From the NCBI GenBank assembly GCA_016712345.1, contig JADJRH010000002.1, forward strand, positions 136,466 through 200,465: a stretch of 64,000 bases of DNA. The letters run 5' to 3'. This stretch comes from Polyangiaceae bacterium. GTDB lineage: Bacteria; Myxococcota_A; Polyangia; Polyangiales; Polyangiaceae. Shown piece by piece: positions 1-64,000 of this stretch; the first letter of the stretch is position 1; every line of letters starts with the position of its first letter. Below the pieces are notes generated by a model. The model ran no database searches. It worked only from the letters and a program-made list of their open reading frames with translations, and was not told the origin of the DNA. The translations under genes and the position numbers were made by a program.

Positions 1-366
1 TCGATCGCCAGTTCACCCGCGTTACCGGGTAGACTTTTTGCAACCACGTTTGTGCGGGATTTTGAAGGGTATCACGACACCAAACAGCGCCTCTCGGTGT
101 TTGATATTTCCAATCCCGACGCGCTTGTTCTCACCTACTGGAGTGAAGACTTGGGCGGCGCGCGTGATGTGACAGCCCGAGACGACAAGCTCTTTGTGGC
201 CGCAACAGAACAGGGGATCTTGGTGTTTGATGCTTCGGTTCCCGATGTACCGGTGTTGGAAGGTGCCATTGCAACGCGCGGGTCGGCGCGTGGTCTGACA
301 TTGGTGGGCGAGGCCCTGTATGTGACCAAATACGGCGGCGGGTTGGGTGTGGTAAATCTAAAGTGA
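1..366 (+). CDS. C-terminal fragment of a beta-propeller repeat protein (LVIVD-like repeats). The 5' end lies outside the window because frame 1 is open from position 1.
   Basis: Open frame from the window edge to the stop at 364-366. The segments GILVFDASVPDVPVLEG and GEALYVTKYGGGLGVVNL resemble LVIVD beta-propeller units. Confidence 0.4.
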   Translation, partial: SIASSPALPGRLFATTFVRDFEGYHDTKQRLSVFDISNPDALVLTYWSEDLGGARDVTARDDKLFVAATEQGILVFDASVPDVPVLEGAIATRGSARGLTLVGEALYVTKYGGGLGVVNLK

Positions 367-420
367 CCGGCCGAAAAAACTTCTGAGCCGGAACCGTTCA
401 ATCAATGCAACCCTGTCGGC

Positions 421-699
421 ATGGATTGGAAGCTGTTCGGGTCAACGTTTTTGGCCATTTTTCTAGCTGAAATGGGCGATAAAACGCAGCTCGCAACTCT
501 GTCATTTGCGTCGAGCGGATCGTCACGGTGGACAGTGTTCGGCGCGAGCGCAACGGCCCTTGTTGCCACTTCGGCCATTGCGGTGATTGCGGGCGAAGCG
601 GTGGCTCGTCACATTCCACCGGTGTGGATTCGTCGCGCGGCCGGGGCGCTGTTTATCGCTCTTGGGGTGTGGACGCTTGTAAAGGCCAATTCCACCTGA
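421..699 (+). CDS. Single-domain UPF0016 / GDT1 (TMEM165) family cation transporter subunit, 92 aa
   Basis: Contains the E-x-G-D-(KR)-(TS) signature (EMGDKTQ) plus hydrophobic helices. It is half the size of two-repeat family members, and no partner half is adjacent. Confidence 0.7.
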   Translation: MDWKLFGSTFLAIFLAEMGDKTQLATLSFASSGSSRWTVFGASATALVATSAIAVIAGEAVARHIPPVWIRRAAGALFIALGVWTLVKANST

Positions 700-767
700 C
701 TAACCATGTCGCGCCACCGCGCTTTTGACTATTTCGCGCAGCGACGGTGCCAATTGGTTGTTGACGG

Positions 768-3700
768 CTAATGGGCCTGAATACGGTCCATTGACAACAG
801 GCGTTTGTTGTCGGGCACGTTGTTTAAGAAACGGTCGCGCAGCGGGCCTTGCGGAAAGCGTGTAGCCCTTTCAGATAGCCAATTTCGCGCTTCAGCGAGG
901 GCTGTGCGCGCCCGCTCTGTCAGGTTTGCCGCACTCAACGCTTCAACAAGTGTGGCGCGTACACACGCTTCACCTTGGACCATTTGACCTTGCCGATCGA
1001 GAAGCGTCGCCGCGTTTTCTGCGGCTTCCAAAGCCGAATCTACCCGACCCGCACGCAAGAGTACACGCGCGGAAGTTGCCAGAGAATACGCTTTGATAGG
1101 GGCCATGTTTGCCGCCAGTGCAGCGCTCTTTTGGGCTTCGATTTCAGCGCGCCCAAGTTGATTGGCTTCATAGAGTACCTCGGCCAAAGCGCGCCTCGCA
1201 ATGGCCTCCATGCGCTGATTTTTGCCACTCACGAAGCCCCCAATGGCCTCTTGGACATGGGACTCCGCTTCCACAAATTGGCCTTTTCTACCCAGCAAAA
1301 GGCCCAGATGAATGCGCGCGTTTAATACAACGTGTGCGAGGCCGAGCTGCTGAGCACGTTCAATTCCCGAGGTGAGTGCCAGTTCTGCACCCGCGACATC
1401 ACCGATTTCAAGGCTTGTCCAGCCGATATTAGCAGACTGAGCACAAGCGCCGCGCACGTCGCCGGCTTCTTCAAACATCGTTTGAGAAAGGGTCATGTGT
1501 TCAACGGCGGGCAGACAATCACCCATTTCGGCCGCATGTGTACCCCGAGCAAGGTGTACCCATGCTGCCGCCGCGGGCTCGGCGAGCACCGCGCTGTCGG
1601 CGTGCGTTTCGAGGTGCAAAAGGAGCGCTTCGGCCGGTAAACGAAGGCCCGCGAGTACAAGTGGAATGGAGGCGCGCGCAGCTGCGACGGTCATTACCGA
1701 GGTGACAGCCCCATTGGCCCGCACAATCTCGGCAATGAGTTCAGACGCGGCCGACTCAAGCCGATCGCGATCGCCCAGTTTTCCGCTCGCAATGGCTGCT
1801 TGGCTCGCTGCCATGTACCACTTGGAGCCGCCGCGCGGCAGAAGCGCCATGGCTTCAAGCGCGGCCTGCTGTTCAAGCGCGGGCTCACCCCGGTAGCGAA
1901 ACACTTCGGCCGCAATCAACTTGAGTCCACCTCGCTCGTCGCCGAACGCACCGCAAACGATTCCACGTTCGGCACAAGAAAGAGCCGCATCAAGGTCATT
2001 TCCTTCAAGCGCCTGTTCCGCCGCACCGAGGTAAAACGAGGCCGCCCTCGCCAAGTCGCCGCCCAACTCAAAGTGACGTGCGAGGGCGGCCGCATCGCGT
2101 TCACCCACGTTTACAAGCCATTGCGCCGCGAGCAGATGACCGAGTGTTCGATCGGCGTCGGTGAGCATTGCGTACGCAGCCTCGCGCACGATGGCATGTC
2201 GAAATGTGTACTCTTCACTTTCTGCGAAACGCCCGTCGTCGTGCAAAACAATCAACTCGCGTTCCAACAGTTCTGCGAGCCAGCCGCTCACGTCTGGGCT
2301 TTTTGATTCTACCCCGATGAGCGCTTCAACCCCGGCGCGCCAAAACGACGATCCAAAAACGCTGGCCGCGCGAAGGAGGCGGCGCGCGTCGTTCTCCATG
2401 TTTTCGAGACGTGTACGCACCATTGCGAGCACGGTGCCGGGCACTTTTTCTCCGCGACCTTCCACTTCAGCTCGAATGAGTTCTTCTAGAAAAAAGGCGT
2501 TTCCACCCGCGTGTTCAACAATGTGGGCAACTCTTTCTGGAGCGGCGTTTTTGCCGAGCACTTCGCGTACGAGTCGCTCCCCCGCGCGTTTCGACAGTTC
2601 TGGAAGAGCCACCTCCATGACATGACTCGACCGGAACAAACCCGCGAACGAAGCGAGCACGTTGGGCCTGCCGAGGGCGAGAACAAACAGCGGCAGATCG
2701 CGCCTTCGGAGCAGCCCGTCGATTAGTTTGGCGGTGGGTAGATCACCCCAGTGCAAGTCTTCAAGCACGAGCAAAATGGGCTGTTTTTCACACTCCGCGT
2801 GCACAAAATCTTCCCATGCGCGGCGCATTTGATCCCCCATCAACATGGTGTCGTTGCGAGCCGCGCGCAGTTTTGGACTCACGTCTTCTGGAAACGCAAC
2901 GCCCACGATTTCGCCTAGAAACTCGGCAATGCGTACCTCGTCCGATGGGTCGACTTCGGCGCGACGAACGCGCGAAAGGAGTTTTTCAACTTGTACACTC
3001 GCAGGTTCGTCGTCGCGCAGATCGGCCAGTTTTCGAAGGATTTGCGAAAGCATTCCAAACGGCGATTTGTGGCGCATTGGATCGCCGCGCGCGATCCACA
3101 CTGAGAAATCGGGCGGAACTCGACTCAACAGTTCACGCAAAAGCCTTGATTTTCCGCCTCCGGGCGGTGCTGTAACAACCACGGCGCGCGTGACAGGCTC
3201 TTCTGCGCACTCGGTGAGAGTGGATTGAAGCAACGTCAGTTCGCGCTCGCGGCCCACAAACGGCGTGGGTTTTCCAAGCAATGTGCGACCTATCGGTTCA
3301 TCGGATCGCAGGCCAACAAGACGCGATCCGTGGACGTCTTTTTCAATCACAGCGCGTCCGCCGAGCAACGCCGCCGTGACATCGTCGATTCGAATGCTGA
3401 AAGGTACACTTTCTTTTTCAGCGCGCCGCTCTTCAACGCGAACCAGTTGAGCCGCCACTTCAAGCGCTTCACCTACCCATTGGCCGGCTGAAACTTCACC
3501 GCTTCCGGTGACGAGACTCATGGCTCCGAGTGAGACTTCTGAACGAAGCGCGAGCGCACATTGCGCGGCCATGAGCGCTTGATCTTGTGCGGCTGTTTTG
3601 CCCGTCACAATCGCGAATACGGTTCCGTCAACGAGCCGATCGACACGAGCCGCGTCGGGGCCGAAGAGTCGCGCCAGGCGTGAAACCTCGGACATCATCG

Positions 3701-4673
3701 CTGTTTTTGATGTGGTGATATCTTCCGGGCCGGCGAGACGCAGCGCAGGGCGCACAAGGACAACGCTTGCAACGCGCCTTTCTCCACCGGTGAGCGCCGC
3801 TGTTTTGCCGGTTTGGGAAAGCGCGTTGGATGTGGTGTCGCCACCCGAAACGGTGCGTTCTGTGAGACCGTCGAGCGAGCGTGCAACTTCGGCGGCGCTT
3901 GGCCTTTCACTCGGGTCTTTGGCCAACATCCGGGCGAGCAGGCGGTCGAGTTCACGCGGCACATTGGGGTTGACCTGACGTGCGCGCGGCAGCTCCGTGA
4001 CAAGCACTTTGGCGAGGACTGCCATGGCGTCATCACCTGAAAATGCGCGTTTTCCAGTGGCGCACTCAAAGAGTACACATCCGAGGGAAAACACATCGGC
4101 GAGCGACGAAACTTCACGAGAGCCGCGGGCCTGTTCAGGCGCCATGTACGCAATTGTTCCGAGAACGGCCCCGTAACTTGTGGCTTCACGCGCGGGTTCG
4201 GGAACGCGGGCCACACCAAAGTCGATAATTTTGACTTGGCTCACTTGGCCGCCGCACAGAAACAAGTTTGACGGTTTGATATCGCGGTGAACGATCCCCG
4301 CTGCGTGCGCGTGCGATAGGGCTTCCGCAATTCGAAACCCGAGCGCGACGGTTTCACTCATGCGCAGCTCGCGCCGTTTGAGACAGTGGCGAAGGTCTTC
4401 ACCGTCGAGCCATTCCATGGCGAGGTAAGGCCGCTCATCGTCGAGTTCGCCGTGGTGTACATACCGGACAATCCCGGGGTGGCGGAGCTTCATAAGCGCG
4501 TGCGCCTCGCGGACCATGCGCGGCGCTTCGATCATGGCGTAGGGGTGGAGCACCTTGAGCGCGACGGGCTGATTTGTCTCAAGGTCGCGCGCCTGGTAAA
4601 CGGCGCCCATTCCGCCTTTTTCCGCGAGGCGTTCGAGTTCGAATCTGCCTTTGAGCACGTCGCCCGTGCGCAT
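768..4673 (-). CDS. Multidomain Ser/Thr protein kinase with an AAA/STAND-type P-loop NTPase and C-terminal TPR repeats (1301 aa)
   Basis: The N-terminus has a kinase G-loop (GGMGAVY), ALKVL, catalytic HRDIKPSNLF, DFG and APE. The middle has Walker A (TAPPGGGKSRLL) and hhhhD LVLEDLHW. The C-terminus has repeated TPR-like helices. Confidence 0.9.
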   Translation of the reverse strand: MRTGDVLKGRFELERLAEKGGMGAVYQARDLETNQPVALKVLHPYAMIEAPRMVREAHALMKLRHPGIVRYVHHGELDDERPYLAMEWLDGEDLRHCLKRRELRMSETVALGFRIAEALSHAHAAGIVHRDIKPSNLFLCGGQVSQVKIIDFGVARVPEPAREATSYGAVLGTIAYMAPEQARGSREVSSLADVFSLGCVLFECATGKRAFSGDDAMAVLAKVLVTELPRARQVNPNVPRELDRLLARMLAKDPSERPSAAEVARSLDGLTERTVSGGDTTSNALSQTGKTAALTGGERRVASVVLVRPALRLAGPEDITTSKTAMMSEVSRLARLFGPDAARVDRLVDGTVFAIVTGKTAAQDQALMAAQCALALRSEVSLGAMSLVTGSGEVSAGQWVGEALEVAAQLVRVEERRAEKESVPFSIRIDDVTAALLGGRAVIEKDVHGSRLVGLRSDEPIGRTLLGKPTPFVGRERELTLLQSTLTECAEEPVTRAVVVTAPPGGGKSRLLRELLSRVPPDFSVWIARGDPMRHKSPFGMLSQILRKLADLRDDEPASVQVEKLLSRVRRAEVDPSDEVRIAEFLGEIVGVAFPEDVSPKLRAARNDTMLMGDQMRRAWEDFVHAECEKQPILLVLEDLHWGDLPTAKLIDGLLRRRDLPLFVLALGRPNVLASFAGLFRSSHVMEVALPELSKRAGERLVREVLGKNAAPERVAHIVEHAGGNAFFLEELIRAEVEGRGEKVPGTVLAMVRTRLENMENDARRLLRAASVFGSSFWRAGVEALIGVESKSPDVSGWLAELLERELIVLHDDGRFAESEEYTFRHAIVREAAYAMLTDADRTLGHLLAAQWLVNVGERDAAALARHFELGGDLARAASFYLGAAEQALEGNDLDAALSCAERGIVCGAFGDERGGLKLIAAEVFRYRGEPALEQQAALEAMALLPRGGSKWYMAASQAAIASGKLGDRDRLESAASELIAEIVRANGAVTSVMTVAAARASIPLVLAGLRLPAEALLLHLETHADSAVLAEPAAAAWVHLARGTHAAEMGDCLPAVEHMTLSQTMFEEAGDVRGACAQSANIGWTSLEIGDVAGAELALTSGIERAQQLGLAHVVLNARIHLGLLLGRKGQFVEAESHVQEAIGGFVSGKNQRMEAIARRALAEVLYEANQLGRAEIEAQKSAALAANMAPIKAYSLATSARVLLRAGRVDSALEAAENAATLLDRQGQMVQGEACVRATLVEALSAANLTERARTALAEARNWLSERATRFPQGPLRDRFLNNVPDNKRLLSMDRIQAH

Positions 4674-4793
4674 TGCGAACCGCCTCCGAACAGAAAAACC
4701 AAGGGCAGGCTACTCGCATTCGAGCGTCAAAAGCGAGCAGATACCACGGAGTTATTCAGGAGCGTGCTTTGCGACCCCGTTCGACTGGGTCTG

Positions 4794-6557
4794 TTATTGG
4801 GCGCCAAGTTCGGCGAGCACGCGATCGCGAATGAGGGGGATAGCGGGTGAGCCGTGCGATAGGAGCGCGTCGTGGAATCGCTTGAGGGAGAACTTGTCTC
4901 CGAGCTTCTTTTTGGCTTCTTCGCGCAATTCCAAGATTTGGATTTTGCCCAGTGTGTACGCAAAATACCCGGGGTCAAATGTGCCGCGCACAGCCTGTTC
5001 TCTCGCGGTGGCCTTGTCTTGGAAACAGTCTTTCTGAAAGCGTTTGGCGACCTGATCCAAACTCAACCCTTCGGTGTGAATGCCCAGTGATGCGGCAAAC
5101 CGACAGTTGCGAAGAAGAGCATCGGAGAGCTGACCAAGCTTGTTTTGTGGGTCGTCCGCGCCAAACCCTTCTTCAAGCATCATTTGTTCTGTGTAGTGTG
5201 CCCACCCTTCAATGAATGAATAGGCACCGAACGTCATTTGAACACGGGTGGGGGCCTTTCGCTCCCATTGACCTTGAAGGAAGTGTCCAGGATACACTTC
5301 GTGTACAGTGGTAGAAAGAAGGGTGCCCCACGGCATAATGTACTCTTCCTGCTCTTTTTTGGGCCAAGAAGGATCGGGAAGAGTGATGTAATAAAAAGCC
5401 GTGGTGGCCACTTTTTCGTAAGGGCCGGGTGGGTTGAGAAAAGCGCTGTTCCAGCGCATGAAGGGTGGAGTTTCTTTTAAGACGGCTTTGTCTTCCGTCG
5501 GGATTGTCACCAGGTCTTTTTTAACCAAAAACTCACGCGAAGCGTCCATGAGTTTGGTGGCCCCGGCGAGCAGTTCAGACGCCTGCGGCCTGGAGATTTT
5601 CGCCTTCTTTTGAAGGGCCTGATAGGCCTTCTTGTTCTCAAGGAGGTTTTTTTCTCCCATTGCTTTGAAGTCGGCGAGGGAGGTGGATAGGCCTTCTTGG
5701 ACGAAGAGGAGTTTTTTATACTTGTCCGGCCCCAAAACATGGGAGTTGTCGGCGCGCGGCAACTCCACCTTTGTCAGATGGTCGACGATCTTCTGCGCCT
5801 CAGCGGCAAGCGAGGAGTTCGTCTGTTTGAACTCAGATTGAAATGCCGCGTCCCCCACATCTTTCAACTGTTTGACAACATCGTTTTGCAGGTAGTCAAC
5901 ATACCCCTTGTAGACCTTAATTGCCGTTTCTGTCACCGCTTTGGAAAGGGGACCACTCAAGTTGGCCGTGATGTGTTTCACCTGCAAAAGAGCGGCTTTT
6001 TCGTGCGTAACAAGCTGTTTGGCGCGGTCCGCAATGGGGGCGTAATCTCGGTCCAAATAGGCATTTACCCCAAACAGATCTTCATAGAAGCGGGGGTTCT
6101 TTTGCCATTCGGCCATGTCGACGGCGCGAAATAGGTACAGATCAATCTGTTGAAGCAACACGGCCTGGTCGAGCGCTTCGTTCGGCGAGAGTGCCGCTTT
6201 GTCGATTGCAGCAAGTTCAGCGCGAGCTTTTGTGAGCGCGTCAATGCGCTTCAAAATGGCGGTTTTATCGTAGTCCGCGACGCGACCGTCATATTCGTGC
6301 AACCCCAACTCACGGCCTTTTGACGGGTCGGCGTTGAGCCAATCGGTGATAAAGCGCGATGAAAAAGCCGCGAGCTTGAGGCCCGGGGTATTAAACCCCT
6401 TTGGCTTAATTGACACTTTCTTTTCGCGCGGCGGTGCGGCGAGCGGCATTCCCGGTGGAGGGGCCGGCGCCTTCCACTCGGCACAGGCCGAGCCGAGCGC
6501 TGCGGTGACAAGAAGCAGAGCAGTGGCAAAACCGGGTCGCGATGTTTGAGTGCGCAT
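4794..6557 (-). CDS. DUF885 family lipoprotein (putative Zn-metallopeptidase-like). The likely start is the internal Met at 6557 rather than the ORF-track start at 6764.
   Basis: HEVYPGHFLQ matches the DUF885 HExxPGHH motif. From Met70 the sequence has signal-peptide/lipobox features (LLLVTAALGSAC). The longer ORF would overlap the divergent kinase gene. Confidence 0.75.
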   Translation of the reverse strand: MRTQTSRPGFATALLLVTAALGSACAEWKAPAPPPGMPLAAPPREKKVSIKPKGFNTPGLKLAAFSSRFITDWLNADPSKGRELGLHEYDGRVADYDKTAILKRIDALTKARAELAAIDKAALSPNEALDQAVLLQQIDLYLFRAVDMAEWQKNPRFYEDLFGVNAYLDRDYAPIADRAKQLVTHEKAALLQVKHITANLSGPLSKAVTETAIKVYKGYVDYLQNDVVKQLKDVGDAAFQSEFKQTNSSLAAEAQKIVDHLTKVELPRADNSHVLGPDKYKKLLFVQEGLSTSLADFKAMGEKNLLENKKAYQALQKKAKISRPQASELLAGATKLMDASREFLVKKDLVTIPTEDKAVLKETPPFMRWNSAFLNPPGPYEKVATTAFYYITLPDPSWPKKEQEEYIMPWGTLLSTTVHEVYPGHFLQGQWERKAPTRVQMTFGAYSFIEGWAHYTEQMMLEEGFGADDPQNKLGQLSDALLRNCRFAASLGIHTEGLSLDQVAKRFQKDCFQDKATAREQAVRGTFDPGYFAYTLGKIQILELREEAKKKLGDKFSLKRFHDALLSHGSPAIPLIRDRVLAELGAQ

Positions 6558-6734
6558 GCGGGGCCGAAGCGTCGCCTTGCGCCGCGTTTTGGTCAAGGCA
6601 CGCGATTCGACAGACACCACGCGGAGCGGCGACCGCCTCGCCGATCGATTTGGTTTCACCCGGGGAACCAATCGTTCCATAAACGCCACTTCATTCGTCG
6701 GCGCGTGTTTCGGTCCGGCGGCGTCTCGCTTGTC

Positions 6735-8147
6735 ATGCCCACAGATCCCGAGGTTTTTGGCCAATTTTTGTTGGTGCAGCCGCTCGCCCAGAGCGCCATG
6801 GCCCAGGTGTTTCTTGCCGTTCGATTGGGAGACACATCGGGCAGGCTCCTCGTTCTCAAACGTCCACCGCTCGGTGAACGACCCTCAGGCCGGGCGGCGC
6901 AGGCTCTATTTCGCGAGGCGGAAGTGCTTTCTCAGGTGCGAGGCGCCGGCATCGTCACGCTCGAAGCCGCGGGAGAAATTGCGGGGCTGCCGTACGTTGC
7001 CGTGGAGCGCCTGCGGGGCCAAACGCTTGCCGGCCTGCTTGAACGCAACGCCCCGTTGCCCAGTGAAAGTGTGCGCATCATTGGTAAAGACATCGCGCGC
7101 GCGCTGGCAAAACTTCACGCCGCCGGCTGGGTACACCGCGACGTAACCGCATCGAACATTTTTGTCGACGATGCCGGCGAGTGTACACTTATCGATTTCG
7201 GCTTGTGCGCCCGAGTCGGCGACGAACGCGGCGGCGACATTGTGGGCACGCGGGGTTACGCCGCGCCCGAGGCGGCAACGGCGGGCGCCGCACACCCGCC
7301 CCGCGATGTGTACGGGCTCGCTGTGTGTTTGGCTGAAGCGGCTCTCGGAAGGCGGCTGTTTCAAGAAGCCGGTTTGGTCGAGGCGGCCGGGCGCGAAATT
7401 CCACCACGTGTACACAACTTGGGCCGCGAGATCGACGGCCTCGTCCGCGCCCTCGATCGCGACCCGAACGCGCGGCCAACGGCGGCTCAATGGGCGGAGA
7501 TGTTTGCGACCGGCGCCTCCCGTGAAGTGCTCGCAGAGCGTGTGACGCTGTTCACCTCCGGCGCCGACCCTTCGAGTGTACCCACGCACTCGGCGCCTCG
7601 AAATACCTTGGAAGCGGAGCCGGTGATGACGGCGCTCGCTCCAATGGCCGCTCCCGCCCAGGCACCCGTTCTCACTCCCACGGCCGCGATGCCAAGTGTT
7701 TCAGGCGACGGCGCTGAGAAGATCCCAACGCTTCGCGAGGCGCCGATTGTACACATTCCGCGCCAGACGCCTTTGAACGTTGATACATCGCGACCGCCGC
7801 CCACATTGCGTACACGTTCGTCGGCGCCTGCGATCGTCATTGCGCTGGTGTTCGTTGTGGCGGCTCTCGGAGTGGGGTTTTTTGTCGGTCGTTTTTCGCA
7901 GCGCGGGCGCGGTCCGTCGTTTTCTATCGACGGCAACGTTTCAAAGCGAACCGATGTGTACCTCGACGGGAGAAAGCTGACGTTTGCCGACGGCGTGGCG
8001 ATGCCTGTGTCGCCGGGCAGTCATGCGTTGACGCTCGTGACGCAAAAAGGCGCGCGCCGTGAAATTCCCTTTGCGGTGAAACCCGGGGAACACTTGGTGC
8101 TTGTGCTCCCCGAACGCGCGCCCAATGCACCGGCCGACGACCCGTAA
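6735..8147 (+). CDS. Membrane-anchored Ser/Thr protein kinase (start taken at MPTDPEV)
   Basis: HRDVTASNIFVDD, DFGLCARVGD and GTRGYAAPE motifs. A Pro/Ala-rich linker is followed by one TM helix (APAIVIALVFVVAALGVGFFVG) and about 90 aa of extracytoplasmic tail. Confidence 0.85.
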   Translation: MPTDPEVFGQFLLVQPLAQSAMAQVFLAVRLGDTSGRLLVLKRPPLGERPSGRAAQALFREAEVLSQVRGAGIVTLEAAGEIAGLPYVAVERLRGQTLAGLLERNAPLPSESVRIIGKDIARALAKLHAAGWVHRDVTASNIFVDDAGECTLIDFGLCARVGDERGGDIVGTRGYAAPEAATAGAAHPPRDVYGLAVCLAEAALGRRLFQEAGLVEAAGREIPPRVHNLGREIDGLVRALDRDPNARPTAAQWAEMFATGASREVLAERVTLFTSGADPSSVPTHSAPRNTLEAEPVMTALAPMAAPAQAPVLTPTAAMPSVSGDGAEKIPTLREAPIVHIPRQTPLNVDTSRPPPTLRTRSSAPAIVIALVFVVAALGVGFFVGRFSQRGRGPSFSIDGNVSKRTDVYLDGRKLTFADGVAMPVSPGSHALTLVTQKGARREIPFAVKPGEHLVLVLPERAPNAPADDP

Positions 8148-8216
8148 CGCGCGATGTTTCGGCGTGAAAAAAGTGCCAACACGCGCATCTGCCCAATGTG
8201 CTAAGCGGGGGGCGTT

Positions 8217-8236
8217 GCGGGGGGTCGGCCCCCCGC
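8217..8236 (+). other. GC-rich perfect hairpin (GCGGGGGG-tcgg-CCCCCCGC) between the kinase and the EamA gene. It has no U-tail, so its function is uncertain.
   Basis: 8-bp inverted repeat with a 4-nt loop, read directly from the sequence. Confidence 0.4.
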
Positions 8237-8240
8237 CCCA

Positions 8241-9197
8241 ATGACAAAGGACACGCGTTCAAGCGGGTTTGTGACAGTGATTCTCACCCTGACAGGGTGG
8301 GCGAGTGTGCCTCTGTTTCTGCGGCATTTTGCAGAATCGATTGATGCGTACACATCCAACGGCATTCGGTACGGGTTTGCCGCATTGCTTTGGCTGCCGG
8401 TGCTTCTTTGGAATGGCAAAAAAGGCACCTTGCCAAAGGGCTTGTTGCAAAAAGCTGTTATGCCCAGTGTTTTCAACTGCCTCGGTCAAGTGGCATTTGC
8501 GCTCGCCCACTACCGCACGCCGCCCGGCCTTTTAACGTTTGGCATGCGCACCCAAATTGTCTTTGTGGGACTCGGTGCCGCGGCCCTTTTTCCAGCCGAA
8601 AGAAGGCTCCTGCGCTCACCGCAATTTGTTGCTGGAATGGCCCTTGTTTTCGGCGGCAACGTTTTGATGGCGCTGCTCGGCAATGTCTTTCAAGGGGCCA
8701 GCGGAGAAGGCTTCTTGCTGGCAGTGCTCGCGGGTGTACTTTTTGCCGCCTACGGCCTGAGTGTGAGGCGCAATATGCACGGTCAGCCACCGATATTGGC
8801 CTTTTCTGTAATCAGTCAGTATACGGCTCTCGGGATGGTGACACTTATGCTCCTGTTGGCCAAAAATAGGGGCATGGTTGTGTTGAGTTTGCCCCGGGGC
8901 GAAATAGCCTTGTTGCTTCTTTCGTCGGTGATCGGGATCGCGCTCGGCCACGTGTTTTATTACGTGAGCATTGCGCGACTCGGCATCACCGTGACTGCCG
9001 GCGTGATTCAGCTTCAACCGTTCTGCGTTTCAGCGGCTTCGTATTTTCTTTTTGCCGAGCGTCTCACAGCGGGTCAGTGGCTCGGCGGTCTTGTGGCGCT
9101 GAGCGGTGCGGTACTCATGCTCATCACCCAACACCGCTTGCTTCGAGTGACCACCACTTCAGATGTGTCCACTGCGCCGACATCTTCGCGCGCGTGA
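8241..9197 (+). CDS. EamA/DMT superfamily transporter (10 TM)
   Basis: Two repeats of five hydrophobic helices typical of EamA-domain permeases. The hydropathy pattern is read from the translation. Confidence 0.7.
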
Positions 9198-9229
9198 TTC
9201 AGCGCGATCGGCGTGGCGATCGTGCTATC

Positions 9230-10684
9230 GTGCGACCTCTCCGCGTGACGACGACGCCCAAACCCACAGGCAGTGCCCCCGCGGGATCCAAGCGCATTCC
9301 CGTAACCGAGGTGATTGAAGCCACCACGGGCCCGACCGTTCGGCGCATTCGAAAGCTGCGCGTTGAGATCGTCGACGCGCGCGAAGACCGCGACAAAAAC
9401 GCGGTTTTTACGTTTGCTCAAGATGAAGTTCGCATCGGCTCCAGTGAAGAAGCCGACGTGCCGCTCGCCGATGCATCGGTGTCGCGTGAACACTTGGCAG
9501 TGAGGCTTTCAGCCGCGGGGTATGCGCTGCTTGACCTCGGATCCACCAATGGCACGTTCGTTGGCGATCTGCGCATCGAGCGCGTCACGATCGCGGAGCC
9601 AACCCTCATTCGGCTCGGTCAAACAGTCCTGCGTCTCGTTCCGCTTGCCGAGTCGGTGGAGCAGGAGATCTCGCCGCGCGCGCGCTTCGGTCGCATGCTC
9701 GGACAAAGCGCCGCAATGCGTGAAACGTTTGCGTTGCTTGAGCGTGTGGCGGCAACCGATCTCACCGTTCTTCTCGAAGGTGAAACGGGCACCGGCAAAG
9801 AACTCGCAGCCGAAGGACTTCACGAGAGCAGTGGGCGCAGCGGTGACTTCATCGCCGTAAACTGCGGAGCCATTCCACGCGAACTTTTGGAAAGTGAGCT
9901 TTTGGGCCACGAAAAAGGCGCATTCACGGGCGCCGACAGACCTCGGCCCGGCGCGTTTGTGGCAGCTGATCGCGGCACCATTTTTCTCGACGAAGTGGGT
10001 GAATTGCCGCTCGACATGCAGGCCAAGCTCCTTCGCGTTCTTGAACGCCGCGAGGTAAAGGCTGTTGGATCCGATCGCGCGCGGAGCGTGGATGTGCGGG
10101 TGATTGCCGCCACAAATCGATCGCTCGCGCGTGAAGTTGCCGCCGGGCGTTTTCGCCAAGATTTGTACTTTCGTCTCGCGGTTGTTGTGGTTCGCATTCC
10201 GCCGCTTCGAACACGCGCCGGTGATGTACGCATGTTGGCCGAGCACATTCAGGACGAGCTTGCTCGCAAGCGTTCGGCCGCAGGTTTGCCACCGCTCGCA
10301 CGTCTCGACGAGCGCGCCATGCTCATGCTCCTTCGCTACGATTTCCCAGGAAACGTGCGTGAATTGCGAAACGTTGTGGAGCGCTGGGCGGTGCTTGGCG
10401 CGGTGGGTGCACCCGGAGATCCCGCGGCGTGGGCGGGCGGCGCGGGCGGCGGTGCCGAAGCAGGTGTACACATGGGTTCGGGCGGCGATGTGGATCGTGC
10501 GCTCTTGTCGCTGCCCTATCACGAAGCAAAAGATGAGTGGGTGGAGCGCTTTGAGCGCGCGTACCTCACCACATTGCTCGAACGCTGCGATGGAAACGTT
10601 TCACGTGCGGCGCGGGAAGCGGGCGTTGATCGGCGCCACGTGCAGCGCATGATGACGCGCTTTGGAATGAAGGGCGGCGATTAA
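9230..10684 (+). CDS. Sigma-54-dependent transcriptional activator with an N-terminal FHA domain (GTG start near 9230-9245; the ORF-track start at 9077 overlaps the upstream gene)
   Basis: FHA core ([23 protein letters not shown]). AAA+ sigma-54 interaction domain ([29 protein letters not shown]). C-terminal Fis-type HTH ([23 protein letters not shown]). Confidence 0.9.
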
Positions 10685-11045
10685 AGCCCCTGGCACGTCA
10701 ACCGTGACGCGCACTCGGCGGGCGGGGCGGTGTTAAGCCGCCGTGTGTACACTCAATGGTGAGCGTCGCCGCGCGAGAAAAACCAGCCGAGAAACGCCGC
10801 GAGCGAGATCGCACCAAACAGACCGCCGAGGAAAACCGGAAAGGACATGGTGCGGACAATACCCAATCTTTTATTGGAAGGGGAAGCCTCGACGGAAAAC
10901 TGCGGAGCCGTCCGCAGGTGCGGATGTGCTACCGCACCCTAAATCAAAGGGATTTCTCGAACAAACGAGCGATCGAGAGTCGGCACGCAGCGTGCAATTA
11001 CGCAATCCCGTAAGCCGCACAACCTGCCGCGGCAAGGAGACTCAA

Positions 11046-11567
11046 ATGATGTTCCGCTCGATCGTTCGCCCCCTGTTCGTTGCTCTCTCGCTCGCGTTCG
11101 CTTCTTCCGTTGCTGCGCCCGCGATGGCCGACGACGCCGGAGACAAAACGGCTGAGCACGGCAAGGGGAAGGGACACGGCAAGGGCAAAGGCGAAAAAGG
11201 CAAAAGTGATGATGCGAAGGGTGAAAAAGGAAAAGGAAAAGGAAAGGGACACCGCCGCATCGAGCTGCCGATCAGCGCCGACAAGTTCACCAAGGCGGTT
11301 GATAACCGACTCGATCGCGCCAAGACAAAGCTGACGAATGCGCTTGCGAAGAGCAGCCTTTCTGAAGCCGAACGCAAGCAGATCTTGAAGGACTTTGACA
11401 CCGGTGCCGACGCGGTGCGCGCTGCGACCAAGGCGGCTGTGAAGGACGGCAACGTTTCAAAAGACGAGGTTAAGGCGGTTCGCACAGCGGTCCGCAACTT
11501 GAAGACCTCGCTTGAAAGCAAAATGCCCAAGAAGGCTGAAAAGGCTGAAAAGGGCAAAGACGTCTGA
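11046..11567 (+). CDS. Secreted Lys/Gly-rich low-complexity protein (173 aa) with a signal peptide
   Basis: ATG at 11046 is preceded by AAGGAGA. The sequence MMFRSIVRPLFVALSLAFASSVAAPAMA is a Sec signal. GKGKGHGKGKGEKGK repeats are followed by a coiled-coil-like region. Confidence 0.6.
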   Translation: MMFRSIVRPLFVALSLAFASSVAAPAMADDAGDKTAEHGKGKGHGKGKGEKGKSDDAKGEKGKGKGKGHRRIELPISADKFTKAVDNRLDRAKTKLTNALAKSSLSEAERKQILKDFDTGADAVRAATKAAVKDGNVSKDEVKAVRTAVRNLKTSLESKMPKKAEKAEKGKDV

Positions 11568-11715
11568 GTACACACCAATCCAAACGGCGCGTCCTCCACC
11601 CATGCAAACGCGGCTCGTGCAATGCGGGCCGCATCCTTCAGCCGAAACCCTTATGTGTACACATCCGCGTCTCTATACCGAGTGTACACCATGAACTTGT
11701 CCCCCTTCGCTCCGT

Positions 11716-12468
11716 TCAGCTCCTCTCCAAATGTTCGCGACGCCTTTCATTGGCTCTTCGCAACACTGTGCGCGCCAAAAGAAACATTACCGTTCCCACA
11801 TGCCATGGGCGCACGCCGCTCGCTTCACCGCGGTAAACGGGGCGCACGGGCACCTCTCCAATAGACAATCCGCGCCTTGCGATCTCACCCAACAAATCGT
11901 TGGGATAACCGTACCGAGGCCACAGCCGGTCGAGATCCAAAGCGTCGATGGCCCGCGCCGAGATCGCTGTGTACCCACACTGACTGTCGCTGAGCTGCGG
12001 CTTCCCAATCGCGAGCCCGGTGAGTCTTCCGAGCACGTGCCCGGCGGCAAGCCGAGCAAGCGGCATTGAACGGTACACATCGGGATGTGTGAGCCGATTG
12101 CCTTTCACGTAGTCGTGGGTTTGCTGAACGATAGGTTCAACAACGCGATACAGATCGGCCGGGTGCATTTGTCCGTCGCCGGCCATCACCGCAACGGCCT
12201 CGGCTCCACGAGCGCGCGCCGTTCGATACCCGGTGGCGATCGCCGCGCCCACGCCGCGATTTGTCTCGTGTCGAACAATTTCCAGTCGACCGTCGGGCAG
12301 CGAATGCGCAACGCGCGACGTGGCGTCGGTCGACGCGTCGTCCACCAAAATGATGTGGTCCACAAACTCTGGAATCGTGGACACGGTTTCGGCGATCCAC
12401 GCTTCTTCGTTATACGAAGGGATCACCACCGCCACTTTGGACCCGTTCAGCACGGCCTTTCCTACCAC
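11716..12468 (-). CDS. Family 2 glycosyltransferase (polyprenyl-phosphate/dolichyl-phosphate hexosyltransferase-like)
   Basis: VAVVIPSYNEE...LVDDASTDAT GT-A signature and the DXD region. Confidence 0.85.
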   Translation of the reverse strand: MVGKAVLNGSKVAVVIPSYNEEAWIAETVSTIPEFVDHIILVDDASTDATSRVAHSLPDGRLEIVRHETNRGVGAAIATGYRTARARGAEAVAVMAGDGQMHPADLYRVVEPIVQQTHDYVKGNRLTHPDVYRSMPLARLAAGHVLGRLTGLAIGKPQLSDSQCGYTAISARAIDALDLDRLWPRYGYPNDLLGEIARRGLSIGEVPVRPVYRGEASGVRPWHVGTVMFLLARTVLRRANERRREHLERS

Positions 12469-12603
12469 GAGTCAAACGCCGCCGGCACGAGGGCCTTGGT
12501 GCTTCGAAATGTGTACACATGTTGAAGCGCATTGTGTACTCTCAAAAATAGCTCTTTGCCCGCCATTTTTAAGTGCGGTACGAGCGCGTCGGAACCCCGC
12601 CGC

Positions 12604-13221
12604 ATGAGTGAGCCGCAAACAAAGCCGCCGCCTGTCAAACGCCGCACGTTGGTGATTGGCGGCGCTGTGCTCGGCGCGGTCGCCGCCGTTGGCCTCGTGT
12701 GGCGCAACGTGGTGGCGTTTCCACCCGACACAACTCCCGAGGGCGCCTACCTGCGAATTACCGCCATGTTGGGTGACGGCGACGCGCGCGGATGTTTTGC
12801 GTACCTCGAAGACGCGGCCCAACACGCTGCGTACACAATTCGCGATTATCGAAAAAAAGCCGCCGATCGAGTCCAATCAACGTACCCCGAGCCCGAGCGC
12901 ACACGTCTCTTGGATCAGTACCGCGCGTTTGCCGAAGCACCCGACGGTGCCGATGTTTGGGTGCTGATTGCCGAGCAAAAAGGGTATGTCGGCCGGCTGA
13001 GACGCGACCTCTCCGGCATCGCCAAAGTTGAAGTCAACGCCGATCGCGCCAGCATTGAAACAACTCTCGGCACGCGCTACGCGTTTCGGCGGCGGCAAAA
13101 CGGAATTTGGGGCTTGTCGATGTTTACGGCCGACCTGGTTGCCGAAGCCGAGCGAGCGGCGCGCGACTACGAGGTAGTAGACAAAGCGGCTTCAGACTAC
13201 GAACGCGTCCGCACACGATAA
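12604..13221 (+). CDS. Hypothetical membrane-anchored protein
   Basis: Single N-terminal TM (RRTLVIGGAVLGAVAAVGLVW) followed by a soluble domain with no recognisable motifs. The start is chosen at MSEPQ. Confidence 0.5.
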   Translation: MSEPQTKPPPVKRRTLVIGGAVLGAVAAVGLVWRNVVAFPPDTTPEGAYLRITAMLGDGDARGCFAYLEDAAQHAAYTIRDYRKKAADRVQSTYPEPERTRLLDQYRAFAEAPDGADVWVLIAEQKGYVGRLRRDLSGIAKVEVNADRASIETTLGTRYAFRRRQNGIWGLSMFTADLVAEAERAARDYEVVDKAASDYERVRTR

Positions 13222-13278
13222 AACCGATCCAATCAACCGATGTGATGTGATATTCACGTCTCGGAGGAGGACGTTTTT

Positions 13279-13677
13279 GTGGCCGAGCCAATGACCCCTC
13301 AAGAGCGCGCGCGCCAAGCTGCGATCACCGCCGCACTTGCCGAGCTTCAAGCTGAATACGCAGAGAGTCTTCCAAACCTGGTCTCCGATCTCAACGCCGC
13401 CGGTGCAGCGGCGTGCGCCGCGGGTGATTCCACCGCGCTCAGGCACCTTCAAACCCTTGCTCACAGAATGCACGGTGCCGGCGGTTCGTACGGTTTCCGA
13501 GGCGTGAGTTTGGCCGCCGCCGAACTTGAAGTGTTGCTGGCCAATCAAGAGCAGGCCAAACGCCCGTTCGATGCGGTGTTTGCCGCAAAAATCCGCGCCG
13601 CGCTTGAAGAGGTTGAAGCGGTGACATCGCACGAGCTGGCGGGTTTTGCCGCGGCCCGCGCCGGCAGCGCGATCTAA
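13279..13677 (+). CDS. Histidine phosphotransfer (HPt) domain protein
   Basis: HRMHGAGGSYGF matches the HPt phospho-His motif HxxKGxxxxxG. Size is about 130 aa. Confidence 0.7.
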   Translation: MAEPMTPQERARQAAITAALAELQAEYAESLPNLVSDLNAAGAAACAAGDSTALRHLQTLAHRMHGAGGSYGFRGVSLAAAELEVLLANQEQAKRPFDAVFAAKIRAALEEVEAVTSHELAGFAAARAGSAI

Positions 13678-13733
13678 CGTTTTGCCAATTGATTGCGAAA
13701 ACGGCCGATGCGCCGTACACCGTGGGGCGTCGC

Positions 13734-14741
13734 ATGAAGTATGTCGCGGCAGTTTCCTCGATCGTTGCGTTCGCGGCGTCTCTCAGCGCGTGTGATGCGG
13801 GCACTCCCGCGGGCGCAACCCCGGCGGCATCCGCGAGCGCTTCAGCGCCTTTAAGCGCGTCTTCAGCAAGTGAAGCACCTGCCGCCGTGGATGCGGGGCC
13901 CGATGTTGACGCCGGTGATGCGGGCATTGACTCCGATGCGGGAGACGCGGGAGACGCCGGCGCCGACGCATCGGTTGAACCGACGTGTCCCGATGACATG
14001 GTTCGCCCCGGTCGTTTCTACTGTCTTGACCGATTTGAAGGGCATCTGGTGACGCTCGGCCCCGACGGCACAGTGACTCCCCACCCGTATTACGAAGTTC
14101 CAGAGACGGGAGTTACCTATTGGGCCCGCAACGCAAAAGACGTTTTCCCCCAGGCGTACATCAGCCGAACAACGGCACAGGCGGCATGTAAAGCGTCTGG
14201 TAAACGCCTGTGTAAACGCGAAGAGTGGATGCGCGGTTGCAAAGGCAACAAGGGGTGGACCTTCCCTTACGGCAATCGCAAAAAAGCCAACAAGTGCAAT
14301 TCTGGCAAACCCCATTTGCTCCAAGAAATGTTTGGGCGTGACCCGCGCAAATGGGGATATGACGAAGCGTTTAACAGTCCCAAACTAGCCAAAGAGCCAG
14401 GATATCTCGCTGAATCTGGCTTTTTCCCAGAGTGCCAAAGTACCGAAGGTGCTTTTGACATGGTGGGCAATCTCCATGAATGGGTAAGTGACCCCGTTGG
14501 AGAAGACATCCAAGAGATATTGGCCAAAGACAAGGTGGAGCGAAACACTCAACCTTGGCGTGAAGGCAATGGAATCTTTATGGGAGGCTTTTTCAGCACC
14601 ACGGACCAACACGGTCCCGGGTGCCTGTTTACGACCATTGCGCACGAACCCAAATACCACGACTACTCTACCGGGTTTCGATGCTGCAAAGACCTTCCTC
14701 GGCCGCCCAAAGAGAAAAAAGACAAAAAGAAAAAGCCCTGA
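13734..14741 (+). CDS. Lipoprotein with an FGE-sulfatase (formylglycine-generating enzyme / SUMF1-like) domain
   Basis: Signal/lipobox (AFAASLSAC), a D/A/G-rich linker, then FDMVGNLHEWVSD and a C-terminal GFRCC, both characteristic of the FGE-sulfatase fold. Confidence 0.75.
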   Translation: MKYVAAVSSIVAFAASLSACDAGTPAGATPAASASASAPLSASSASEAPAAVDAGPDVDAGDAGIDSDAGDAGDAGADASVEPTCPDDMVRPGRFYCLDRFEGHLVTLGPDGTVTPHPYYEVPETGVTYWARNAKDVFPQAYISRTTAQAACKASGKRLCKREEWMRGCKGNKGWTFPYGNRKKANKCNSGKPHLLQEMFGRDPRKWGYDEAFNSPKLAKEPGYLAESGFFPECQSTEGAFDMVGNLHEWVSDPVGEDIQEILAKDKVERNTQPWREGNGIFMGGFFSTTDQHGPGCLFTTIAHEPKYHDYSTGFRCCKDLPRPPKEKKDKKKKP

Positions 14742-14825
14742 ACTGAACCTCCCCAGGAGTTAACTTCAGCCGCCTCGCAACGACCTGAAATGTCTCGATG
14801 CCTGACACGTCGTAATCAACATGGA

Positions 14826-14900
14826 GGCACGGAGATCACGGAGATCCACGGAGTTTTTTTGTATTTCAGGCTGAGCTGCAAAGCGTTTGCAGTTTTTGGG
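14826..14900 (+). mobile_element. Partial copy (A) of a MITE-like element: three tandem CACGGAG heptamers plus a T7 run, followed by a short hairpin
   Basis: The string cacggagatcacggagatccacggagttttttt is the reverse complement of the right end of the element at 22612-22784. No opposing terminal repeat is seen here. Confidence 0.55.
14874..14898 (+). terminator. Rho-independent terminator-like hairpin (CTGCAAA-gcg-TTTGCAG plus TTTTT) downstream of the FGE-domain gene
   Basis: Perfect 7-bp stem followed by a T5 run, read from the sequence. Confidence 0.55.
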
Positions 14901-14922
14901 CCGCGCACGGTACACTTCTCCC

Positions 14923-16242
14923 ATGCCGCGCCGTGCAGCCACGTTGAGTGAGTCACTCGACTACCTTGAACTTGTTCCACTGGAGTTTGGCGCCGCTCCG
15001 TCATCCGTGGCCACCGACTCGGCCTTGTACGTTGAACTTCCGGTAGAGGAGCCTGCCCAGGGTGAACTTCCGCCCCCTCCACTTGTAGAAACGCTTGTTG
15101 ACCGATTATTGAGTACACAACAGCGTGCGGTATTGTTTTTGTCAGGTCACGTGGGCAGCGGCAAGAGCACACAAGTGAATAAACTCGCCGCCGATCCCAG
15201 AATTACAAGCGCCTTTTCAGTGATTCCACTGCGTATTGAGGCTGAACACGTTCCCATTCTCGATACACCGCTGCTCTTGGTTTTGTTGTGTTCGGCGGTT
15301 CACCACTTTGGTCATGAACATGGCCTACTGTCTAAAGAGGCCACGTGGCACCGCGTATTTAATGACTTTGTGGCCCGTGTATTAAATGACGGCACCCAAA
15401 ATCTACCCACGGCCGGCACTCAAATTGAGGTGAATGTTTTCTTCGTCAAACTCCGTCAAGAACTCAAGTTTAACGAACACCGGCGCCGTTTGCTGCGTGA
15501 AATAGGGGAAACCCAACAAACCTTACTCACCGACCTGATTGAGCAGCTCACAGACGATGTGCAAAAGGGCCTTACCAAACAGCACAATGGCCGCTCGCTT
15601 CTCCTCTTGGTAGACGATCTCGACAAGGTGCGTACGCGCGACCAACAAAACGAAATATTCGATCGCAACCTGGTATTTCTAACCAACCTCCCATTCCATG
15701 TTTTGTACACCGTTCCCACCGGTGTGGTGTTTGGACCAAGTCGGCTCGACGTGCGCCGTTCGCTCGAACACCTCTATCCAGTTCGCGCGCTCGACAAAGC
15801 CCCCCGCACGTTTGACCCAGAAAAGGCCTTTATCCCGCATGCCGACGCGTTTTTTCGCCGCGCGCTCGATATGAGGGTAGAGCCCGCTTTGTTTGACAAC
15901 GACGCCGTGCGCCTCGCCACCATTTATTCAGGTGGGGTGCTCCGCGATTTTTTTCGCTTGCTGCGAACGGCGGTTCGGTTGGCCCGCCACCACGGCCGAA
16001 CCACGGTGGATGGGGGCGTTCTAAAAAGTATTGTGCGCGACGAGCGCCGACGTGAATCCATGGGGCTCCTCGCGCAAGACTACGAGGCTCTGCGCGCCAT
16101 TCATGAGTCCCATGCACTCACCAGTGAAGAGGGCCGGCGCTACCTGGATGAAGGCCGCGTATTGGAGTGTTACAACGACAAAACCTGGTATGAAGTCACC
16201 CCCATTTTGTGGAAACTGTTGGAGCCTTCCGGCGCCGCATGA
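14923..16242 (+). CDS. P-loop NTPase (AAA/STAND-like) with a C-terminal winged-helix-like region
   Basis: Walker A (LSGHVGSGKSTQVNKLA) and Walker B (LLLVDDLDKV). The real ATG is at 14923, because the ORF-track TTG at 14887 lies inside the terminator hairpin. The stop overlaps the next gene as ATGA. Confidence 0.7.
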   Translation: MPRRAATLSESLDYLELVPLEFGAAPSSVATDSALYVELPVEEPAQGELPPPPLVETLVDRLLSTQQRAVLFLSGHVGSGKSTQVNKLAADPRITSAFSVIPLRIEAEHVPILDTPLLLVLLCSAVHHFGHEHGLLSKEATWHRVFNDFVARVLNDGTQNLPTAGTQIEVNVFFVKLRQELKFNEHRRRLLREIGETQQTLLTDLIEQLTDDVQKGLTKQHNGRSLLLLVDDLDKVRTRDQQNEIFDRNLVFLTNLPFHVLYTVPTGVVFGPSRLDVRRSLEHLYPVRALDKAPRTFDPEKAFIPHADAFFRRALDMRVEPALFDNDAVRLATIYSGGVLRDFFRLLRTAVRLARHHGRTTVDGGVLKSIVRDERRRESMGLLAQDYEALRAIHESHALTSEEGRRYLDEGRVLECYNDKTWYEVTPILWKLLEPSGAA

Positions 16243-18518
16243 CTTTACCCGCTGAGAGTCTACCCATTGCGGGAAATATTCTGGTTCGCGACGAGCTGGA
16301 ATTGGAGGTGATTGTTCAAAGCTTGGCTGAACGCCGGCGGATGGTTGCATTTCTTTTGTGTCCGCCCCCTTTTCTACCCGCCGTTGTGGCTCATCTCCAG
16401 TCCGAATCGGGTGTACACATTCCTCAACCTATCCTCGGGTCAACCCCTGGGGCAGTGGTAACCCCGGTCGAACTGTTGGCGTTTCTGACCGAAGCATCTC
16501 TCGCACCAACCGGTCAGGTCCGCTGCATTCAACTCCAGGTGGCTGCCCCGACAAGTATTAAAGCGCTCAATTTCAACCGTGAAAAATTGCGTCGAGGCGC
16601 GTCGGTTCTGTTGTTTCTACCCGATGAAGAAACCCTTCGATTGGTGCGGCGCCTGGCGCCGGATGCGTTTTCATTCAGGGATGAGCTGCGGGTAGTGGAA
16701 GGCGATTTGAGCCCTCCCGCGCACGAAGGGAACTTGAACGCAGAGGAGATTCAAGAACTCCAAGATGAGTGGGAAATGGCGGACGGCCCTATCGCGCGAG
16801 GAAACGCTGCGATCGCCTTGGCGGATGTGTTGTCTATCCACGGCGACGATGAGGGCGCCGCCGAGATTTTGGAAGATGCGTTGTCAGAAATTCTACCCAT
16901 GGGAAGCAGCGCGCGCGTCACCGCCGTTCGAAGCAAAATCTACCGGCGTCTGGCCGCCATTCATTGTCGGGAAGGTCAATATCTTGGCGCGGCAGAAAAT
17001 CTTGTGGATGCCGCTCGGGTCGACGACGCGAGTGTCACGATCTACCGCCATGTCGATCTGGGAGAGTTGGGTGCCTGGTCTACCACGCCCCTCGGCGCCG
17101 ACCATACCAAGGTGGCCGAAGCCCTTCAGAGCGCGGAGGTTGCTGACACCTCAAATCTGAAACATGCCCTGTTTTTTTCTACCCAAAGCTCCATTCAACG
17201 GGGCGATCTGTCCAAAGCGCAAACTTACCTTCAGCAGCTTTTTCAACTCCCCACTCTGAGCACGGTGGACAGACTTGCTCTGCGTTTGGAGCAAGTTCGG
17301 CTCGCTATGCGGCAGGGGCGTTTTGCCGAAGCTGAGCGCCTTCTCGATAAACACATCGGCGCGCTTGAAATGGAAGGTCTGCCCAATTCAACGTGGTTAT
17401 TGGAATGGGCGCATTGCGCTGCTTTGCGAGGTGAGTTGAGTCAGGCGCAGCGTTTGTACAAGCGTATCTCGGATGCCGTGTCGAATCCGTCGTATTTGTC
17501 GCGCATCGGGGCCGTCGACGGCCACGCCAGACTATATCTCCTCGCGGACGAACCAGCCAAAGCCGTTCTGTTGCTGAGTGACCCACTTCCGCCTGGGATT
17601 CGTCCCATCACCACGGAGGACGGAGCCGCGTACGTGATCGCTCAAAGTTGGGTAGATCTGGTGGCCCAATTTCCACGTTACTCGGCACCAAAGCTTGAAC
17701 GAGCCGTGGAACAAGCGATCGAGCGCCTGGCAATGCTTCACACGCTCGACAAACACTCCGCCGAACGCCGGGAAGCCTATACAGACGCCCCTACCGATCC
17801 ACCCGGAGGTGAATGGGCCCAGACATATTGGTACCACCTCTTGCCGTCGCTCCTTCGTGGAAAACTGGCGCTCGCCACAGGCAATTCCACCGACGCTGCC
17901 ATCCAAAACCTCCAGCAAGCGCTCATCGACGCCGCGCGTGTTTGGCCCGATGTGGTCCCCAAACTTGCCCTCGTGTTAGGTGAACTTTTGCTTAAATCCC
18001 GCAGGGCAGGAGAGCTGACTAAGGCACTCCAACCGGGTAGAGCCTACGCGCACGAGCACTCTTTCGTTGAAGAAGAAGCCGGCCTTCAATCCCTTCAATT
18101 GCGCGCTATCGCCCTTGGGTTTTTTCCAAAAGACACGTGGGGAAAAGAGTACACATCGTTTCGTGAAACGCTCAAGCGGACAAACGGTCAGCGCATTACC
18201 GCTGAAAAACTCCTCGACTTGGCCCTTCACCTCCCCAACAATGTTCCGATGTGTACACCCGAGCCGCTCTTGAAAGAAGCTCTGGAGCTGTTCACTGAAA
18301 TGGGTATGCCCCACGAACGCGCTCGTTGCTTTGAAGGGTTGGGTGATTTTTACGACGCCGCAGCGGCATCATCCCACGCGCTTTCCAACCTATCCGCGGC
18401 CGTGCACCACTACAAAGAAGCGCTTCAAATCCGCAAAACCTACGGTATGTTTCTTCACGTTCGCGAGCTTGAAAAAAAGCTTGAAAAGCTCACGCGAGTC
18501 CCCCGATCCAACCATTGA
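16239..18518 (+). CDS. Large TPR-like repeat protein (759 aa) translationally coupled to the upstream NTPase
   Basis: ATGA start/stop overlap at 16239-16242. The protein is alpha-helical with multiple TPR-like repeats (for example AIALADVLSIHGDDEGAAEILEDAL). There is no catalytic motif. Confidence 0.65.
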   Translation: MTLPAESLPIAGNILVRDELELEVIVQSLAERRRMVAFLLCPPPFLPAVVAHLQSESGVHIPQPILGSTPGAVVTPVELLAFLTEASLAPTGQVRCIQLQVAAPTSIKALNFNREKLRRGASVLLFLPDEETLRLVRRLAPDAFSFRDELRVVEGDLSPPAHEGNLNAEEIQELQDEWEMADGPIARGNAAIALADVLSIHGDDEGAAEILEDALSEILPMGSSARVTAVRSKIYRRLAAIHCREGQYLGAAENLVDAARVDDASVTIYRHVDLGELGAWSTTPLGADHTKVAEALQSAEVADTSNLKHALFFSTQSSIQRGDLSKAQTYLQQLFQLPTLSTVDRLALRLEQVRLAMRQGRFAEAERLLDKHIGALEMEGLPNSTWLLEWAHCAALRGELSQAQRLYKRISDAVSNPSYLSRIGAVDGHARLYLLADEPAKAVLLLSDPLPPGIRPITTEDGAAYVIAQSWVDLVAQFPRYSAPKLERAVEQAIERLAMLHTLDKHSAERREAYTDAPTDPPGGEWAQTYWYHLLPSLLRGKLALATGNSTDAAIQNLQQALIDAARVWPDVVPKLALVLGELLLKSRRAGELTKALQPGRAYAHEHSFVEEEAGLQSLQLRAIALGFFPKDTWGKEYTSFRETLKRTNGQRITAEKLLDLALHLPNNVPMCTPEPLLKEALELFTEMGMPHERARCFEGLGDFYDAAAASSHALSNLSAAVHHYKEALQIRKTYGMFLHVRELEKKLEKLTRVPRSNH

Positions 18519-18533
18519 CCCATGTCAAGCCCG

Positions 18534-18935
18534 TCAAGGCTCTTTGGTGTCTTCCGGCGGCTTTGGCCCAAACAAAGAAGCGATCACCGCGCCCACGGGT
18601 AGACTCATATACCCAGCCACAAGCGCCACACCTGACACCGCTTCACTCTTCATCAAGAGCCACACGCCACCCAGCAAAAAAAACAACTTGAGCACCGCGA
18701 TAATTGCCCACGGCGCCGTGTTGCCCTTTTTGGTAAGAAACGCTTCGACAATGCGCGCCAAGACAATCAGGTTGACGAGCGCAATCACCGCCCCCGCAAA
18801 TACCCCCAACCCAAATCGAATGCCCTCCACCACCGCGGCAATGACCGAAAAGGCAAGACCCGTTGCGGCCACATATTTGAGTGCGGCTTTTAGAGTGGAG
18901 TCATTCGCGGCGGCGTCGTCTTCTTTTTTAGACAT
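18534..18935 (-). CDS. Small 4-TM membrane protein, AtpI-like
   Basis: 133 aa with four hydrophobic helices. It sits directly after the AtpZ-like gene. Confidence 0.4.
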   Translation of the reverse strand: MSKKEDDAAANDSTLKAALKYVAATGLAFSVIAAVVEGIRFGLGVFAGAVIALVNLIVLARIVEAFLTKKGNTAPWAIIAVLKLFFLLGGVWLLMKSEAVSGVALVAGYMSLPVGAVIASLFGPKPPEDTKEP

Positions 18936-18936
18936 G

Positions 18937-19317
18937 TCACTTCTCTTCTTCAGAAGGGGATACTTCGCTCGTTTCGCCTGAACCTACCGACTCTTTTTCC
19001 AACTCGGCTTTTCGCTTTTCGGCTTCTTCTTGGCGTTTCCACTTGAGCGACTTGTCATCTGGAAAAGCCTGTTCAGGATTGCCTTCTTCGGCTTCTTCAC
19101 GTTTGGCGGCGGCGGCCATTTGTTTCCAACTCCGGTAAACCGATCTACCCGCCGCCGCGCACCCAAAACAAAACCATACCACCGTGAGCCACGGCTTCGT
19201 ATGAAACCACTCGTCAAACTTACTACCCAACCAAAGCCCGAGCAGAATGGATAGAACGATCTCTATACCGACCGTTCCGAAACTGCCCACGTGTTTTAGG
19301 TCTTTGGCGCTTTTCAT
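18937..19317 (-). CDS. AtpZ-like (ATPase_gene1 family) small membrane protein with a charged C-terminal tail
   Basis: VGIEIVLSILLGLWLGSKFDEWFHTKPWLTVVWFCFGCAAAGRSVYRS matches the AtpZ two-helix consensus. It overlaps rdgB by 4 nt. Confidence 0.5.
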   Translation of the reverse strand: MKSAKDLKHVGSFGTVGIEIVLSILLGLWLGSKFDEWFHTKPWLTVVWFCFGCAAAGRSVYRSWKQMAAAAKREEAEEGNPEQAFPDDKSLKWKRQEEAEKRKAELEKESVGSGETSEVSPSEEEK

Positions 19318-19991
19318 ACAGGTGTTGGGTCACGCCCGGTGGAAGATGACACAAGATCGGCCGCCGCGCGCGTTCGTTCTTGAGCGAGCGCTTTTATAAA
19401 CGGTACCACCAATGCCGCCGCGCGCGCCCGATGACTGATTTCGTTTTTTCGGTCTTCGGCGATTTCCGCCATGGTTTTGTTTTCACCCGACACGACAAAT
19501 AAAGGGTCATACCCAAAGCCGCCCGACCCCTGCGGTTCACGCGCGATCACCCCTTCACATCGCCCTTCGGCCACAAAAGGCTCGGTGTTGCTCCACGGGT
19601 CGACAAGCACCATCACACACTTAAAACGGGCAGTGCGCTGCTCATCGTCCACATCGGCCAACATGGATAAAAGAAGGGCGTTGTTTTCAGCGTCGGTCGC
19701 ACCCTCTTTTGCAAATCGAGCTGAACGAACACCCGGCCTACCCCCGAGAACATCCACTTCAAGCCCCGAGTCTTCAGCCAGAGTGACCATCCCCGTGGCG
19801 CGTGCCGCCGCATGCGCTTTGAGAAGCGCATTGTCTAGAAACGTGGCTCCATCTTCCACAACCGGGGGCAGCTTTGTGGGCAATGCCGACATGGGCACAA
19901 GGGTTAACCCCACATCCCCAAACAGGGCTGTCAGCTCGGCCACCTTACCTCGGTTGGTTGTGGCGAGTAACAAACCGAAAGGCGCTGTCAT
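19314..19991 (-). CDS. rdgB: Non-canonical purine NTP pyrophosphatase (dITP/XTP pyrophosphatase, Ham1/RdgB family)
   Basis: LLATTNRGKVAEL and FGYDPLF motifs. It overlaps rph by 4 nt in the classic rph-rdgB arrangement. Confidence 0.9.
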   Translation of the reverse strand: MTAPFGLLLATTNRGKVAELTALFGDVGLTLVPMSALPTKLPPVVEDGATFLDNALLKAHAAARATGMVTLAEDSGLEVDVLGGRPGVRSARFAKEGATDAENNALLLSMLADVDDEQRTARFKCVMVLVDPWSNTEPFVAEGRCEGVIAREPQGSGGFGYDPLFVVSGENKTMAEIAEDRKNEISHRARAAALVVPFIKALAQERTRAAADLVSSSTGRDPTPV

Positions 19992-20752
19992 ACAGACTCC
20001 TGCTGCGCTTTCAGCTGATTCAGATCTACCCCCTCACCCGCGAGAAGCGACCGTTGCATTCGTGTCAGAGTGGCAATTCCACTCAATGCCAGGTTCACCA
20101 TCCCATCCAGCTCCGCGCGCGACATCGGCGCTCCTTCAGCCGTGCCCTGCACTTCAATCACCTGGTCACCTTCCATGGCCACCACATTCATGTCCACGTC
20201 GGCGTCGCGATCTTCTACGTAAACCAAGTCGAGCAAGAGATCGTTTTTGATCTTACCCACCGAAATAGCCGCCACCGGTGAGTGCAAAAAAGGCCTTGCA
20301 TCGCCGCGTCTCACGAGCCTGTGAGCCGCCAGCGCCAGCGCCAAAAATCCACCCGTCACCGACGCTGTTCGCGTTCCACCGTCGGCTTCAAGAACATCGC
20401 AGTCAATTGTGATGGTGCGTTCGCCCAGCGCTTTTAAGTCTACAGCCGCGCGCAACGCCCTTCCTATGAGCCGTTGAATTTCTTGTGTACGCCCACTCAG
20501 CGCTTTGCTTCTTCCGTCGCGCGCCTCGCGCTTTTCAGGGCTTGATCGCGGGTGCATTTGATACTCCGCGGTGAGCCACCCGCTCCCTTTACCGATCATC
20601 CACGCTGGAACCCCCATGTCTACCGACGCCGTGCACAGGACGACCGTGTTTCCAGCCCGGTACAGCACCGAACCTTCAGCGTTGCGATGAAACCCCGGAA
20701 CCGCTTCAATTGCGCGCGGGTCGGTTTGTGCTCTGCCGTCTTTGCGTGCCAT
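19988..20752 (-). CDS. rph: Ribonuclease PH
   Basis: Full-length RNase PH-like sequence (254 aa) with the phosphorolytic exoribonuclease fold signature, including GNTVVLCTASV near the N-terminus, and conserved synteny with rdgB. Confidence 0.9.
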   Translation of the reverse strand: MARKDGRAQTDPRAIEAVPGFHRNAEGSVLYRAGNTVVLCTASVDMGVPAWMIGKGSGWLTAEYQMHPRSSPEKREARDGRSKALSGRTQEIQRLIGRALRAAVDLKALGERTITIDCDVLEADGGTRTASVTGGFLALALAAHRLVRRGDARPFLHSPVAAISVGKIKNDLLLDLVYVEDRDADVDMNVVAMEGDQVIEVQGTAEGAPMSRAELDGMVNLALSGIATLTRMQRSLLAGEGVDLNQLKAQQESV

Positions 20753-20866
20753 GGGCGCCGCTTAGCCGTTTCGCGCCCGTGCCGTAACAAAAATTGCAAC
20801 GGCGCTCACAACGCGACTTGACCTTGGCGAAACTCCCCGCTCTTATTGCCAGGCAAGGAGGCGATC

Positions 20867-20974
20867 ATGGCCAAGGGTCAGGAAAAACCTGCAAAGAGCA
20901 ACAAGCCCAAACTCAGCACCAAAGAGAAACAGGCTAAGAAAAAAGAAAAACAAGCCAAAAAAGACGGCAAGTAG
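20867..20974 (+). CDS. Small lysine-rich ORF (35 aa, MAKGQEKPAKSNKPKLSTKEKQAKKKEKQAKKDGK) that is absent from the ORF track because it falls below the size cutoff
   Basis: Strong Shine-Dalgarno AAGGAGG 6 nt upstream of the ATG. It sits in a 300-bp gap between rph and the subtilase gene. Composition is highly basic. Confidence 0.4.
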   Translation: MAKGQEKPAKSNKPKLSTKEKQAKKKEKQAKKDGK

Positions 20975-21069
20975 CCTTTGCCAACAATGTGGGCCGGCCG
21001 CCGCCAAGTGTACACAATGTTTGGCGAGCGGCCCCCCGAGGCAACTTGGCCTTGAAACGTGTGGGGGGA

Positions 21070-22200
21070 TTATTTAGCGGCTTTGGCCGCTGTTTTTGTT
21101 TTTTGAATGCGCTTCTGCGCCCATTCAACCGCGTCGCGCGGGCGCACAACACCGGCACCTTGAAGGCTCTTGTCCACCTTGGGCAATGTTCGAGCGGTGC
21201 TGCACAAGCCTTCTCGAACTTCAGCCGGCGTGAGCGTTGGGTCAACTTCCAACATTTGCGCTGCGACCGATGCCGTGATCGGCGCCGCAAACGACGTTCC
21301 GTCAACGTGTTGATAATCGGGAGAGATGTATTTGCACCGCGCAATGCGCGCCGAAACAGCCTCCATTAACGCGTTGACACTGGCCCGCTCCTCGGGAGTG
21401 GCAATTTGCCGAGTTTCTGAAAACCCGTAGTCTGTAGAAAGCTCCTCCAGCACACTCAGCAGTTGAAACAGCGGAGCCGCTTCACGCGCCGTCAGCGTTC
21501 CAGGCAACATCGGCGCGGGAACCCAGATCGCCGGAGCAATTAGGTCGGGCTTCATCACTCCGGGTTTGGGCGACCCATGACTTGAAGGCCAAAGAGTATC
21601 GTCTTCTGTCCCAGGAGAGTTGTTGTCATTGCCGCCGCCCACCGTAATAGCGCTCTTGGCGGCCCCGGGGCCTGAAGGTGGTCTACCCGGTATATTCCCC
21701 GCCGCCGCCACAACGGTAATGCCCGCCGCCACCACTTCTTCAACAGCGGCGTCCACGTCGGCAATATCAGGATCTCCCGGTGAGACCCCAAGTGATACAT
21801 TGAGTATTCTGATATTCAGGTGTGGATATCGCAGCGGAAACCGAATGGCGTGTGCCACGTTTTTTCCGAGGATCTGCCCATCTTCAACACCCGCTTTGAT
21901 GAGTACAACCTCGGCTTCACTCGCCAGGCCGCGGTACCTTCCACCCGAAAGCCAGCCGTTTCCAGCCGCGCAACAAGCGGTCATGGTGCCATGCCAACTC
22001 CACATTTGAGGGCTGAAAAAATCGGCCGCCGCCGGCTGATCGCGTGTCGCATCGGCGTAGGCTTTAATTCGCCTGCGGGGACGCACCAAGTCCGCATGCG
22101 GAAAAAAGCCGCTATCGACAAACCCCATGCAAACGCCTCGTCCCGTGTGTTTGAACGAAGCTTCGAGTCGCTCAAAGAGCGAATAAACAAGCGGTCTCAC
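21070..22200 (-). CDS. Subtilisin-like serine peptidase (S8 family) without a signal peptide or propeptide
   Basis: Catalytic triad contexts VDSGF (Asp), HGTMTA (His) and GTSFAAP (Ser). The protein starts directly before the catalytic Asp region. Confidence 0.85.
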   Translation of the reverse strand: MRPLVYSLFERLEASFKHTGRGVCMGFVDSGFFPHADLVRPRRRIKAYADATRDQPAAADFFSPQMWSWHGTMTACCAAGNGWLSGGRYRGLASEAEVVLIKAGVEDGQILGKNVAHAIRFPLRYPHLNIRILNVSLGVSPGDPDIADVDAAVEEVVAAGITVVAAAGNIPGRPPSGPGAAKSAITVGGGNDNNSPGTEDDTLWPSSHGSPKPGVMKPDLIAPAIWVPAPMLPGTLTAREAAPLFQLLSVLEELSTDYGFSETRQIATPEERASVNALMEAVSARIARCKYISPDYQHVDGTSFAAPITASVAAQMLEVDPTLTPAEVREGLCSTARTLPKVDKSLQGAGVVRPRDAVEWAQKRIQKTKTAAKAAK

Positions 22201-22508
22201 TCAGCACTGTCCTCTGAGTCGCGCCACTCCACATCCATCCCGTCACCCTCTTGTTCGCTCACCGTGGGTTCAGGCGTGGCAGGGTCACGGTAGGCTGAAC
22301 GAAGATCTGTCAACCCGTGCCGCAGCGCTTTGACAAGCTGCAAATCGGCGCCGTTTTCTTCCATGTGGGCGACCATTGTTTCATCAATGTAATAGTCGCG
22401 ATCTTGAGTGCTCTCTTCTTCTAGAAACTTGCGCAGATCTTCAAACTGCTTGTCGCTCATGCGCAAGATCAACTTGCCGGAGCCCTTGTGATGAAGCGTT
22501 TTCGCCAT
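22197..22508 (-). CDS. Small acidic protein translationally coupled to the subtilase (possible trans-acting propeptide/inhibitor)
   Basis: 103 aa with a 4-nt overlap with the subtilase start. The C-terminus is acidic (EQEGDGMDVEWRDSEDSAE). No known motif was found. Confidence 0.45.
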   Translation of the reverse strand: MAKTLHHKGSGKLILRMSDKQFEDLRKFLEEESTQDRDYYIDETMVAHMEENGADLQLVKALRHGLTDLRSAYRDPATPEPTVSEQEGDGMDVEWRDSEDSAE

Positions 22509-22611
22509 GGGTTGGGCACCCTACCATGAACCGAGTGGCATGTGAATTCGCAATTTTAACGCTGAAGCATCCGACGGGTGGCAACGACCTGACACGTCTT
22601 GATGATTGGGA

Positions 22612-22784
22612 CGTGTCTATTTTACCACGGAGCTTGGGGAGAGCACGGTAGATTCACAGAGGATTTGGTTTATTGGGCTGCCATGGGTACACATCATCCA
22701 AGATTCCAAACCTGACAGGTGAAACACGACGCCGTGCGAGCCTATTGCAGCCAAAATACAAAAAAACTCCGTGGATCTCCGTGT
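22612..22784 (+). mobile_element. MITE-like element copy B with CACGGAG-repeat terminal inverted repeats
   Basis: Left end tttaccacggag, right end aaaaaaactccgtggatctccgtg. The internal sequence is about 75% identical to copy C at 41735-41895 (shared gggcYgcMatgggtacaca...cctgac...acgccgtgcRagcc). Confidence 0.6.
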
Positions 22785-22834
22785 TCTCCTAGGTAACTTC
22801 CCTTTAGCGGAACGTTCTGCAAGGCACGGATCCA

Positions 22835-22872
22835 GTCTTGTCGAGACGTTTGGGACACCCTTGCCCGTCGCC
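22835..22872 (+). repeat. Conserved ~38-nt motif (GTCTTGTCG..AGACG..GGACACCCTTGCCCGTC.CC), copy 1
   Basis: Near-identical core to 26609-26648. It contains a small hairpin (gtct...agac). Confidence 0.45.
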
Positions 22873-23127
22873 AAGCGGAAAAGCGAACAGCGTGGCGCGT
22901 CGGGTTCTCCAGATGGAGTTCTGTGGCGAGCGCAGCCACGACGAAAACGAGAGACCGGCGAGACCGGTGGATGGCGACGTGATGGACATCTCAAGTCGCC
23001 GGACGTCCCAGAACGGGCTCTTTTCTGCTGCATCGACAACTCAACCGCAACGAGTTACTCGCCGTTCGAATGAGGCGCATGCGCCGCTGGGGAACTCCGT
23101 GTTGAATACGATGTGTTAGGTGGCAGG

Positions 23128-23187
23128 GCGTGTCAGGTCGTTGCGAGGCGCGTCAGGTCGTTGCCGGGCGATCAGGGCGTCGTGAGG
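23128..23187 (+). repeat. About 2.5 tandem copies of a 20-bp repeat (GCGYGTCAGGTCGTTGCSRG) at the 3' end of the 760-aa protein gene
   Basis: Direct repeats read from the sequence. The last copy is degenerate and overlaps the stop codon. Confidence 0.5.
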
Positions 23188-25454
23188 TGAACCATTTCAA
23201 TCAATCGTTGTGTGCCGCGCTCCAACCCTTCTGCCGGCCAGGTTCCACGGATGACAACCACCCCATTCGCCGATTCTACCTTGGCGGACGAAAGCGCCGC
23301 TTTTTCTCCGATTTGATCGGGCAATGCCAACAGGGTGAGTTTTACAAGTGAGAACATTTGCTCGATGTCTTTGGCCAGAGCGTCGGCGTTTTCACCCGAT
23401 TTGGGATCGATCTCCATTGTCAAAGCCGGGTCACCCGTCAGGTCTAAACTTCCATGCAAATGGCCAATTCTTCGCAACGTTCCACCCGGGTCGAGCGCAG
23501 CGGTGTTTCGCGACAACTCTTCCCATGCTTCTTTGCTCACAAAAAAGGCGATCGCTCCTGTTTTTGGCAATTCTACCCGTTTGTTTTCTTCAGAAGCGGG
23601 CAGCGCCGAGTTTACAATCTCCACCTCGGTACCCACCAAAATGGTACCGTCGTCTGCCTGACCCACGGTCACCCCGCCCGGACCGACAAGCAGCTCACCC
23701 GACTTTTTCCAATCGGTATACCCTTCTTCGCGCATCACTTTTTCAAGCCCGTCCACCACCTTCCCAGGCTTAAAATTCCCACCGATAATCGCTACCCAAC
23801 TGCGCGAGTCAACCGATGCAACAATCACTTCTCGCACGTCGACTGTTGGGGAGATTCCTGTCACGTCGGCAATTCGATCTGCCAATGTTTGACCGGTTGA
23901 TTTTTTGCTCTTCCGTTCAAACAGAGCCGGCCAAACGTGTTTTTTGATGGGTGGAAAAGAAGCGATCGCCCTCAAATCCCCGCGAACCGCCACGTTGGAA
24001 GCGCCCGGAATGTGCCTGTCGGCCACCGGAGTATACCTGAAAAACAGAAAATACGCCGCTGTCACTCCCACAATGGCAATGACGCCCACCACGGCAAACA
24101 GCACCGCAATCACTGTTTTTGCGCGTGATTTTGTGCCATAATGGGTAGATTCACTGGGTAGATTTCCAGTTGTTTGACCGCCTGTCATCTCCCCATTTCC
24201 CAGACCTGGGGCTTTGTCACCCGAAGGGTTGTTTCCCACCGTCAAGGCACCCTGTCCAAGCGCCTCGGGCGCCTTGAGCGCTTGGGTAGACGGCATGGTG
24301 GAGTCGAGCGGATTGGGTACACTTGTCTGACCCGGCGGTCGGTACGTTCCCGAACCTTCCCTCGCGGGCGCCTCGTGGATCGCCACGTTTGGAGCATGGG
24401 TAGGCGCAACGCCGACAAGCGTTTTTGCGCCTGCCATCGGTCGGATGGGTGCCGGAGAAGGCGCATGTTCCACAAGCACCGGGGCGGCAACCGGAGCCAC
24501 ATTTTCAGGTTGGGGAGGTGCGCCTTGCAGCAGGGAAGAATCGGTCACCGGCGCGGGAGCCACAATCGCTTCACGCGCCGGAACCGGATGAGGCCCCGAC
24601 TCTACAGGTACCATGGAAGGATCGGTACCCGGTGCGGGCGCCGCATTGGATGGTACGATCGGTCGAGGTCGCACGTCGGGCATTTTTGGAAGTTGAGCCA
24701 AAAACCCGCCTCCCGCGGGGCGAGCAGGGTAGGCCATGGGAGGTGGCGCCCCTGCGTTTGCAGGTGCGGGCGCACCACCCGCCGATGGAAGGTTTGCCCC
24801 CGTGAAGGGAAGGTTGGCGCCCGGAGGTGGCATGTTCGCGCCGGTAAAGGGAAGGGCGGCACCGGTCGATGGAAGGTTGGCGCCCGCTGTCACCTGCTTC
24901 GCCGATTCAAGCGTGGAAACCATTTCTTTGGAAACTTCAACTCGCTGGCCCACAGGCCCCGTTACCGGAGCGGTTGACTGCGGCGGAGGCGTTGGTGCCG
25001 CAGCGCCCGCAAGGAGCGGTGTTCGCTGTGGAGTGACCGCCTCCGAAGAAATGGGAAAGGCGGGAGTTGGAGTGGCCGGCGTGAGCGCTTGTGACGGTGA
25101 GGGCGGTTGGAGCGCGATAGGGCTCGGCGCGATTGGCGGAGTGAGCACCTCTGAATTTGGACCGGGCGGTGCGAATGCCGTTGCAGCGCCGGGGCGCGCA
25201 GCCTGTCCGGCGTAGAGCGGACCCAGGGCCGGCGTTGGAATGCGCGCGGGAGGCGCATCGGCCATTGTCGGCGAGGGGCGGGCCGGCGCGGCAGGCGCAT
25301 CCACCAACGTGGGCGACGCTCCGCGCCGCCCCCCCGGAACGTCATCCACCGTGAGGCGCCCGACGAGAAGCGGATCGTCAAGCGTGGGCCGATCGCCCAC
25401 GGGAGGTTCACTGAGCGTCGGCGGGACAGGCTCGTCGGCGAGGGTATTGCCCAT
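23172..25454 (-). CDS. Pro-rich membrane protein: about 500-aa N-terminal low-complexity region with (G)ANLP(F/S)TG repeats, one TM helix, and a ~230-aa C-terminal extracytoplasmic domain
   Basis: TM segment TVIAVLFAVVGVIAIVGVTAAYFLFF. Repeats GANLPSTGAALPFTGANMPPPGANLPFTGANLPSAGG. No catalytic motifs. Confidence 0.6.
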   Translation of the reverse strand: MGNTLADEPVPPTLSEPPVGDRPTLDDPLLVGRLTVDDVPGGRRGASPTLVDAPAAPARPSPTMADAPPARIPTPALGPLYAGQAARPGAATAFAPPGPNSEVLTPPIAPSPIALQPPSPSQALTPATPTPAFPISSEAVTPQRTPLLAGAAAPTPPPQSTAPVTGPVGQRVEVSKEMVSTLESAKQVTAGANLPSTGAALPFTGANMPPPGANLPFTGANLPSAGGAPAPANAGAPPPMAYPARPAGGGFLAQLPKMPDVRPRPIVPSNAAPAPGTDPSMVPVESGPHPVPAREAIVAPAPVTDSSLLQGAPPQPENVAPVAAPVLVEHAPSPAPIRPMAGAKTLVGVAPTHAPNVAIHEAPAREGSGTYRPPGQTSVPNPLDSTMPSTQALKAPEALGQGALTVGNNPSGDKAPGLGNGEMTGGQTTGNLPSESTHYGTKSRAKTVIAVLFAVVGVIAIVGVTAAYFLFFRYTPVADRHIPGASNVAVRGDLRAIASFPPIKKHVWPALFERKSKKSTGQTLADRIADVTGISPTVDVREVIVASVDSRSWVAIIGGNFKPGKVVDGLEKVMREEGYTDWKKSGELLVGPGGVTVGQADDGTILVGTEVEIVNSALPASEENKRVELPKTGAIAFFVSKEAWEELSRNTAALDPGGTLRRIGHLHGSLDLTGDPALTMEIDPKSGENADALAKDIEQMFSLVKLTLLALPDQIGEKAALSSAKVESANGVVVIRGTWPAEGLERGTQRLIEMVHLTTP

Positions 25455-25540
25455 TCGCTACCGCTACCACAGCCCGGAGGCTGTGTCCCCGCGATGCTTG
25501 TGCTTTGCTCCGAGATCGTCTTTTCTCCACGTCCAAGCGA

Positions 25541-26584
25541 ATGCGTTACGGAATAAAACCCACAGCCCTTGTTGAACACCTGGCGCTTTTCACCGACCAG
25601 GTGCCGGTGCCGATGGTCGATACGCTGTTTGCCATGTTGCAAGCCCGCAGCATCATGGCTGCGGTTAAACTGCGTGTATTCGAAGCGATGCAAGGCCCGG
25701 GTGTACACACCGTTCAGAGTGTCGCAGCCCAGTTGAGTCTCGACGCCCCTTCGCTTGAACTATTGATGCGCGTGTTGGCCGCCGCCGGGTATGTCGCGTC
25801 AAAAGGGGAAGGTTATGTACTTACCCACCTATCTCGAAAATGGCTGTTATCAGGGTCAAAAACGGATGTGAGTGCCACCGTCAAGCTCTGTTACGAAGAA
25901 ATCAACATGCTGGGCAACCTGGAAACGTTGATCCAAACAGGTAAAGGGATCGACTTTCATGGAAGCATTGTCGACTCCGAGGTATGGAAAACCTACCAAC
26001 AGAGCATGTTTGAAATCGCCCGCGGAGCGGCGCCGTTTTTAACTCGCCTATTACCTGTTCCGCCGGGCGCCCGCACTCTGCTCGACATCGCCGGCAGTCA
26101 TGGGTATTTGGGGGCTGCGATTTGTCGAAAACATCCATCGCTGCGTTCAACGGTCATTGATCTACCCAGCGCGTTGCCCCACGCGCGGGCGCTCGCGGTT
26201 CAAGCGGGTATTACAGATCTGGTGGACCACCGTGAAGGCAATCTGCTCGAAGGGATTTTTCCCGGTCCAAACGATGTGGTGCTTCTCGCCAACATTGTTC
26301 ACCACTTTGGGGAAAGTCAGATTATCGAAATTCTGACAAGGGCGCTCCGAGCGGTTCGAAAAGGCGGTGTATTGGCAATTTGGGACGCAAAGCGCCAATT
26401 ATCGTCGTCACCCGATTTGGGCGCCGACGGATTGGCCCTTTGGTTTCGCCTGACAAGTGAGAGTCGCATTTACGAAGAAGCCGATTATGTGCGTTTTATG
26501 CGCGCGGCGGGAGCACGTGATGTCCAGATGAAAAAGCACCTTCTCGCGCCGCTCATGGTGCTTGTTCATGGGACTCAGGGGTGA
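25541..26584 (+). CDS. Class I SAM-dependent O-methyltransferase (Methyltransf_2 type with an N-terminal dimerisation domain)
   Basis: LLDIAGSHGYLGAAI (SAM motif I) and VIDLP, with the overall layout of plant/bacterial small-molecule OMTs. Start chosen at MRYGIKP. Confidence 0.8.
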   Translation: MRYGIKPTALVEHLALFTDQVPVPMVDTLFAMLQARSIMAAVKLRVFEAMQGPGVHTVQSVAAQLSLDAPSLELLMRVLAAAGYVASKGEGYVLTHLSRKWLLSGSKTDVSATVKLCYEEINMLGNLETLIQTGKGIDFHGSIVDSEVWKTYQQSMFEIARGAAPFLTRLLPVPPGARTLLDIAGSHGYLGAAICRKHPSLRSTVIDLPSALPHARALAVQAGITDLVDHREGNLLEGIFPGPNDVVLLANIVHHFGESQIIEILTRALRAVRKGGVLAIWDAKRQLSSSPDLGADGLALWFRLTSESRIYEEADYVRFMRAAGARDVQMKKHLLAPLMVLVHGTQG

Positions 26585-26608
26585 GCGTTTTGTGAACGGC
26601 GTGTTCGG

Positions 26609-26648
26609 GTCTTGTCGTTAGACGCAGGACACCCTTGCCCGTCCCCGG
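26609..26648 (+). repeat. Conserved ~40-nt motif, copy 2 (see 22835-22872), in the leader of the 26695 gene
   Basis: gtcttgtcgttagacgcaggacacccttgcccgtcccc versus gtcttgtcgagacgtttgggacacccttgcccgtcgcc. Confidence 0.45.
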
Positions 26649-26694
26649 ACGGTCCGGCGCGACCGTCTGACGAAAACCTGTTAGCGTCGCCTCG

Positions 26695-27405
26695 GTGAAC
26701 CACCCGCTCCGACGTTGGAATGCGGCACTTCTGCCGATCGCACTTGTTCTCTTGGGCGCTCAATCCGCTCTTGCGGACGAGCCTCCGCCCGCCGCCGCGT
26801 CCAGTCTACCCGTCGCCGCATCCACACCACCCGCTGTTGAAAACAAAACCGCTGACGGGAAGGTATTGGACAACGGTCAAAAAACGCCCGACCCAGCCGA
26901 AGTGGAGCGCCAAAAACTCCGCTTTGTGGTGGGAGTTGGGATTTTGGGTACACTCGGCGTTTCACCCAATGTGGGGTTTGGCCTTCTTGCCCACGCTGAA
27001 GTCCGGCGTTCAATATGGTCTGTAGGCCTTGAAGGGCGTTTGGATGTACCCATTCCCGCGCCGCTTGACGGTGGAGGCAACCTCGTTACAACCCTTGTGA
27101 CGGGCCGAGTGACTCCATGTCTCCACATGAGTGTGCTTTTTGGCTGCGCCGTTGTTTCAGTCGGGGCGCTTTTTGGTTCCACAGACGGTGTTGCCAATCC
27201 GGCCAAACAAACAACCCCATTTGTATCGGCCGGCCTGAGGTTTGGTGCCAATTGGGCGGTGTTGCCAAAGCTCCACCTTCGCGGTCAATTCGACGCGGAG
27301 GCCACCCTCACGCCAACAACGTTTATGGTGGACAACCTGCCTGTGTGGACAACGTTGCCTTTTAACGGCTCTCTCACTTTTTTGGCGTTGGTTCCTTTTC
27401 CGTGA
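26695..27405 (+). CDS. Secreted hypothetical protein, possibly a small outer-membrane beta-barrel
   Basis: Signal peptide (LLPIALVLLGAQSALA) and alternating hydrophobic beta-strand-like segments. Weak. Confidence 0.45.
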   Translation: MNHPLRRWNAALLPIALVLLGAQSALADEPPPAAASSLPVAASTPPAVENKTADGKVLDNGQKTPDPAEVERQKLRFVVGVGILGTLGVSPNVGFGLLAHAEVRRSIWSVGLEGRLDVPIPAPLDGGGNLVTTLVTGRVTPCLHMSVLFGCAVVSVGALFGSTDGVANPAKQTTPFVSAGLRFGANWAVLPKLHLRGQFDAEATLTPTTFMVDNLPVWTTLPFNGSLTFLALVPFP

Positions 27406-27460
27406 CGCTTTGGCGGGTTGAGTGAGTTGAGTTGAGTGCGGGAGCGATTGGAATCAGGCG

Positions 27461-29539
27461 TTATCCGCACTGCCCATTGGGTAGGCAACGTTCACCCACG
27501 GAGCACGCGGTTCCGTTGCAAGAGCACGTGCCGTTTGCCACTGTGCATGTGAACGTACCCGCGGTGCCGGCGTTGCAATCGGCATCGCCGTCACACCGGC
27601 AGCCGCCTGTATTGCAGACAAATCCGGCGGGACAAGCGTGTCCGCAGGCGCCGCAGTTTTGAGCGTCGGTCTGTAGGCTGAAACAGCCTGTAGGTGTGGC
27701 GCAGCAGGTTTGACCGGCCGCACACGCGGCGCCGCCGGCGCACGAACACAGATTGCCGGCGATGCAGGATTCACCCTGTGCGCACTGCGTGCCGCCGCCG
27801 CAGAAGCAAAGTCCGTTGTTGCAAAACCCCGTTCCGCCGTTGGAGCACTCTTGGGTGCTTGAACACCCGCAGAACTTTTGCGTACCACCTTGGTCACACT
27901 CAAAACCGTTGATTGTGCCGCCGAGCATGTCACAGTTGTTTCCACAACCGCCGCAGTTGGCTTCTGCCGAGGCGTTTTGGTTGGCGTCGAGAGTGGCTGT
28001 TTCACAGCCGTTGTCGTTTTGCGGGGCGGCGGGTTGTGTACAGTTGCCAAACCCCAAGTCACATGTGGAGTCACACAGTCCGGCGGTGCAGTTTCGCGAT
28101 GCAACGTTGTTGCCGGAACACGCGCGCCCGCAGCCGCCGCAGTTGTTGATGTTGGTGGCGGTGTTGGTCTCACACCCGTCGGCGAGATTGCCGTTGCAGT
28201 TGCCAAAGCCGTTGTTGCAAGTCACAGAACACATGCTGTTTGAGCACGTGCCGGTGCCGTTGGCCGCGCCTGCGCAGACGGTTCCGCACATGCCGCAGTT
28301 GTTGGCATTCGTTGTGGTGTTGACTTCACACCCGTCACCCGCCTGGTTGTTGCAGTTGGCAAATCCCATGTTGCAGTTGCCCATGGCGCACATACCCATG
28401 TTGCAACTCGCCGCAGCGTTGGCAAACGAACAGGCTTGTCCGCACATACCGCAGTTGGAAGTGCTTGTTTGAGTGTTGGACTCACAACCGTTTGCAACCA
28501 TGTTGTCGCAATCGTCAAACGGCGCTGTGCAACTCTGAATTAGACACATTCCGGCCATGCAGGCCGCTGTGGCGTTGGCCGGATTGCATGTCTGACCACA
28601 CCCGCCGCAATTTTGAAGGTCTGTACCGGTGTTGGCTTCACACCCGTTATTGAGGTTGTTGTCGCAGTTGCCAAACCCCGCATTGCAGTTGATTGCGCAC
28701 TGGCCGTTATTGCAAACCGTTGTGCCATTGGCCCCGTTGGGACATGCGTTGTCGCAGGCTCCGCACGTTGTTGCGGAGTTGTCGAGGTCGGCTTCACACC
28801 CGTCGGCGGCGTTGTTGTTGCAGTCTTCAAAACCGTTGTCGCAATTGGTGATCACGCACATGCCCATGTTGCACTGGGCGTCGCCGTTGGGAGCGTTGTT
28901 GCAGCTTGTGCCGCACATTCCACAGTTTTGATTGGTGGTGAGGGGCGATTCACAGCCGTTTTGGGGGTTACCGTCGCAATCTCCCATGCCGTCCGGGCAT
29001 TGGGTTGTGCATTGGCCGTTTACGCAACTCTGGTCTGCAAAACACTGGACTCCACAGCCGCCGCAGTTGTTTACGTCGCTCGCGGAATTCACTTCACAGC
29101 CGTTTTCATCGGAGTTGTCGCAGTTTGAAAAACCGCTGTTGCAGGCGCCGATGATACACATTCCTTGTGTACACTCTGGTGTTGCGTCGGCCAAATTGCA
29201 GGCGTTTCCGCAGGCTCCGCATTGAGCAACGGTGTTTGAAATATCCACTTCACACCCGTCGTCGGGTGAGCCGTTGCAGTCGCGGAAGGTGCCATTGCAA
29301 CTGCCCACGGCACACGCCCCTTCTGAACAACCGGGCTGTGCATTGGCCGTGAAACACGGTGCACAAGTGGCATCGCCGCAGCCGAAGGTGGGATCTTCAA
29401 TGGATACACACGCGCCGTCGCAGAACGTTTGCCCTATGGAGCAGGTGTCGAAAACGTCAAAGTCTTGTGTACACCCGGCTCCGAGCAGGTAGGCCACCGC
29501 AAAAGCGAGCAAAAGTACGGAATAATGGCGCGTCTTCAT
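27461..29539 (-). CDS. Secreted/lipoprotein Cys-rich repeat protein (Myxococcus-type cysteine-rich repeat, about 15 tandem units)
   Basis: Repeated C-x3-G-x-C-x(3-6)-C-x2-GF-x-(D/N)-C-(D/N)-x4-(D/N)-GCE units (for example CIIGACNSGFSNCDNSDENGCEVN). N-terminal signal MKTRHYSVLLLAFAVAYLLGAGC. Confidence 0.85.
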   Translation of the reverse strand: MKTRHYSVLLLAFAVAYLLGAGCTQDFDVFDTCSIGQTFCDGACVSIEDPTFGCGDATCAPCFTANAQPGCSEGACAVGSCNGTFRDCNGSPDDGCEVDISNTVAQCGACGNACNLADATPECTQGMCIIGACNSGFSNCDNSDENGCEVNSASDVNNCGGCGVQCFADQSCVNGQCTTQCPDGMGDCDGNPQNGCESPLTTNQNCGMCGTSCNNAPNGDAQCNMGMCVITNCDNGFEDCNNNAADGCEADLDNSATTCGACDNACPNGANGTTVCNNGQCAINCNAGFGNCDNNLNNGCEANTGTDLQNCGGCGQTCNPANATAACMAGMCLIQSCTAPFDDCDNMVANGCESNTQTSTSNCGMCGQACSFANAAASCNMGMCAMGNCNMGFANCNNQAGDGCEVNTTTNANNCGMCGTVCAGAANGTGTCSNSMCSVTCNNGFGNCNGNLADGCETNTATNINNCGGCGRACSGNNVASRNCTAGLCDSTCDLGFGNCTQPAAPQNDNGCETATLDANQNASAEANCGGCGNNCDMLGGTINGFECDQGGTQKFCGCSSTQECSNGGTGFCNNGLCFCGGGTQCAQGESCIAGNLCSCAGGAACAAGQTCCATPTGCFSLQTDAQNCGACGHACPAGFVCNTGGCRCDGDADCNAGTAGTFTCTVANGTCSCNGTACSVGERCLPNGQCG

Positions 29540-29629
29540 GAGTAAGCCTCAAAGGAGTCGGCACAACGTTGAAAGAAGAAAACGGCCCGGCGCTCAGCTC
29601 GGTGTACACGTGGTTGAGATGCTACCGCC

Positions 29630-30322
29630 CTACGGAGCGAGCTTGTAGCCGTACCCGTAAACCGTAAGAATATGTTCGGGTTTATCGGGGGATTTTTCGA
29701 CTTTTTTGCGAAGTTTTACAATGAAGTTGTCAACGGTGCGATTGGAGGGATTGCCATCAATCCCCCAGATTTTTTGCAAAATCTCTTCGCGACTGACCGG
29801 TTGACCAATGCGCTCGTTGAGCAGGCGAAAAAGTTCAACTTCGTAAAACGAAAGTTGGCTTGTTTTGCCACCTCGAGTGAGGGTGTGCGTGGTCAGATTG
29901 ACGGTTGTTTGACCAATGGAGAACGTTTCGGGAGTTGTTTCATTTGGGCGCGCCGCGCGGCGGAAAATGGCTCGAATGCGCGCAATGAGTTCACCCACGC
30001 TGAAGGGTTTGGTCACGTAGTCGTCTGCGCCCGCATCAAGCCCGCGGATTTTATCAACCTCTTGGCTCCGCGCGGTGAGCATTAAGATCGGGACAAACGC
30101 ATCCCACCGGCGCAACTCTTCACACACTTTGAAGCCGTTGGTGTCGGGCAACATTAAGTCGAGAAGAATGGCGTCGGGCTTGTGCAGCTTTGCGAGCACC
30201 ACGCCGTCTTTGCCCTTATTGGCTGAAACAACCGAAAACCCCTCAAATTCAAGAGCATCGGTGAGGCCGAGCACGATGTGCGGCTCGTCCTCGATAATGA
30301 GGATCTGTTTCTTGGCCGTCAC
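29630..30322 (-). CDS. OmpR/PhoB-family two-component response regulator (orphan, GTG start)
   Basis: Receiver motifs ([24 protein letters not shown]...K) plus a C-terminal winged-helix ([15 protein letters not shown]). No adjacent histidine kinase. Confidence 0.85.
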
Positions 30323-30426
30323 GCGCCCTTCGTTACACGCATCGCGCCGCGGAGCGAAGAGGCAAACGCGCGTTTCGGTTTTGTGGCAATGCACCACTGT
30401 TGGGGCACCCGAGGTAGGCTCGGCAT

Positions 30427-31476
30427 GTGACTTTGGTTGAAATCGCCGCGTGCCAAGTACACGTCACCGCGGCCGACTACGTTTCGGAAGACAGTTTTGC
30501 CGCGATGCTTGAAAGGCTTGGCAAACGCCTTGTTCGAGCGCGCGCCCGCGATGAAAAAGGAAAACCGCTTCACCCGTGTTTGGTGGTTTTCCCCGAAATG
30601 ATCGGAACGTTTTTGCCAATGGCCGGGCGCTCGCGCGTGATCGGCAGCGCAAAAACCACCGATCAGGCGCTCACCCGCGTGGCGTTGCGATCGCTTCCGA
30701 GCGTCGTCGCGGCCATGCGCAAAGGGCACACGCTTTCAACAAAAGTGGGGTTTTTGTTGGCCGCGGCGCCCGAGGTTCGGCGCATTTATCGGTCGGCGTT
30801 TTCGGCATTTGCCAAAGAGCACGGCGTTTGGACGGTGGCGGGAAGTGTACTCTTACCTCGAAATGTACACGGCGAAACCGCCGATGTTTTTGAGCCTCAG
30901 GATGGGCGTGTGTACAACACGTCGTACGCGTTTGCGCCGGATGGGCGGCACATCGGGGCGACGCGCAAGGTGAACTTGGTGCCCACGCTCGAGGACACGC
31001 TTGGACTGTCGCCGGGTGAGGCTCGGGATATTGAGCCGTTTGAGACGCCGTTTGGCGGCGTGGCAACGTTGATTTGTTACGACGGCTTTTTGGTGCCGCA
31101 CACGCGCGGCGAGCCCCACTTTACGCGGCTTGTGCCCGCGTGTGATGCGCGCGGTGCGAGCGTTGTGGCGCATCCGGCGGCCAATCCGTGGGCATGGGAA
31201 GAGCGTTGGGTGTTTGCCGAAGAAGGTGAACGGCAGCTTCGAAAAGAGCAGTGGCAATGCGAGGGGATCTTTGCGTCGCTCGGCGGCGGGCGCTTTTCAA
31301 ACGTGAAATACGCAGTGACAGCGCATCTTGTGGGCGACGTTCTCGACAACCACTTTGAGGGGCGTTCGCAGATTTTGGAGCGCACAGAACACGGAGTGAA
31401 CGTGATCGCCGAAGCTGCGCGCGCGGGATCGACGCGCGCGGACGAAGAAGTGGTGCTGCGCGCGGTGGAGCTTTGA
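30427..31476 (+). CDS. Carbon-nitrogen hydrolase (nitrilase superfamily) protein
   Basis: VVFPEM (catalytic Glu) and LICYDGF (catalytic Cys), with nitrilase-like spacing. The real start may be the internal Met near 30505. Confidence 0.7.
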
Positions 31477-31547
31477 GACAGAACGATGCTGACTGTTGGG
31501 AGCCTTGACGTGGAAGCGTACGCCTCGTGACGAAGCACCCCAAATAA

Positions 31548-31633
31548 ACGTGTACACAACAAATGTACGCAAACAAATGTGTACGCAGTTGATATGTACA
31601 CAATGGATGTGTACGCAATAGATGTGTACGCAA
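31548..31633 (+). repeat. Six tandem 14-15-bp repeats (RATGTGTACRCAAYN) between convergent gene ends
   Basis: cgtgtacacaac aaatgtacgcaaac aaatgtgtacgcagtt gatatgtacacaat ggatgtgtacgcaat agatgtgtacgcaatt, read directly. Each unit contains the TGTACRC core of the genome-wide enriched octamer. Confidence 0.75.
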
Positions 31634-33370
31634 TTATTTTCGAAGCGCGTCGCGCCCGAGATGAATCACAAGCACGAGCGCGCCGAGCACAAATAGAACC
31701 ACCGCAAGCGTGTGGTTTGTTGTGTACACAATTGCGCCCGACGGGACGGTTGCAAGCACGAGCAGGCCGGCGAACACGCGCGCGCTCGCTTTGTCGGCGG
31801 CGGGTTTTACCTGCGGATCGTTCACCACAAGCGAGAGGCGTCCGAGCCTTAAATCGTCGAGGATTTCACGCGTGAGGGGCGGCAACTCGTACGCGGCGCC
31901 GCTGAGCCTTTCAACCCCGCGGTAGAGGTCCATTGTGAGGCGTTCGGGCGAATAACGCTTTTTGAGGAGATCCAAAAAGTAGGGGCGGGCTTCACCGTAC
32001 ACATCGAGATCGGGGTCGATCTCTTTGCCCACACCTTCAACGGTCATGAGCGCTTTGCCAACGAGCAAAAAGTCGGGCGGAATTTCTAAGCCGTATTTGG
32101 TGGCGCCGTACACAAGGTCGCCGATCATCGCGGAGAGGTTGATCTCTTTGAGCGGCTTTCCAAGGTACTTTTCGCTGAGCATGGCGACTTCGGCTCGGTA
32201 GGCCCGCATGTCGACTTTTTTGGTGGGTGTGGCGATCGCGTAGAGCGCGTCGGCAATGCCCACGTAATCTTGGCGAACCGCTGCAACCATGAGATCCACC
32301 GTTTTTTCGCGCATCTCAGGCGAAAGGCGGCCAACCATTCCGAGGTCGATAAACCCGATGTTCGGCTCTTCGGGTGTACCCATGATGAAAAGGTTGCCGG
32401 GGTGGGGATCGGCGTGAAAAAAGCCGTCTTCGAAGATCATCTTGATGATGATCCCCACGGAGATTTTGGCGATTTTGGGGCCTTCAAATCCGCGGGTTTT
32501 GACGGCGTCGTAGATCTTGTAGCCGTCAAAAAATTCGAGCGTCAAAACGCGGTTGGTGGTGGCTTGTTTGTACACCGTGGGAAAGCGCGCCACGCTTTTG
32601 CCGCTGAAGTTTTTGCTGAAGCGCTCGGAGTGTTCGGCTTCAAGCTTGAAGTCGAGTTCGCTCGTGATCGCTCGGTCAAACTGATCAACGAGCGCAACGG
32701 GGGAGTAAATTTTCGACTCGAGGATCGTGCGCTCGATGAGCCCGGCGAGCATGTGCAAAAGCTCCAGATCGCGAACGACGGTTTCTCGCACGCTCGGGCG
32801 TTGCACTTTGACGACCACTTGTTTGGGGCCGCTTTCGTGTTTGAGAACCGCGCGGTGTACCTGGCCGATGGATGCGGCGGCGAGCGGCTTCTCATCAAAG
32901 CGATCAAAAATGTCGGCGATGGGCGCGCCGAGCGATGACTCAACGGCGCTTTTGATCTCGTCGAATGGGAGCGGCGTGACTTCGTCCTGAAGTTTTTTAA
33001 GTTCACGAATCCAGTCGGCGGGGAGAATGTCGGGGCGCGTGGATGCGATTTGGCCGAGCTTCACGAACGACGGGCCGAGATCCATGAGCACGAGGCGGCC
33101 GCGTGCGGGCAGCGAGATCGTGCGCGCTTCTTTTTCACCGCGTTCGGCTTCGGACTCGGGAACGGTGAGCGCGGCGGCTTCTTCACCGAGCAGTTCTGCG
33201 CCCGACGTTTTTGAGGGCAACGCGGCGGGCCCCTCGACGTGTGTACCTTTCTTCTTGGCGCCGCCGAAACCGAGGCGCTGCGCGATCTCGCCGAAACCGT
33301 GCCGCACGAGCACGAGGTAGATTTGGCGCAGTCGATTGAGGTCGCGAACGGCTCCGAGGATCGACGGCAT
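31634..33370 (-). CDS. ubiB: UbiB/ABC1 family atypical protein kinase (ubiquinone biosynthesis regulator) with a C-terminal TM segment
   Basis: ASIGQVHRAVL...VVVKVQRP and ADPHPGNLFI motifs. The start is set at MPSILGAV, because the ORF-track N-terminal extension is arginine-rich reading of the opposite-strand GC-rich frame and overlaps the upstream gene. Confidence 0.85.
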   Translation of the reverse strand: MPSILGAVRDLNRLRQIYLVLVRHGFGEIAQRLGFGGAKKKGTHVEGPAALPSKTSGAELLGEEAAALTVPESEAERGEKEARTISLPARGRLVLMDLGPSFVKLGQIASTRPDILPADWIRELKKLQDEVTPLPFDEIKSAVESSLGAPIADIFDRFDEKPLAAASIGQVHRAVLKHESGPKQVVVKVQRPSVRETVVRDLELLHMLAGLIERTILESKIYSPVALVDQFDRAITSELDFKLEAEHSERFSKNFSGKSVARFPTVYKQATTNRVLTLEFFDGYKIYDAVKTRGFEGPKIAKISVGIIIKMIFEDGFFHADPHPGNLFIMGTPEEPNIGFIDLGMVGRLSPEMREKTVDLMVAAVRQDYVGIADALYAIATPTKKVDMRAYRAEVAMLSEKYLGKPLKEINLSAMIGDLVYGATKYGLEIPPDFLLVGKALMTVEGVGKEIDPDLDVYGEARPYFLDLLKKRYSPERLTMDLYRGVERLSGAAYELPPLTREILDDLRLGRLSLVVNDPQVKPAADKASARVFAGLLVLATVPSGAIVYTTNHTLAVVLFVLGALVLVIHLGRDALRK

Positions 33371-33381
33371 GGCGGGCCAAT

Positions 33382-34931
33382 CTAGCGCACGCGGATGACG
33401 GTGCCGAGTTCTGTGGGCGTGGGCATCACCGCGGTCCATCCGGCGGGCAATCGAGGCCCGGTCCACCAAAAGAGGCGCTGCGCGTCGAGCGGGGCGAGGT
33501 TGACGCACCCGTGGCTGCGAACGTTGCCGAACGAGCGGTGCCAATACGCCGCGTGAAGGCCGACTCCTTTGGAGAAAAACTGCGGATACGGAACGCTCTC
33601 CATGCGGTAGTAGCGCGACGCGTTTTCGTCTTCGAGGTTGTCCATGTCGGTGGCAAGCAGCTTGATCCAAATGCGATGTGTACCCACAGGCGTGGCGTTG
33701 GCGGTTTTTTGTTTGCCTTTGCCGGTGGACACGAGCGTTGCAAAAATGGGCTTTTTGCCTTCGTAAGCGACGAGCGTTTGGCTGGGGAGATCGATGTCGA
33801 TCCACTTTTCGCCGATGTCGGCTTTCACCTCGGGAGGAGGATCGACGACGGAAGGGCGGCGCACATCTTTGGCCGCGATCCACTGTGAATCGCCGATGCG
33901 CAAAAAGCGTTTGTCGGGCGACTCGGCAAGCACGCGCACGAGATCGAAACGCGACTTGGATTGGCCTGTGTACACACCACCGGGCGATTTGAAAGTGCGC
34001 GCGTGTTCGGGCAAGACCCACGCAAACGGCAGCGCGCCCGATGTTGGAAGCGTGTGTACACCTGGTAATGTCTCGCCGGTGAAGAGCGATGGGCGCGACG
34101 GGCCGAGGTCGCGCATGGGTACCCAGAGGTTGTGGGAGGTGCGACCGTAAAGCCCGCCGTCGAAGTTTTTTTCTTCAATGATGGCCACGGCAAAGCCCGG
34201 ATCGAGCTGCATTGCCGGCTCGCCGATGTCGACCGATTCAAGCTTTTTGTAAGCCTGCGAGCCGTCGGGCCCAACGAAGTAGTAGCGGTAGGGCAAACCG
34301 TTTTTGGGATCACCGAGGGTGTGGAGGCCCGCTGCGATGGGGTCGTTGCCCGACAATTCAAGCGCGCCGTCGCAGATCCACGCGAACGGGCCCACGTTGA
34401 TGTAGCGGCCGTCACACCCGGGGCCCTGGCGCGCTGCGTACACAGGAAGGCGTGCCTCGCGGCCGGCGGATCCGCGCTTTTTGGCGTTTTTTGAAGGGCC
34501 GGCGAACACCGGCTCGTCGGCGCGGAGAACGCGTACACTTTTGGCCCACGAGGGAAGCGGCACGTCGCCGGAAACCACCCACGGACCGAGCGCGTTGAAT
34601 GGCGTGGCGGCCGATGCGCTCGGTGCGGACGACGACGCCGACGATGCGCTGGATGCGCTCGCAACGGCGGGGGATTGAGTGAGCGGCGAAGGTGTGACGG
34701 AGCCTTCGGCGTGCGCGTGAGCGGTGATGCTCAGCGCTGCGAGGGCCGCGAGGACAACGCTCGGTGGCTGGTGTTTTTCTACTGCGCGCCCCGCTGACGC
34801 GTCATTGCGTAGCTTCCGGTGCTCAAATACACAGAGTATGTTCCGCTCCGGGTCTCGCTCGGACGCGTGATCGGGGCTGCTCGTTAGGAAAAACAGCAGC
34901 CACCTACGGGCGGTAGGAGAAGCGGACTTCA
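33382..34931 (-). CDS. L,D-transpeptidase (YkuD/ErfK family) with an N-terminal signal anchor
   Basis: C-terminal SHGCVNLAPLDAQRLF catalytic motif and an N-terminal hydrophobic segment SVVLAALAALSITAHAHA. The only in-frame start is the ATG at 34931. The long ORF-track extension to 35940 is an artefact. Confidence 0.75.
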
Positions 34932-36367
34932 TGATCGCAGATGCGGAACATGTCGCCCTCGGCAATGGCTTTTCGAGCGATGCGCTGGCCGTTGTACTCG
35001 ACGCCGTTCGTTGAGCCCATGTCGACCATGTAGAACTGGCCGTTGAGGAACTCGACCATCGCGTGTTGGCGCGACACGTTGGGGTCTTTGATGGTGAGGT
35101 CGCTCGACTGTTTGCCACGGCCGATGATGAAACGGTCTTTGTTGACCGGGAATTTCTGACCGCCGTAAAAAGCGTGCAGCGACGGCATTCCGCCGGCCAT
35201 GGATTGGGGCGGGGGCGGTTGCTGCGCGCCGAAAGGCGGCGGCGTTTGCATGTTCGGCGGTTGAAGCGGAGGCGGCTGCATGGGCGGCGGCCCGGCCTGC
35301 ATAGGCGGCGGTGCCGGGGGCATGGGCGGCGCCGGAGGCATGGGCGGACCTTGGCTCGGCATACCGGGTGGAGGCGGCACCATCGGCGGCCCTCCCATAC
35401 CCATAGGAGGCGGCCCACCCATAGGAGGCGGCCCGCCCATTGGCGGATGTCCGCCCATCGGCGGGGGACCACCCATCGGCGGGGGACCACCCATCGGCGG
35501 AGGTTGCATTGGCGGAGGGCCACCCATAGGCGGCGGCGTGGGCATGCCGACGCCGCCGATTGGCGGCGGGGGGGCCGGAGCGTACGCACCGGTGGGTGCC
35601 CCGGGCGGAGGAGGAGGTGGCGCGGAGCCGGGACCGCGACCCGGTGCGCCCACGGGCGGACGCATGGTTCCACCGGGAGGCGGCGGCGGGGGCGGGGCCA
35701 TTCGGCCGCTCGGCGGCGGGGGCGGCGGACGAACACCCATGCCGGGGCCCGGTCCGGGGCCGGGAGCGGGAGGCGGCGCAGGCACGCTCGGGCGTTTGGC
35801 GCCCATTGGTGGAGGCGGCGGAGGCGGCGGAGCACCACCCGGCCGCGGGCCGGGAAGGGGAGCCATGCCCGGAATCGGCGGCGGTGGTGTGTACGCACCG
35901 GGCACACCGGGAGGCGGCGGGGGCGGCGGCACAGCTCCAAAGCCCTGCGGCGCGGGAGGCGGCGGCGGCACCGGCGGCTGACCGGTGGGAATCATCGGCG
36001 GGGGCGGCGGTGCGCCTGGATAAGCGCCCGACATTCCACCCGGGGGAGGCGGGGGTGGCGGCACCGCTGCGTTTGGCGGCGGCGGTTGTTGAAATCCGTG
36101 CGGCGACGGCGGCGGGGGCGGCATTCCACCGCCGGGCGGCTGCGGAATGGCGTGCGGTCCAGATCCGGGCGCCTGTCCGTCGCGCGTATTTCCGGGGAAC
36201 GGCGTTCGCGGGCTGTAACTCCGCTGACGCGCGTATTGCTTCATCGACTCGTTGATCAAGTAGTCGATCGAGCATTCAAGCTCACGCGCCATCTGCTCGA
36301 ACGTCTCCCACAGGACGTCCCGGCACTGAAAAGTCCGTGCGCTCTTCTTGTTGGGATCCGCACTCAT
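34904..36367 (-). CDS. Three-part protein: N-terminal ribbon-helix-helix-like domain, about 300 aa of poly-Pro low complexity, C-terminal FHA domain
   Basis: N-terminal RTFQCRDVLWETFEQMARELECSIDYLINESMKQYA fits the RHH beta-alpha-alpha pattern. C-terminal FIIGRGKQSSDLTIKDPNVSRQHAMVEF...GSTNGVEYNG is an FHA core. Confidence 0.7.
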   Translation of the reverse strand: MSADPNKKSARTFQCRDVLWETFEQMARELECSIDYLINESMKQYARQRSYSPRTPFPGNTRDGQAPGSGPHAIPQPPGGGMPPPPPSPHGFQQPPPPNAAVPPPPPPPGGMSGAYPGAPPPPPMIPTGQPPVPPPPPAPQGFGAVPPPPPPPGVPGAYTPPPPIPGMAPLPGPRPGGAPPPPPPPPMGAKRPSVPAPPPAPGPGPGPGMGVRPPPPPPSGRMAPPPPPPPGGTMRPPVGAPGRGPGSAPPPPPPGAPTGAYAPAPPPPIGGVGMPTPPPMGGPPPMQPPPMGGPPPMGGPPPMGGHPPMGGPPPMGGPPPMGMGGPPMVPPPPGMPSQGPPMPPAPPMPPAPPPMQAGPPPMQPPPLQPPNMQTPPPFGAQQPPPPQSMAGGMPSLHAFYGGQKFPVNKDRFIIGRGKQSSDLTIKDPNVSRQHAMVEFLNGQFYMVDMGSTNGVEYNGQRIARKAIAEGDMFRICDHEVRFSYRP

Positions 36368-38226
36368 TTCTTCTCGTCCTTTTTCGGCTCGTCCTTTTTC
36401 GGCTCGTCGGGCTTGGGCGCGTCTTTCTTAGGCTCGTCTTTTTTCGCCTCCGGCGCCCGGTCAAGCATCGCCGGCTCAACGCAGTACTTCACAAAGTCAC
36501 CAACCGTTTTGATGTCTTTTTGCTCGCGCTCTTTCGGATCTTTGGCGCCCTCTTTTGCCACTTCACACACCCACTTGCAGTCGGGATCGGCGTCACATGA
36601 GGGCGCCTGCGTGGAGTCGGATTCGAGGCCTTTTACCTGGTCGATCTGCGTTTTGTTGCCAAGCGTCAGATAATAAGAAAGTGCGGTTGTTCGAACGACA
36701 CCCGGCCCCGACGTGAGGTGCTTCTTGAGCGCCTCGACAACGTTGCCCTCTTTCAGTTCGCCGATGAGCGCACCGTACGTGATCGCTTCAGCCATGGCGA
36801 AGTTCTTGCCGTCGGGAGGCAGTTTCCCCATGAACTCGTCGATGTGTTTCACCGTGCTCATCTTCAGCACGGTGCCGGCGGCCACGCGCCGCACCTTCCA
36901 TTTGTCCTGCTTGAAGATCTCGTAGAGCTTGTCGACAACTTGGTCGCGCGGCATTTCGCTCGCGCGCCTGAACGCGAGATCGAGCACGTTGTCGGGCGCA
37001 TCCGATTTGGCGATGTCGAGCACGCGCTTGATGTCTTCGGGATTGCCGCGTTCCAACCGGCCTTCGAGCGCCGCCAGAGCCGCCGTGCGCCGCTTTTCAA
37101 CCTGCTCTTTTCGCAGATCCCAAAGAGCCTGCGCCGTTGCAGCCTTTTCTTTGGTTTCTTTGTCTGCCTTTGCATCGGCGTTGTCGGGACGTTTGCCCAA
37201 ATCAGGCCCCTTGTTTCCCGCGAAATCGAGGCAGAAATCGATTGCCGGCCGCCCGCCCACTTTTTTGAGCGAACCGAACGCACGCATCAACTCTTCACCT
37301 TGGTAGGTGAGAAGCTGCATTTGAAATTGGTCCGGCGTGGGCTGCAACTTGGAGGCCGCGTTTGCCGCTTCAAGCTCCGGCTTTTTCACCTTCGTCCACT
37401 CGTCGGACGACACATATTTTGCAATCCCCACGAGCGCTGCCGACGCCGCGTCTTTGGTTTTTGCGTCGCCGAGTTCAGCCACCAACGTGGCCATTTGATC
37501 AAGCCTTCGCGTTTCACGCGTCATCAACTTGGGCAGGCCCGCCACCGCCGACGGACCGATAAAACGGAGCAGCTGCTCCATGCCGTAAAGCTGCGAGCGG
37601 TTGTCGAGCCGATGCTCAAAATCGGCCATTGCCCAATCCACAAGCGCGGTCTTCAAATTCTGCTTCAGCGCTTCATCGGTGATGATGTTTCGCTCTGAAA
37701 TCAGCATCGCATGCGCCGCGTCTTTGTACGGAAACGACGGGTCGGGCGGCGATGGCTGACCGGCCTGCGCAACCGGCGGCGCTTTCTTCAGCTCGTCGAT
37801 GATCAGCGGCACGAGCGACGCCACCACTTGCTGGCGAGTGTCGGTGCTCACCGCGCCCAGCGCTTCGACGAATGTGCGCTTGCACGCTTCGAGATCACCG
37901 TCTTGGTCGATCTGCGAAAACGCGGGCCGCCGGCCCGATCGCGGCTTCATTCGAATCAACGCCAGTGTGGCCTCGACGCGCAGCGCCACATCGTATTTGT
38001 CGTGCACCAAAACAGCGCACAACTTCCGCGGGCCTTGGCTTGTGGTCTCCCAACGATGAAGGTCATTTTGGTCAACACGGCACCCCGCCAAAAGCGGGGC
38101 GGCGCTAACCGCAAGCACCGTTAAGAGCCGCGGTGCGAAGCGAGATCGCGGTCGTGAAGTGTTCGGCGTGCGAGCCGCCGCTTCCTCGGATGCGCGACCT
38201 CCCCTGATTCGTTCGACAGTTGCCAT
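36364..38226 (-). CDS. Hypothetical alpha-helical lipoprotein (620 aa) with a Lys-rich KKDEPKK C-terminal tail
   Basis: Start at MATVE. Lipobox LLAGC. The ORF-track extension to 40305 is GC-rich antisense reading of ftsK. The stop overlaps the FHA gene by 4 nt. Confidence 0.65.
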   Translation of the reverse strand: MATVERIRGGRASEEAAARTPNTSRPRSRFAPRLLTVLAVSAAPLLAGCRVDQNDLHRWETTSQGPRKLCAVLVHDKYDVALRVEATLALIRMKPRSGRRPAFSQIDQDGDLEACKRTFVEALGAVSTDTRQQVVASLVPLIIDELKKAPPVAQAGQPSPPDPSFPYKDAAHAMLISERNIITDEALKQNLKTALVDWAMADFEHRLDNRSQLYGMEQLLRFIGPSAVAGLPKLMTRETRRLDQMATLVAELGDAKTKDAASAALVGIAKYVSSDEWTKVKKPELEAANAASKLQPTPDQFQMQLLTYQGEELMRAFGSLKKVGGRPAIDFCLDFAGNKGPDLGKRPDNADAKADKETKEKAATAQALWDLRKEQVEKRRTAALAALEGRLERGNPEDIKRVLDIAKSDAPDNVLDLAFRRASEMPRDQVVDKLYEIFKQDKWKVRRVAAGTVLKMSTVKHIDEFMGKLPPDGKNFAMAEAITYGALIGELKEGNVVEALKKHLTSGPGVVRTTALSYYLTLGNKTQIDQVKGLESDSTQAPSCDADPDCKWVCEVAKEGAKDPKEREQKDIKTVGDFVKYCVEPAMLDRAPEAKKDEPKKDAPKPDEPKKDEPKKDEKK

Positions 38227-38379
38227 TCGAGTCCTGGACCTGGGCGGCGATGGTACCTTCTGTGCATGGACCATCCAAGAAGTTTCCCTTTGCGATCGGA
38301 GCGATCGCGAAATCTCAGGGAGCTTTGAGCCCACCGGCTGTGCTCCACAAAACACCCGGCCCGCTAATTTGGCCCTGCA

Positions 38380-41300
38380 ATGGACGAGGACGTATCTACC
38401 GGCCTCCCACTCGAAATGGCCGTTTCGCTCCTTGCCCCTCGAACCCCGATCGCCCCCGAAAGTGACGGCGAAGCCGCGCCTTTGGCCGAGCCGGAACCCA
38501 AGCCCACGCGAAAAAGGCCTTCCCCCAAACCTAAAAGTACGGCGAACGACCTTCCACAGGGCAAACGCACGGGCGCAAAGTCTCCCCGCTCCACCAAGAG
38601 CGCTGCCGACGAAACCGCGGCAAAGTCGGTCGGCGATTCTGCCGCCGACAAGCCCGCCCCGACGCCCGCTCCCAAAGGTGTACACGCGTACGCCCGCGAA
38701 GCCGCCGCGCTCCTTCTCATCGCGTCGGCGCTCTACATCAGCCTCGCGCTTGCATCGTTTAAAGCCGATCCGCTGCGGATCGAGGTGACCGGCGCCGATT
38801 GGGTCGGCCCCGTCGGTGCCGCATTCGCCGGCCTTCTTGTTGAAACCGTCGGCGCGTGCGCGTGGCTCGTGCCCTTGGATCTCGCTCTTTTTGCAACGCC
38901 GCTTCTCCAAGGCCGCCCTGCCAAAGTGACGTTTCCGCGCATCGCGGGCGATCTCGTTGTGCTCGTTGTTGTCTCCGCGCTCCTTCACGTGGCGTTTCCA
39001 AAAACAACCGCGTTCGGTGCCATGCCGCTCGGCGGTACCTCGGGCGAACTCTTCGGCGAAGTGATGCGCGCGCTCTTTTCGACGCTCGGCTCGTACATCG
39101 TCGGCCTCACCGTTGTGTCGCTCATTCTCATCGGCCGCGCGGCGTTTTCGATCATCGACTGGGCGCAGCGCGCCGAACGCCGCGCGCGCGCGCTCGGCGA
39201 AAAAGGTCACGGTGGTTTGCGAGCGCTTGTCGGCGCGTGGGATCAAGCGCGCGCGCTCGATGAACAACGCCGCGAAGAAGAGCGCAAAGCCTCGGAGCCG
39301 GTGATCACCGAAGCGTGCGACGAAGCGATCTTCGCCGCGCTCGGCGATGAATCGCCGATGCCATTTCCGCGCGTCAAACCGGTGTTGCCGGCGAAGGCGA
39401 AAGCCGCGCCGCTCGTTGTGAACAACGAGCGCGCGGCGTTCGCCGCGCCCGCCGCGATCGCTCCAACCATCGCGATCGCATCGCCGTCGCTCGCATCGCC
39501 GTCGCTCGTCGCCGCGCCGAAAGTCGCCGCGCCGATCGCGATCGCAACGCCGCCGGTGAACGTACCGTCGATTGCCGCCGCGTTTCCGGAACCGCCGCTT
39601 GCCGACGCCGATGCCGAGCGGCGCGCGCGCGCCGAAGCGCCCACACCTTCGCCGGTGGTTGCGGCGGCGGCCCCTGAAAAGAAGCGCGGCCGCAAAAAGA
39701 ACGATGCTGCAAACAACGCCGCCGCACCGATCGTCGAAGCCGCCGCCGCGCCGATCATCAACGCGATGGTGGATCTCGCTGCTCCGGCGGTCGGCGCGCG
39801 CGCGCCCGACCTCGATCTCAAGAGCGACGAAGCGATCGCCTTCGCCGCCGATTCGGGCGACGCCGCCGATTTGGACGATGCAAACGCCGAAGCGTCGTTT
39901 GTCGACGAAGCGGCGGCCGGCGCTTTCGAATTGGATCTGACGGGTGATCGCAACAACGTTTCGCGGAGCGGCGAGGCGGCGCCGAAAGCGGCTCCGCCGC
40001 TTTCGGCGCCGCCCGCCGCGGTTCGCGCGCCAATTGCCGCAGCGCCGGCCGCCCCCGTTGCGCCCGCCGAGGCCGAAGTGAAAATTGTGGACACTTCCGC
40101 CGCGCTCGAAGCCCAAAAGCCTTCGATCTTGGTGAAAATTGTTCCAGCGATCGGCGAAGGCTTCCGCCTGCCGTCGCCCAGCCTCCTCGATGAAGCTCCC
40201 GGTGGACGTGTACACATCGACGAAGACCAACTCAAACAGACAGCCGTTCAGCTCGAAAAGGTGCTCGCCGACTACGGTGTGAACGGCAAGGTTGAAGAGA
40301 TTCACCCCGGGCCCACCGTCACAACGTTTGAAGTGTCGCCCGCCGCCGGCACCAAAGTTTCAAAAGTGGCCAGCCTTGCCGACGATCTCGCGCTCGGCCT
40401 TTCACGCAAAGTGCGCATTGTGGCGCCGATTCCAGGCAAAAACCGCATCGGCTTTGAGATCCCCAACGAGCGCCGCATGCCGGTTGTCATGCGCGAACTC
40501 GTTGAAGACAAACGCTTCTTGGACATGAAAGCGCCGCTGCCGTGTGTACTCGGCCGCGACATCATCGGCGCGCCCTATTTTGCCGACCTCGCGAGCATGC
40601 CCCACGTGATCGTTGCGGGCGCCACCGGCGCGGGCAAAAGCGTCGGCCTCAACGTCATGCTGGTGAGCCTTCTTTATCGGCGCACGCCCGCCGAACTCAG
40701 GCTCCTCATGATCGACCCCAAGGTTGTTGAGCTTGCTCCTTTCGACGGCATTCCGCACATGCTTTTGCCTGTTGTCACCGACATGAAACAGGCATCCAAC
40801 GCGCTCAAATGGGCCGTTGATGAAATGGAGCGCCGCTATCAACTCTTCGCCAACGCGGGCACGCGCAACATCACCACGTACAACGGCTGGGCCGAGCGTG
40901 TACGCAAAGGCGAAATCAAAGCACCCAAAAAAGCGCTGCCGAAAACGGTTACGGCAGTGGCTCCCGATGGCACCGACGTGGACATTCCCGCCTCGGCCGA
41001 CGACCCCGAGTTGCCCGAAACGCTTCCGTGGATCTTGATCGTTGTCGACGAATTCGCCGACTTGATGATGCAGCAGGGCAAAGACGTTGAAGCGAGTGTT
41101 GCGCGCCTCGCCCAGAAAGCGCGTGCCGCCGGCATGCACGTGATCTTGGCCACGCAGCGGCCGAGCGTCGACGTGATCACCGGCATGATCAAAGCCAACT
41201 TCCCCACGCGCATCGCGTTCCGTGTCGCTCAAAAAGTCGACAGTCGCACCATCCTCGACGAGCAGGGCGCCGAACACCTCCTCGGTCGAGGCGACATGCT

Positions 41301-41667
41301 CGTGAAGATGAACGGCTCCAACGACACGCGCCGCGTGCAATGCCCGTTCTGCTCCGAAGAAGAAGTGCAGCGCGTCACCGACTTTTTGCGCCTGCAGGGC
41401 TCGCCCGTTTACGACGAAAACATTCTCAAGCCGCGTGACGAAGACGGTGAAGGCGGCGATGTGGCCGACGACGAACTCGACGCAATGTACGACGCCGCGG
41501 TGCGCGTTGTTGCCGACACGCGGCGCTGTTCCACATCGTGGCTTCAGCGCAAGCTTGGCATTGGCTACAATCGCGCCGCCAAAATTGTCGAAGCCATGGA
41601 AAAACGAGGCGTCGTCGGCCCGGCAAACGGCGCCAAAGATCGCGAAGTCCTCATCGGCTCCATCTGA
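38380..41667 (+). CDS. ftsK: DNA translocase FtsK
   Basis: N-terminal TM helices and an Ala/Pro-rich linker. Motor domain with Walker A GATGAGKSVGLN, Walker B ILIVVDEFADLM and ATQRPSVDVITG. C-terminal gamma winged-helix domain (STSWLQRKLGIGYNRAAKIVEAME). Confidence 0.95.
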   Translation: MDEDVSTGLPLEMAVSLLAPRTPIAPESDGEAAPLAEPEPKPTRKRPSPKPKSTANDLPQGKRTGAKSPRSTKSAADETAAKSVGDSAADKPAPTPAPKGVHAYAREAAALLLIASALYISLALASFKADPLRIEVTGADWVGPVGAAFAGLLVETVGACAWLVPLDLALFATPLLQGRPAKVTFPRIAGDLVVLVVVSALLHVAFPKTTAFGAMPLGGTSGELFGEVMRALFSTLGSYIVGLTVVSLILIGRAAFSIIDWAQRAERRARALGEKGHGGLRALVGAWDQARALDEQRREEERKASEPVITEACDEAIFAALGDESPMPFPRVKPVLPAKAKAAPLVVNNERAAFAAPAAIAPTIAIASPSLASPSLVAAPKVAAPIAIATPPVNVPSIAAAFPEPPLADADAERRARAEAPTPSPVVAAAAPEKKRGRKKNDAANNAAAPIVEAAAAPIINAMVDLAAPAVGARAPDLDLKSDEAIAFAADSGDAADLDDANAEASFVDEAAAGAFELDLTGDRNNVSRSGEAAPKAAPPLSAPPAAVRAPIAAAPAAPVAPAEAEVKIVDTSAALEAQKPSILVKIVPAIGEGFRLPSPSLLDEAPGGRVHIDEDQLKQTAVQLEKVLADYGVNGKVEEIHPGPTVTTFEVSPAAGTKVSKVASLADDLALGLSRKVRIVAPIPGKNRIGFEIPNERRMPVVMRELVEDKRFLDMKAPLPCVLGRDIIGAPYFADLASMPHVIVAGATGAGKSVGLNVMLVSLLYRRTPAELRLLMIDPKVVELAPFDGIPHMLLPVVTDMKQASNALKWAVDEMERRYQLFANAGTRNITTYNGWAERVRKGEIKAPKKALPKTVTAVAPDGTDVDIPASADDPELPETLPWILIVVDEFADLMMQQGKDVEASVARLAQKARAAGMHVILATQRPSVDVITGMIKANFPTRIAFRVAQKVDSRTILDEQGAEHLLGRGDMLVKMNGSNDTRRVQCPFCSEEEVQRVTDFLRLQGSPVYDENILKPRDEDGEGGDVADDELDAMYDAAVRVVADTRRCSTSWLQRKLGIGYNRAAKIVEAMEKRGVVGPANGAKDREVLIGSI

Positions 41668-41734
41668 GGCCGCCCCGCGGACTCACGCTTCGCAACGCGC
41701 CTGGCGCGCTTTTCCAACCGAACCGTCCATTTCA

Positions 41735-41895
41735 ACACGGAGTCACGGAGTACACAGAGGACACGGAGTTTCTTTGATTGTCGGGCCGCAATGGGTACAC
41801 AATAACCAACGTTCTCGACCTGACGCCGTGCAAGCCGATAGCAGCCTAAAGTACACAAAACTCCGTGAACCTCCGTGTCCTCCGTGCCTCCGTGT
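41735..41895 (+). mobile_element. MITE-like element copy C, flanked by CACGGAG-repeat terminal inverted repeats, between ftsK and the next gene
   Basis: Left end cacggagtcacggagtacacagaggacacggag. Right end ctccgtgaacctccgtgtcctccgtgcctccgtg, which is its reverse complement. The core is homologous to copy B. Confidence 0.65.
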
Positions 41896-41979
41896 TTCAT
41901 GCGACGTGTCAGATGCCCCGACGGTACAGGTCGTCGCGAGACGCTTCAGCCACCGAACTATTGAACGCGGCAGCGAAGC

Positions 41980-43494
41980 TTGAGAGCTTTTTTTAAAGCG
42001 TTTTACAGCGACAAGCCACTTTTTTTGGCGGCCCTTTTTCTCGCCTTCGTCGGCGTTTTCCCGATCGTTGCAACCGACATTCTCCCGTTCATCGACTTGC
42101 CTCATCACGCCGCGCTTTCACGCCTTTGGTGGGATGTTCTGTGGGGCAAGCCGGAAGCGACCAAACACTACGTCATCGACTGGATGCCGATGCCTTATTG
42201 GTCGATCTACGTTCTTTTTGCGCCGCTCATTCGCATCTTCGGTGCACTTCACGCCGCACGCATTTTAACGGCGTTTTGCGCGCTGTGTGTACCTTTGGCG
42301 GTGCTTCGTTTTCGGCACGCGCTCGGGCGATCGATGGCGCCGGGCCTGCTCGCGTTTGTGATCGTCGTCGACTTCAATTTGTCGTTCGGCTGGCTCAACC
42401 ACGTGCTCGGTGTGGCGCTTGCGCTGTTTGCGCTCGCCGCTCTTGTCAAAGCCGACTCACCGCGTCGGGCGCTCTCCGTGTGGCCATGGGCCGTGTTGCT
42501 CGCCTTCACGCACGTGTTGCCGTTCGGCTTTTTCGGGCTCGCCGCCGCGCTTCTCACCCTTGTTCGTCCGGGCCCAAAAAAGAAGGCGTTTGCAACGCTC
42601 TTGGTTGCCTTGAGCCTTCCGTCGCTCGCGCTTGTTCCGTGGCTTGTGCGTACACTTTCTCAAGCCGCAGTCGGCAAACCGTCGGGGGCTGTGTACTCAT
42701 CGTTCGCCACGCGCGTGACCCACTTGTTTGAGTACACATTGGGCGGCGCGCAGGCGTCGGATCGGGGCATGTTGGCCGCCGGACTGCTCTTCACATTCCT
42801 GATCGTGCTGCCGCTCGCCGCGCTTCTTTTGCCGCGTGAAAAAGCCACTCCGCTCGATCGCGTTTCGCGCGCCCCGTTTGCCGCGGCAACTCTTCTCTAC
42901 TTCACATTGCCGCTCAGCGTGGCTCGCCCCGTGGAGCACTGGGGCACGTACCCGCGTTTCGCGTCGCTCATGCTGCTGGGTGTACTCATCGCGGTCAAGC
43001 CGGCAATCTCGGCTCGGCGGATCTTTGTGTACACAATTCCCGCCGCCTTGCTCGGCTTGTGGCTTTCGGTTGAAATAACGATTTCGTTTCGCCGTTTTTC
43101 GCGCGACGCCGCAGCATTTCACGAGATCGCGGCTCACGTTCCAGAGGGGGCGTCGCTCCTTCCGCTTGCGTACCACACCGCTTTTGAAGGCACGCGCCAC
43201 CGCATGGGCGAGTCAATCCATGCGTACATCACGGCCGACACGGGCGGGTACAACCCGTACCTCTTTGGCCAACCCACAAACCCGGTCCACTACATCAAAC
43301 ATGCCAAACTGCCGGCGCCAGAAGGCTGGGGCCGCCGCCCCGAAACCTTCAGCATGCTGATTCACGGCCAGCGTTACGCGTACCTGCTCGTGATCGGGCG
43401 AGCCGACGACCCCGTGCCGGAGTGGATCGGCCTTGCGCTTGAGATCGAAGCTGATCGCTACCGCCTCTACAAAATTTTGGAGCCGCGCCGTTAG
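41980..43494 (+). CDS. Polytopic integral membrane protein (about 12 TM), possibly a GT-C-like glycosyltransferase
   Basis: Hydropathy only, with an early conserved-looking DxxPFIDLPHH loop. No confident family assignment. Confidence 0.5.
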   Translation: MRAFFKAFYSDKPLFLAALFLAFVGVFPIVATDILPFIDLPHHAALSRLWWDVLWGKPEATKHYVIDWMPMPYWSIYVLFAPLIRIFGALHAARILTAFCALCVPLAVLRFRHALGRSMAPGLLAFVIVVDFNLSFGWLNHVLGVALALFALAALVKADSPRRALSVWPWAVLLAFTHVLPFGFFGLAAALLTLVRPGPKKKAFATLLVALSLPSLALVPWLVRTLSQAAVGKPSGAVYSSFATRVTHLFEYTLGGAQASDRGMLAAGLLFTFLIVLPLAALLLPREKATPLDRVSRAPFAAATLLYFTLPLSVARPVEHWGTYPRFASLMLLGVLIAVKPAISARRIFVYTIPAALLGLWLSVEITISFRRFSRDAAAFHEIAAHVPEGASLLPLAYHTAFEGTRHRMGESIHAYITADTGGYNPYLFGQPTNPVHYIKHAKLPAPEGWGRRPETFSMLIHGQRYAYLLVIGRADDPVPEWIGLALEIEADRYRLYKILEPRR

Positions 43495-43555
43495 CCAAAA
43501 GCGTGCCGAGCTTGTAAAGGAAAATCGTCACAAGGCCTTTGACTTTCGGAACGCA

Positions 43556-43801
43556 ATGCTTCAAACACGACCCGTGATGCTTGCGGAAGAGCACCGCACG
43601 CGGCTTATTGGCGAAATTGCCAAAGTCCTTCAAGACGAGTGCATGCCTGACGACGCGCGCGCCGCGGGGCTCGTGCTCATCGGGTGGCTCGCGCGCCGCA
43701 TGCCCGGTGAAACGGCGCACGCCCTCGGCGTTGAAGAAATGCGCGCCGCCTGTGCCCACCGCCAAAACGGATCGCGCAGCGCCTCCAAAGCGTCTCGGTA
43801 A
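43556..43801 (+). CDS. Small hypothetical protein (81 aa), tentative
   Basis: An ATG-initiated ORF in the 500-bp gap before the Pro-rich protein gene. It looks protein-like, unlike the overlapping antisense ORFs. Confidence 0.3.
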   Translation: MLQTRPVMLAEEHRTRLIGEIAKVLQDECMPDDARAAGLVLIGWLARRMPGETAHALGVEEMRAACAHRQNGSRSASKASR

Positions 43802-44004
43802 GCCGGCTTCAACGGCGGTTCGCCTCGCCGTTTCTCCGAGCGACCCACCGTTCGTGTGTACACAAGAACCGCGCACTCCGCGCCGTTCAGTGCGCATCCC
43901 GGCCGAAACACCGCGTCCCGCCGGATCCAGCCGCAGCCCCCTCGCCCGAATACATTCGCAAAAAAGTCGGGTTGCCCGCGGGCCTGTGATACCAAGAAGC
44001 ACCG

Positions 44005-47000
44005 ATGGCAGAGCGGGCGGTTGACCTCCCGAAGCCGCAGCCCGACGACGCCGAAGACGTCGTGGATTGGCTGTCGACCGCCCGGGCCTTGTGGGCTCGC
44101 GGCGAACGCGGAGATGCGCTCGTGTGGCTGCGTCGCGCCGCCGAGGCCGCAGCCCAAGCCGGCCAACCCTTCAGGGCTTCTGAAATTGGGATGTACGTCA
44201 CGGCGATCGAAGAAATGTTCGCCGAGCCAACCCCCAAGCCGGCCGACACCGTGCGCCCGGCCGCCGCAGATCGCCCGCCGCACGACACACTCGTCGATCC
44301 ATCCGAAGCGTTCGGTGCGCTCGCCGGTGAAGTGTTGCGCAAGCAGCTCAACACCATTGAGGTCGATCTCGATGACACCTTGGCCGAAGACAGCTCGCCC
44401 GATCTCTTTCAAGAAACAGCGGCGCTCGGTCCGGCCATGGTCGCGCGCGTCGCGCCTCCTTCTGAAGCCAAAGGCAAACCCAAAGCGCCACCGCCGGCTC
44501 CGCGTGATGTGACGTCGCCTCTCGCCGCTCAAGCGCCGGCGCCGCGTGAAGTGCAGCCGCCCAAAGTGATCGTGCAGGTTGCCAATACGGCCGCGGCACC
44601 CGCGTCCTCCCCACCCAAAAAATCTGCCTCTGTGCGGGCTCCCGCGGCAAAACCGTCGTCGCCGCCGCCTGGATTTTTGCCGGAGCTTGCGCCGCCGCGC
44701 GGCGAAGACGGTGAAGAAACAACGCTCGTGACGGGTACACTTCGCGGCGCACTTCAAAAAGCAAACGCGGCACCCGCATCGGTTGGAACGTCGCCGCTCG
44801 CTTCCACCCCGGCTCCTCCGCAGGTGCGCGTTTCGTCCTCGGCAATGCCGCCGCCTCCTCCTTCAATGGGGTCACCGTCGCTCAATGTGCCGCGGCCTCC
44901 GCCAACACCTCGGGAGGACACTTTTTCGGCAATGCGCAGCGCATCGACGGCACCCGCTGTGAAGCCGCCGAAGCCATCGAGCGCACCGCCGCCGCCGCCG
45001 TCCAACACGCCGCCGCCCGCGCGCCAGCCGCTGCCTTCTTGGTCCGGTGTTGGGCTCACCGGCAATGTGCGTACACCCACGCGCCGGCCACCCAAGCCGC
45101 CCCGAACGCCGATCTTAGATCCGTGGGCCGAAGAAGAGATCGCCGCCGCCCGGCCTCTTCCGCCCATTCCTCCCGCGCCCAAAACCGGCACCGAAGAAGT
45201 GGTTGTGGTGCGCGCGCGATTTCCCTCCATTCACGAAGACGACGATGTGTACACATCGGCCGCGCCCCTTCCCGCCGCGCTTCGTCGACAGGCGCCGGCC
45301 GCTCCACCTGCGCCCCCGGCTGCTCCACCTGCGCCCCCAGCCGCCGCGCCCTCATCCCCGCAAGCCGCCGTGCCGCCCGCGCCGCCCGCGCCGCCCGCGC
45401 CGCCCGCACCTCCGCCTCCGCCTTCCGTCGCGACTCCGCAGGCCGCCGCACCTTCCCAAGCGGTTGCGCCGCCACCACCGGCTCCGTTCGCTCCGGCCCC
45501 GTCGGCTGTGCCTCCCGCTCCGACTGTATACAGCTCCACACCAATTCCGCCTGCCCCGCCGGCTCCCAAGCCCCGCACACCCGTTCCCGGCCGACTGCCC
45601 AACACCGCCGACATTGTTCCCAAGGCCGATATCGCGCTTGCAGACGCTGCTCCCGCCTCGGTGCCACCGCCCAAAACCGATGTTGCGCCGAAGTCGGTGC
45701 CACCGCCCAAAGGGGCCAATCGCAAGTCGGCGCCACCGTCCAAATCGGATGTTGCGCCCAAATCGGTGCCGCCGCCCAAAGAGGCCAATCGCAAGTCGGT
45801 GCCACCGCCCCGGCCGGCCGCCGTGGTCGTCAGTTCTGAAACTCCTGTGCTCGCGCCCGGCAATGTTTCCAAACCCGAGAGTGCCGGTACAGAAGTAAAA
45901 CTCCCTCCCGATTCTCCAACGCTGCCCACCGGCAAGTCGTTTATCGAAAAACTGCGCCCGTCATCCACAGGCAGTATTCAAAGAGCGCCGGCCGCGAAGC
46001 CCTCGGCCCCGGCTTCCGCGCCGCCGTCCAAAGCTTCCACTGCCGCTGCCCCCGCCCCGGCGCCGCCACCTCCACCTTCCCAAGCTCAGCCCGTATCCAC
46101 GCCACCCGCAAAAGCATCTGTACCGGCGGCCCCCGGCTCTTCGCCGCCCCCGAAAATGCCTTTTGCCCCCGCGGCATCTCCCAAGTCGGTCGCGCCCGCT
46201 TCCATTTCCGCCGTCCCCGCATCCAAACAAGCGCCCACCTCCGCGGCAACACCCGCCAAGTCGGCGGCGCCCAAACCTGCACCCATGAGCCGGCCCTCTC
46301 CGTCGGCCTCGTCGGTTGTGGCCGCGGGCCCGCCGTCACCTGCCGCAGCGCCCTCAGCCCCCAAACCTGACTCCACCCCCACTTCCGTCGCCGCACCTAC
46401 CCCTGCGGCTCCAAAAGTGCCGCGCCCGCTCACTGTGCGCCCACCGCCTCCAGCCGCACCTGACACTGGCAAGTTGACACCCGACGCTGGCAAACTGACG
46501 CCTGACACTGGCAAGTTGACACCTGACGTAACCAAGTCCACACCTGATATTGCCAGGTCGGCATCCGACATTGCCAAGTCGACACCTGACATACCCAAGT
46601 CGGGATCTGACATACCCAAGTTTGACCCGGCCCGCGCCACTCTACCCATGATGCTAGAAGTGGAGCCCATGCCGGTGGACGTACCCTCCATGCGCGCAAC
46701 CCTACCCATGCCGCTGGAGCTGCCCAAGCAAATTGAAGCCTATTTTGAGGCCCAGGCGCAAAACCCCGTTCTTGTGGAAGGCGTTCGACTTGACCAGGTA
46801 GACCTCTTTGAAGGATTGCCCCGCCCCGCGCTCGAAACGCTCGCCTCCGCCGCGCGGGTAGAACAGCTCGGGCTCGACGAAGAAACGCGCGGCTTCGGCG
46901 CGGCGCTCTTGGTATCCGGTTCCGCTGCCTTGTGCGCCACATTTGTGGATGTCCCCGCTCATTGGGCCAAACCCGCCGAACTCCTTGTTGCCCGAGGCTC

Positions 47001-47517
47001 CCTCTCCGAGGCCATCGCCGTGCGCGTTGTGGGCCTTTCCGACGGAACAACGGTGCTCACCTGGTCGGGCACCGTTGTAGAAGATATCCTCGGCGCCCAC
47101 GTCGGCGGGGATGCTCGTCGCCGCGCCCGGGGTGACCGCCTCCAGGCCGAGGTCGGCGCCACCATGGGCCCCATGGGTGAACTCCCCGACGAGGCCCGCA
47201 AAGCCCTCTTCGAAGAGTTGAACCTCAAAAAACTCTCCCCGGGAGAAATCTGGTTGGAAGACGGTGCCCCCGCCCCCGCGGTTTGCGTTGTCGGCGCCGG
47301 TGAAATTGAAACCTACGGCCCCATTTCTGAAGAAACCACCGAAGCGTTTGAACCCGGCGGCATTGTCTACCCTGACCTCCTCGTTGTGGGGGGTGAAGCC
47401 TCCAGCTCCGCACGAGCCGGAAGCGGCGGCGCGCTGGTGCTTTTTACAGATCGCAACGGCGCTGCCAAAATGTGTACACACGTGCCCGACTTGGCCGCTC
47501 GCCTCCGGGGCGAGTAG
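44005..47517 (+). CDS. Large Pro/Ala-rich protein (1170 aa) with internal tandem peptide repeats and a C-terminal region resembling two cNMP-binding-like domains
   Basis: N-terminal ~70-aa helical domain. Long PAPPAPP, VPPPK(T/G)xxxxKS and (D)TGKLTPD repeats. C-terminal DLFEGLPRPALETLASAARVEQLGLDEE and LFEELNLKKLSPGEIWLEDG segments look like degenerate Crp-type cNMP-binding folds. Confidence 0.65.
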   Translation: MAERAVDLPKPQPDDAEDVVDWLSTARALWARGERGDALVWLRRAAEAAAQAGQPFRASEIGMYVTAIEEMFAEPTPKPADTVRPAAADRPPHDTLVDPSEAFGALAGEVLRKQLNTIEVDLDDTLAEDSSPDLFQETAALGPAMVARVAPPSEAKGKPKAPPPAPRDVTSPLAAQAPAPREVQPPKVIVQVANTAAAPASSPPKKSASVRAPAAKPSSPPPGFLPELAPPRGEDGEETTLVTGTLRGALQKANAAPASVGTSPLASTPAPPQVRVSSSAMPPPPPSMGSPSLNVPRPPPTPREDTFSAMRSASTAPAVKPPKPSSAPPPPPSNTPPPARQPLPSWSGVGLTGNVRTPTRRPPKPPRTPILDPWAEEEIAAARPLPPIPPAPKTGTEEVVVVRARFPSIHEDDDVYTSAAPLPAALRRQAPAAPPAPPAAPPAPPAAAPSSPQAAVPPAPPAPPAPPAPPPPPSVATPQAAAPSQAVAPPPPAPFAPAPSAVPPAPTVYSSTPIPPAPPAPKPRTPVPGRLPNTADIVPKADIALADAAPASVPPPKTDVAPKSVPPPKGANRKSAPPSKSDVAPKSVPPPKEANRKSVPPPRPAAVVVSSETPVLAPGNVSKPESAGTEVKLPPDSPTLPTGKSFIEKLRPSSTGSIQRAPAAKPSAPASAPPSKASTAAAPAPAPPPPPSQAQPVSTPPAKASVPAAPGSSPPPKMPFAPAASPKSVAPASISAVPASKQAPTSAATPAKSAAPKPAPMSRPSPSASSVVAAGPPSPAAAPSAPKPDSTPTSVAAPTPAAPKVPRPLTVRPPPPAAPDTGKLTPDAGKLTPDTGKLTPDVTKSTPDIARSASDIAKSTPDIPKSGSDIPKFDPARATLPMMLEVEPMPVDVPSMRATLPMPLELPKQIEAYFEAQAQNPVLVEGVRLDQVDLFEGLPRPALETLASAARVEQLGLDEETRGFGAALLVSGSAALCATFVDVPAHWAKPAELLVARGSLSEAIAVRVVGLSDGTTVLTWSGTVVEDILGAHVGGDARRRARGDRLQAEVGATMGPMGELPDEARKALFEELNLKKLSPGEIWLEDGAPAPAVCVVGAGEIETYGPISEETTEAFEPGGIVYPDLLVVGGEASSSARAGSGGALVLFTDRNGAAKMCTHVPDLAARLRGE

Positions 47518-47584
47518 GGCTACCGGGTAGATTCTCGCAAGGCACTTTTCTGCTACACTGAGGAAGATCGAGGTAAGAAGCAGA

Positions 47585-47803
47585 ATGTTAGCAAACCTGG
47601 CCGAGGCCGCCTTGAAATGGCCCGACTTCGTGACTGCGGTTCTCCGCGGTGAAGCCGTTGAACTTGTGGGGGATGACGGTACAACCGTACGCCTCGTGCC
47701 CGAAGTGAAGCACGCGCCAAAATTCGGGAGTGCACGGGGGTTGATTGAAATGGCCGATGATTTCGACGCGCCGCTCGAAGACATGGCAGAGTACATGAAA
47801 TGA
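47585..47803 (+). CDS. vapB: Type II antitoxin VapB (DUF2281/YefM-like, DDFDAPLED tail)
   Basis: 72 aa with the C-terminal GSARGLIEMADDFDAPLED motif typical of antitoxins paired with PIN toxins. It overlaps vapC by 4 nt. Confidence 0.75.
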   Translation: MLANLAEAALKWPDFVTAVLRGEAVELVGDDGTTVRLVPEVKHAPKFGSARGLIEMADDFDAPLEDMAEYMK

Positions 47804-48186
47804 GGCTGCTGCTCGATACCCACGCTTTTCTTTGGTTCGTGGCAGGAAGCTCTCGCCTGTCAACGACGGCGCGCGCCGCCATTGAGGCCCGCGAAAATGA
47901 GCGATTTCTCAGTGCTGCGAGCATCTTCGAAATGGCCGTCAAGATGAGCTTGGGCAAGCTTACAGTTGGATTGCCCATCGAAGAGCTACTCGGTCGGGAG
48001 CTAGCATCGGGAGGCTTTGCGCTTTTGCCCATCGAGATCCGCCACGTCGGCCAACTCGCCTCGCTACCGTTTTACCACCGCGATCCATTTGACCGGTTGC
48101 TTGCAGCACAAGCCCTGGTCGACGCACTCATGTTCGTCAGCGCGGATGAGGCATTCGATTCCTACGGCGTTCAGCGACACTGGTGA
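47800..48186 (+). CDS. vapC: Type II toxin VapC (PIN-domain RNase)
   Basis: LLLDTHAFLWF (first acidic residue), a further conserved acidic position, and C-terminal DPFDRLLAAQA...SAD motifs of the PIN fold. 128 aa. Confidence 0.85.
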   Translation: MRLLLDTHAFLWFVAGSSRLSTTARAAIEARENERFLSAASIFEMAVKMSLGKLTVGLPIEELLGRELASGGFALLPIEIRHVGQLASLPFYHRDPFDRLLAAQALVDALMFVSADEAFDSYGVQRHW

Positions 48187-48201
48187 GTGTGTGAAGCGTA
48201 C

Positions 48202-50319
48202 TCAAGCCTGGGGAGATTGCACCTCTGACTCCAGCGACGCGCGTGCCCCAGTCAGGTCAAACAGCCTTGATACCTGAAGCTCGTTCAACTGCTCCGCCGG
48301 TAGACATGGCTCGAACTTAGAAAGCGCCGTTTTGGCGGCAGCCTGCGCCGATTCGCGCAGGTCATTGCTGTTGGGTCTACCCTGCTCCTGAAAGCCCCGC
48401 AGCGTTTGCCTAACAGCCACAAGGCTCTTCCCCGCCTCGTCCACCAATGTCAGGTGCGTATTGCGAGCAATCGCGCGCCCACCCAATGCGCGCTCCAACA
48501 TACGCCCCAGAAGTGTGTTGGCCGCGCCCCCGGCAAACGTCCACCAAGTGATTGAGTCTTTGTCACTCAGCAAGGTTCGCCCTTCGCGCAAAAAACCATG
48601 TTCCGCGCGGCTTGTGGCAAGCACTTTGCGAGCGCGTTGTGAGCACCACGGCGCCGTCTCATCACTGAGCAGCACCCGTTTTATCGCTTGGCACAGCTCG
48701 TATCCAAGAAACCTCGGCCCGCCCGACCAACGCGGCGCCCGCCCGTCTTTGGTGGGGCGCACAATACAAATCCCCCTCTCCCACTCAATGTGCACCACCT
48801 CCCAAGCTTGCCCTGCCAAAACGAACGTGCTGTCTTTCCCGGTGGCAGTGATGGTACGCAAAAATGTTGCGTCCACCACACCAATTTCGCGCGCGTCGGC
48901 TTTGACGGTGATCATTCGCGGCGCGTCGAATACCGCATAAAGTGCCTCGAAGTTGGCTCGGCCATACCGCTTTTCGCCTTCGGTCCCGAGCCAAATCTTA
49001 CCATCTTGGTTCGCCAGGATCGTTCGGTCCAACATGGTGTCAATCAGAGCTTCGCGCTCCGTCGCCGCAATGTCAGAAAAGGCCGAACTGCCCTCAAACC
49101 AACCGGCAATATCCCCTCGAACTACGCCTCGACGCTCTACCGCCAACCCCAAAATCTGATGCGCCAGAATGTGATGCGCCCTCCGCCAAGGCTGAACCGG
49201 TTCTACCCATCCCTCCTTGAAGAGCTGCAACAGCGCCGCCGATTGAAGTAAGGTCGCATCGGTGGTCGCCAAAAACGTGCAGTTCGGGGTGGTGCCTTCC
49301 CGCCGACCTGTTCTACCCATCCGCTGCAAAAACGCGGCAACCGTGGGTGGACTGTCAACCTGAAGCACGTGGTCGAGGTCACCCACATCAATCCCCAGCT
49401 CCAGCGCGCTGGTAGCTACAATGACGCAGTCTTTCCCGTCTTGAAAGGCCCGCTCGGCGTCGCGCCGTTCAGTTGCGCCGAGCGAACCATGGGAGACAAA
49501 CGTGGTAACCCCACCTTGCCTCAAAAGGTTGCCCAATTCTTCAGCCTTGCGCCGCGAGTCAACAAACGCGAGCCGCTTTTTTCCAGGGTGAAGTGCCCGC
49601 ACCAACGTGGCGGCGTTTTCAAGCGAGCCCACGTAGTCCAATGTCAAGTCAGGTTTTTTTCGAGCGCCGCCCGGGTCTACCATTTCACCCGGCCGCGTGG
49701 AGCTGCCTCGCATCCATTGCAAGATCTCCTCTGGATTACCCACCGTGGCTGACAGACCAATTCGCTGCACATCGCGGCCACAAAACCGCGTAAAACGCTC
49801 CAACAATGCCGACAAATGAGCGCCTCGATCATCCCCTGCAAACGCGTGAATCTCGTCGATCACCACGGCGCGCAAACCTGAAAAGAGCGCGCGCGCCGGA
49901 ACGTTGGGGCTGATGAGCATTGCCTCCAACGATTCAGGTGTGGTGAGGAGAATATCAGCCGGGCTGGCCACAAACCGCTTTTTTGCGCTCGCCGTCACAT
50001 CTCCATGCCACTTAAAAACCCGCCGCCCCAACACCGATGCGTACCTTTCAAGCCGTTGTTCTTGGTTGTTGAGCAGCGCGCGAATAGGGCAAAGGTAGAT
50101 CACCGAAACCGGCCGCCAGTCGCCCTCGTCCATGGCTGACAGCAACGGAAAAAATGCCGCTTCGGTTTTTCCGCCCGCTGTGGGCGCCAACACAACACAG
50201 TTTTTCCCATCTAAAATGGTTTCAATCGCCCGCTCTTGAACCGGCCGCAGCGAGTTAAACCCAAGGGTGTGCACCACCTGATATTGAAACGCCGGGGTGA
50301 GCCGATCAAACGCGGTCAT
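48202..50319 (-). CDS. brxHI: BREX helicase BrxHI (Lhr-like DExH helicase)
   Basis: LAPTAGGKTEAAFFPLL (motif I), VIDEIHAF (DExH), TSALELGIDVGD and QRMGRTGRR (motif VI). ATGA overlap with brxD. Confidence 0.85.
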   Translation of the reverse strand: MTAFDRLTPAFQYQVVHTLGFNSLRPVQERAIETILDGKNCVVLAPTAGGKTEAAFFPLLSAMDEGDWRPVSVIYLCPIRALLNNQEQRLERYASVLGRRVFKWHGDVTASAKKRFVASPADILLTTPESLEAMLISPNVPARALFSGLRAVVIDEIHAFAGDDRGAHLSALLERFTRFCGRDVQRIGLSATVGNPEEILQWMRGSSTRPGEMVDPGGARKKPDLTLDYVGSLENAATLVRALHPGKKRLAFVDSRRKAEELGNLLRQGGVTTFVSHGSLGATERRDAERAFQDGKDCVIVATSALELGIDVGDLDHVLQVDSPPTVAAFLQRMGRTGRREGTTPNCTFLATTDATLLQSAALLQLFKEGWVEPVQPWRRAHHILAHQILGLAVERRGVVRGDIAGWFEGSSAFSDIAATEREALIDTMLDRTILANQDGKIWLGTEGEKRYGRANFEALYAVFDAPRMITVKADAREIGVVDATFLRTITATGKDSTFVLAGQAWEVVHIEWERGICIVRPTKDGRAPRWSGGPRFLGYELCQAIKRVLLSDETAPWCSQRARKVLATSRAEHGFLREGRTLLSDKDSITWWTFAGGAANTLLGRMLERALGGRAIARNTHLTLVDEAGKSLVAVRQTLRGFQEQGRPNSNDLRESAQAAAKTALSKFEPCLPAEQLNELQVSRLFDLTGARASLESEVQSPQA

Positions 50320-51659
50320 TCGGAGGTAGACTTGGTGTCTTGGCCAAGGTCGATCTGAATTTCATCGGCCGACCGAGCGATCCCGGCGGCGGCGCGTTCT
50401 TGGTCGTTCATTTCGCTGGGATCCACCCCCAGTGCCCCGTGCACCTCCGGCTCAAACTCAGGGTGCTCATCGACTTGGTCGAGCAGCGCCACAAGCCGCC
50501 GTAGGTAGATTCGCGGGGCTACCCCCACCTTACCACCCAAAACGCCCGCCACCTTGGTTGCAAGCGCGCGAAGCACCGGATCGCCCACTTTGGACAAAAT
50601 TCTGTCTTTGGCATCTGACGGGTAGATTTCGCGAACACGCGCTCCCACCGTGACGAGCTTTTCTAAGTCAAACGGCAGGAGTCGAATTTGTGGGGCACGC
50701 GCACTGTCGAACTTGGGGTCGGCGGCAAATGGAGTTTGCAACCGTTCTGCGAGCGCGGGTGCGCGCTTGATCCCCTGCGGTCCGTCAAAAAAAAGCGGCG
50801 TACCTGTGATGAGCACATAAAGCCCCGGGTAACGTTCAGCCGCGAGATCATCAATGAGTTGGCGGAGCGCATTCAGGCTTTTTTCTCGGTTGTCGGCCCG
50901 CACACGCTGAATGGTTTCCACTTCGTCGAGCACCAGTAAAAGCCCCTTGCGCCCTGTCTGTTTCAGCACTTCCAACTGGCCTCGAAAAAAGCCGGCGGCG
51001 CTGTCATTGTCAAGGTCGCCTTTCAGGTTGGCAACCCGCAGCACTCCCGCGCCCACGTTGGGTTGCCCCATGAGCCACGCAATCAACCCCTCGGCCACGG
51101 CATTGTCGCCGCGAACACGTGCCCCATGACAAGCGCGCAACGCCGCTGAAAATTGCGGTTGCGTGGCGCTCACATGCCGCAGCCGCTTTTCTAAAACATC
51201 CCCCACCTCTTTCTCAACGGCCTCCACGTTGTTCGGGTCGAGCTGACCCTGACCGAGCACTTCTTCTTCGAGTTGAAAAAACCACCGGTCTACCAGCGAC
51301 CGAAATGCACCGTCGGCCCACTCTTTGGTTTGGAGTGCCTCCATGGCCCGCCGGTAGACGGTTTCCATTCTGTAGAGGGGCGTGTCCAATTCAGAGATCT
51401 GAACCACAGCCGTGGCAAAACCTCTCTCCAACGCCCGGTGTTCAAGCCAACGAGCAAAAAAGGTCTTCCCTGTTCCGTATTCGCCTCGAACAGCTTTGAA
51501 TTTACCTTTACCGGTGGCCACCGTTTCAAGTTCTTCATCAACGGCTTTTTCAAACCGTTCAAGCCCCACGGCAAACAATTCAAGCCCGCGCCGCGGCACC
51601 GTACCAATGCGCAGGGCGTCGATAATTTCTCTTCGTTTAAGCAGGCTCGGCCCTGTCAT
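50316..51659 (-). CDS. brxD: BREX ATPase BrxD
   Basis: 447 aa with Walker A GEYGTGKTFFA and Walker B LLVLDEVE. Size and position after pglZ match BrxD of type 2/6 BREX. ATGA overlaps with both neighbours. Confidence 0.75.
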   Translation of the reverse strand: MTGPSLLKRREIIDALRIGTVPRRGLELFAVGLERFEKAVDEELETVATGKGKFKAVRGEYGTGKTFFARWLEHRALERGFATAVVQISELDTPLYRMETVYRRAMEALQTKEWADGAFRSLVDRWFFQLEEEVLGQGQLDPNNVEAVEKEVGDVLEKRLRHVSATQPQFSAALRACHGARVRGDNAVAEGLIAWLMGQPNVGAGVLRVANLKGDLDNDSAAGFFRGQLEVLKQTGRKGLLLVLDEVETIQRVRADNREKSLNALRQLIDDLAAERYPGLYVLITGTPLFFDGPQGIKRAPALAERLQTPFAADPKFDSARAPQIRLLPFDLEKLVTVGARVREIYPSDAKDRILSKVGDPVLRALATKVAGVLGGKVGVAPRIYLRRLVALLDQVDEHPEFEPEVHGALGVDPSEMNDQERAAAGIARSADEIQIDLGQDTKSTSE

Positions 51660-54455
51660 TCAGCCACCTCGAATAGCAGCTTCAACTTGGCGCTGTCCAA
51701 TGTGACCTGCTGGGATACACTGTCAAACCGCACCACTTCATATCCATCGACATTCAGGGTTTCTTGCAGTTTGGCCACAAAGCCCGGTACCCGACGCGGC
51801 AGCAACTCCATTCGCGCGCCAAACGCCGCGCCGCTCGCTGAGCCGGCTTTTTCAAGCAAAAAGTCCACAGCCGACACCACCTCTTTGCGCCGCGCCGCGT
51901 CCGGGGCCCGCGCTTCGAGCACTTTGGATTTGGAAAATGCGGTGGCCGCCGCCGACGGCACGGGAGCCTTGGGTGGGGGAAGGGTAGGTCGCTTGGACGG
52001 CGTTTTGGTAGGTTCGGCCAAAGGCAGCAGCGTCAGTTGATTGGGGTTGGTCTTGGGAGGTTTTTGCGGGGTCGCCGGCGGAGTGGCAACAGCCTCGGTG
52101 GACTTGACGGATAGGTGCCAAAACGTGGGCACATACAGCGGTCGAATGGCAAGTGCTTCGTCTCCGCCCGGACCCTGTAAATCCTCGGCCCCGGCGAGCA
52201 CGCAGGGGGCCACAATTTCAGCGAGCGACGCACCTCCGTGTTCCCCGGCGTGCCCTGAACCTCCCCATCGAACGGTGTCGTCTACCATCAGCGCCACACC
52301 CCATGCCCCTTTGGGAGCCCAGGCCCGCCCGGCCGGAAACTTTACCTCAAAGTCTTCGATCGCCGTCTTTTCAGATGGCAATGGTCGCCACCGCGCCCCA
52401 CCGGAGATGCCCCCTTTGGACTCCAACAAGTCGGCAGGTACGTGCCCATGGTCCGCAGCAAAAAGCACAGCTCGTCCGCAGGCGCGCGCTTTTTCAAGCA
52501 GATCTGCGAGCGAAGCAATGTTGTCTACTCCCCACGGGTGCCTTGTTGCCGGGTTGCCTTTTAGAGAGTCATCAATGGAGTTGAGTACCACCGCCACCAC
52601 CCGCTGATCGGTGTCTTCGACAAGTCGAAGAGCCTCTTCGGTGGCCGCGCCGCCTTTGGTTTGACTCTCCGCGCGGAGCAGCAACGTGGGTGCGCTCGTG
52701 CCGGGAAAAAACTTGTGCATGACCTTGTTGTCACGAAAGCGCTCGCGGTCTTTTTGTGTATCTTCCACCTTGCCCGGTGTCGCTTGTCGACTTGCAAAAA
52801 AGGCCGTTCGGCTCACCTCGGTGATCGATGGTACAGCCGCCAATACCACCGGCACCAGACCCGATCCAATTCTACCCTTTTTTGTACCATGCCACGCGAG
52901 TTGACCCCACCCGCGTTGCGACAGGGAGTCAAATAGCTCCACCGCCTGCGCCCACGCCATTCCATCGAGTAACAGGATCAATAACCGTCTGTCAGGCGCC
53001 TCTTCCAAAAACCTACCTGCCACTCGCTCAAGTGCGCGGTCAATGGGTAAAACCGCATGGGCAGGTTGGCCTGTCGCTACCCATTCTGTCAGGGCCCGCG
53101 CAAATGTCCGGTCCATTGAACGGCGCAGCTCGTCGGCCGCCCGCACCACCGCTTGCACTCCCTGTCCAAACACAGTGTCGGTTGTTCCGCGCGCCGCTCG
53201 CCGCGCCCAGTCCACATACCCACCCTCTTGGGTATACCAGGTGCCCAGGGTTTCAACCGCATCGTGGGGAGATGTTCCCATGGGAAGGTGGGTTGGATGG
53301 GTAGACAGCCATGCCAGCAGCCGCACCGCCATCCAAGCCCGTTCCAAGTGACGTTCACTCCCGGCTTCGGCAGCGAGCGAGTGCCCATCCACCGATTGAA
53401 GCCGCCGCTCCGCGAGGCGAACAGCTTCCACCGAAGGCTGTTTGGCGCCTTCCAAAAGAGCTTGTCCCAACGCGGTTAACCTTGCTGTGAGCGACGAAGG
53501 CAGCCGCGTGCTTGGCTCAAGTGCGGCTCGAATTTCACTGTCATCCACCAAGTCTTCGGCACCGCGCACCGCAGCCCGAACCTCGGCCGCGCCCGCCTTT
53601 CGTTCAATGTAGCGCAGCGCGGCGCCCGCAGCGGTTCCAAGTGCGTTGGGTACCGCCGCAAGGGCAACTTCGTCCTTTAGACCGAGGTCCATTTTGAGCC
53701 GCTGCTTGATCCACATGCGCACCGCATCGCTCGGTGACGTGGTGAGCGCCTCAAACAAGATCGCATATTGCAAAAGGCGCGCGCCTTTACCCTGTTCCCA
53801 TGCGAGCCATGCCAAAGGTCCTGCCGGCCCCAGCGACCGACCGAGCCATGTCAGACACTCTTCGCGAACACCGGGTAGAGCGCCTGCCCCATCAAGAAAT
53901 GCCTTGCTTCGAAGGTCGAGCGCGGCCCAGGCGAGCAACGCATCAAGAGCCATCCCCCCTTCGGTATCCAGACCCAACTCCGTGCGCAACCATACAGTCC
54001 ACAGAAGGTCATGGGTAAGTCGCCCCTCGCGCACAGAGAGCCGCTTGTTCGCTGAAGGACGCAAAAGCCACGGCGCAAGCGCGCTCTTTTTGGCTTCAAT
54101 ATCCACCTCACCTACCCCAAACAAAACTTTGAGCCGCGCTTCAGTATCCACACGAATCACGCGGCCACGTCGAGCAAACCGGCCCGCCAAGTCGAGCGGC
54201 AGAGGTTCTGTCCACGGGACAAGGTAAACTGCCCACGGATCTTCTTTTTTCTAAAGGGGGAAGAAGCGACCGAAGCTCCAACTCACTCCGAACTGGAATC
54301 ACCTCCAGATCGGGCGCCTGACTCACCTTCAGCATCTGACAGTCGCCCGTTCCAAACACCGCAAACAGGTGGTGGGCTCGGTCGACCTCCAGACAGCGTC
54401 GAACGATCTCTTCTAAATCCCGCGCTTCAAGCCGAGGGAGATCGCTTTCGGTCAT
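51656..54455 (-). pseudogene. pglZ: BREX alkaline-phosphatase-family protein PglZ, split by a +1 frameshift in an A6 tract (T6 on the + strand at 54245-54250). The two reading frames are 54141-54455 and 51656-54250.
   Basis: The 844-aa ORF has PglZ motifs (LLLDGMAWAQ, FAADHGHV) but begins at a TTG. The 104-aa upstream ORF starts with an ATGA overlap onto pglY. Deleting one A makes ...LLPPLEKEDPWAVYLVPWTEP... a continuous ~932-aa PglZ. Confidence 0.8.
54245..54250 (-). repeat. Poly(A)6 homopolymer (coding strand) at the pglZ frameshift site
   Basis: cttcttttttctaaaggggg on the + strand. The frames switch exactly here. Confidence 0.8.
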
Positions 54456-57400
54456 GATTTACGCCTCCAAACGAGCCGAACCGAACCTACCATTTCTACA
54501 TCGTCTCCGGCCGCGGTCAGGGCTGACTTTACTTGATCTACCCATTGGGCCAAAGCCTCCTGCGAAGCTGCTTTCCCCTTGGCCTGTATGGGAAGATTTT
54601 TTTCTTCTGCTCCGATGGGTAGAGGTGCCACCGCCACCGAAACGCCGAGGCCGGCGCCCTTTGTCAAGTCGGGTTTCGGCTTGAGCAAAAGCAGTGCTTC
54701 TTTGGCGAGTTCGCGCACGCGCGGGCCTATCTTTTGGTGCAATTCATCTTGCCGAAGGGCCTGACCCAACCCGTCAAGCAATTCTTCCCCGCCCGCACCA
54801 TCAGGGCGACAGCGCACCTGGTCCAACGTCCCCCACCCAAGGTCGTCTTTGACCTCGCGCACCGCGTCGTCCGCACCGGCAAACGAGTCTGCCAACGCTC
54901 GACCGCTTGTTTTCGGCTCAAATGCGGCCAGTGTTTCGACCAGCGCTTTGCCCTTTTTTCCGGCCAGTTGAGCCGACAGATCGTCGCCGCTCCGCGCGGT
55001 GACAAGGCGATCGGGTTCACCCGCAATGCCCAGTTGAGCGAGGCGCTGCGCCAAGAGCCCTGGCAATTGCATGGCGGCGGTTTGTTTTGGCTTAAAATAA
55101 CCGACCACCAGCGCTTCAAGCTTTTTCAGGTTGTCCCCGTGAAGCGCCCGACCCGAAAGGGTGATCCCAAAATCGCCGGCGCGGTTTAACGCCGCCATCC
55201 ACATGGCATGGGTAGGTAGGTCAGGTTGTTCTAGCACCACATGGTCGGGAATCTCCTGCCCCGGTTTCACCTCGTAGGGTAGGTCACCCGTGAGCAGTGT
55301 GCGCGCCGACCACCGCGCGTAACACCGCACCACCAAGTCCAATGCGTCGTCCTGCAAACCGCGAGCGCCTGTGTCATCAATCCAAGAACGCACTTCACCC
55401 ACTTCGGGCCTTGCCAGCGCCTTTTTTTGGCGCAGATTTTCTAACCGTTGCAGAGTGTCGTCTTCGCGCAAAAAGGCTTTGTCTTCGGTCACGCGCACAA
55501 GCCCCAGCTCGCCCAAAAAGCCGCGCATCAGGTCAGCCGTTTCGCGGTCCACCGCAATGCTCTTGTCTTCTGAATCTACAATTTCACCAAACCGGGCAAC
55601 TAGCAATTCAACAATTGTTTTGGTGAGTTTTCTGGGGAACTTGGGGTGTAGCCTATACCGCGATGCGAGCAGCTCATCGGCATACCTATACACCGCGTCG
55701 CCCAACGTGGCCGCGAGTTGAAATCGCACCTGAACACCGGGTTTGAGCACATGCACGTGCGTTTCAACCGCGTTGGACAGGTCTAAATCGCCTTCACGCG
55801 GTTTTACCAATCCGTACGCTTGTTCTAACACCTGACGAATGCGGTTTTGTTTTTGCGCCTGAAGGTTGATAAGATTTGTCACCGCGCCTTCTTGTTGTTT
55901 GGGCGCCAAATGCGAAACGTATTGTCGCGTGGTCGCGCGGTCGCTCAAAATGTGCTCGAGCACCACAAGATCGCCAAGTACCCGCACCATTTCTTTTGAG
56001 AAAAAAGTGGGTAGCCAAACAATTGTCCACGTGCCCGCCGCGTGCCCTTGCAAAAAGGTGTCGAGCGTTTTTTCGTCGTCCCCCGGACCATACCCATCGT
56101 CGTCAAATGGGTAGTCCACAATCAGTCGAAAGTCGTGACCGGGCGGACACAAGAGCAGATCTGCCGACATTTTGCGCACATTTCCAAACCGCAGGTGACC
56201 GCACCGCGTGGTTCCGCGAAAGTCGTCGTGTTTGAGATCTTTGCCCCAGTCGGGTACACCCTCAATGCCCAACGCCTTAAAAAGAAGGTCTTTGAGCACG
56301 CGTTGCCGAGCGCTTGGAGTATCAAACTGCCGCGCCTGTTCTAGAATCGGCCCGGTTTCTACCCCGTCAATGTCCACCCGCACCGTCGGATCGGTTTGGA
56401 CGCCCACGTGCAGTTGAGCGATGTTACCGGTGCTCGCCCAGTTGCGAAGTTTTTGAGCAACAAGCGTCACTTCCGTCCCAGGGATGGGGGCGCGCAGCGA
56501 CCCGTGGTTGAGTTGAACCAACTTGCTCGCTGTCAGTTCTTTCAGGGCCGGCCGCTCAGAAATAAGCGCCGCGACAAGTAAGGTTTTGGCCAGTCGATTG
56601 TCGGCTCGACAAGCCCTTTCTGGGCAATTGGAGCACCCAATCCGAGCGGGGTGGTCGGGCCGCAACCGCTGGCACCTGTCGGGGCTTGTGGTGCCGTTCG
56701 CGTGTTGAATCACGGGTAGAAATTGATATGTGTAGAGCTGTTTGGCGGCATCAAACCGGGCGCGCATAATGCCATCGGTTGAGTCGTCGCCCCCGGCGAT
56801 CACATCAAACAGATCGCCCACCCCCACCACATCTCCCATTTGGAGATCTTCCACATGCTCCACAAGCAGCTCGGTCAACAGTCGAATGGCCGTGCGTTCG
56901 CGTTGGAGCGAACTTGAAAGCGCCACCAGCGCATCCATCAGCACCGGGCTAAATGGGTAGAGTCGCCGAAACTCTTTTTCATCCAACTCGCCCAGGAGAA
57001 GCTGCCACGCGTTGTCACCCAACTTGGCGCGCATGGTTTTAAACGCGTCGTCGAGGGCTTTTTTGGCCGCGTCCCCCTTGGGTTTTAGAATGCGCTTTTC
57101 AGCAATCGCGGGTAGGTTGCGATCTTCCAGCAGCAACGTGTCAAACCGGCCTTCTGACCATTTGAGCGAGTCGCGAACAAGGGCGTTTTGCATCCCTTCA
57201 TGATCGCGGCCCACCAGTTCTGCCAAGTCACGCTGCCGCGCAATAAAGCTGATAAACGGCACCTGACGGTGCGAGTCCTGCGCTTCAACAAGTTTGACAA
57301 CCTTTTGCACTTCAGTATGAAAAAAGGTGAGGTTCCCCACGTGGGTGGCGAGCCACAAAATCAACTCGTCCAAAAACAAAACCACCCCTTCATACCCAAG

Positions 57401-58168
57401 TGACTTGGCATGCCTCGCCAGGGTAGAAAGCCCTTCATCCAAATCAACGAACTGCCGGCTTTCGTCGGCAAAAGCACCAAAACGCGTGCGCACAAGAGCA
57501 TTAAACAACGCCTCGCGCTCGCGCGGATCTGTAGAGGCCGCCACCGCGTCAAACCGCGCGCGCGACCACAGATCTCCCTCCGCAATATCACCCCACCCGG
57601 CCGACTCTTTGCCCGCGTTCATGGGTTGAAAAAACCGTTCATCCCCCAGTTCGCCAAGCATGCGGCGCGCATCGTCAAACAACTTTTCATCCGCAAACAC
57701 ACCGGGTAGAGGCGCGTTGGGATGAAGCCGCTTCACCGTGTCGATGTATCTACCAAAAATGGCACTTTCGAGATTGCCGCCGTGACCAATCAGGTGAAAC
57801 CGCAGTTGAAGGAGCTTTGTGGTGCCGCAAAAACCATGTTTTTCACGCAAGACATGCAATTCTGGAATGCGCCATGCGTGCTCGTCGCCTTCGAGGAGGA
57901 GAGAAAGCAGCGCCATAAAGTGCGACTTGCCGCTGCCAAAACTACCCTGTAAAAACCCGGCCCGGCTTCGCCCGTCGCGCAGCGCGCCGCCCACCAAATC
58001 GAGCGATTTATGAAAGGCGCCCAGCAATGCGGGCGTGACAACGTACGTTTCAGCCGTGACCTTGGGTTGAGTGACAGCGCGTGACAACTCTTCCACAAAG
58101 CCGATTTTGTGAACCGACTGGGGAAGGTCAAACAGGTCTTTCACTCGGTTTTTAACGGGGGTAGCCAT
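54452..58168 (-). CDS. pglY: BREX P-loop ATPase PglY/BrxC (1238 aa)
   Basis: N-terminal GSFGSGKSHFMALL Walker A, as in BrxC/PglY. Size is typical at ~1200 aa. It sits 22 nt downstream of pglX with a GGAG Shine-Dalgarno. Confidence 0.85.
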   Translation of the reverse strand: MATPVKNRVKDLFDLPQSVHKIGFVEELSRAVTQPKVTAETYVVTPALLGAFHKSLDLVGGALRDGRSRAGFLQGSFGSGKSHFMALLSLLLEGDEHAWRIPELHVLREKHGFCGTTKLLQLRFHLIGHGGNLESAIFGRYIDTVKRLHPNAPLPGVFADEKLFDDARRMLGELGDERFFQPMNAGKESAGWGDIAEGDLWSRARFDAVAASTDPREREALFNALVRTRFGAFADESRQFVDLDEGLSTLARHAKSLGYEGVVLFLDELILWLATHVGNLTFFHTEVQKVVKLVEAQDSHRQVPFISFIARQRDLAELVGRDHEGMQNALVRDSLKWSEGRFDTLLLEDRNLPAIAEKRILKPKGDAAKKALDDAFKTMRAKLGDNAWQLLLGELDEKEFRRLYPFSPVLMDALVALSSSLQRERTAIRLLTELLVEHVEDLQMGDVVGVGDLFDVIAGGDDSTDGIMRARFDAAKQLYTYQFLPVIQHANGTTSPDRCQRLRPDHPARIGCSNCPERACRADNRLAKTLLVAALISERPALKELTASKLVQLNHGSLRAPIPGTEVTLVAQKLRNWASTGNIAQLHVGVQTDPTVRVDIDGVETGPILEQARQFDTPSARQRVLKDLLFKALGIEGVPDWGKDLKHDDFRGTTRCGHLRFGNVRKMSADLLLCPPGHDFRLIVDYPFDDDGYGPGDDEKTLDTFLQGHAAGTWTIVWLPTFFSKEMVRVLGDLVVLEHILSDRATTRQYVSHLAPKQQEGAVTNLINLQAQKQNRIRQVLEQAYGLVKPREGDLDLSNAVETHVHVLKPGVQVRFQLAATLGDAVYRYADELLASRYRLHPKFPRKLTKTIVELLVARFGEIVDSEDKSIAVDRETADLMRGFLGELGLVRVTEDKAFLREDDTLQRLENLRQKKALARPEVGEVRSWIDDTGARGLQDDALDLVVRCYARWSARTLLTGDLPYEVKPGQEIPDHVVLEQPDLPTHAMWMAALNRAGDFGITLSGRALHGDNLKKLEALVVGYFKPKQTAAMQLPGLLAQRLAQLGIAGEPDRLVTARSGDDLSAQLAGKKGKALVETLAAFEPKTSGRALADSFAGADDAVREVKDDLGWGTLDQVRCRPDGAGGEELLDGLGQALRQDELHQKIGPRVRELAKEALLLLKPKPDLTKGAGLGVSVAVAPLPIGAEEKNLPIQAKGKAASQEALAQWVDQVKSALTAAGDDVEMVGSVRLVWRRKS

Positions 58169-58189
58169 GGTACACTTGCTCCAACAACC

Positions 58190-61100
58190 TCAGGGGCTTT
58201 GTTCACCCTCAGGTTTGGTTTTTTTCTTGGCGGTTGGGCGCTTGGCTTTGCTTTTTTCAGCCGGTCGAAACGCTCGCAAGTCGTCGCGTGAAAGGCCGAG
58301 CGCGTGGCATTCACCGTCGAGAAACGTTTCGTAATAGTCGCCAAGGCGCAGCCCGCCAAACTCGGGGTTGGGGTCATTGTGCCATTGTTTTACCCACGGA
58401 ATCAGTTCAAGAAGGCCGGCAAGCATGGGTAGAAGCCGCTCTTTGGACCAGGCTTCACCGGTGCGGCGGTGTTGGTAGAGGGTGGCAAGGGCTTGCGCTT
58501 GTTGTTGGTGATTCCACCCCGCCCAGCCAAACACAGGTTCGCGGTCTTCGTCTGATTCGCAACCGGGGTAGCTGATAAAGCGCTCTTTTGGAACATCCAG
58601 TTTGCCTCGCAGGCGCCAAGTAGACGCGTCGCGATAATCGCCCTGGTCATATTTGGGCGGCGGGTCAAACGGGTTGACTTTTTCGCCGCGATCTTCGGCC
58701 CGCTGGAGATCCCATACCTTTTCCCAAACGGCGCGTTTTTCAAGGCCAGAAAGGGTGTGGCGGTAGGCGGCCAAAAAGGGCACCGATTCTCTTTCGATCA
58801 GACCGAACGCAAGTTCGCGGCCTTCAACATTGAGGTACTCGGAAACTGTATTCAGCGTTTGAGACTCTTCCCGAATGGCTTGGAGGATCTCCCTAAAAGG
58901 GACAGGTTCTGCGCGCTTTTGAGTTACCCTTTCGAGGTCGCTTGCGAGGTATTCCTCGCACCAATGTCGCACAACCTCACCACGAAACTCTGCCTGATCC
59001 ACGTTCTGCTCAGTGTCTCGCCATGCACGCTTATTGGTTCGCGATTCAAGCAATGCCAGTGAGGAGTGTAATGCAAGAGCGTCACGACCTTTCCACCAAT
59101 CGGGCACGCGTCCGACGACCGAACGCGTTTGTTCTGAACTTGTTCGCACTCGTTCAGACACCCCGCTCGCGTAGCCTGTACTCGCCTCGAAGGGCCGATC
59201 ACCCAGCGGGCATACCCAATTCCCGTCCGCCACGCTCGCGGAAACCGGCGCGTCAGTCAGTCCATACGCAACATAGATCATCCAGTCGATTTCTTCTTGG
59301 ATGCATGCACAACGCGCCGTCAACTCATCGAACCTGCGCCATTCGCGATTAACCGTCTCACGCAGTGTGTCGGCAGACTTCCAAGCGTCAGGTGCGTCAA
59401 TCAAAACACCTCCTGAAAGCCATTTGGAACGGGCAGTCGCTGCTTCCGTGAGCGACCTTGCAAGCATTGCCATTGCGCTGGCATTCTGGGGCGGTATTGG
59501 CATTGATTCCAACGCGGTGCCCGCAAACTCATACGCCGCCCGAGCGGGATCTGTGGTGTGCTTTTGCGAGGCGTTGGTCTTGTTGTGGCAGACTTGTTTC
59601 ATCCAGAAACAAGCGGTGGAGCTGTTGAGGTAGGCGAGCAATGCCAGGTGATCGTCTTCGGTGGCGTCTTCTTTGAGCTTGATAATCGGCGCCGAACGGT
59701 TGAACACCTTCCCACCCCGATCGAGCACAAAATGATTGTGTGTGGCGACAAACGCGAACGTGATCGTGAGCGGCGTCCGCAGCTTGGCAGCTGTCAATCG
59801 ACCAAATTCATACCACGCCAAACCGCCTTCAACCTTGGTTTTGCCGCCAAAAAGCTTGTTATTTGATAGGTTCGTGCGGTGCGGCCACAGTACCTTGAGA
59901 GCGTCGTCCTTGGGGCTAATGAGCCGAAAATCTGGAAAATAAGGGAACAAAGCCGTTTCCACCTCGCCAACAGTCCAATCCCGAATGGCTTCACCGATCA
60001 CCATCGGCCGCGTGAATGGTCGCGAGGCCCCGGTACGGTCCCAAACCTGACGGGGTCGGATATAGACATCGTCCTCCAAGGTGAAGGATGCGATTCCGAT
60101 GCTGTCCACGAGGTCACCCAATCTGCATTGGGCCCGCTCTTCCAACAACTCTTTCAACTCCGCCGCCCCTCCTCCACCCAAACTCCACGGATGTTTTGAC
60201 AACGTGGTTTTGGGCACCCGCGCCACGCTGATGAAGTCGTTTTCAAACTCAACTTCCTCCCCGTGGTCCGCTATACTCCTCCACACCAAACCCTGTTCAG
60301 GATCCTGCGGGGTTGATGGTTCACCGCGTTTGGCCAACACCGCAAGCACATCGCTCGCCTGCTGCGGCTCGTGGGTTCCCAACAAAATGACGGTGGGTGT
60401 ACCATGCCCTGGAATGTACGCGCCCGATGTATTGACAACCCCATCTAAGTTGACAGTGGGGAGAAACTGTTCAATCAGCTTTTTACCAAACTCTCGCTTC
60501 ATAAAGGAGTTCGCCGTGATCATCCCCACAAACCCACCCTGTTTGGCGAGTTGAAAAAAGCGCTCGGTAAACGGCGCCCCAAGCGAATATTTCCCAGCGG
60601 CGGAGCGAGGGTACATCTCTCTGTACCGCTCCCGCAAATAGGCATCTTTCACCGTGATATACGGTGGGTTGCCCACCACCACCGTGAACTTCCTGTGCAG
60701 CACATCGCGGGCCGCCTGCTCATCTTCCAGGGCAAATGCCTCACCTTCCCACGTGGCAAGTTGTTGACCTGACAACTCACCCAGTTTGATTTGGGAGTGT
60801 TGCGGGTTGTGGAGGAGTGAATCGGCAACCACCAGGTGTAAGGGGAGAGCGGGAGCCAGCGAAAGCCTTGTGTACCCCCCTTTTTCGAGAAATGCGAGTG
60901 TCAGACGAAAACGCGCAATCGCCACCGCGTACGGGTTAATGTCACACCCAAACACCGCATCGAGCGCTTTCTGCGCGGCATGGCGAACGTCCAACCCCGG
61001 CTCGGTGCGCTGGCGATGGTCGAGCAGGCGCTCAAACGCGCCGAGCAAAAAGTGGCCGCTGCCGCAGGTAGGGTCAATCAAAGTGGTTTGGTCCAACCCA

Positions 61101-61810
61101 AACCGCCGGATGGAAGGCTCCAACGTGCGGTCGAGAATGTACCGTTCCACAAACGAAGGGGTTTGGAGCAGCGCAAACCGCTCGCGCACATCGGAAGAAA
61201 GGTCTTGGTAGAGGTCGCCCAAAAACCGGGTGTCGGCCTGACCAAACCTGAATGCCGGTGTTTCAGCATGCGGCGAGCGAAACAGGGCCACGAGCTTTTT
61301 GGCCATTGCGGCAGAAGGGCCGAGCATCCACACCGGGTTGTGGCGCGCATCAAACAAGTCTTCAGCGGCGGGTAGGCGCGACAATTCTCGAAACACGGTG
61401 AGCAGGTATTCACGCTCGGTGAGGGAGGGCGCGATCTGAAAAAAGAGGCGCTGGCTGTCTTCTGCCCCCGGTCCCGCAATGCGGTTGTGTCCGAGTAGAC
61501 CCCGATCTTCCAACGTGCGAACAAACACACACGACAAGAGCCAGCTCGCAGCCACTTGGGTCACAAAGTGGCGCTCCCACACTTCAAGCGGGTCGGCGGT
61601 GCGGCGCGCCGCACGTTCGGTCTCGTGCCGTTCACGCAGAGAGGTGCGTACACCGGCGGAAGATCGGGCGCGCGAAAGAAGGTCGGCCTCCAATTCAGTG
61701 AGCACGGCCTGCGCTTTGGTAAGAAACAAGGCCGAGTCGAGCGCCGCAGTGGGGTTGGACTGGGGGGCCAGGTCTACCGTGGAAGGTTTTTTTCTAGGGG
61801 CCATGGTCAA
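58190..61810 (-). CDS. pglX: BREX N6-adenine DNA methyltransferase PglX (1206 aa)
   Basis: VVGNPPYITVKDAY (NPPY motif IV) and GSGHFLLGAFERL (SAM motif I). Size is typical at ~1200 aa. Start is TTG at 61810 or ATG at 61804, directly after the pglW stop. An A7 tract occupies codons 4-6. Confidence 0.9.
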   Translation of the reverse strand: MTMAPRKKPSTVDLAPQSNPTAALDSALFLTKAQAVLTELEADLLSRARSSAGVRTSLRERHETERAARRTADPLEVWERHFVTQVAASWLLSCVFVRTLEDRGLLGHNRIAGPGAEDSQRLFFQIAPSLTEREYLLTVFRELSRLPAAEDLFDARHNPVWMLGPSAAMAKKLVALFRSPHAETPAFRFGQADTRFLGDLYQDLSSDVRERFALLQTPSFVERYILDRTLEPSIRRFGLDQTTLIDPTCGSGHFLLGAFERLLDHRQRTEPGLDVRHAAQKALDAVFGCDINPYAVAIARFRLTLAFLEKGGYTRLSLAPALPLHLVVADSLLHNPQHSQIKLGELSGQQLATWEGEAFALEDEQAARDVLHRKFTVVVGNPPYITVKDAYLRERYREMYPRSAAGKYSLGAPFTERFFQLAKQGGFVGMITANSFMKREFGKKLIEQFLPTVNLDGVVNTSGAYIPGHGTPTVILLGTHEPQQASDVLAVLAKRGEPSTPQDPEQGLVWRSIADHGEEVEFENDFISVARVPKTTLSKHPWSLGGGGAAELKELLEERAQCRLGDLVDSIGIASFTLEDDVYIRPRQVWDRTGASRPFTRPMVIGEAIRDWTVGEVETALFPYFPDFRLISPKDDALKVLWPHRTNLSNNKLFGGKTKVEGGLAWYEFGRLTAAKLRTPLTITFAFVATHNHFVLDRGGKVFNRSAPIIKLKEDATEDDHLALLAYLNSSTACFWMKQVCHNKTNASQKHTTDPARAAYEFAGTALESMPIPPQNASAMAMLARSLTEAATARSKWLSGGVLIDAPDAWKSADTLRETVNREWRRFDELTARCACIQEEIDWMIYVAYGLTDAPVSASVADGNWVCPLGDRPFEASTGYASGVSERVRTSSEQTRSVVGRVPDWWKGRDALALHSSLALLESRTNKRAWRDTEQNVDQAEFRGEVVRHWCEEYLASDLERVTQKRAEPVPFREILQAIREESQTLNTVSEYLNVEGRELAFGLIERESVPFLAAYRHTLSGLEKRAVWEKVWDLQRAEDRGEKVNPFDPPPKYDQGDYRDASTWRLRGKLDVPKERFISYPGCESDEDREPVFGWAGWNHQQQAQALATLYQHRRTGEAWSKERLLPMLAGLLELIPWVKQWHNDPNPEFGGLRLGDYYETFLDGECHALGLSRDDLRAFRPAEKSKAKRPTAKKKTKPEGEQSP
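61787..61793 (-). repeat. Poly(A)7 tract (coding strand) 10 nt into pglX (MAPRKKPS)
   Basis: ggaaggtttttttctagggg on the + strand. Confidence 0.8.
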
Positions 61811-64000
61811 GCGGCTGCGTTGTGGCGGTTACTCATCCACGCGGCCGAGACCCAAAGAGTCTGACCGGGTAAGATGCCGGGTATAGTAAAGGTGCCTTCA
61901 ATGCGAGGCACGGCCAAGGTGTCGTGCACAGGCACAAGCAAAAACAGGGGCTGCGTTTCACGTTTGGAAGCGGTGGAGACGAGTCGAGTGACAAAATCCA
62001 CCAGATTGTACCGCGCAATGGGGCCGGGCTGTACCAATAAGAGCGGGCGCGGATGTGTACACAATCGAGGGAGCAGCGCGTCGGCGGCGAGCGACACCAA
62101 CTTTTTCAACTTGCTCCAGTGAGGGCCTGTTGGGCCTTCACGGTCGGCAGAAAACACCACATCGTCGGAGGGGATGTTGGCTTTTTTGCGCTGGGTTTCT
62201 ACTTCACGCGCCAATTCTAAATCAAGGGCCAAAAGGTCGGCCCCAAGGCGTTCTTGCAAGTCTAACGCGGCTTGACGCGCGCGATCGGCCCGAACACCCA
62301 ACACTCGAAACGCGTTCATCTCCAGGGCGTGTTTCAGGCGTTCGTCAAACTGGCGAGCGTCAATAGCATCGGCATCCATGGCGCGCGGTTGGGTAGGAAG
62401 GGCGGTGCGCGCTCGAATCAGCGAAGAGATGGTGGAGGTCTGAAGGGAGGTGGCGTTTTGTTCTTCAGGCCGTTCAAACTGGTTTGTTGAAGCCACCCAC
62501 GTAAACCCAATGGGCGCAAGCAGCGCGTCTAAGTCTGGTCGGGTAGGCAGGGGCGCGGCGTGGGGATAACGCAGCGCCACGCGGCTTTTCACGTCAACTT
62601 CGGTAACGCCGCCTTTGAACGTGGCGGCACACAACTCAACTGCGCGGCGAGCTTCCAACCCGCGTGGGTAGATCTCCATACGGGCCGAACATGCGGCGTT
62701 TGCACTCGCAGCGGTGGCCAAAGCAAAAAGGCGCTCGTCTTTGGCCGTTGCAAGCGGAGTATTCGCCACTATTTCGTCAAACACCCGGCGGGCTTCGCCC
62801 GGCGACGCCAGGGTAGGTCGCTTTGCGAGCGCATCGGCCGCGGCGCCGAGCGCGCGCACCCAACGTGCGTACTCTTCCGAAAGAAACATCCACGGGTCGC
62901 GGTCATTCAACCTCAGCCATCGCAGCCCTGTGGGCGTGTCTTTGTCGGTTTCAGCAACAATGCGAAATAGGGCCGCTGCTTTGGCCAACACCAGGGCAGG
63001 GGAAACGTCGGTTCCATGGGGAAGAGTGCGGGCCAACTCTTCAGAAAGCGTCACGAGATGGGCGGCTCCACCCGCCGATTCTACAAGAGTGGTAAGGCGC
63101 TCGCGTAGCTCACTCAGGGCTTTGTGAGAGGCCCAATCTTCCCTCGCTTTGCTCTGCGCGATGTACACAGCCGGAAGGGTTTTGTTTTCTGCCGTGGCCA
63201 CTTCACGCACGGTCACATCAAGCCGGCCCTGAAACGGCGCGTCGAGCCCCAAAAGCGCGCGAACAAGGTGGCGATCTTTTTTCCCCTTTTTTTGAGGCAA
63301 AAGCGCTTCTACCCATCCTTCAAGTGTGGTGGGGTGAGCGCGTTGATTGGCTCGCTCGTTTTCATCGGCAAGTGCGGTGCGCAGCTGCAATGGGTCAAAC
63401 CGGTGGCGCTCCGCCAGGTTTTTTACCTGCGTTTCGGGGGTGAAAGCGAGAGCGCGCAGAGTGGGTAGACCGCTGTCAACAAGGGCATCAGACAAAGCGG
63501 GGTTGAGTCCCAACGTCCCAACAGGCCGATCTTCACCTCCATAGCCGGGGAAAAACGGCGCGAGAGGCGTCTCGGTCAGAGTTCGAACGTGCATCCACGT
63601 GTCGCGCAGGTGAAAGATCTCCTTGGCAACATGCCTTCCAACCCCGCGGATGGCGCTCAAACGGTTGGGGCTCAGGCCGGGGAGATCGCGCATGCGCGTG
63701 AGGCCGGCTCGGTCGAGCGCATTGCGCGCGCGGTTGGAAAGTGGAAGGGTGGCAACGGGCGTATCCGGGTCGATCTGAGCGATCTGTTCTTCAGTAAGAA
63801 CCGATTCACCCGGTGAATCATCGGCCTGGACAATGGGTAGATCGGCCGCAGGGGCGGGTAGAACGGGGGGTGAAACCTCGGCAGGGGTTTGTAACGGCGG
63901 TGGAGGGGTTGCCGCGATTTTGGGGCGCAACGAGCGCGCGGGGGCACCCACAACCGACAGCCAGGCGAGGCGCATGTCGTGGGCAGAGGCAAAGCGGTCC
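61807..64000 (-). CDS. pglW: 5'-partial gene at the window edge, best explained as the C-terminal ~730 aa of the BREX type 2 kinase PglW (Pro-rich linker, RpoA-CTD-like helix-hairpin-helix, C-terminal domain). No kinase domain lies within the window.
   Basis: The frame is open to position 64000. PPPPLQTPAEVSPPVLPAPA linker, then LPLSNRARNALDRAGLTRMRDLPGLSPNRLSAIRGVGRHVAKEI (HhH). Position is immediately upstream of pglX with a 4-nt overlap. The PglW identity is inferred from gene order alone. Confidence 0.5.
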   Translation of the reverse strand, partial: DRFASAHDMRLAWLSVVGAPARSLRPKIAATPPPPLQTPAEVSPPVLPAPAADLPIVQADDSPGESVLTEEQIAQIDPDTPVATLPLSNRARNALDRAGLTRMRDLPGLSPNRLSAIRGVGRHVAKEIFHLRDTWMHVRTLTETPLAPFFPGYGGEDRPVGTLGLNPALSDALVDSGLPTLRALAFTPETQVKNLAERHRFDPLQLRTALADENERANQRAHPTTLEGWVEALLPQKKGKKDRHLVRALLGLDAPFQGRLDVTVREVATAENKTLPAVYIAQSKAREDWASHKALSELRERLTTLVESAGGAAHLVTLSEELARTLPHGTDVSPALVLAKAAALFRIVAETDKDTPTGLRWLRLNDRDPWMFLSEEYARWVRALGAAADALAKRPTLASPGEARRVFDEIVANTPLATAKDERLFALATAASANAACSARMEIYPRGLEARRAVELCAATFKGGVTEVDVKSRVALRYPHAAPLPTRPDLDALLAPIGFTWVASTNQFERPEEQNATSLQTSTISSLIRARTALPTQPRAMDADAIDARQFDERLKHALEMNAFRVLGVRADRARQAALDLQERLGADLLALDLELAREVETQRKKANIPSDDVVFSADREGPTGPHWSKLKKLVSLAADALLPRLCTHPRPLLLVQPGPIARYNLVDFVTRLVSTASKRETQPLFLLVPVHDTLAVPRIEGTFTIPGILPGQTLWVSAAWMSNRHNAAA

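Follow-up and report, generated by a model that had tools for sequence, protein, structure and literature searches.

A one-base insertion in a short A run interrupts pglZ in a type 2 BREX operon of an uncultured Polyangiaceae bacterium

The minus strand of the window (the whole 64-kb stretch of DNA analyzed here) carries the full gene set of a type 2 BREX (Pgl) operon, namely pglW (continuing past the window edge), pglX, pglY, pglZ, brxD, and brxHI, in which the reading frame of pglZ is broken by a single-base insertion within a run of six A residues. Deletion of one A from this run yields an uninterrupted 932-aa PglZ. By a slight balance of probability, we infer that the extra A is a homopolymer-length error left behind in the consensus sequence of a metagenome-assembled genome (MAG) that probably derives from Nanopore reads. 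Five A residues read as six would break the pglZ frame in this record, and the living organism probably possesses an intact 932-aa PglZ and a functioning BREX system. That the run is a dedicated switch is very unlikely. The main value of the finding is one of caution: a conserved defense gene is annotated 84 residues short in this record, and a gene split by a short homopolymer in a long-read MAG should raise suspicion of a consensus error first.

The operon itself is an ordinary example of an already known system. All six BREX-2 gene families are present, each with a strong PADLOC match, in agreement with the gene identities proposed in an earlier note on this DNA. The type 2 BREX/Pgl system of Streptomyces coelicolor A3(2) (pglWXYZ) has the same PglW, PglX, PglY/BrxC, and PglZ proteins together with BrxD and BrxHI, and the classification of Goldfarb et al. 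2015 reportedly places brxD and brxHI in type 2 BREX. The present operon differs in its host, an uncultured member of the Polyangiaceae (Myxococcota), and in the one-base frameshift of pglZ. Its genes and the features discussed below are as follows.

48202..50319, minus strand: brxHI helicase gene, intact (PADLOC BrxHI 2-693/698, E = 8e-280)
50316..51659, minus strand: brxD, intact (PADLOC BrxD 1-439/440, E = 2e-178)
51656..54455, minus strand: pglZ (BREX-2 phosphatase), reconstructed full gene, 932 aa after removal of one A from the A6 run
51656..54190, minus strand: pglZ 3' ORF, 844 aa, from TTG 54190
54141..54455, minus strand: pglZ 5' fragment ORF, 104 aa; codons 1-70 encode the genuine PglZ N-terminus, and the remaining 34 are read out of frame
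54245..54250, minus strand: A6 run with the one-base insertion (coding strand TTAGAAAAAAGAAGAT); the in-frame state is A5
54452..58168, minus strand: pglY/brxC ATPase gene, intact (PADLOC BrxC-PglY profile 5-1226/1240, E = 0)
54464..54468, minus strand: Shine-Dalgarno sequence GGAGG in the 3' end of pglY, preceding the true pglZ ATG (54455) by 8 nt
58190..61804, minus strand: pglX methyltransferase gene, intact (PADLOC PglX profile 4-1187/1189, E = 0)
61787..61793, minus strand: A7 run in pglX codons 4-6, in frame (AGA AAA AAA = R K K)
61807..64000, minus strand: pglW, C-terminal ~730 codons (PADLOC PglW profile 783-1398/1403, E = 2e-99)

PglX retains NPPY (residue 379) as well as the SAM motif DPTCGSG, and matches Pfam Eco57I and DUF7008. 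The pglW match is limited to profile positions 783-1398 as the gene leaves the window, and the kinase domain is not seen. A second frameshift in pglW was considered, since the 722-aa ORF listed there covers just the C-terminal half of the profile, and was dismissed: one frame runs open as far as base 63999 and aligns with PglW of L001, L024, and L031.

The position of the break in pglZ can be delimited closely. The TGA stop codon of pglY (54454-54452) overlaps the ATG (54455-54453) of the 104-aa ORF (54455..54141), confirming the ATGA overlap described previously. The long PglZ frame opens only after a TAG codon at 54253-54251, and the first ATG, GTG, or TTG in that frame is TTG 54190, which upholds the earlier statement that the 844-aa ORF can start only there. 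NCBI instead annotates pglZ from a CTG at 54202 as a protein of 848 aa, 84 residues short of 932 aa; no Shine-Dalgarno sequence precedes either TTG 54190 or CTG 54202. This TAG codon on one side, and on the other the upstream frame, where homology ends after LEK, confine the indel to approximately 54241-54250. Read with five A residues, the run encodes GAA AAA GAA GAT (E K E D). The 844-aa ORF matches PADLOC PglZ profiles only from position 89-98, whereas the repaired protein matches positions 4-940 of 943, with E = 1e-116 to 1e-123 across the full profile; as sequenced, this frame is interrupted. The PglZ sequence is 100% identical to the NCBI entry "BREX-2 system phosphatase PglZ" (MBK8255144.1, Polyangiaceae bacterium). 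The two pglZ halves contain no further stop or shift; the base change, if real, is very recent. The other five BREX genes likewise carry no secondary lesions.

Homologous proteins show that pglZ truly begins with the 104-aa ORF. About 120 of them, 915-960 aa long, cover 99-100% of the repaired PglZ, and it aligns without gaps across the junction with the ~114 that are full length, all of which have the single-ORF form of roughly 930 aa that the earlier note had proposed to look for. Residues 1-70 have a mean identity of 42.6% to 114 homologues, compared with 48.7% for the remainder of the protein, a similar degree of conservation, and the conserved motif VRSELELR lies in the 104-aa fragment. 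DNA alignment with the two nearest relatives (66-68% amino-acid identity) shows that the window carries a single additional base, located at the A6 run; the orthologous site in these relatives reads CC-AGGAGGAAGAC and CG-AAGAGGACGAT, with no homopolymer. The GGAGG sequence and ATGA coupling of pglZ to pglY are preserved, and an identical 4-nt stop/start overlap of the two genes is found in L054 and L055. The statement that pglZ as sequenced is either OFF or a homopolymer error stands, with a one-base insertion at 54245-54250. An 828-aa protein (P0018) was considered as a second N-terminally short PglZ and discarded, since it is cut by a contig end.

We used structural information to gauge what the break would remove. 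In the AlphaFold model of an orthologue (P0002; pLDDT 89), the break falls in a loop between a helix (residues 58-64) and a strand (75-79), and the truncated ORF would be left without four strands and two helices of the N-terminal subdomain. Over its whole length, the predicted orthologue fold matches the PglZ of Acinetobacter type 1 BREX (PDB 9zn5_B, E = 2e-13), and it also matches PorX, showing that the N-terminal alpha/beta part is integral to PglZ proteins. Sequence identity between type 2 PglZ and these proteins is only 11-13%, and no solved relative of type 2 PglZ was detectable by sequence.

Several observations point toward a consensus error. The length change of one base is confined to a homopolymer in a gene that is otherwise intact, and the record, which includes MBK8255144.1, is a 738-kb contig of a MAG. 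Its connection to a Nanopore project is drawn from accession proximity and naming style, not from the record itself: MBK8541194 and MBK8541199 of JADJUE010000009.1 (isolate Hirt_BATAC.427) belong to the same MBK8 accession block as MBK8255144, the name Hirt_BATAC.427 fits the style of MAG file names in PMC8012365, and the MAG table of that paper includes Polyangiaceae MAGs. The accession block and the size of the contig both fit such a project. The activated-sludge pipeline of that study assembled Nanopore reads with CANU and polished the result with Racon, medaka (twice), and a single Racon pass using Illumina reads (PMC8012365). Gene-fragmenting homopolymer indels are a documented residual error of Nanopore-based assemblies (PMC9262707). 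As in the Nanopore R9.4.1 metagenome assemblies described there, a single-base homopolymer change splits one gene call here, although only a single such event occurs in 64 kb. The window contains 252 A/T runs of at least 5, providing many openings for a miscall. Moreover, the other BREX genes and the catalytic motifs of PglX are intact, and S. coelicolor, whose type 2 system is the only one to have been dissected genetically, does not tolerate a pglZ null alongside an intact pglX (PMC4365076); together these favor a miscall. The authors of that study suggest that toxicity may depend on host methyl-specific endonucleases, which would weaken the argument from toxicity (PMC4365076).

A second assembly of the same population was sought and none was found in the genome contigs, metagenome contigs, or protein collection; exact look-ups of the PglW C-terminal part, PglZ (P0001), and PglX for sister assemblies returned no match. 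The genome contigs contained only relatives of 67% identity or less, and the metagenome contigs a single 34% relative. Nor did the collections hold an Illumina-based assembly (Logan/ENA/JGI) of this population, which fits a low-abundance, poorly polished population. Other evidence runs against a miscall. Of 75 coding A/T runs of at least 6, 74 keep frame, and no split gene besides pglZ was found among ~38 genes; this indicates good polishing elsewhere and a low per-site error rate. Defense genes are, in addition, often truly inactivated.

Split genes were sought in a census in which a codon-score gene map was combined with simulated +/-1 edits at all runs of at least 5; no other convincing split gene emerged among the ~38 genes of the window. 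An EamA gene and a sigma-54 activator gene were rejected as a split pair, as they are unrelated, and so were an AAA/STAND gene and a TPR gene, which are ATGA-coupled with a natural-looking C-terminus and N-terminus. The ORFs at 41980-43494 and 43433-43801 have no family matches and are not convincing as a split gene. GC3 frame analysis was uninformative for this genome.

The extra A may instead be genuine, a possibility that we consider less probable yet worth serious attention. Here, a spontaneous +1 slippage in A5 would have recently inactivated pglZ in the dominant population, through ordinary decay or cost-driven loss of a defense system. Translation from ATG 54455 would end at 54141, and reversion would occur only at the low ordinary rate of a 6-nt run. 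BREX would be OFF, given that the 844-aa remainder lacks both a ribosome-binding site and the N-terminal alpha/beta subdomain: GGAGG precedes ATG 54455 and neither TTG 54190 nor CTG 54202, and the model of P0002 predicts the structural loss described above. Homopolymer indels are the commonest spontaneous frameshifts, the genome is unusually rich in A/T runs, and the rest of the window is free of frameshifts, hence the assembly is otherwise accurate. Against a null allele, neither pglZ nor the other five genes show secondary lesions, and the source is probably a long-read MAG, in which this class of error is expected. Furthermore, loss of pglZ in S. coelicolor is lethal unless pglX is also inactivated, and pglX looks intact here (PMC4365076).

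The earlier note had put forward the A6 run in pglZ and the A7 run in pglX as candidate phase-variable switches. According to this proposal, the pglZ run, and possibly that of pglX, slips often, such that BREX-ON (A5) and BREX-OFF (A6) cells are mixed. There is precedent in the same type of system: in S. coelicolor, a G8 tract in pglX sets the reading frame (Sumby and Smith 2003, as recounted in PMC4365076) and switches at 1e-2 to 1e-4, bearing out the earlier remark that Pgl phase-varies in this species. Each tract is located toward the 5' end of its ORF, that of pglZ early enough that a change of length would toggle the whole protein; this is true of any coding homopolymer. A/T runs of at least 6 are also modestly denser in the BREX operon than in the other coding DNA of the window (1.97 versus 1.09 per kb, binomial p = 0.014).

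The tracts nevertheless appear too short and too commonplace for this role. PhasomeIt applies cut-offs of at least 10 for poly-A/T and at least 7 for poly-G/C, and its authors state that even these admit tracts with mutability below 1e-5 (PMC6321876); A6 and A7 fall well below the poly-A/T threshold. The window contains 84 A/T runs of at least 6 (66 A6/T6, 16 A7/T7, and 2 A8), 75 of them in coding DNA and 31 of these in the BREX operon, where each gene holds 4-8. Their density in pglZ (1.43 per kb) and pglX (1.38) is that of the coding average (1.33), so the co-occurrence of two tracts, considered unusual in the earlier note, is at chance level. The run in pglZ probably arises from a preference of the genome for AAA, GAA, and TTT codons. 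G/C runs in the whole window reach at most 7, a length attained by only two, and none resembles the S. coelicolor G-tract; the broken tract here is an A6 in pglZ (with A7 in pglX) that does not rise above the genomic background. With short A runs everywhere in the genome, the pglZ break looks like a consensus error or chance mutation rather than a built-in switch.

Comparison with relatives adds to this. The nearest relatives lack a homopolymer at the corresponding position of pglZ, and across 28 further BREX-2 loci the only pglZ with an A/T run of at least 6 is that of L034, from a 46% GC genome. The pglX AAAAAAA run at 61787-61793 is present in codons 4-6 as described (the gene starts ATG GCC CCT AGA AAA AAA from ATG 61804). 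It simply encodes a conserved Arg-Lys-Lys: pglX of the relative L054 begins M A A R K K K N, spelled AGGAAAAAGAAAAAC, with the run interrupted by a G.

The physiology also argues in the opposite direction from the suggestion that toxicity makes such a switch adaptive. The pglZ-OFF, pglX-ON combination is toxic in S. coelicolor, where a pglZ null is not tolerated with intact pglX (PMC4365076), and the logic of a switch thus does not transfer to pglZ. Taken together, we regard frequent switching as very unlikely. Were it real, it would extend BREX-2 homopolymer phase variation from Streptomyces pglX to Myxococcota pglZ and call into question the idea that PglX must be restrained by PglZ. We likewise give little credence to a looser version in which A6 is real and coexists with A5, many short runs serving as low-rate, reversible mutational switches of BREX-2; such coexistence would imply tolerance of a pglZ null beside an intact pglX, at odds with the toxin/antitoxin genetics of Pgl in S. 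coelicolor.

Recoding is scarcely credible. In this reading, the A6 template would still yield full-length PglZ, either through a +1 ribosomal slip, with peptidyl-tRNA-Lys moving from AAA to the overlapping AAA before the rare AGA AGA codons are decoded in the A site, or through transcriptional slippage that loses one A. In its favor, moving the frame by +1 on GAA AAA|A GAA GAT would restore the conserved L-E-K-E-D-P-W exactly, and AGA is the rarest Arg codon (3.4 per 1000), with two following AAA in the zero frame. Against it, the split lacks conservation: each of the ~114 full-length homologues is encoded by one ORF, and the nearest relatives do not have the motif. No Shine-Dalgarno-like stimulator lies upstream (CTTCTTCCCCCTTTAG), the 105 nt that follow show no folding beyond that of shuffled sequences (z = -0.40), and efficient transcriptional slippage requires runs of ~9 or more. 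The longest homopolymer of the operon, a T8 run on the coding strand of brxD (50787-50794), is in frame.

Profile searches (PADLOC and Pfam) reveal a complete type 2 BREX (Pgl) operon on the minus strand of the window, confirming the gene identities proposed in an earlier note. The system is of a known kind, and the NCBI annotation already reads BREX-2.

Genes of the BREX-2 operon (PADLOC and Pfam profiles)
PglW: minus strand, profile positions 783-1398, frame open to base 63999 and running off the window end
PglX: minus strand, full length
PglY/BrxC: 58168..54452, minus strand, full length
PglZ: minus strand, identified by profile, frame split
BrxD: minus strand, full length
BrxHI: minus strand, full length

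The PglW match is partial because the gene continues past the last base of the window; its frame can be aligned with PglW of other loci. The window pglX carries NPPY and DPTCGSG motifs. In a related BREX-2 operon whose PglZ is 66% identical (L055 1498-6324 and L056 1498-6324), five additional genes separate pglX from pglY (142 aa; ParA-like, 426 aa; 478 aa; AAA_15/AAA_21 ATPase, 394 aa; 166 aa), an insert that looks like an embedded accessory or defense module.

As it stands in the record, pglZ would be a null allele. The TGA ending pglY/brxC overlaps the ATG (54455, minus strand) of a 104-aa ORF, with GGAGG 8 nt upstream of this ATG. The long PglZ frame is open only past a TAG at 54253-54251 (minus strand), and its first canonical start, TTG 54190, gives 844 aa. 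Between the two frames sits TTAGAAAAAAGAAGAT, with A6 at 54245-54250, and deletion of one A yields an unbroken PglZ of 932 aa; both halves are otherwise flawless. Matches of the 844-aa ORF to PglZ profiles (PADLOC) begin only at position 89-98, and the repaired protein aligns over 4-940/943. No Shine-Dalgarno-like sequence was found before TTG 54190 or NCBI's CTG 54202. The overlap with pglY and the repair by removal of an A thus stand as the earlier note described them, and its ORFs, starts, and homopolymer positions were all correct on rechecking. NCBI's protein, MBK8255144.1 (848 aa), starts at the CTG (window 54200-54202, minus strand), translated as Met, and is entered as a normal CDS rather than a frameshifted pseudogene, so the disruption is hidden in the public record.

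A search of the repaired PglZ against 5.8 billion proteins returned this same annotation ([quoted passage not shown], 738,087-bp contig) and about 120 homologues with 35-68% identity, nearly all 915-960 aa long and covering 99-100% of the query. The fused form of about 930 aa that the earlier note proposed seeking in orthologues is therefore present and, to judge from these sequences, is the norm. In an alignment of 114 of the homologues, the junction is free of gaps in the closest ones and is flanked by the strongly conserved VRSELELR (5' fragment) and FLVPW (3' ORF). Residues 1-70 and the remainder are about equally conserved (mean identity 42.6% and 48.7%). The pglZ start and the pglY stop share the same 4-nt overlap in L054 and L055, related loci with 66-68% amino-acid identity, and the nucleotide alignment places exactly one additional base at the window's A-run (TTAGAAAAAAGAAGAT versus CC-AGGAGGAAGAC and CG-AAGAGGACGAT). 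The in-frame state is A5 (E-K-E-D).

The AlphaFold model of an orthologue (P0002, pLDDT 89.4) contains an N-terminal alpha/beta subdomain (H11-23, E30-34, E40-44, E47-54, H58-64, E75-79), and the frame break maps to the loop preceding strand 75-79. The complete model can be superposed on the type 1 PglZ of Acinetobacter (9zn5_B) and on PorX, which share its predicted fold. Given this subdomain, a PglZ begun at residue 85-89 would lack a conserved folded piece.

We lean toward a homopolymer error in the assembly as the source of the extra A: a residual error of a Nanopore-type assembly would add one A to the pglZ A5. The source record is a MAG (738-kb contig), and MBK8255144 shares its MBK8 accession block with MBK8541194/99, proteins of JADJUE010000009.1 from isolate Hirt_BATAC.427, a name in the style of the MAG file names of Singleton et al. 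2021 (PMC8012365). The MAG table of that study includes Polyangiaceae, and its assemblies were made from Nanopore reads with CANU, followed by Racon, medaka (two rounds), and one Illumina Racon round (PMC8012365). The residual error documented for such assemblies consists of homopolymer indels that break up gene calls (PMC9262707). This circumstantial evidence, together with the otherwise flawless halves of pglZ and a PglW found in two pieces in another long-read MAG (below), favors a consensus error, and the earlier note was right to read pglZ as either OFF or a sequencing error. No second assembly of the window's population was found in the protein, genome, and metagenome contig collections searched.

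Split BREX-2 genes were also observed elsewhere. In the protein cluster of the JADJUE010000009.1 PglW (L038:5680-9834), a sister long-read MAG (713,797-bp contig) has the protein in two pieces of 374 + 1010 aa, which adds a further case of a broken BREX-2 gene from long-read data; five other assemblies have it intact (1384 aa). Matches of pglX and/or pglZ to the window proteins are broken into two to six segments, spread over different frames, in L046 (2466-6175 + 10162-12619), L051 (10001-13733), and L026 (4450-7987 + 13707-16416), the first two from isolates named MFD*. Multiply frameshifted BREX-2 genes thus occur in other metagenome assemblies.

A genuine recent null allele of pglZ is less likely but plausible. 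True inactivation is common in defense genes, and a search of the window's ~38 genes found no other convincing split gene despite 252 A/T runs of at least 5, which implies that polishing was largely effective and speaks against an error.

Phase variation of BREX through the A-runs of pglZ and pglX, as the earlier note proposed, appears improbable. Its precedent is sound: the Streptomyces coelicolor Pgl system switches through a G8 tract in pglX at a rate of 1e-2 to 1e-4 (PMC4365076). The window, in contrast, has A6 in pglZ and A7 in pglX, far below the working poly-A/T threshold of at least 10 (PhasomeIt; at least 7 for G/C; PMC6321876), and L054 and L055 lack a homopolymer at the pglZ site. 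The pglX A7 (61787-61793; ATG GCC CCT AGA AAA AAA) merely spells Arg-Lys-Lys, residues conserved in L054 and encoded there by AGGAAAAAGAAAAAC. Nor does toxicity make such a switch adaptive for pglZ. A pglZ null was unobtainable with intact pglX in S. coelicolor (PMC4365076), so pglZ-OFF/pglX-ON, the state of the window with its full-length pglX, would be toxic there and no adaptive resting state.

The co-occurrence of two tracts, described as unusual, is commonplace here. The window (59.5% GC) holds 66 A6/T6, 16 A7/T7, and 2 A8 runs, and 74 of the 75 coding A/T runs of at least 6 keep frame. Such runs occur at 1.43 per kb in pglZ and 1.38 in pglX, which matches the coding average (1.33). The BREX operon is mildly enriched (1.97 versus 1.09 per kb, p = 0.014), with 31 runs, 4-8 per gene; A7 recurs in pglY (twice), brxHI, pglW, and the pglX 3' end. 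Across window positions 1-64000, A/T homopolymers of 5-7 nt are in excess (84 runs of at least 6, 1.31 per kb), compared with 0.04-0.30 per kb in GC-matched BREX-2 loci of other genomes (57-62% GC). This abundance is a genome-wide trait that accompanies a codon preference odd for a GC-rich genome, in favor of AAA (27.6 per 1000 codons versus 16.0 for AAG), GAA (41.0 versus 21.2 for GAG), and TTT (24.9 versus 8.2 for TTC). The operon's longest homopolymer is an in-frame T8 on the brxD coding strand (50787-50794, minus strand); were any operon tract prone to slippage, it would be the first candidate, ahead of the A6 and A7.

Recoding that yields full-length PglZ from the A6 template is very unlikely: a +1 slip on GAA AAA/A GAA would restore the conserved L-E-K-E-D, and two rare AGA codons (3.4 per 1000) come next in the zero frame, but an upstream SD-like stimulator is absent, the 105 nt downstream are no better folded than shuffles (z = -0.40), and the split arrangement occurs in the window's record alone (~120 homologues, 114 aligned, and L054/L055 DNA). 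At most, such a slip could permit a trace of read-through.

Several other ORFs in the window deserve mention. Adjoining the BREX operon, a 1170-aa ORF (44005-47517, plus strand) has a codon score of 0.10 per codon versus ~0.3 in its neighbors and no match in Pfam or PADLOC. ORFs of 504 and 122 aa (41980-43494 and 43433-43801, plus strand) share a 62-nt overlap, read in different frames, and may be a second split gene; neither has a family match. An AAA/STAND-like NTPase (14887-16242, 451 aa) and a TPR protein (16239-18518, ~760 aa), both on the plus strand, join at an ATGA overlap. They resemble one split gene, but the C-terminus and N-terminus look natural; the two may form a two-gene signaling or defense pair.
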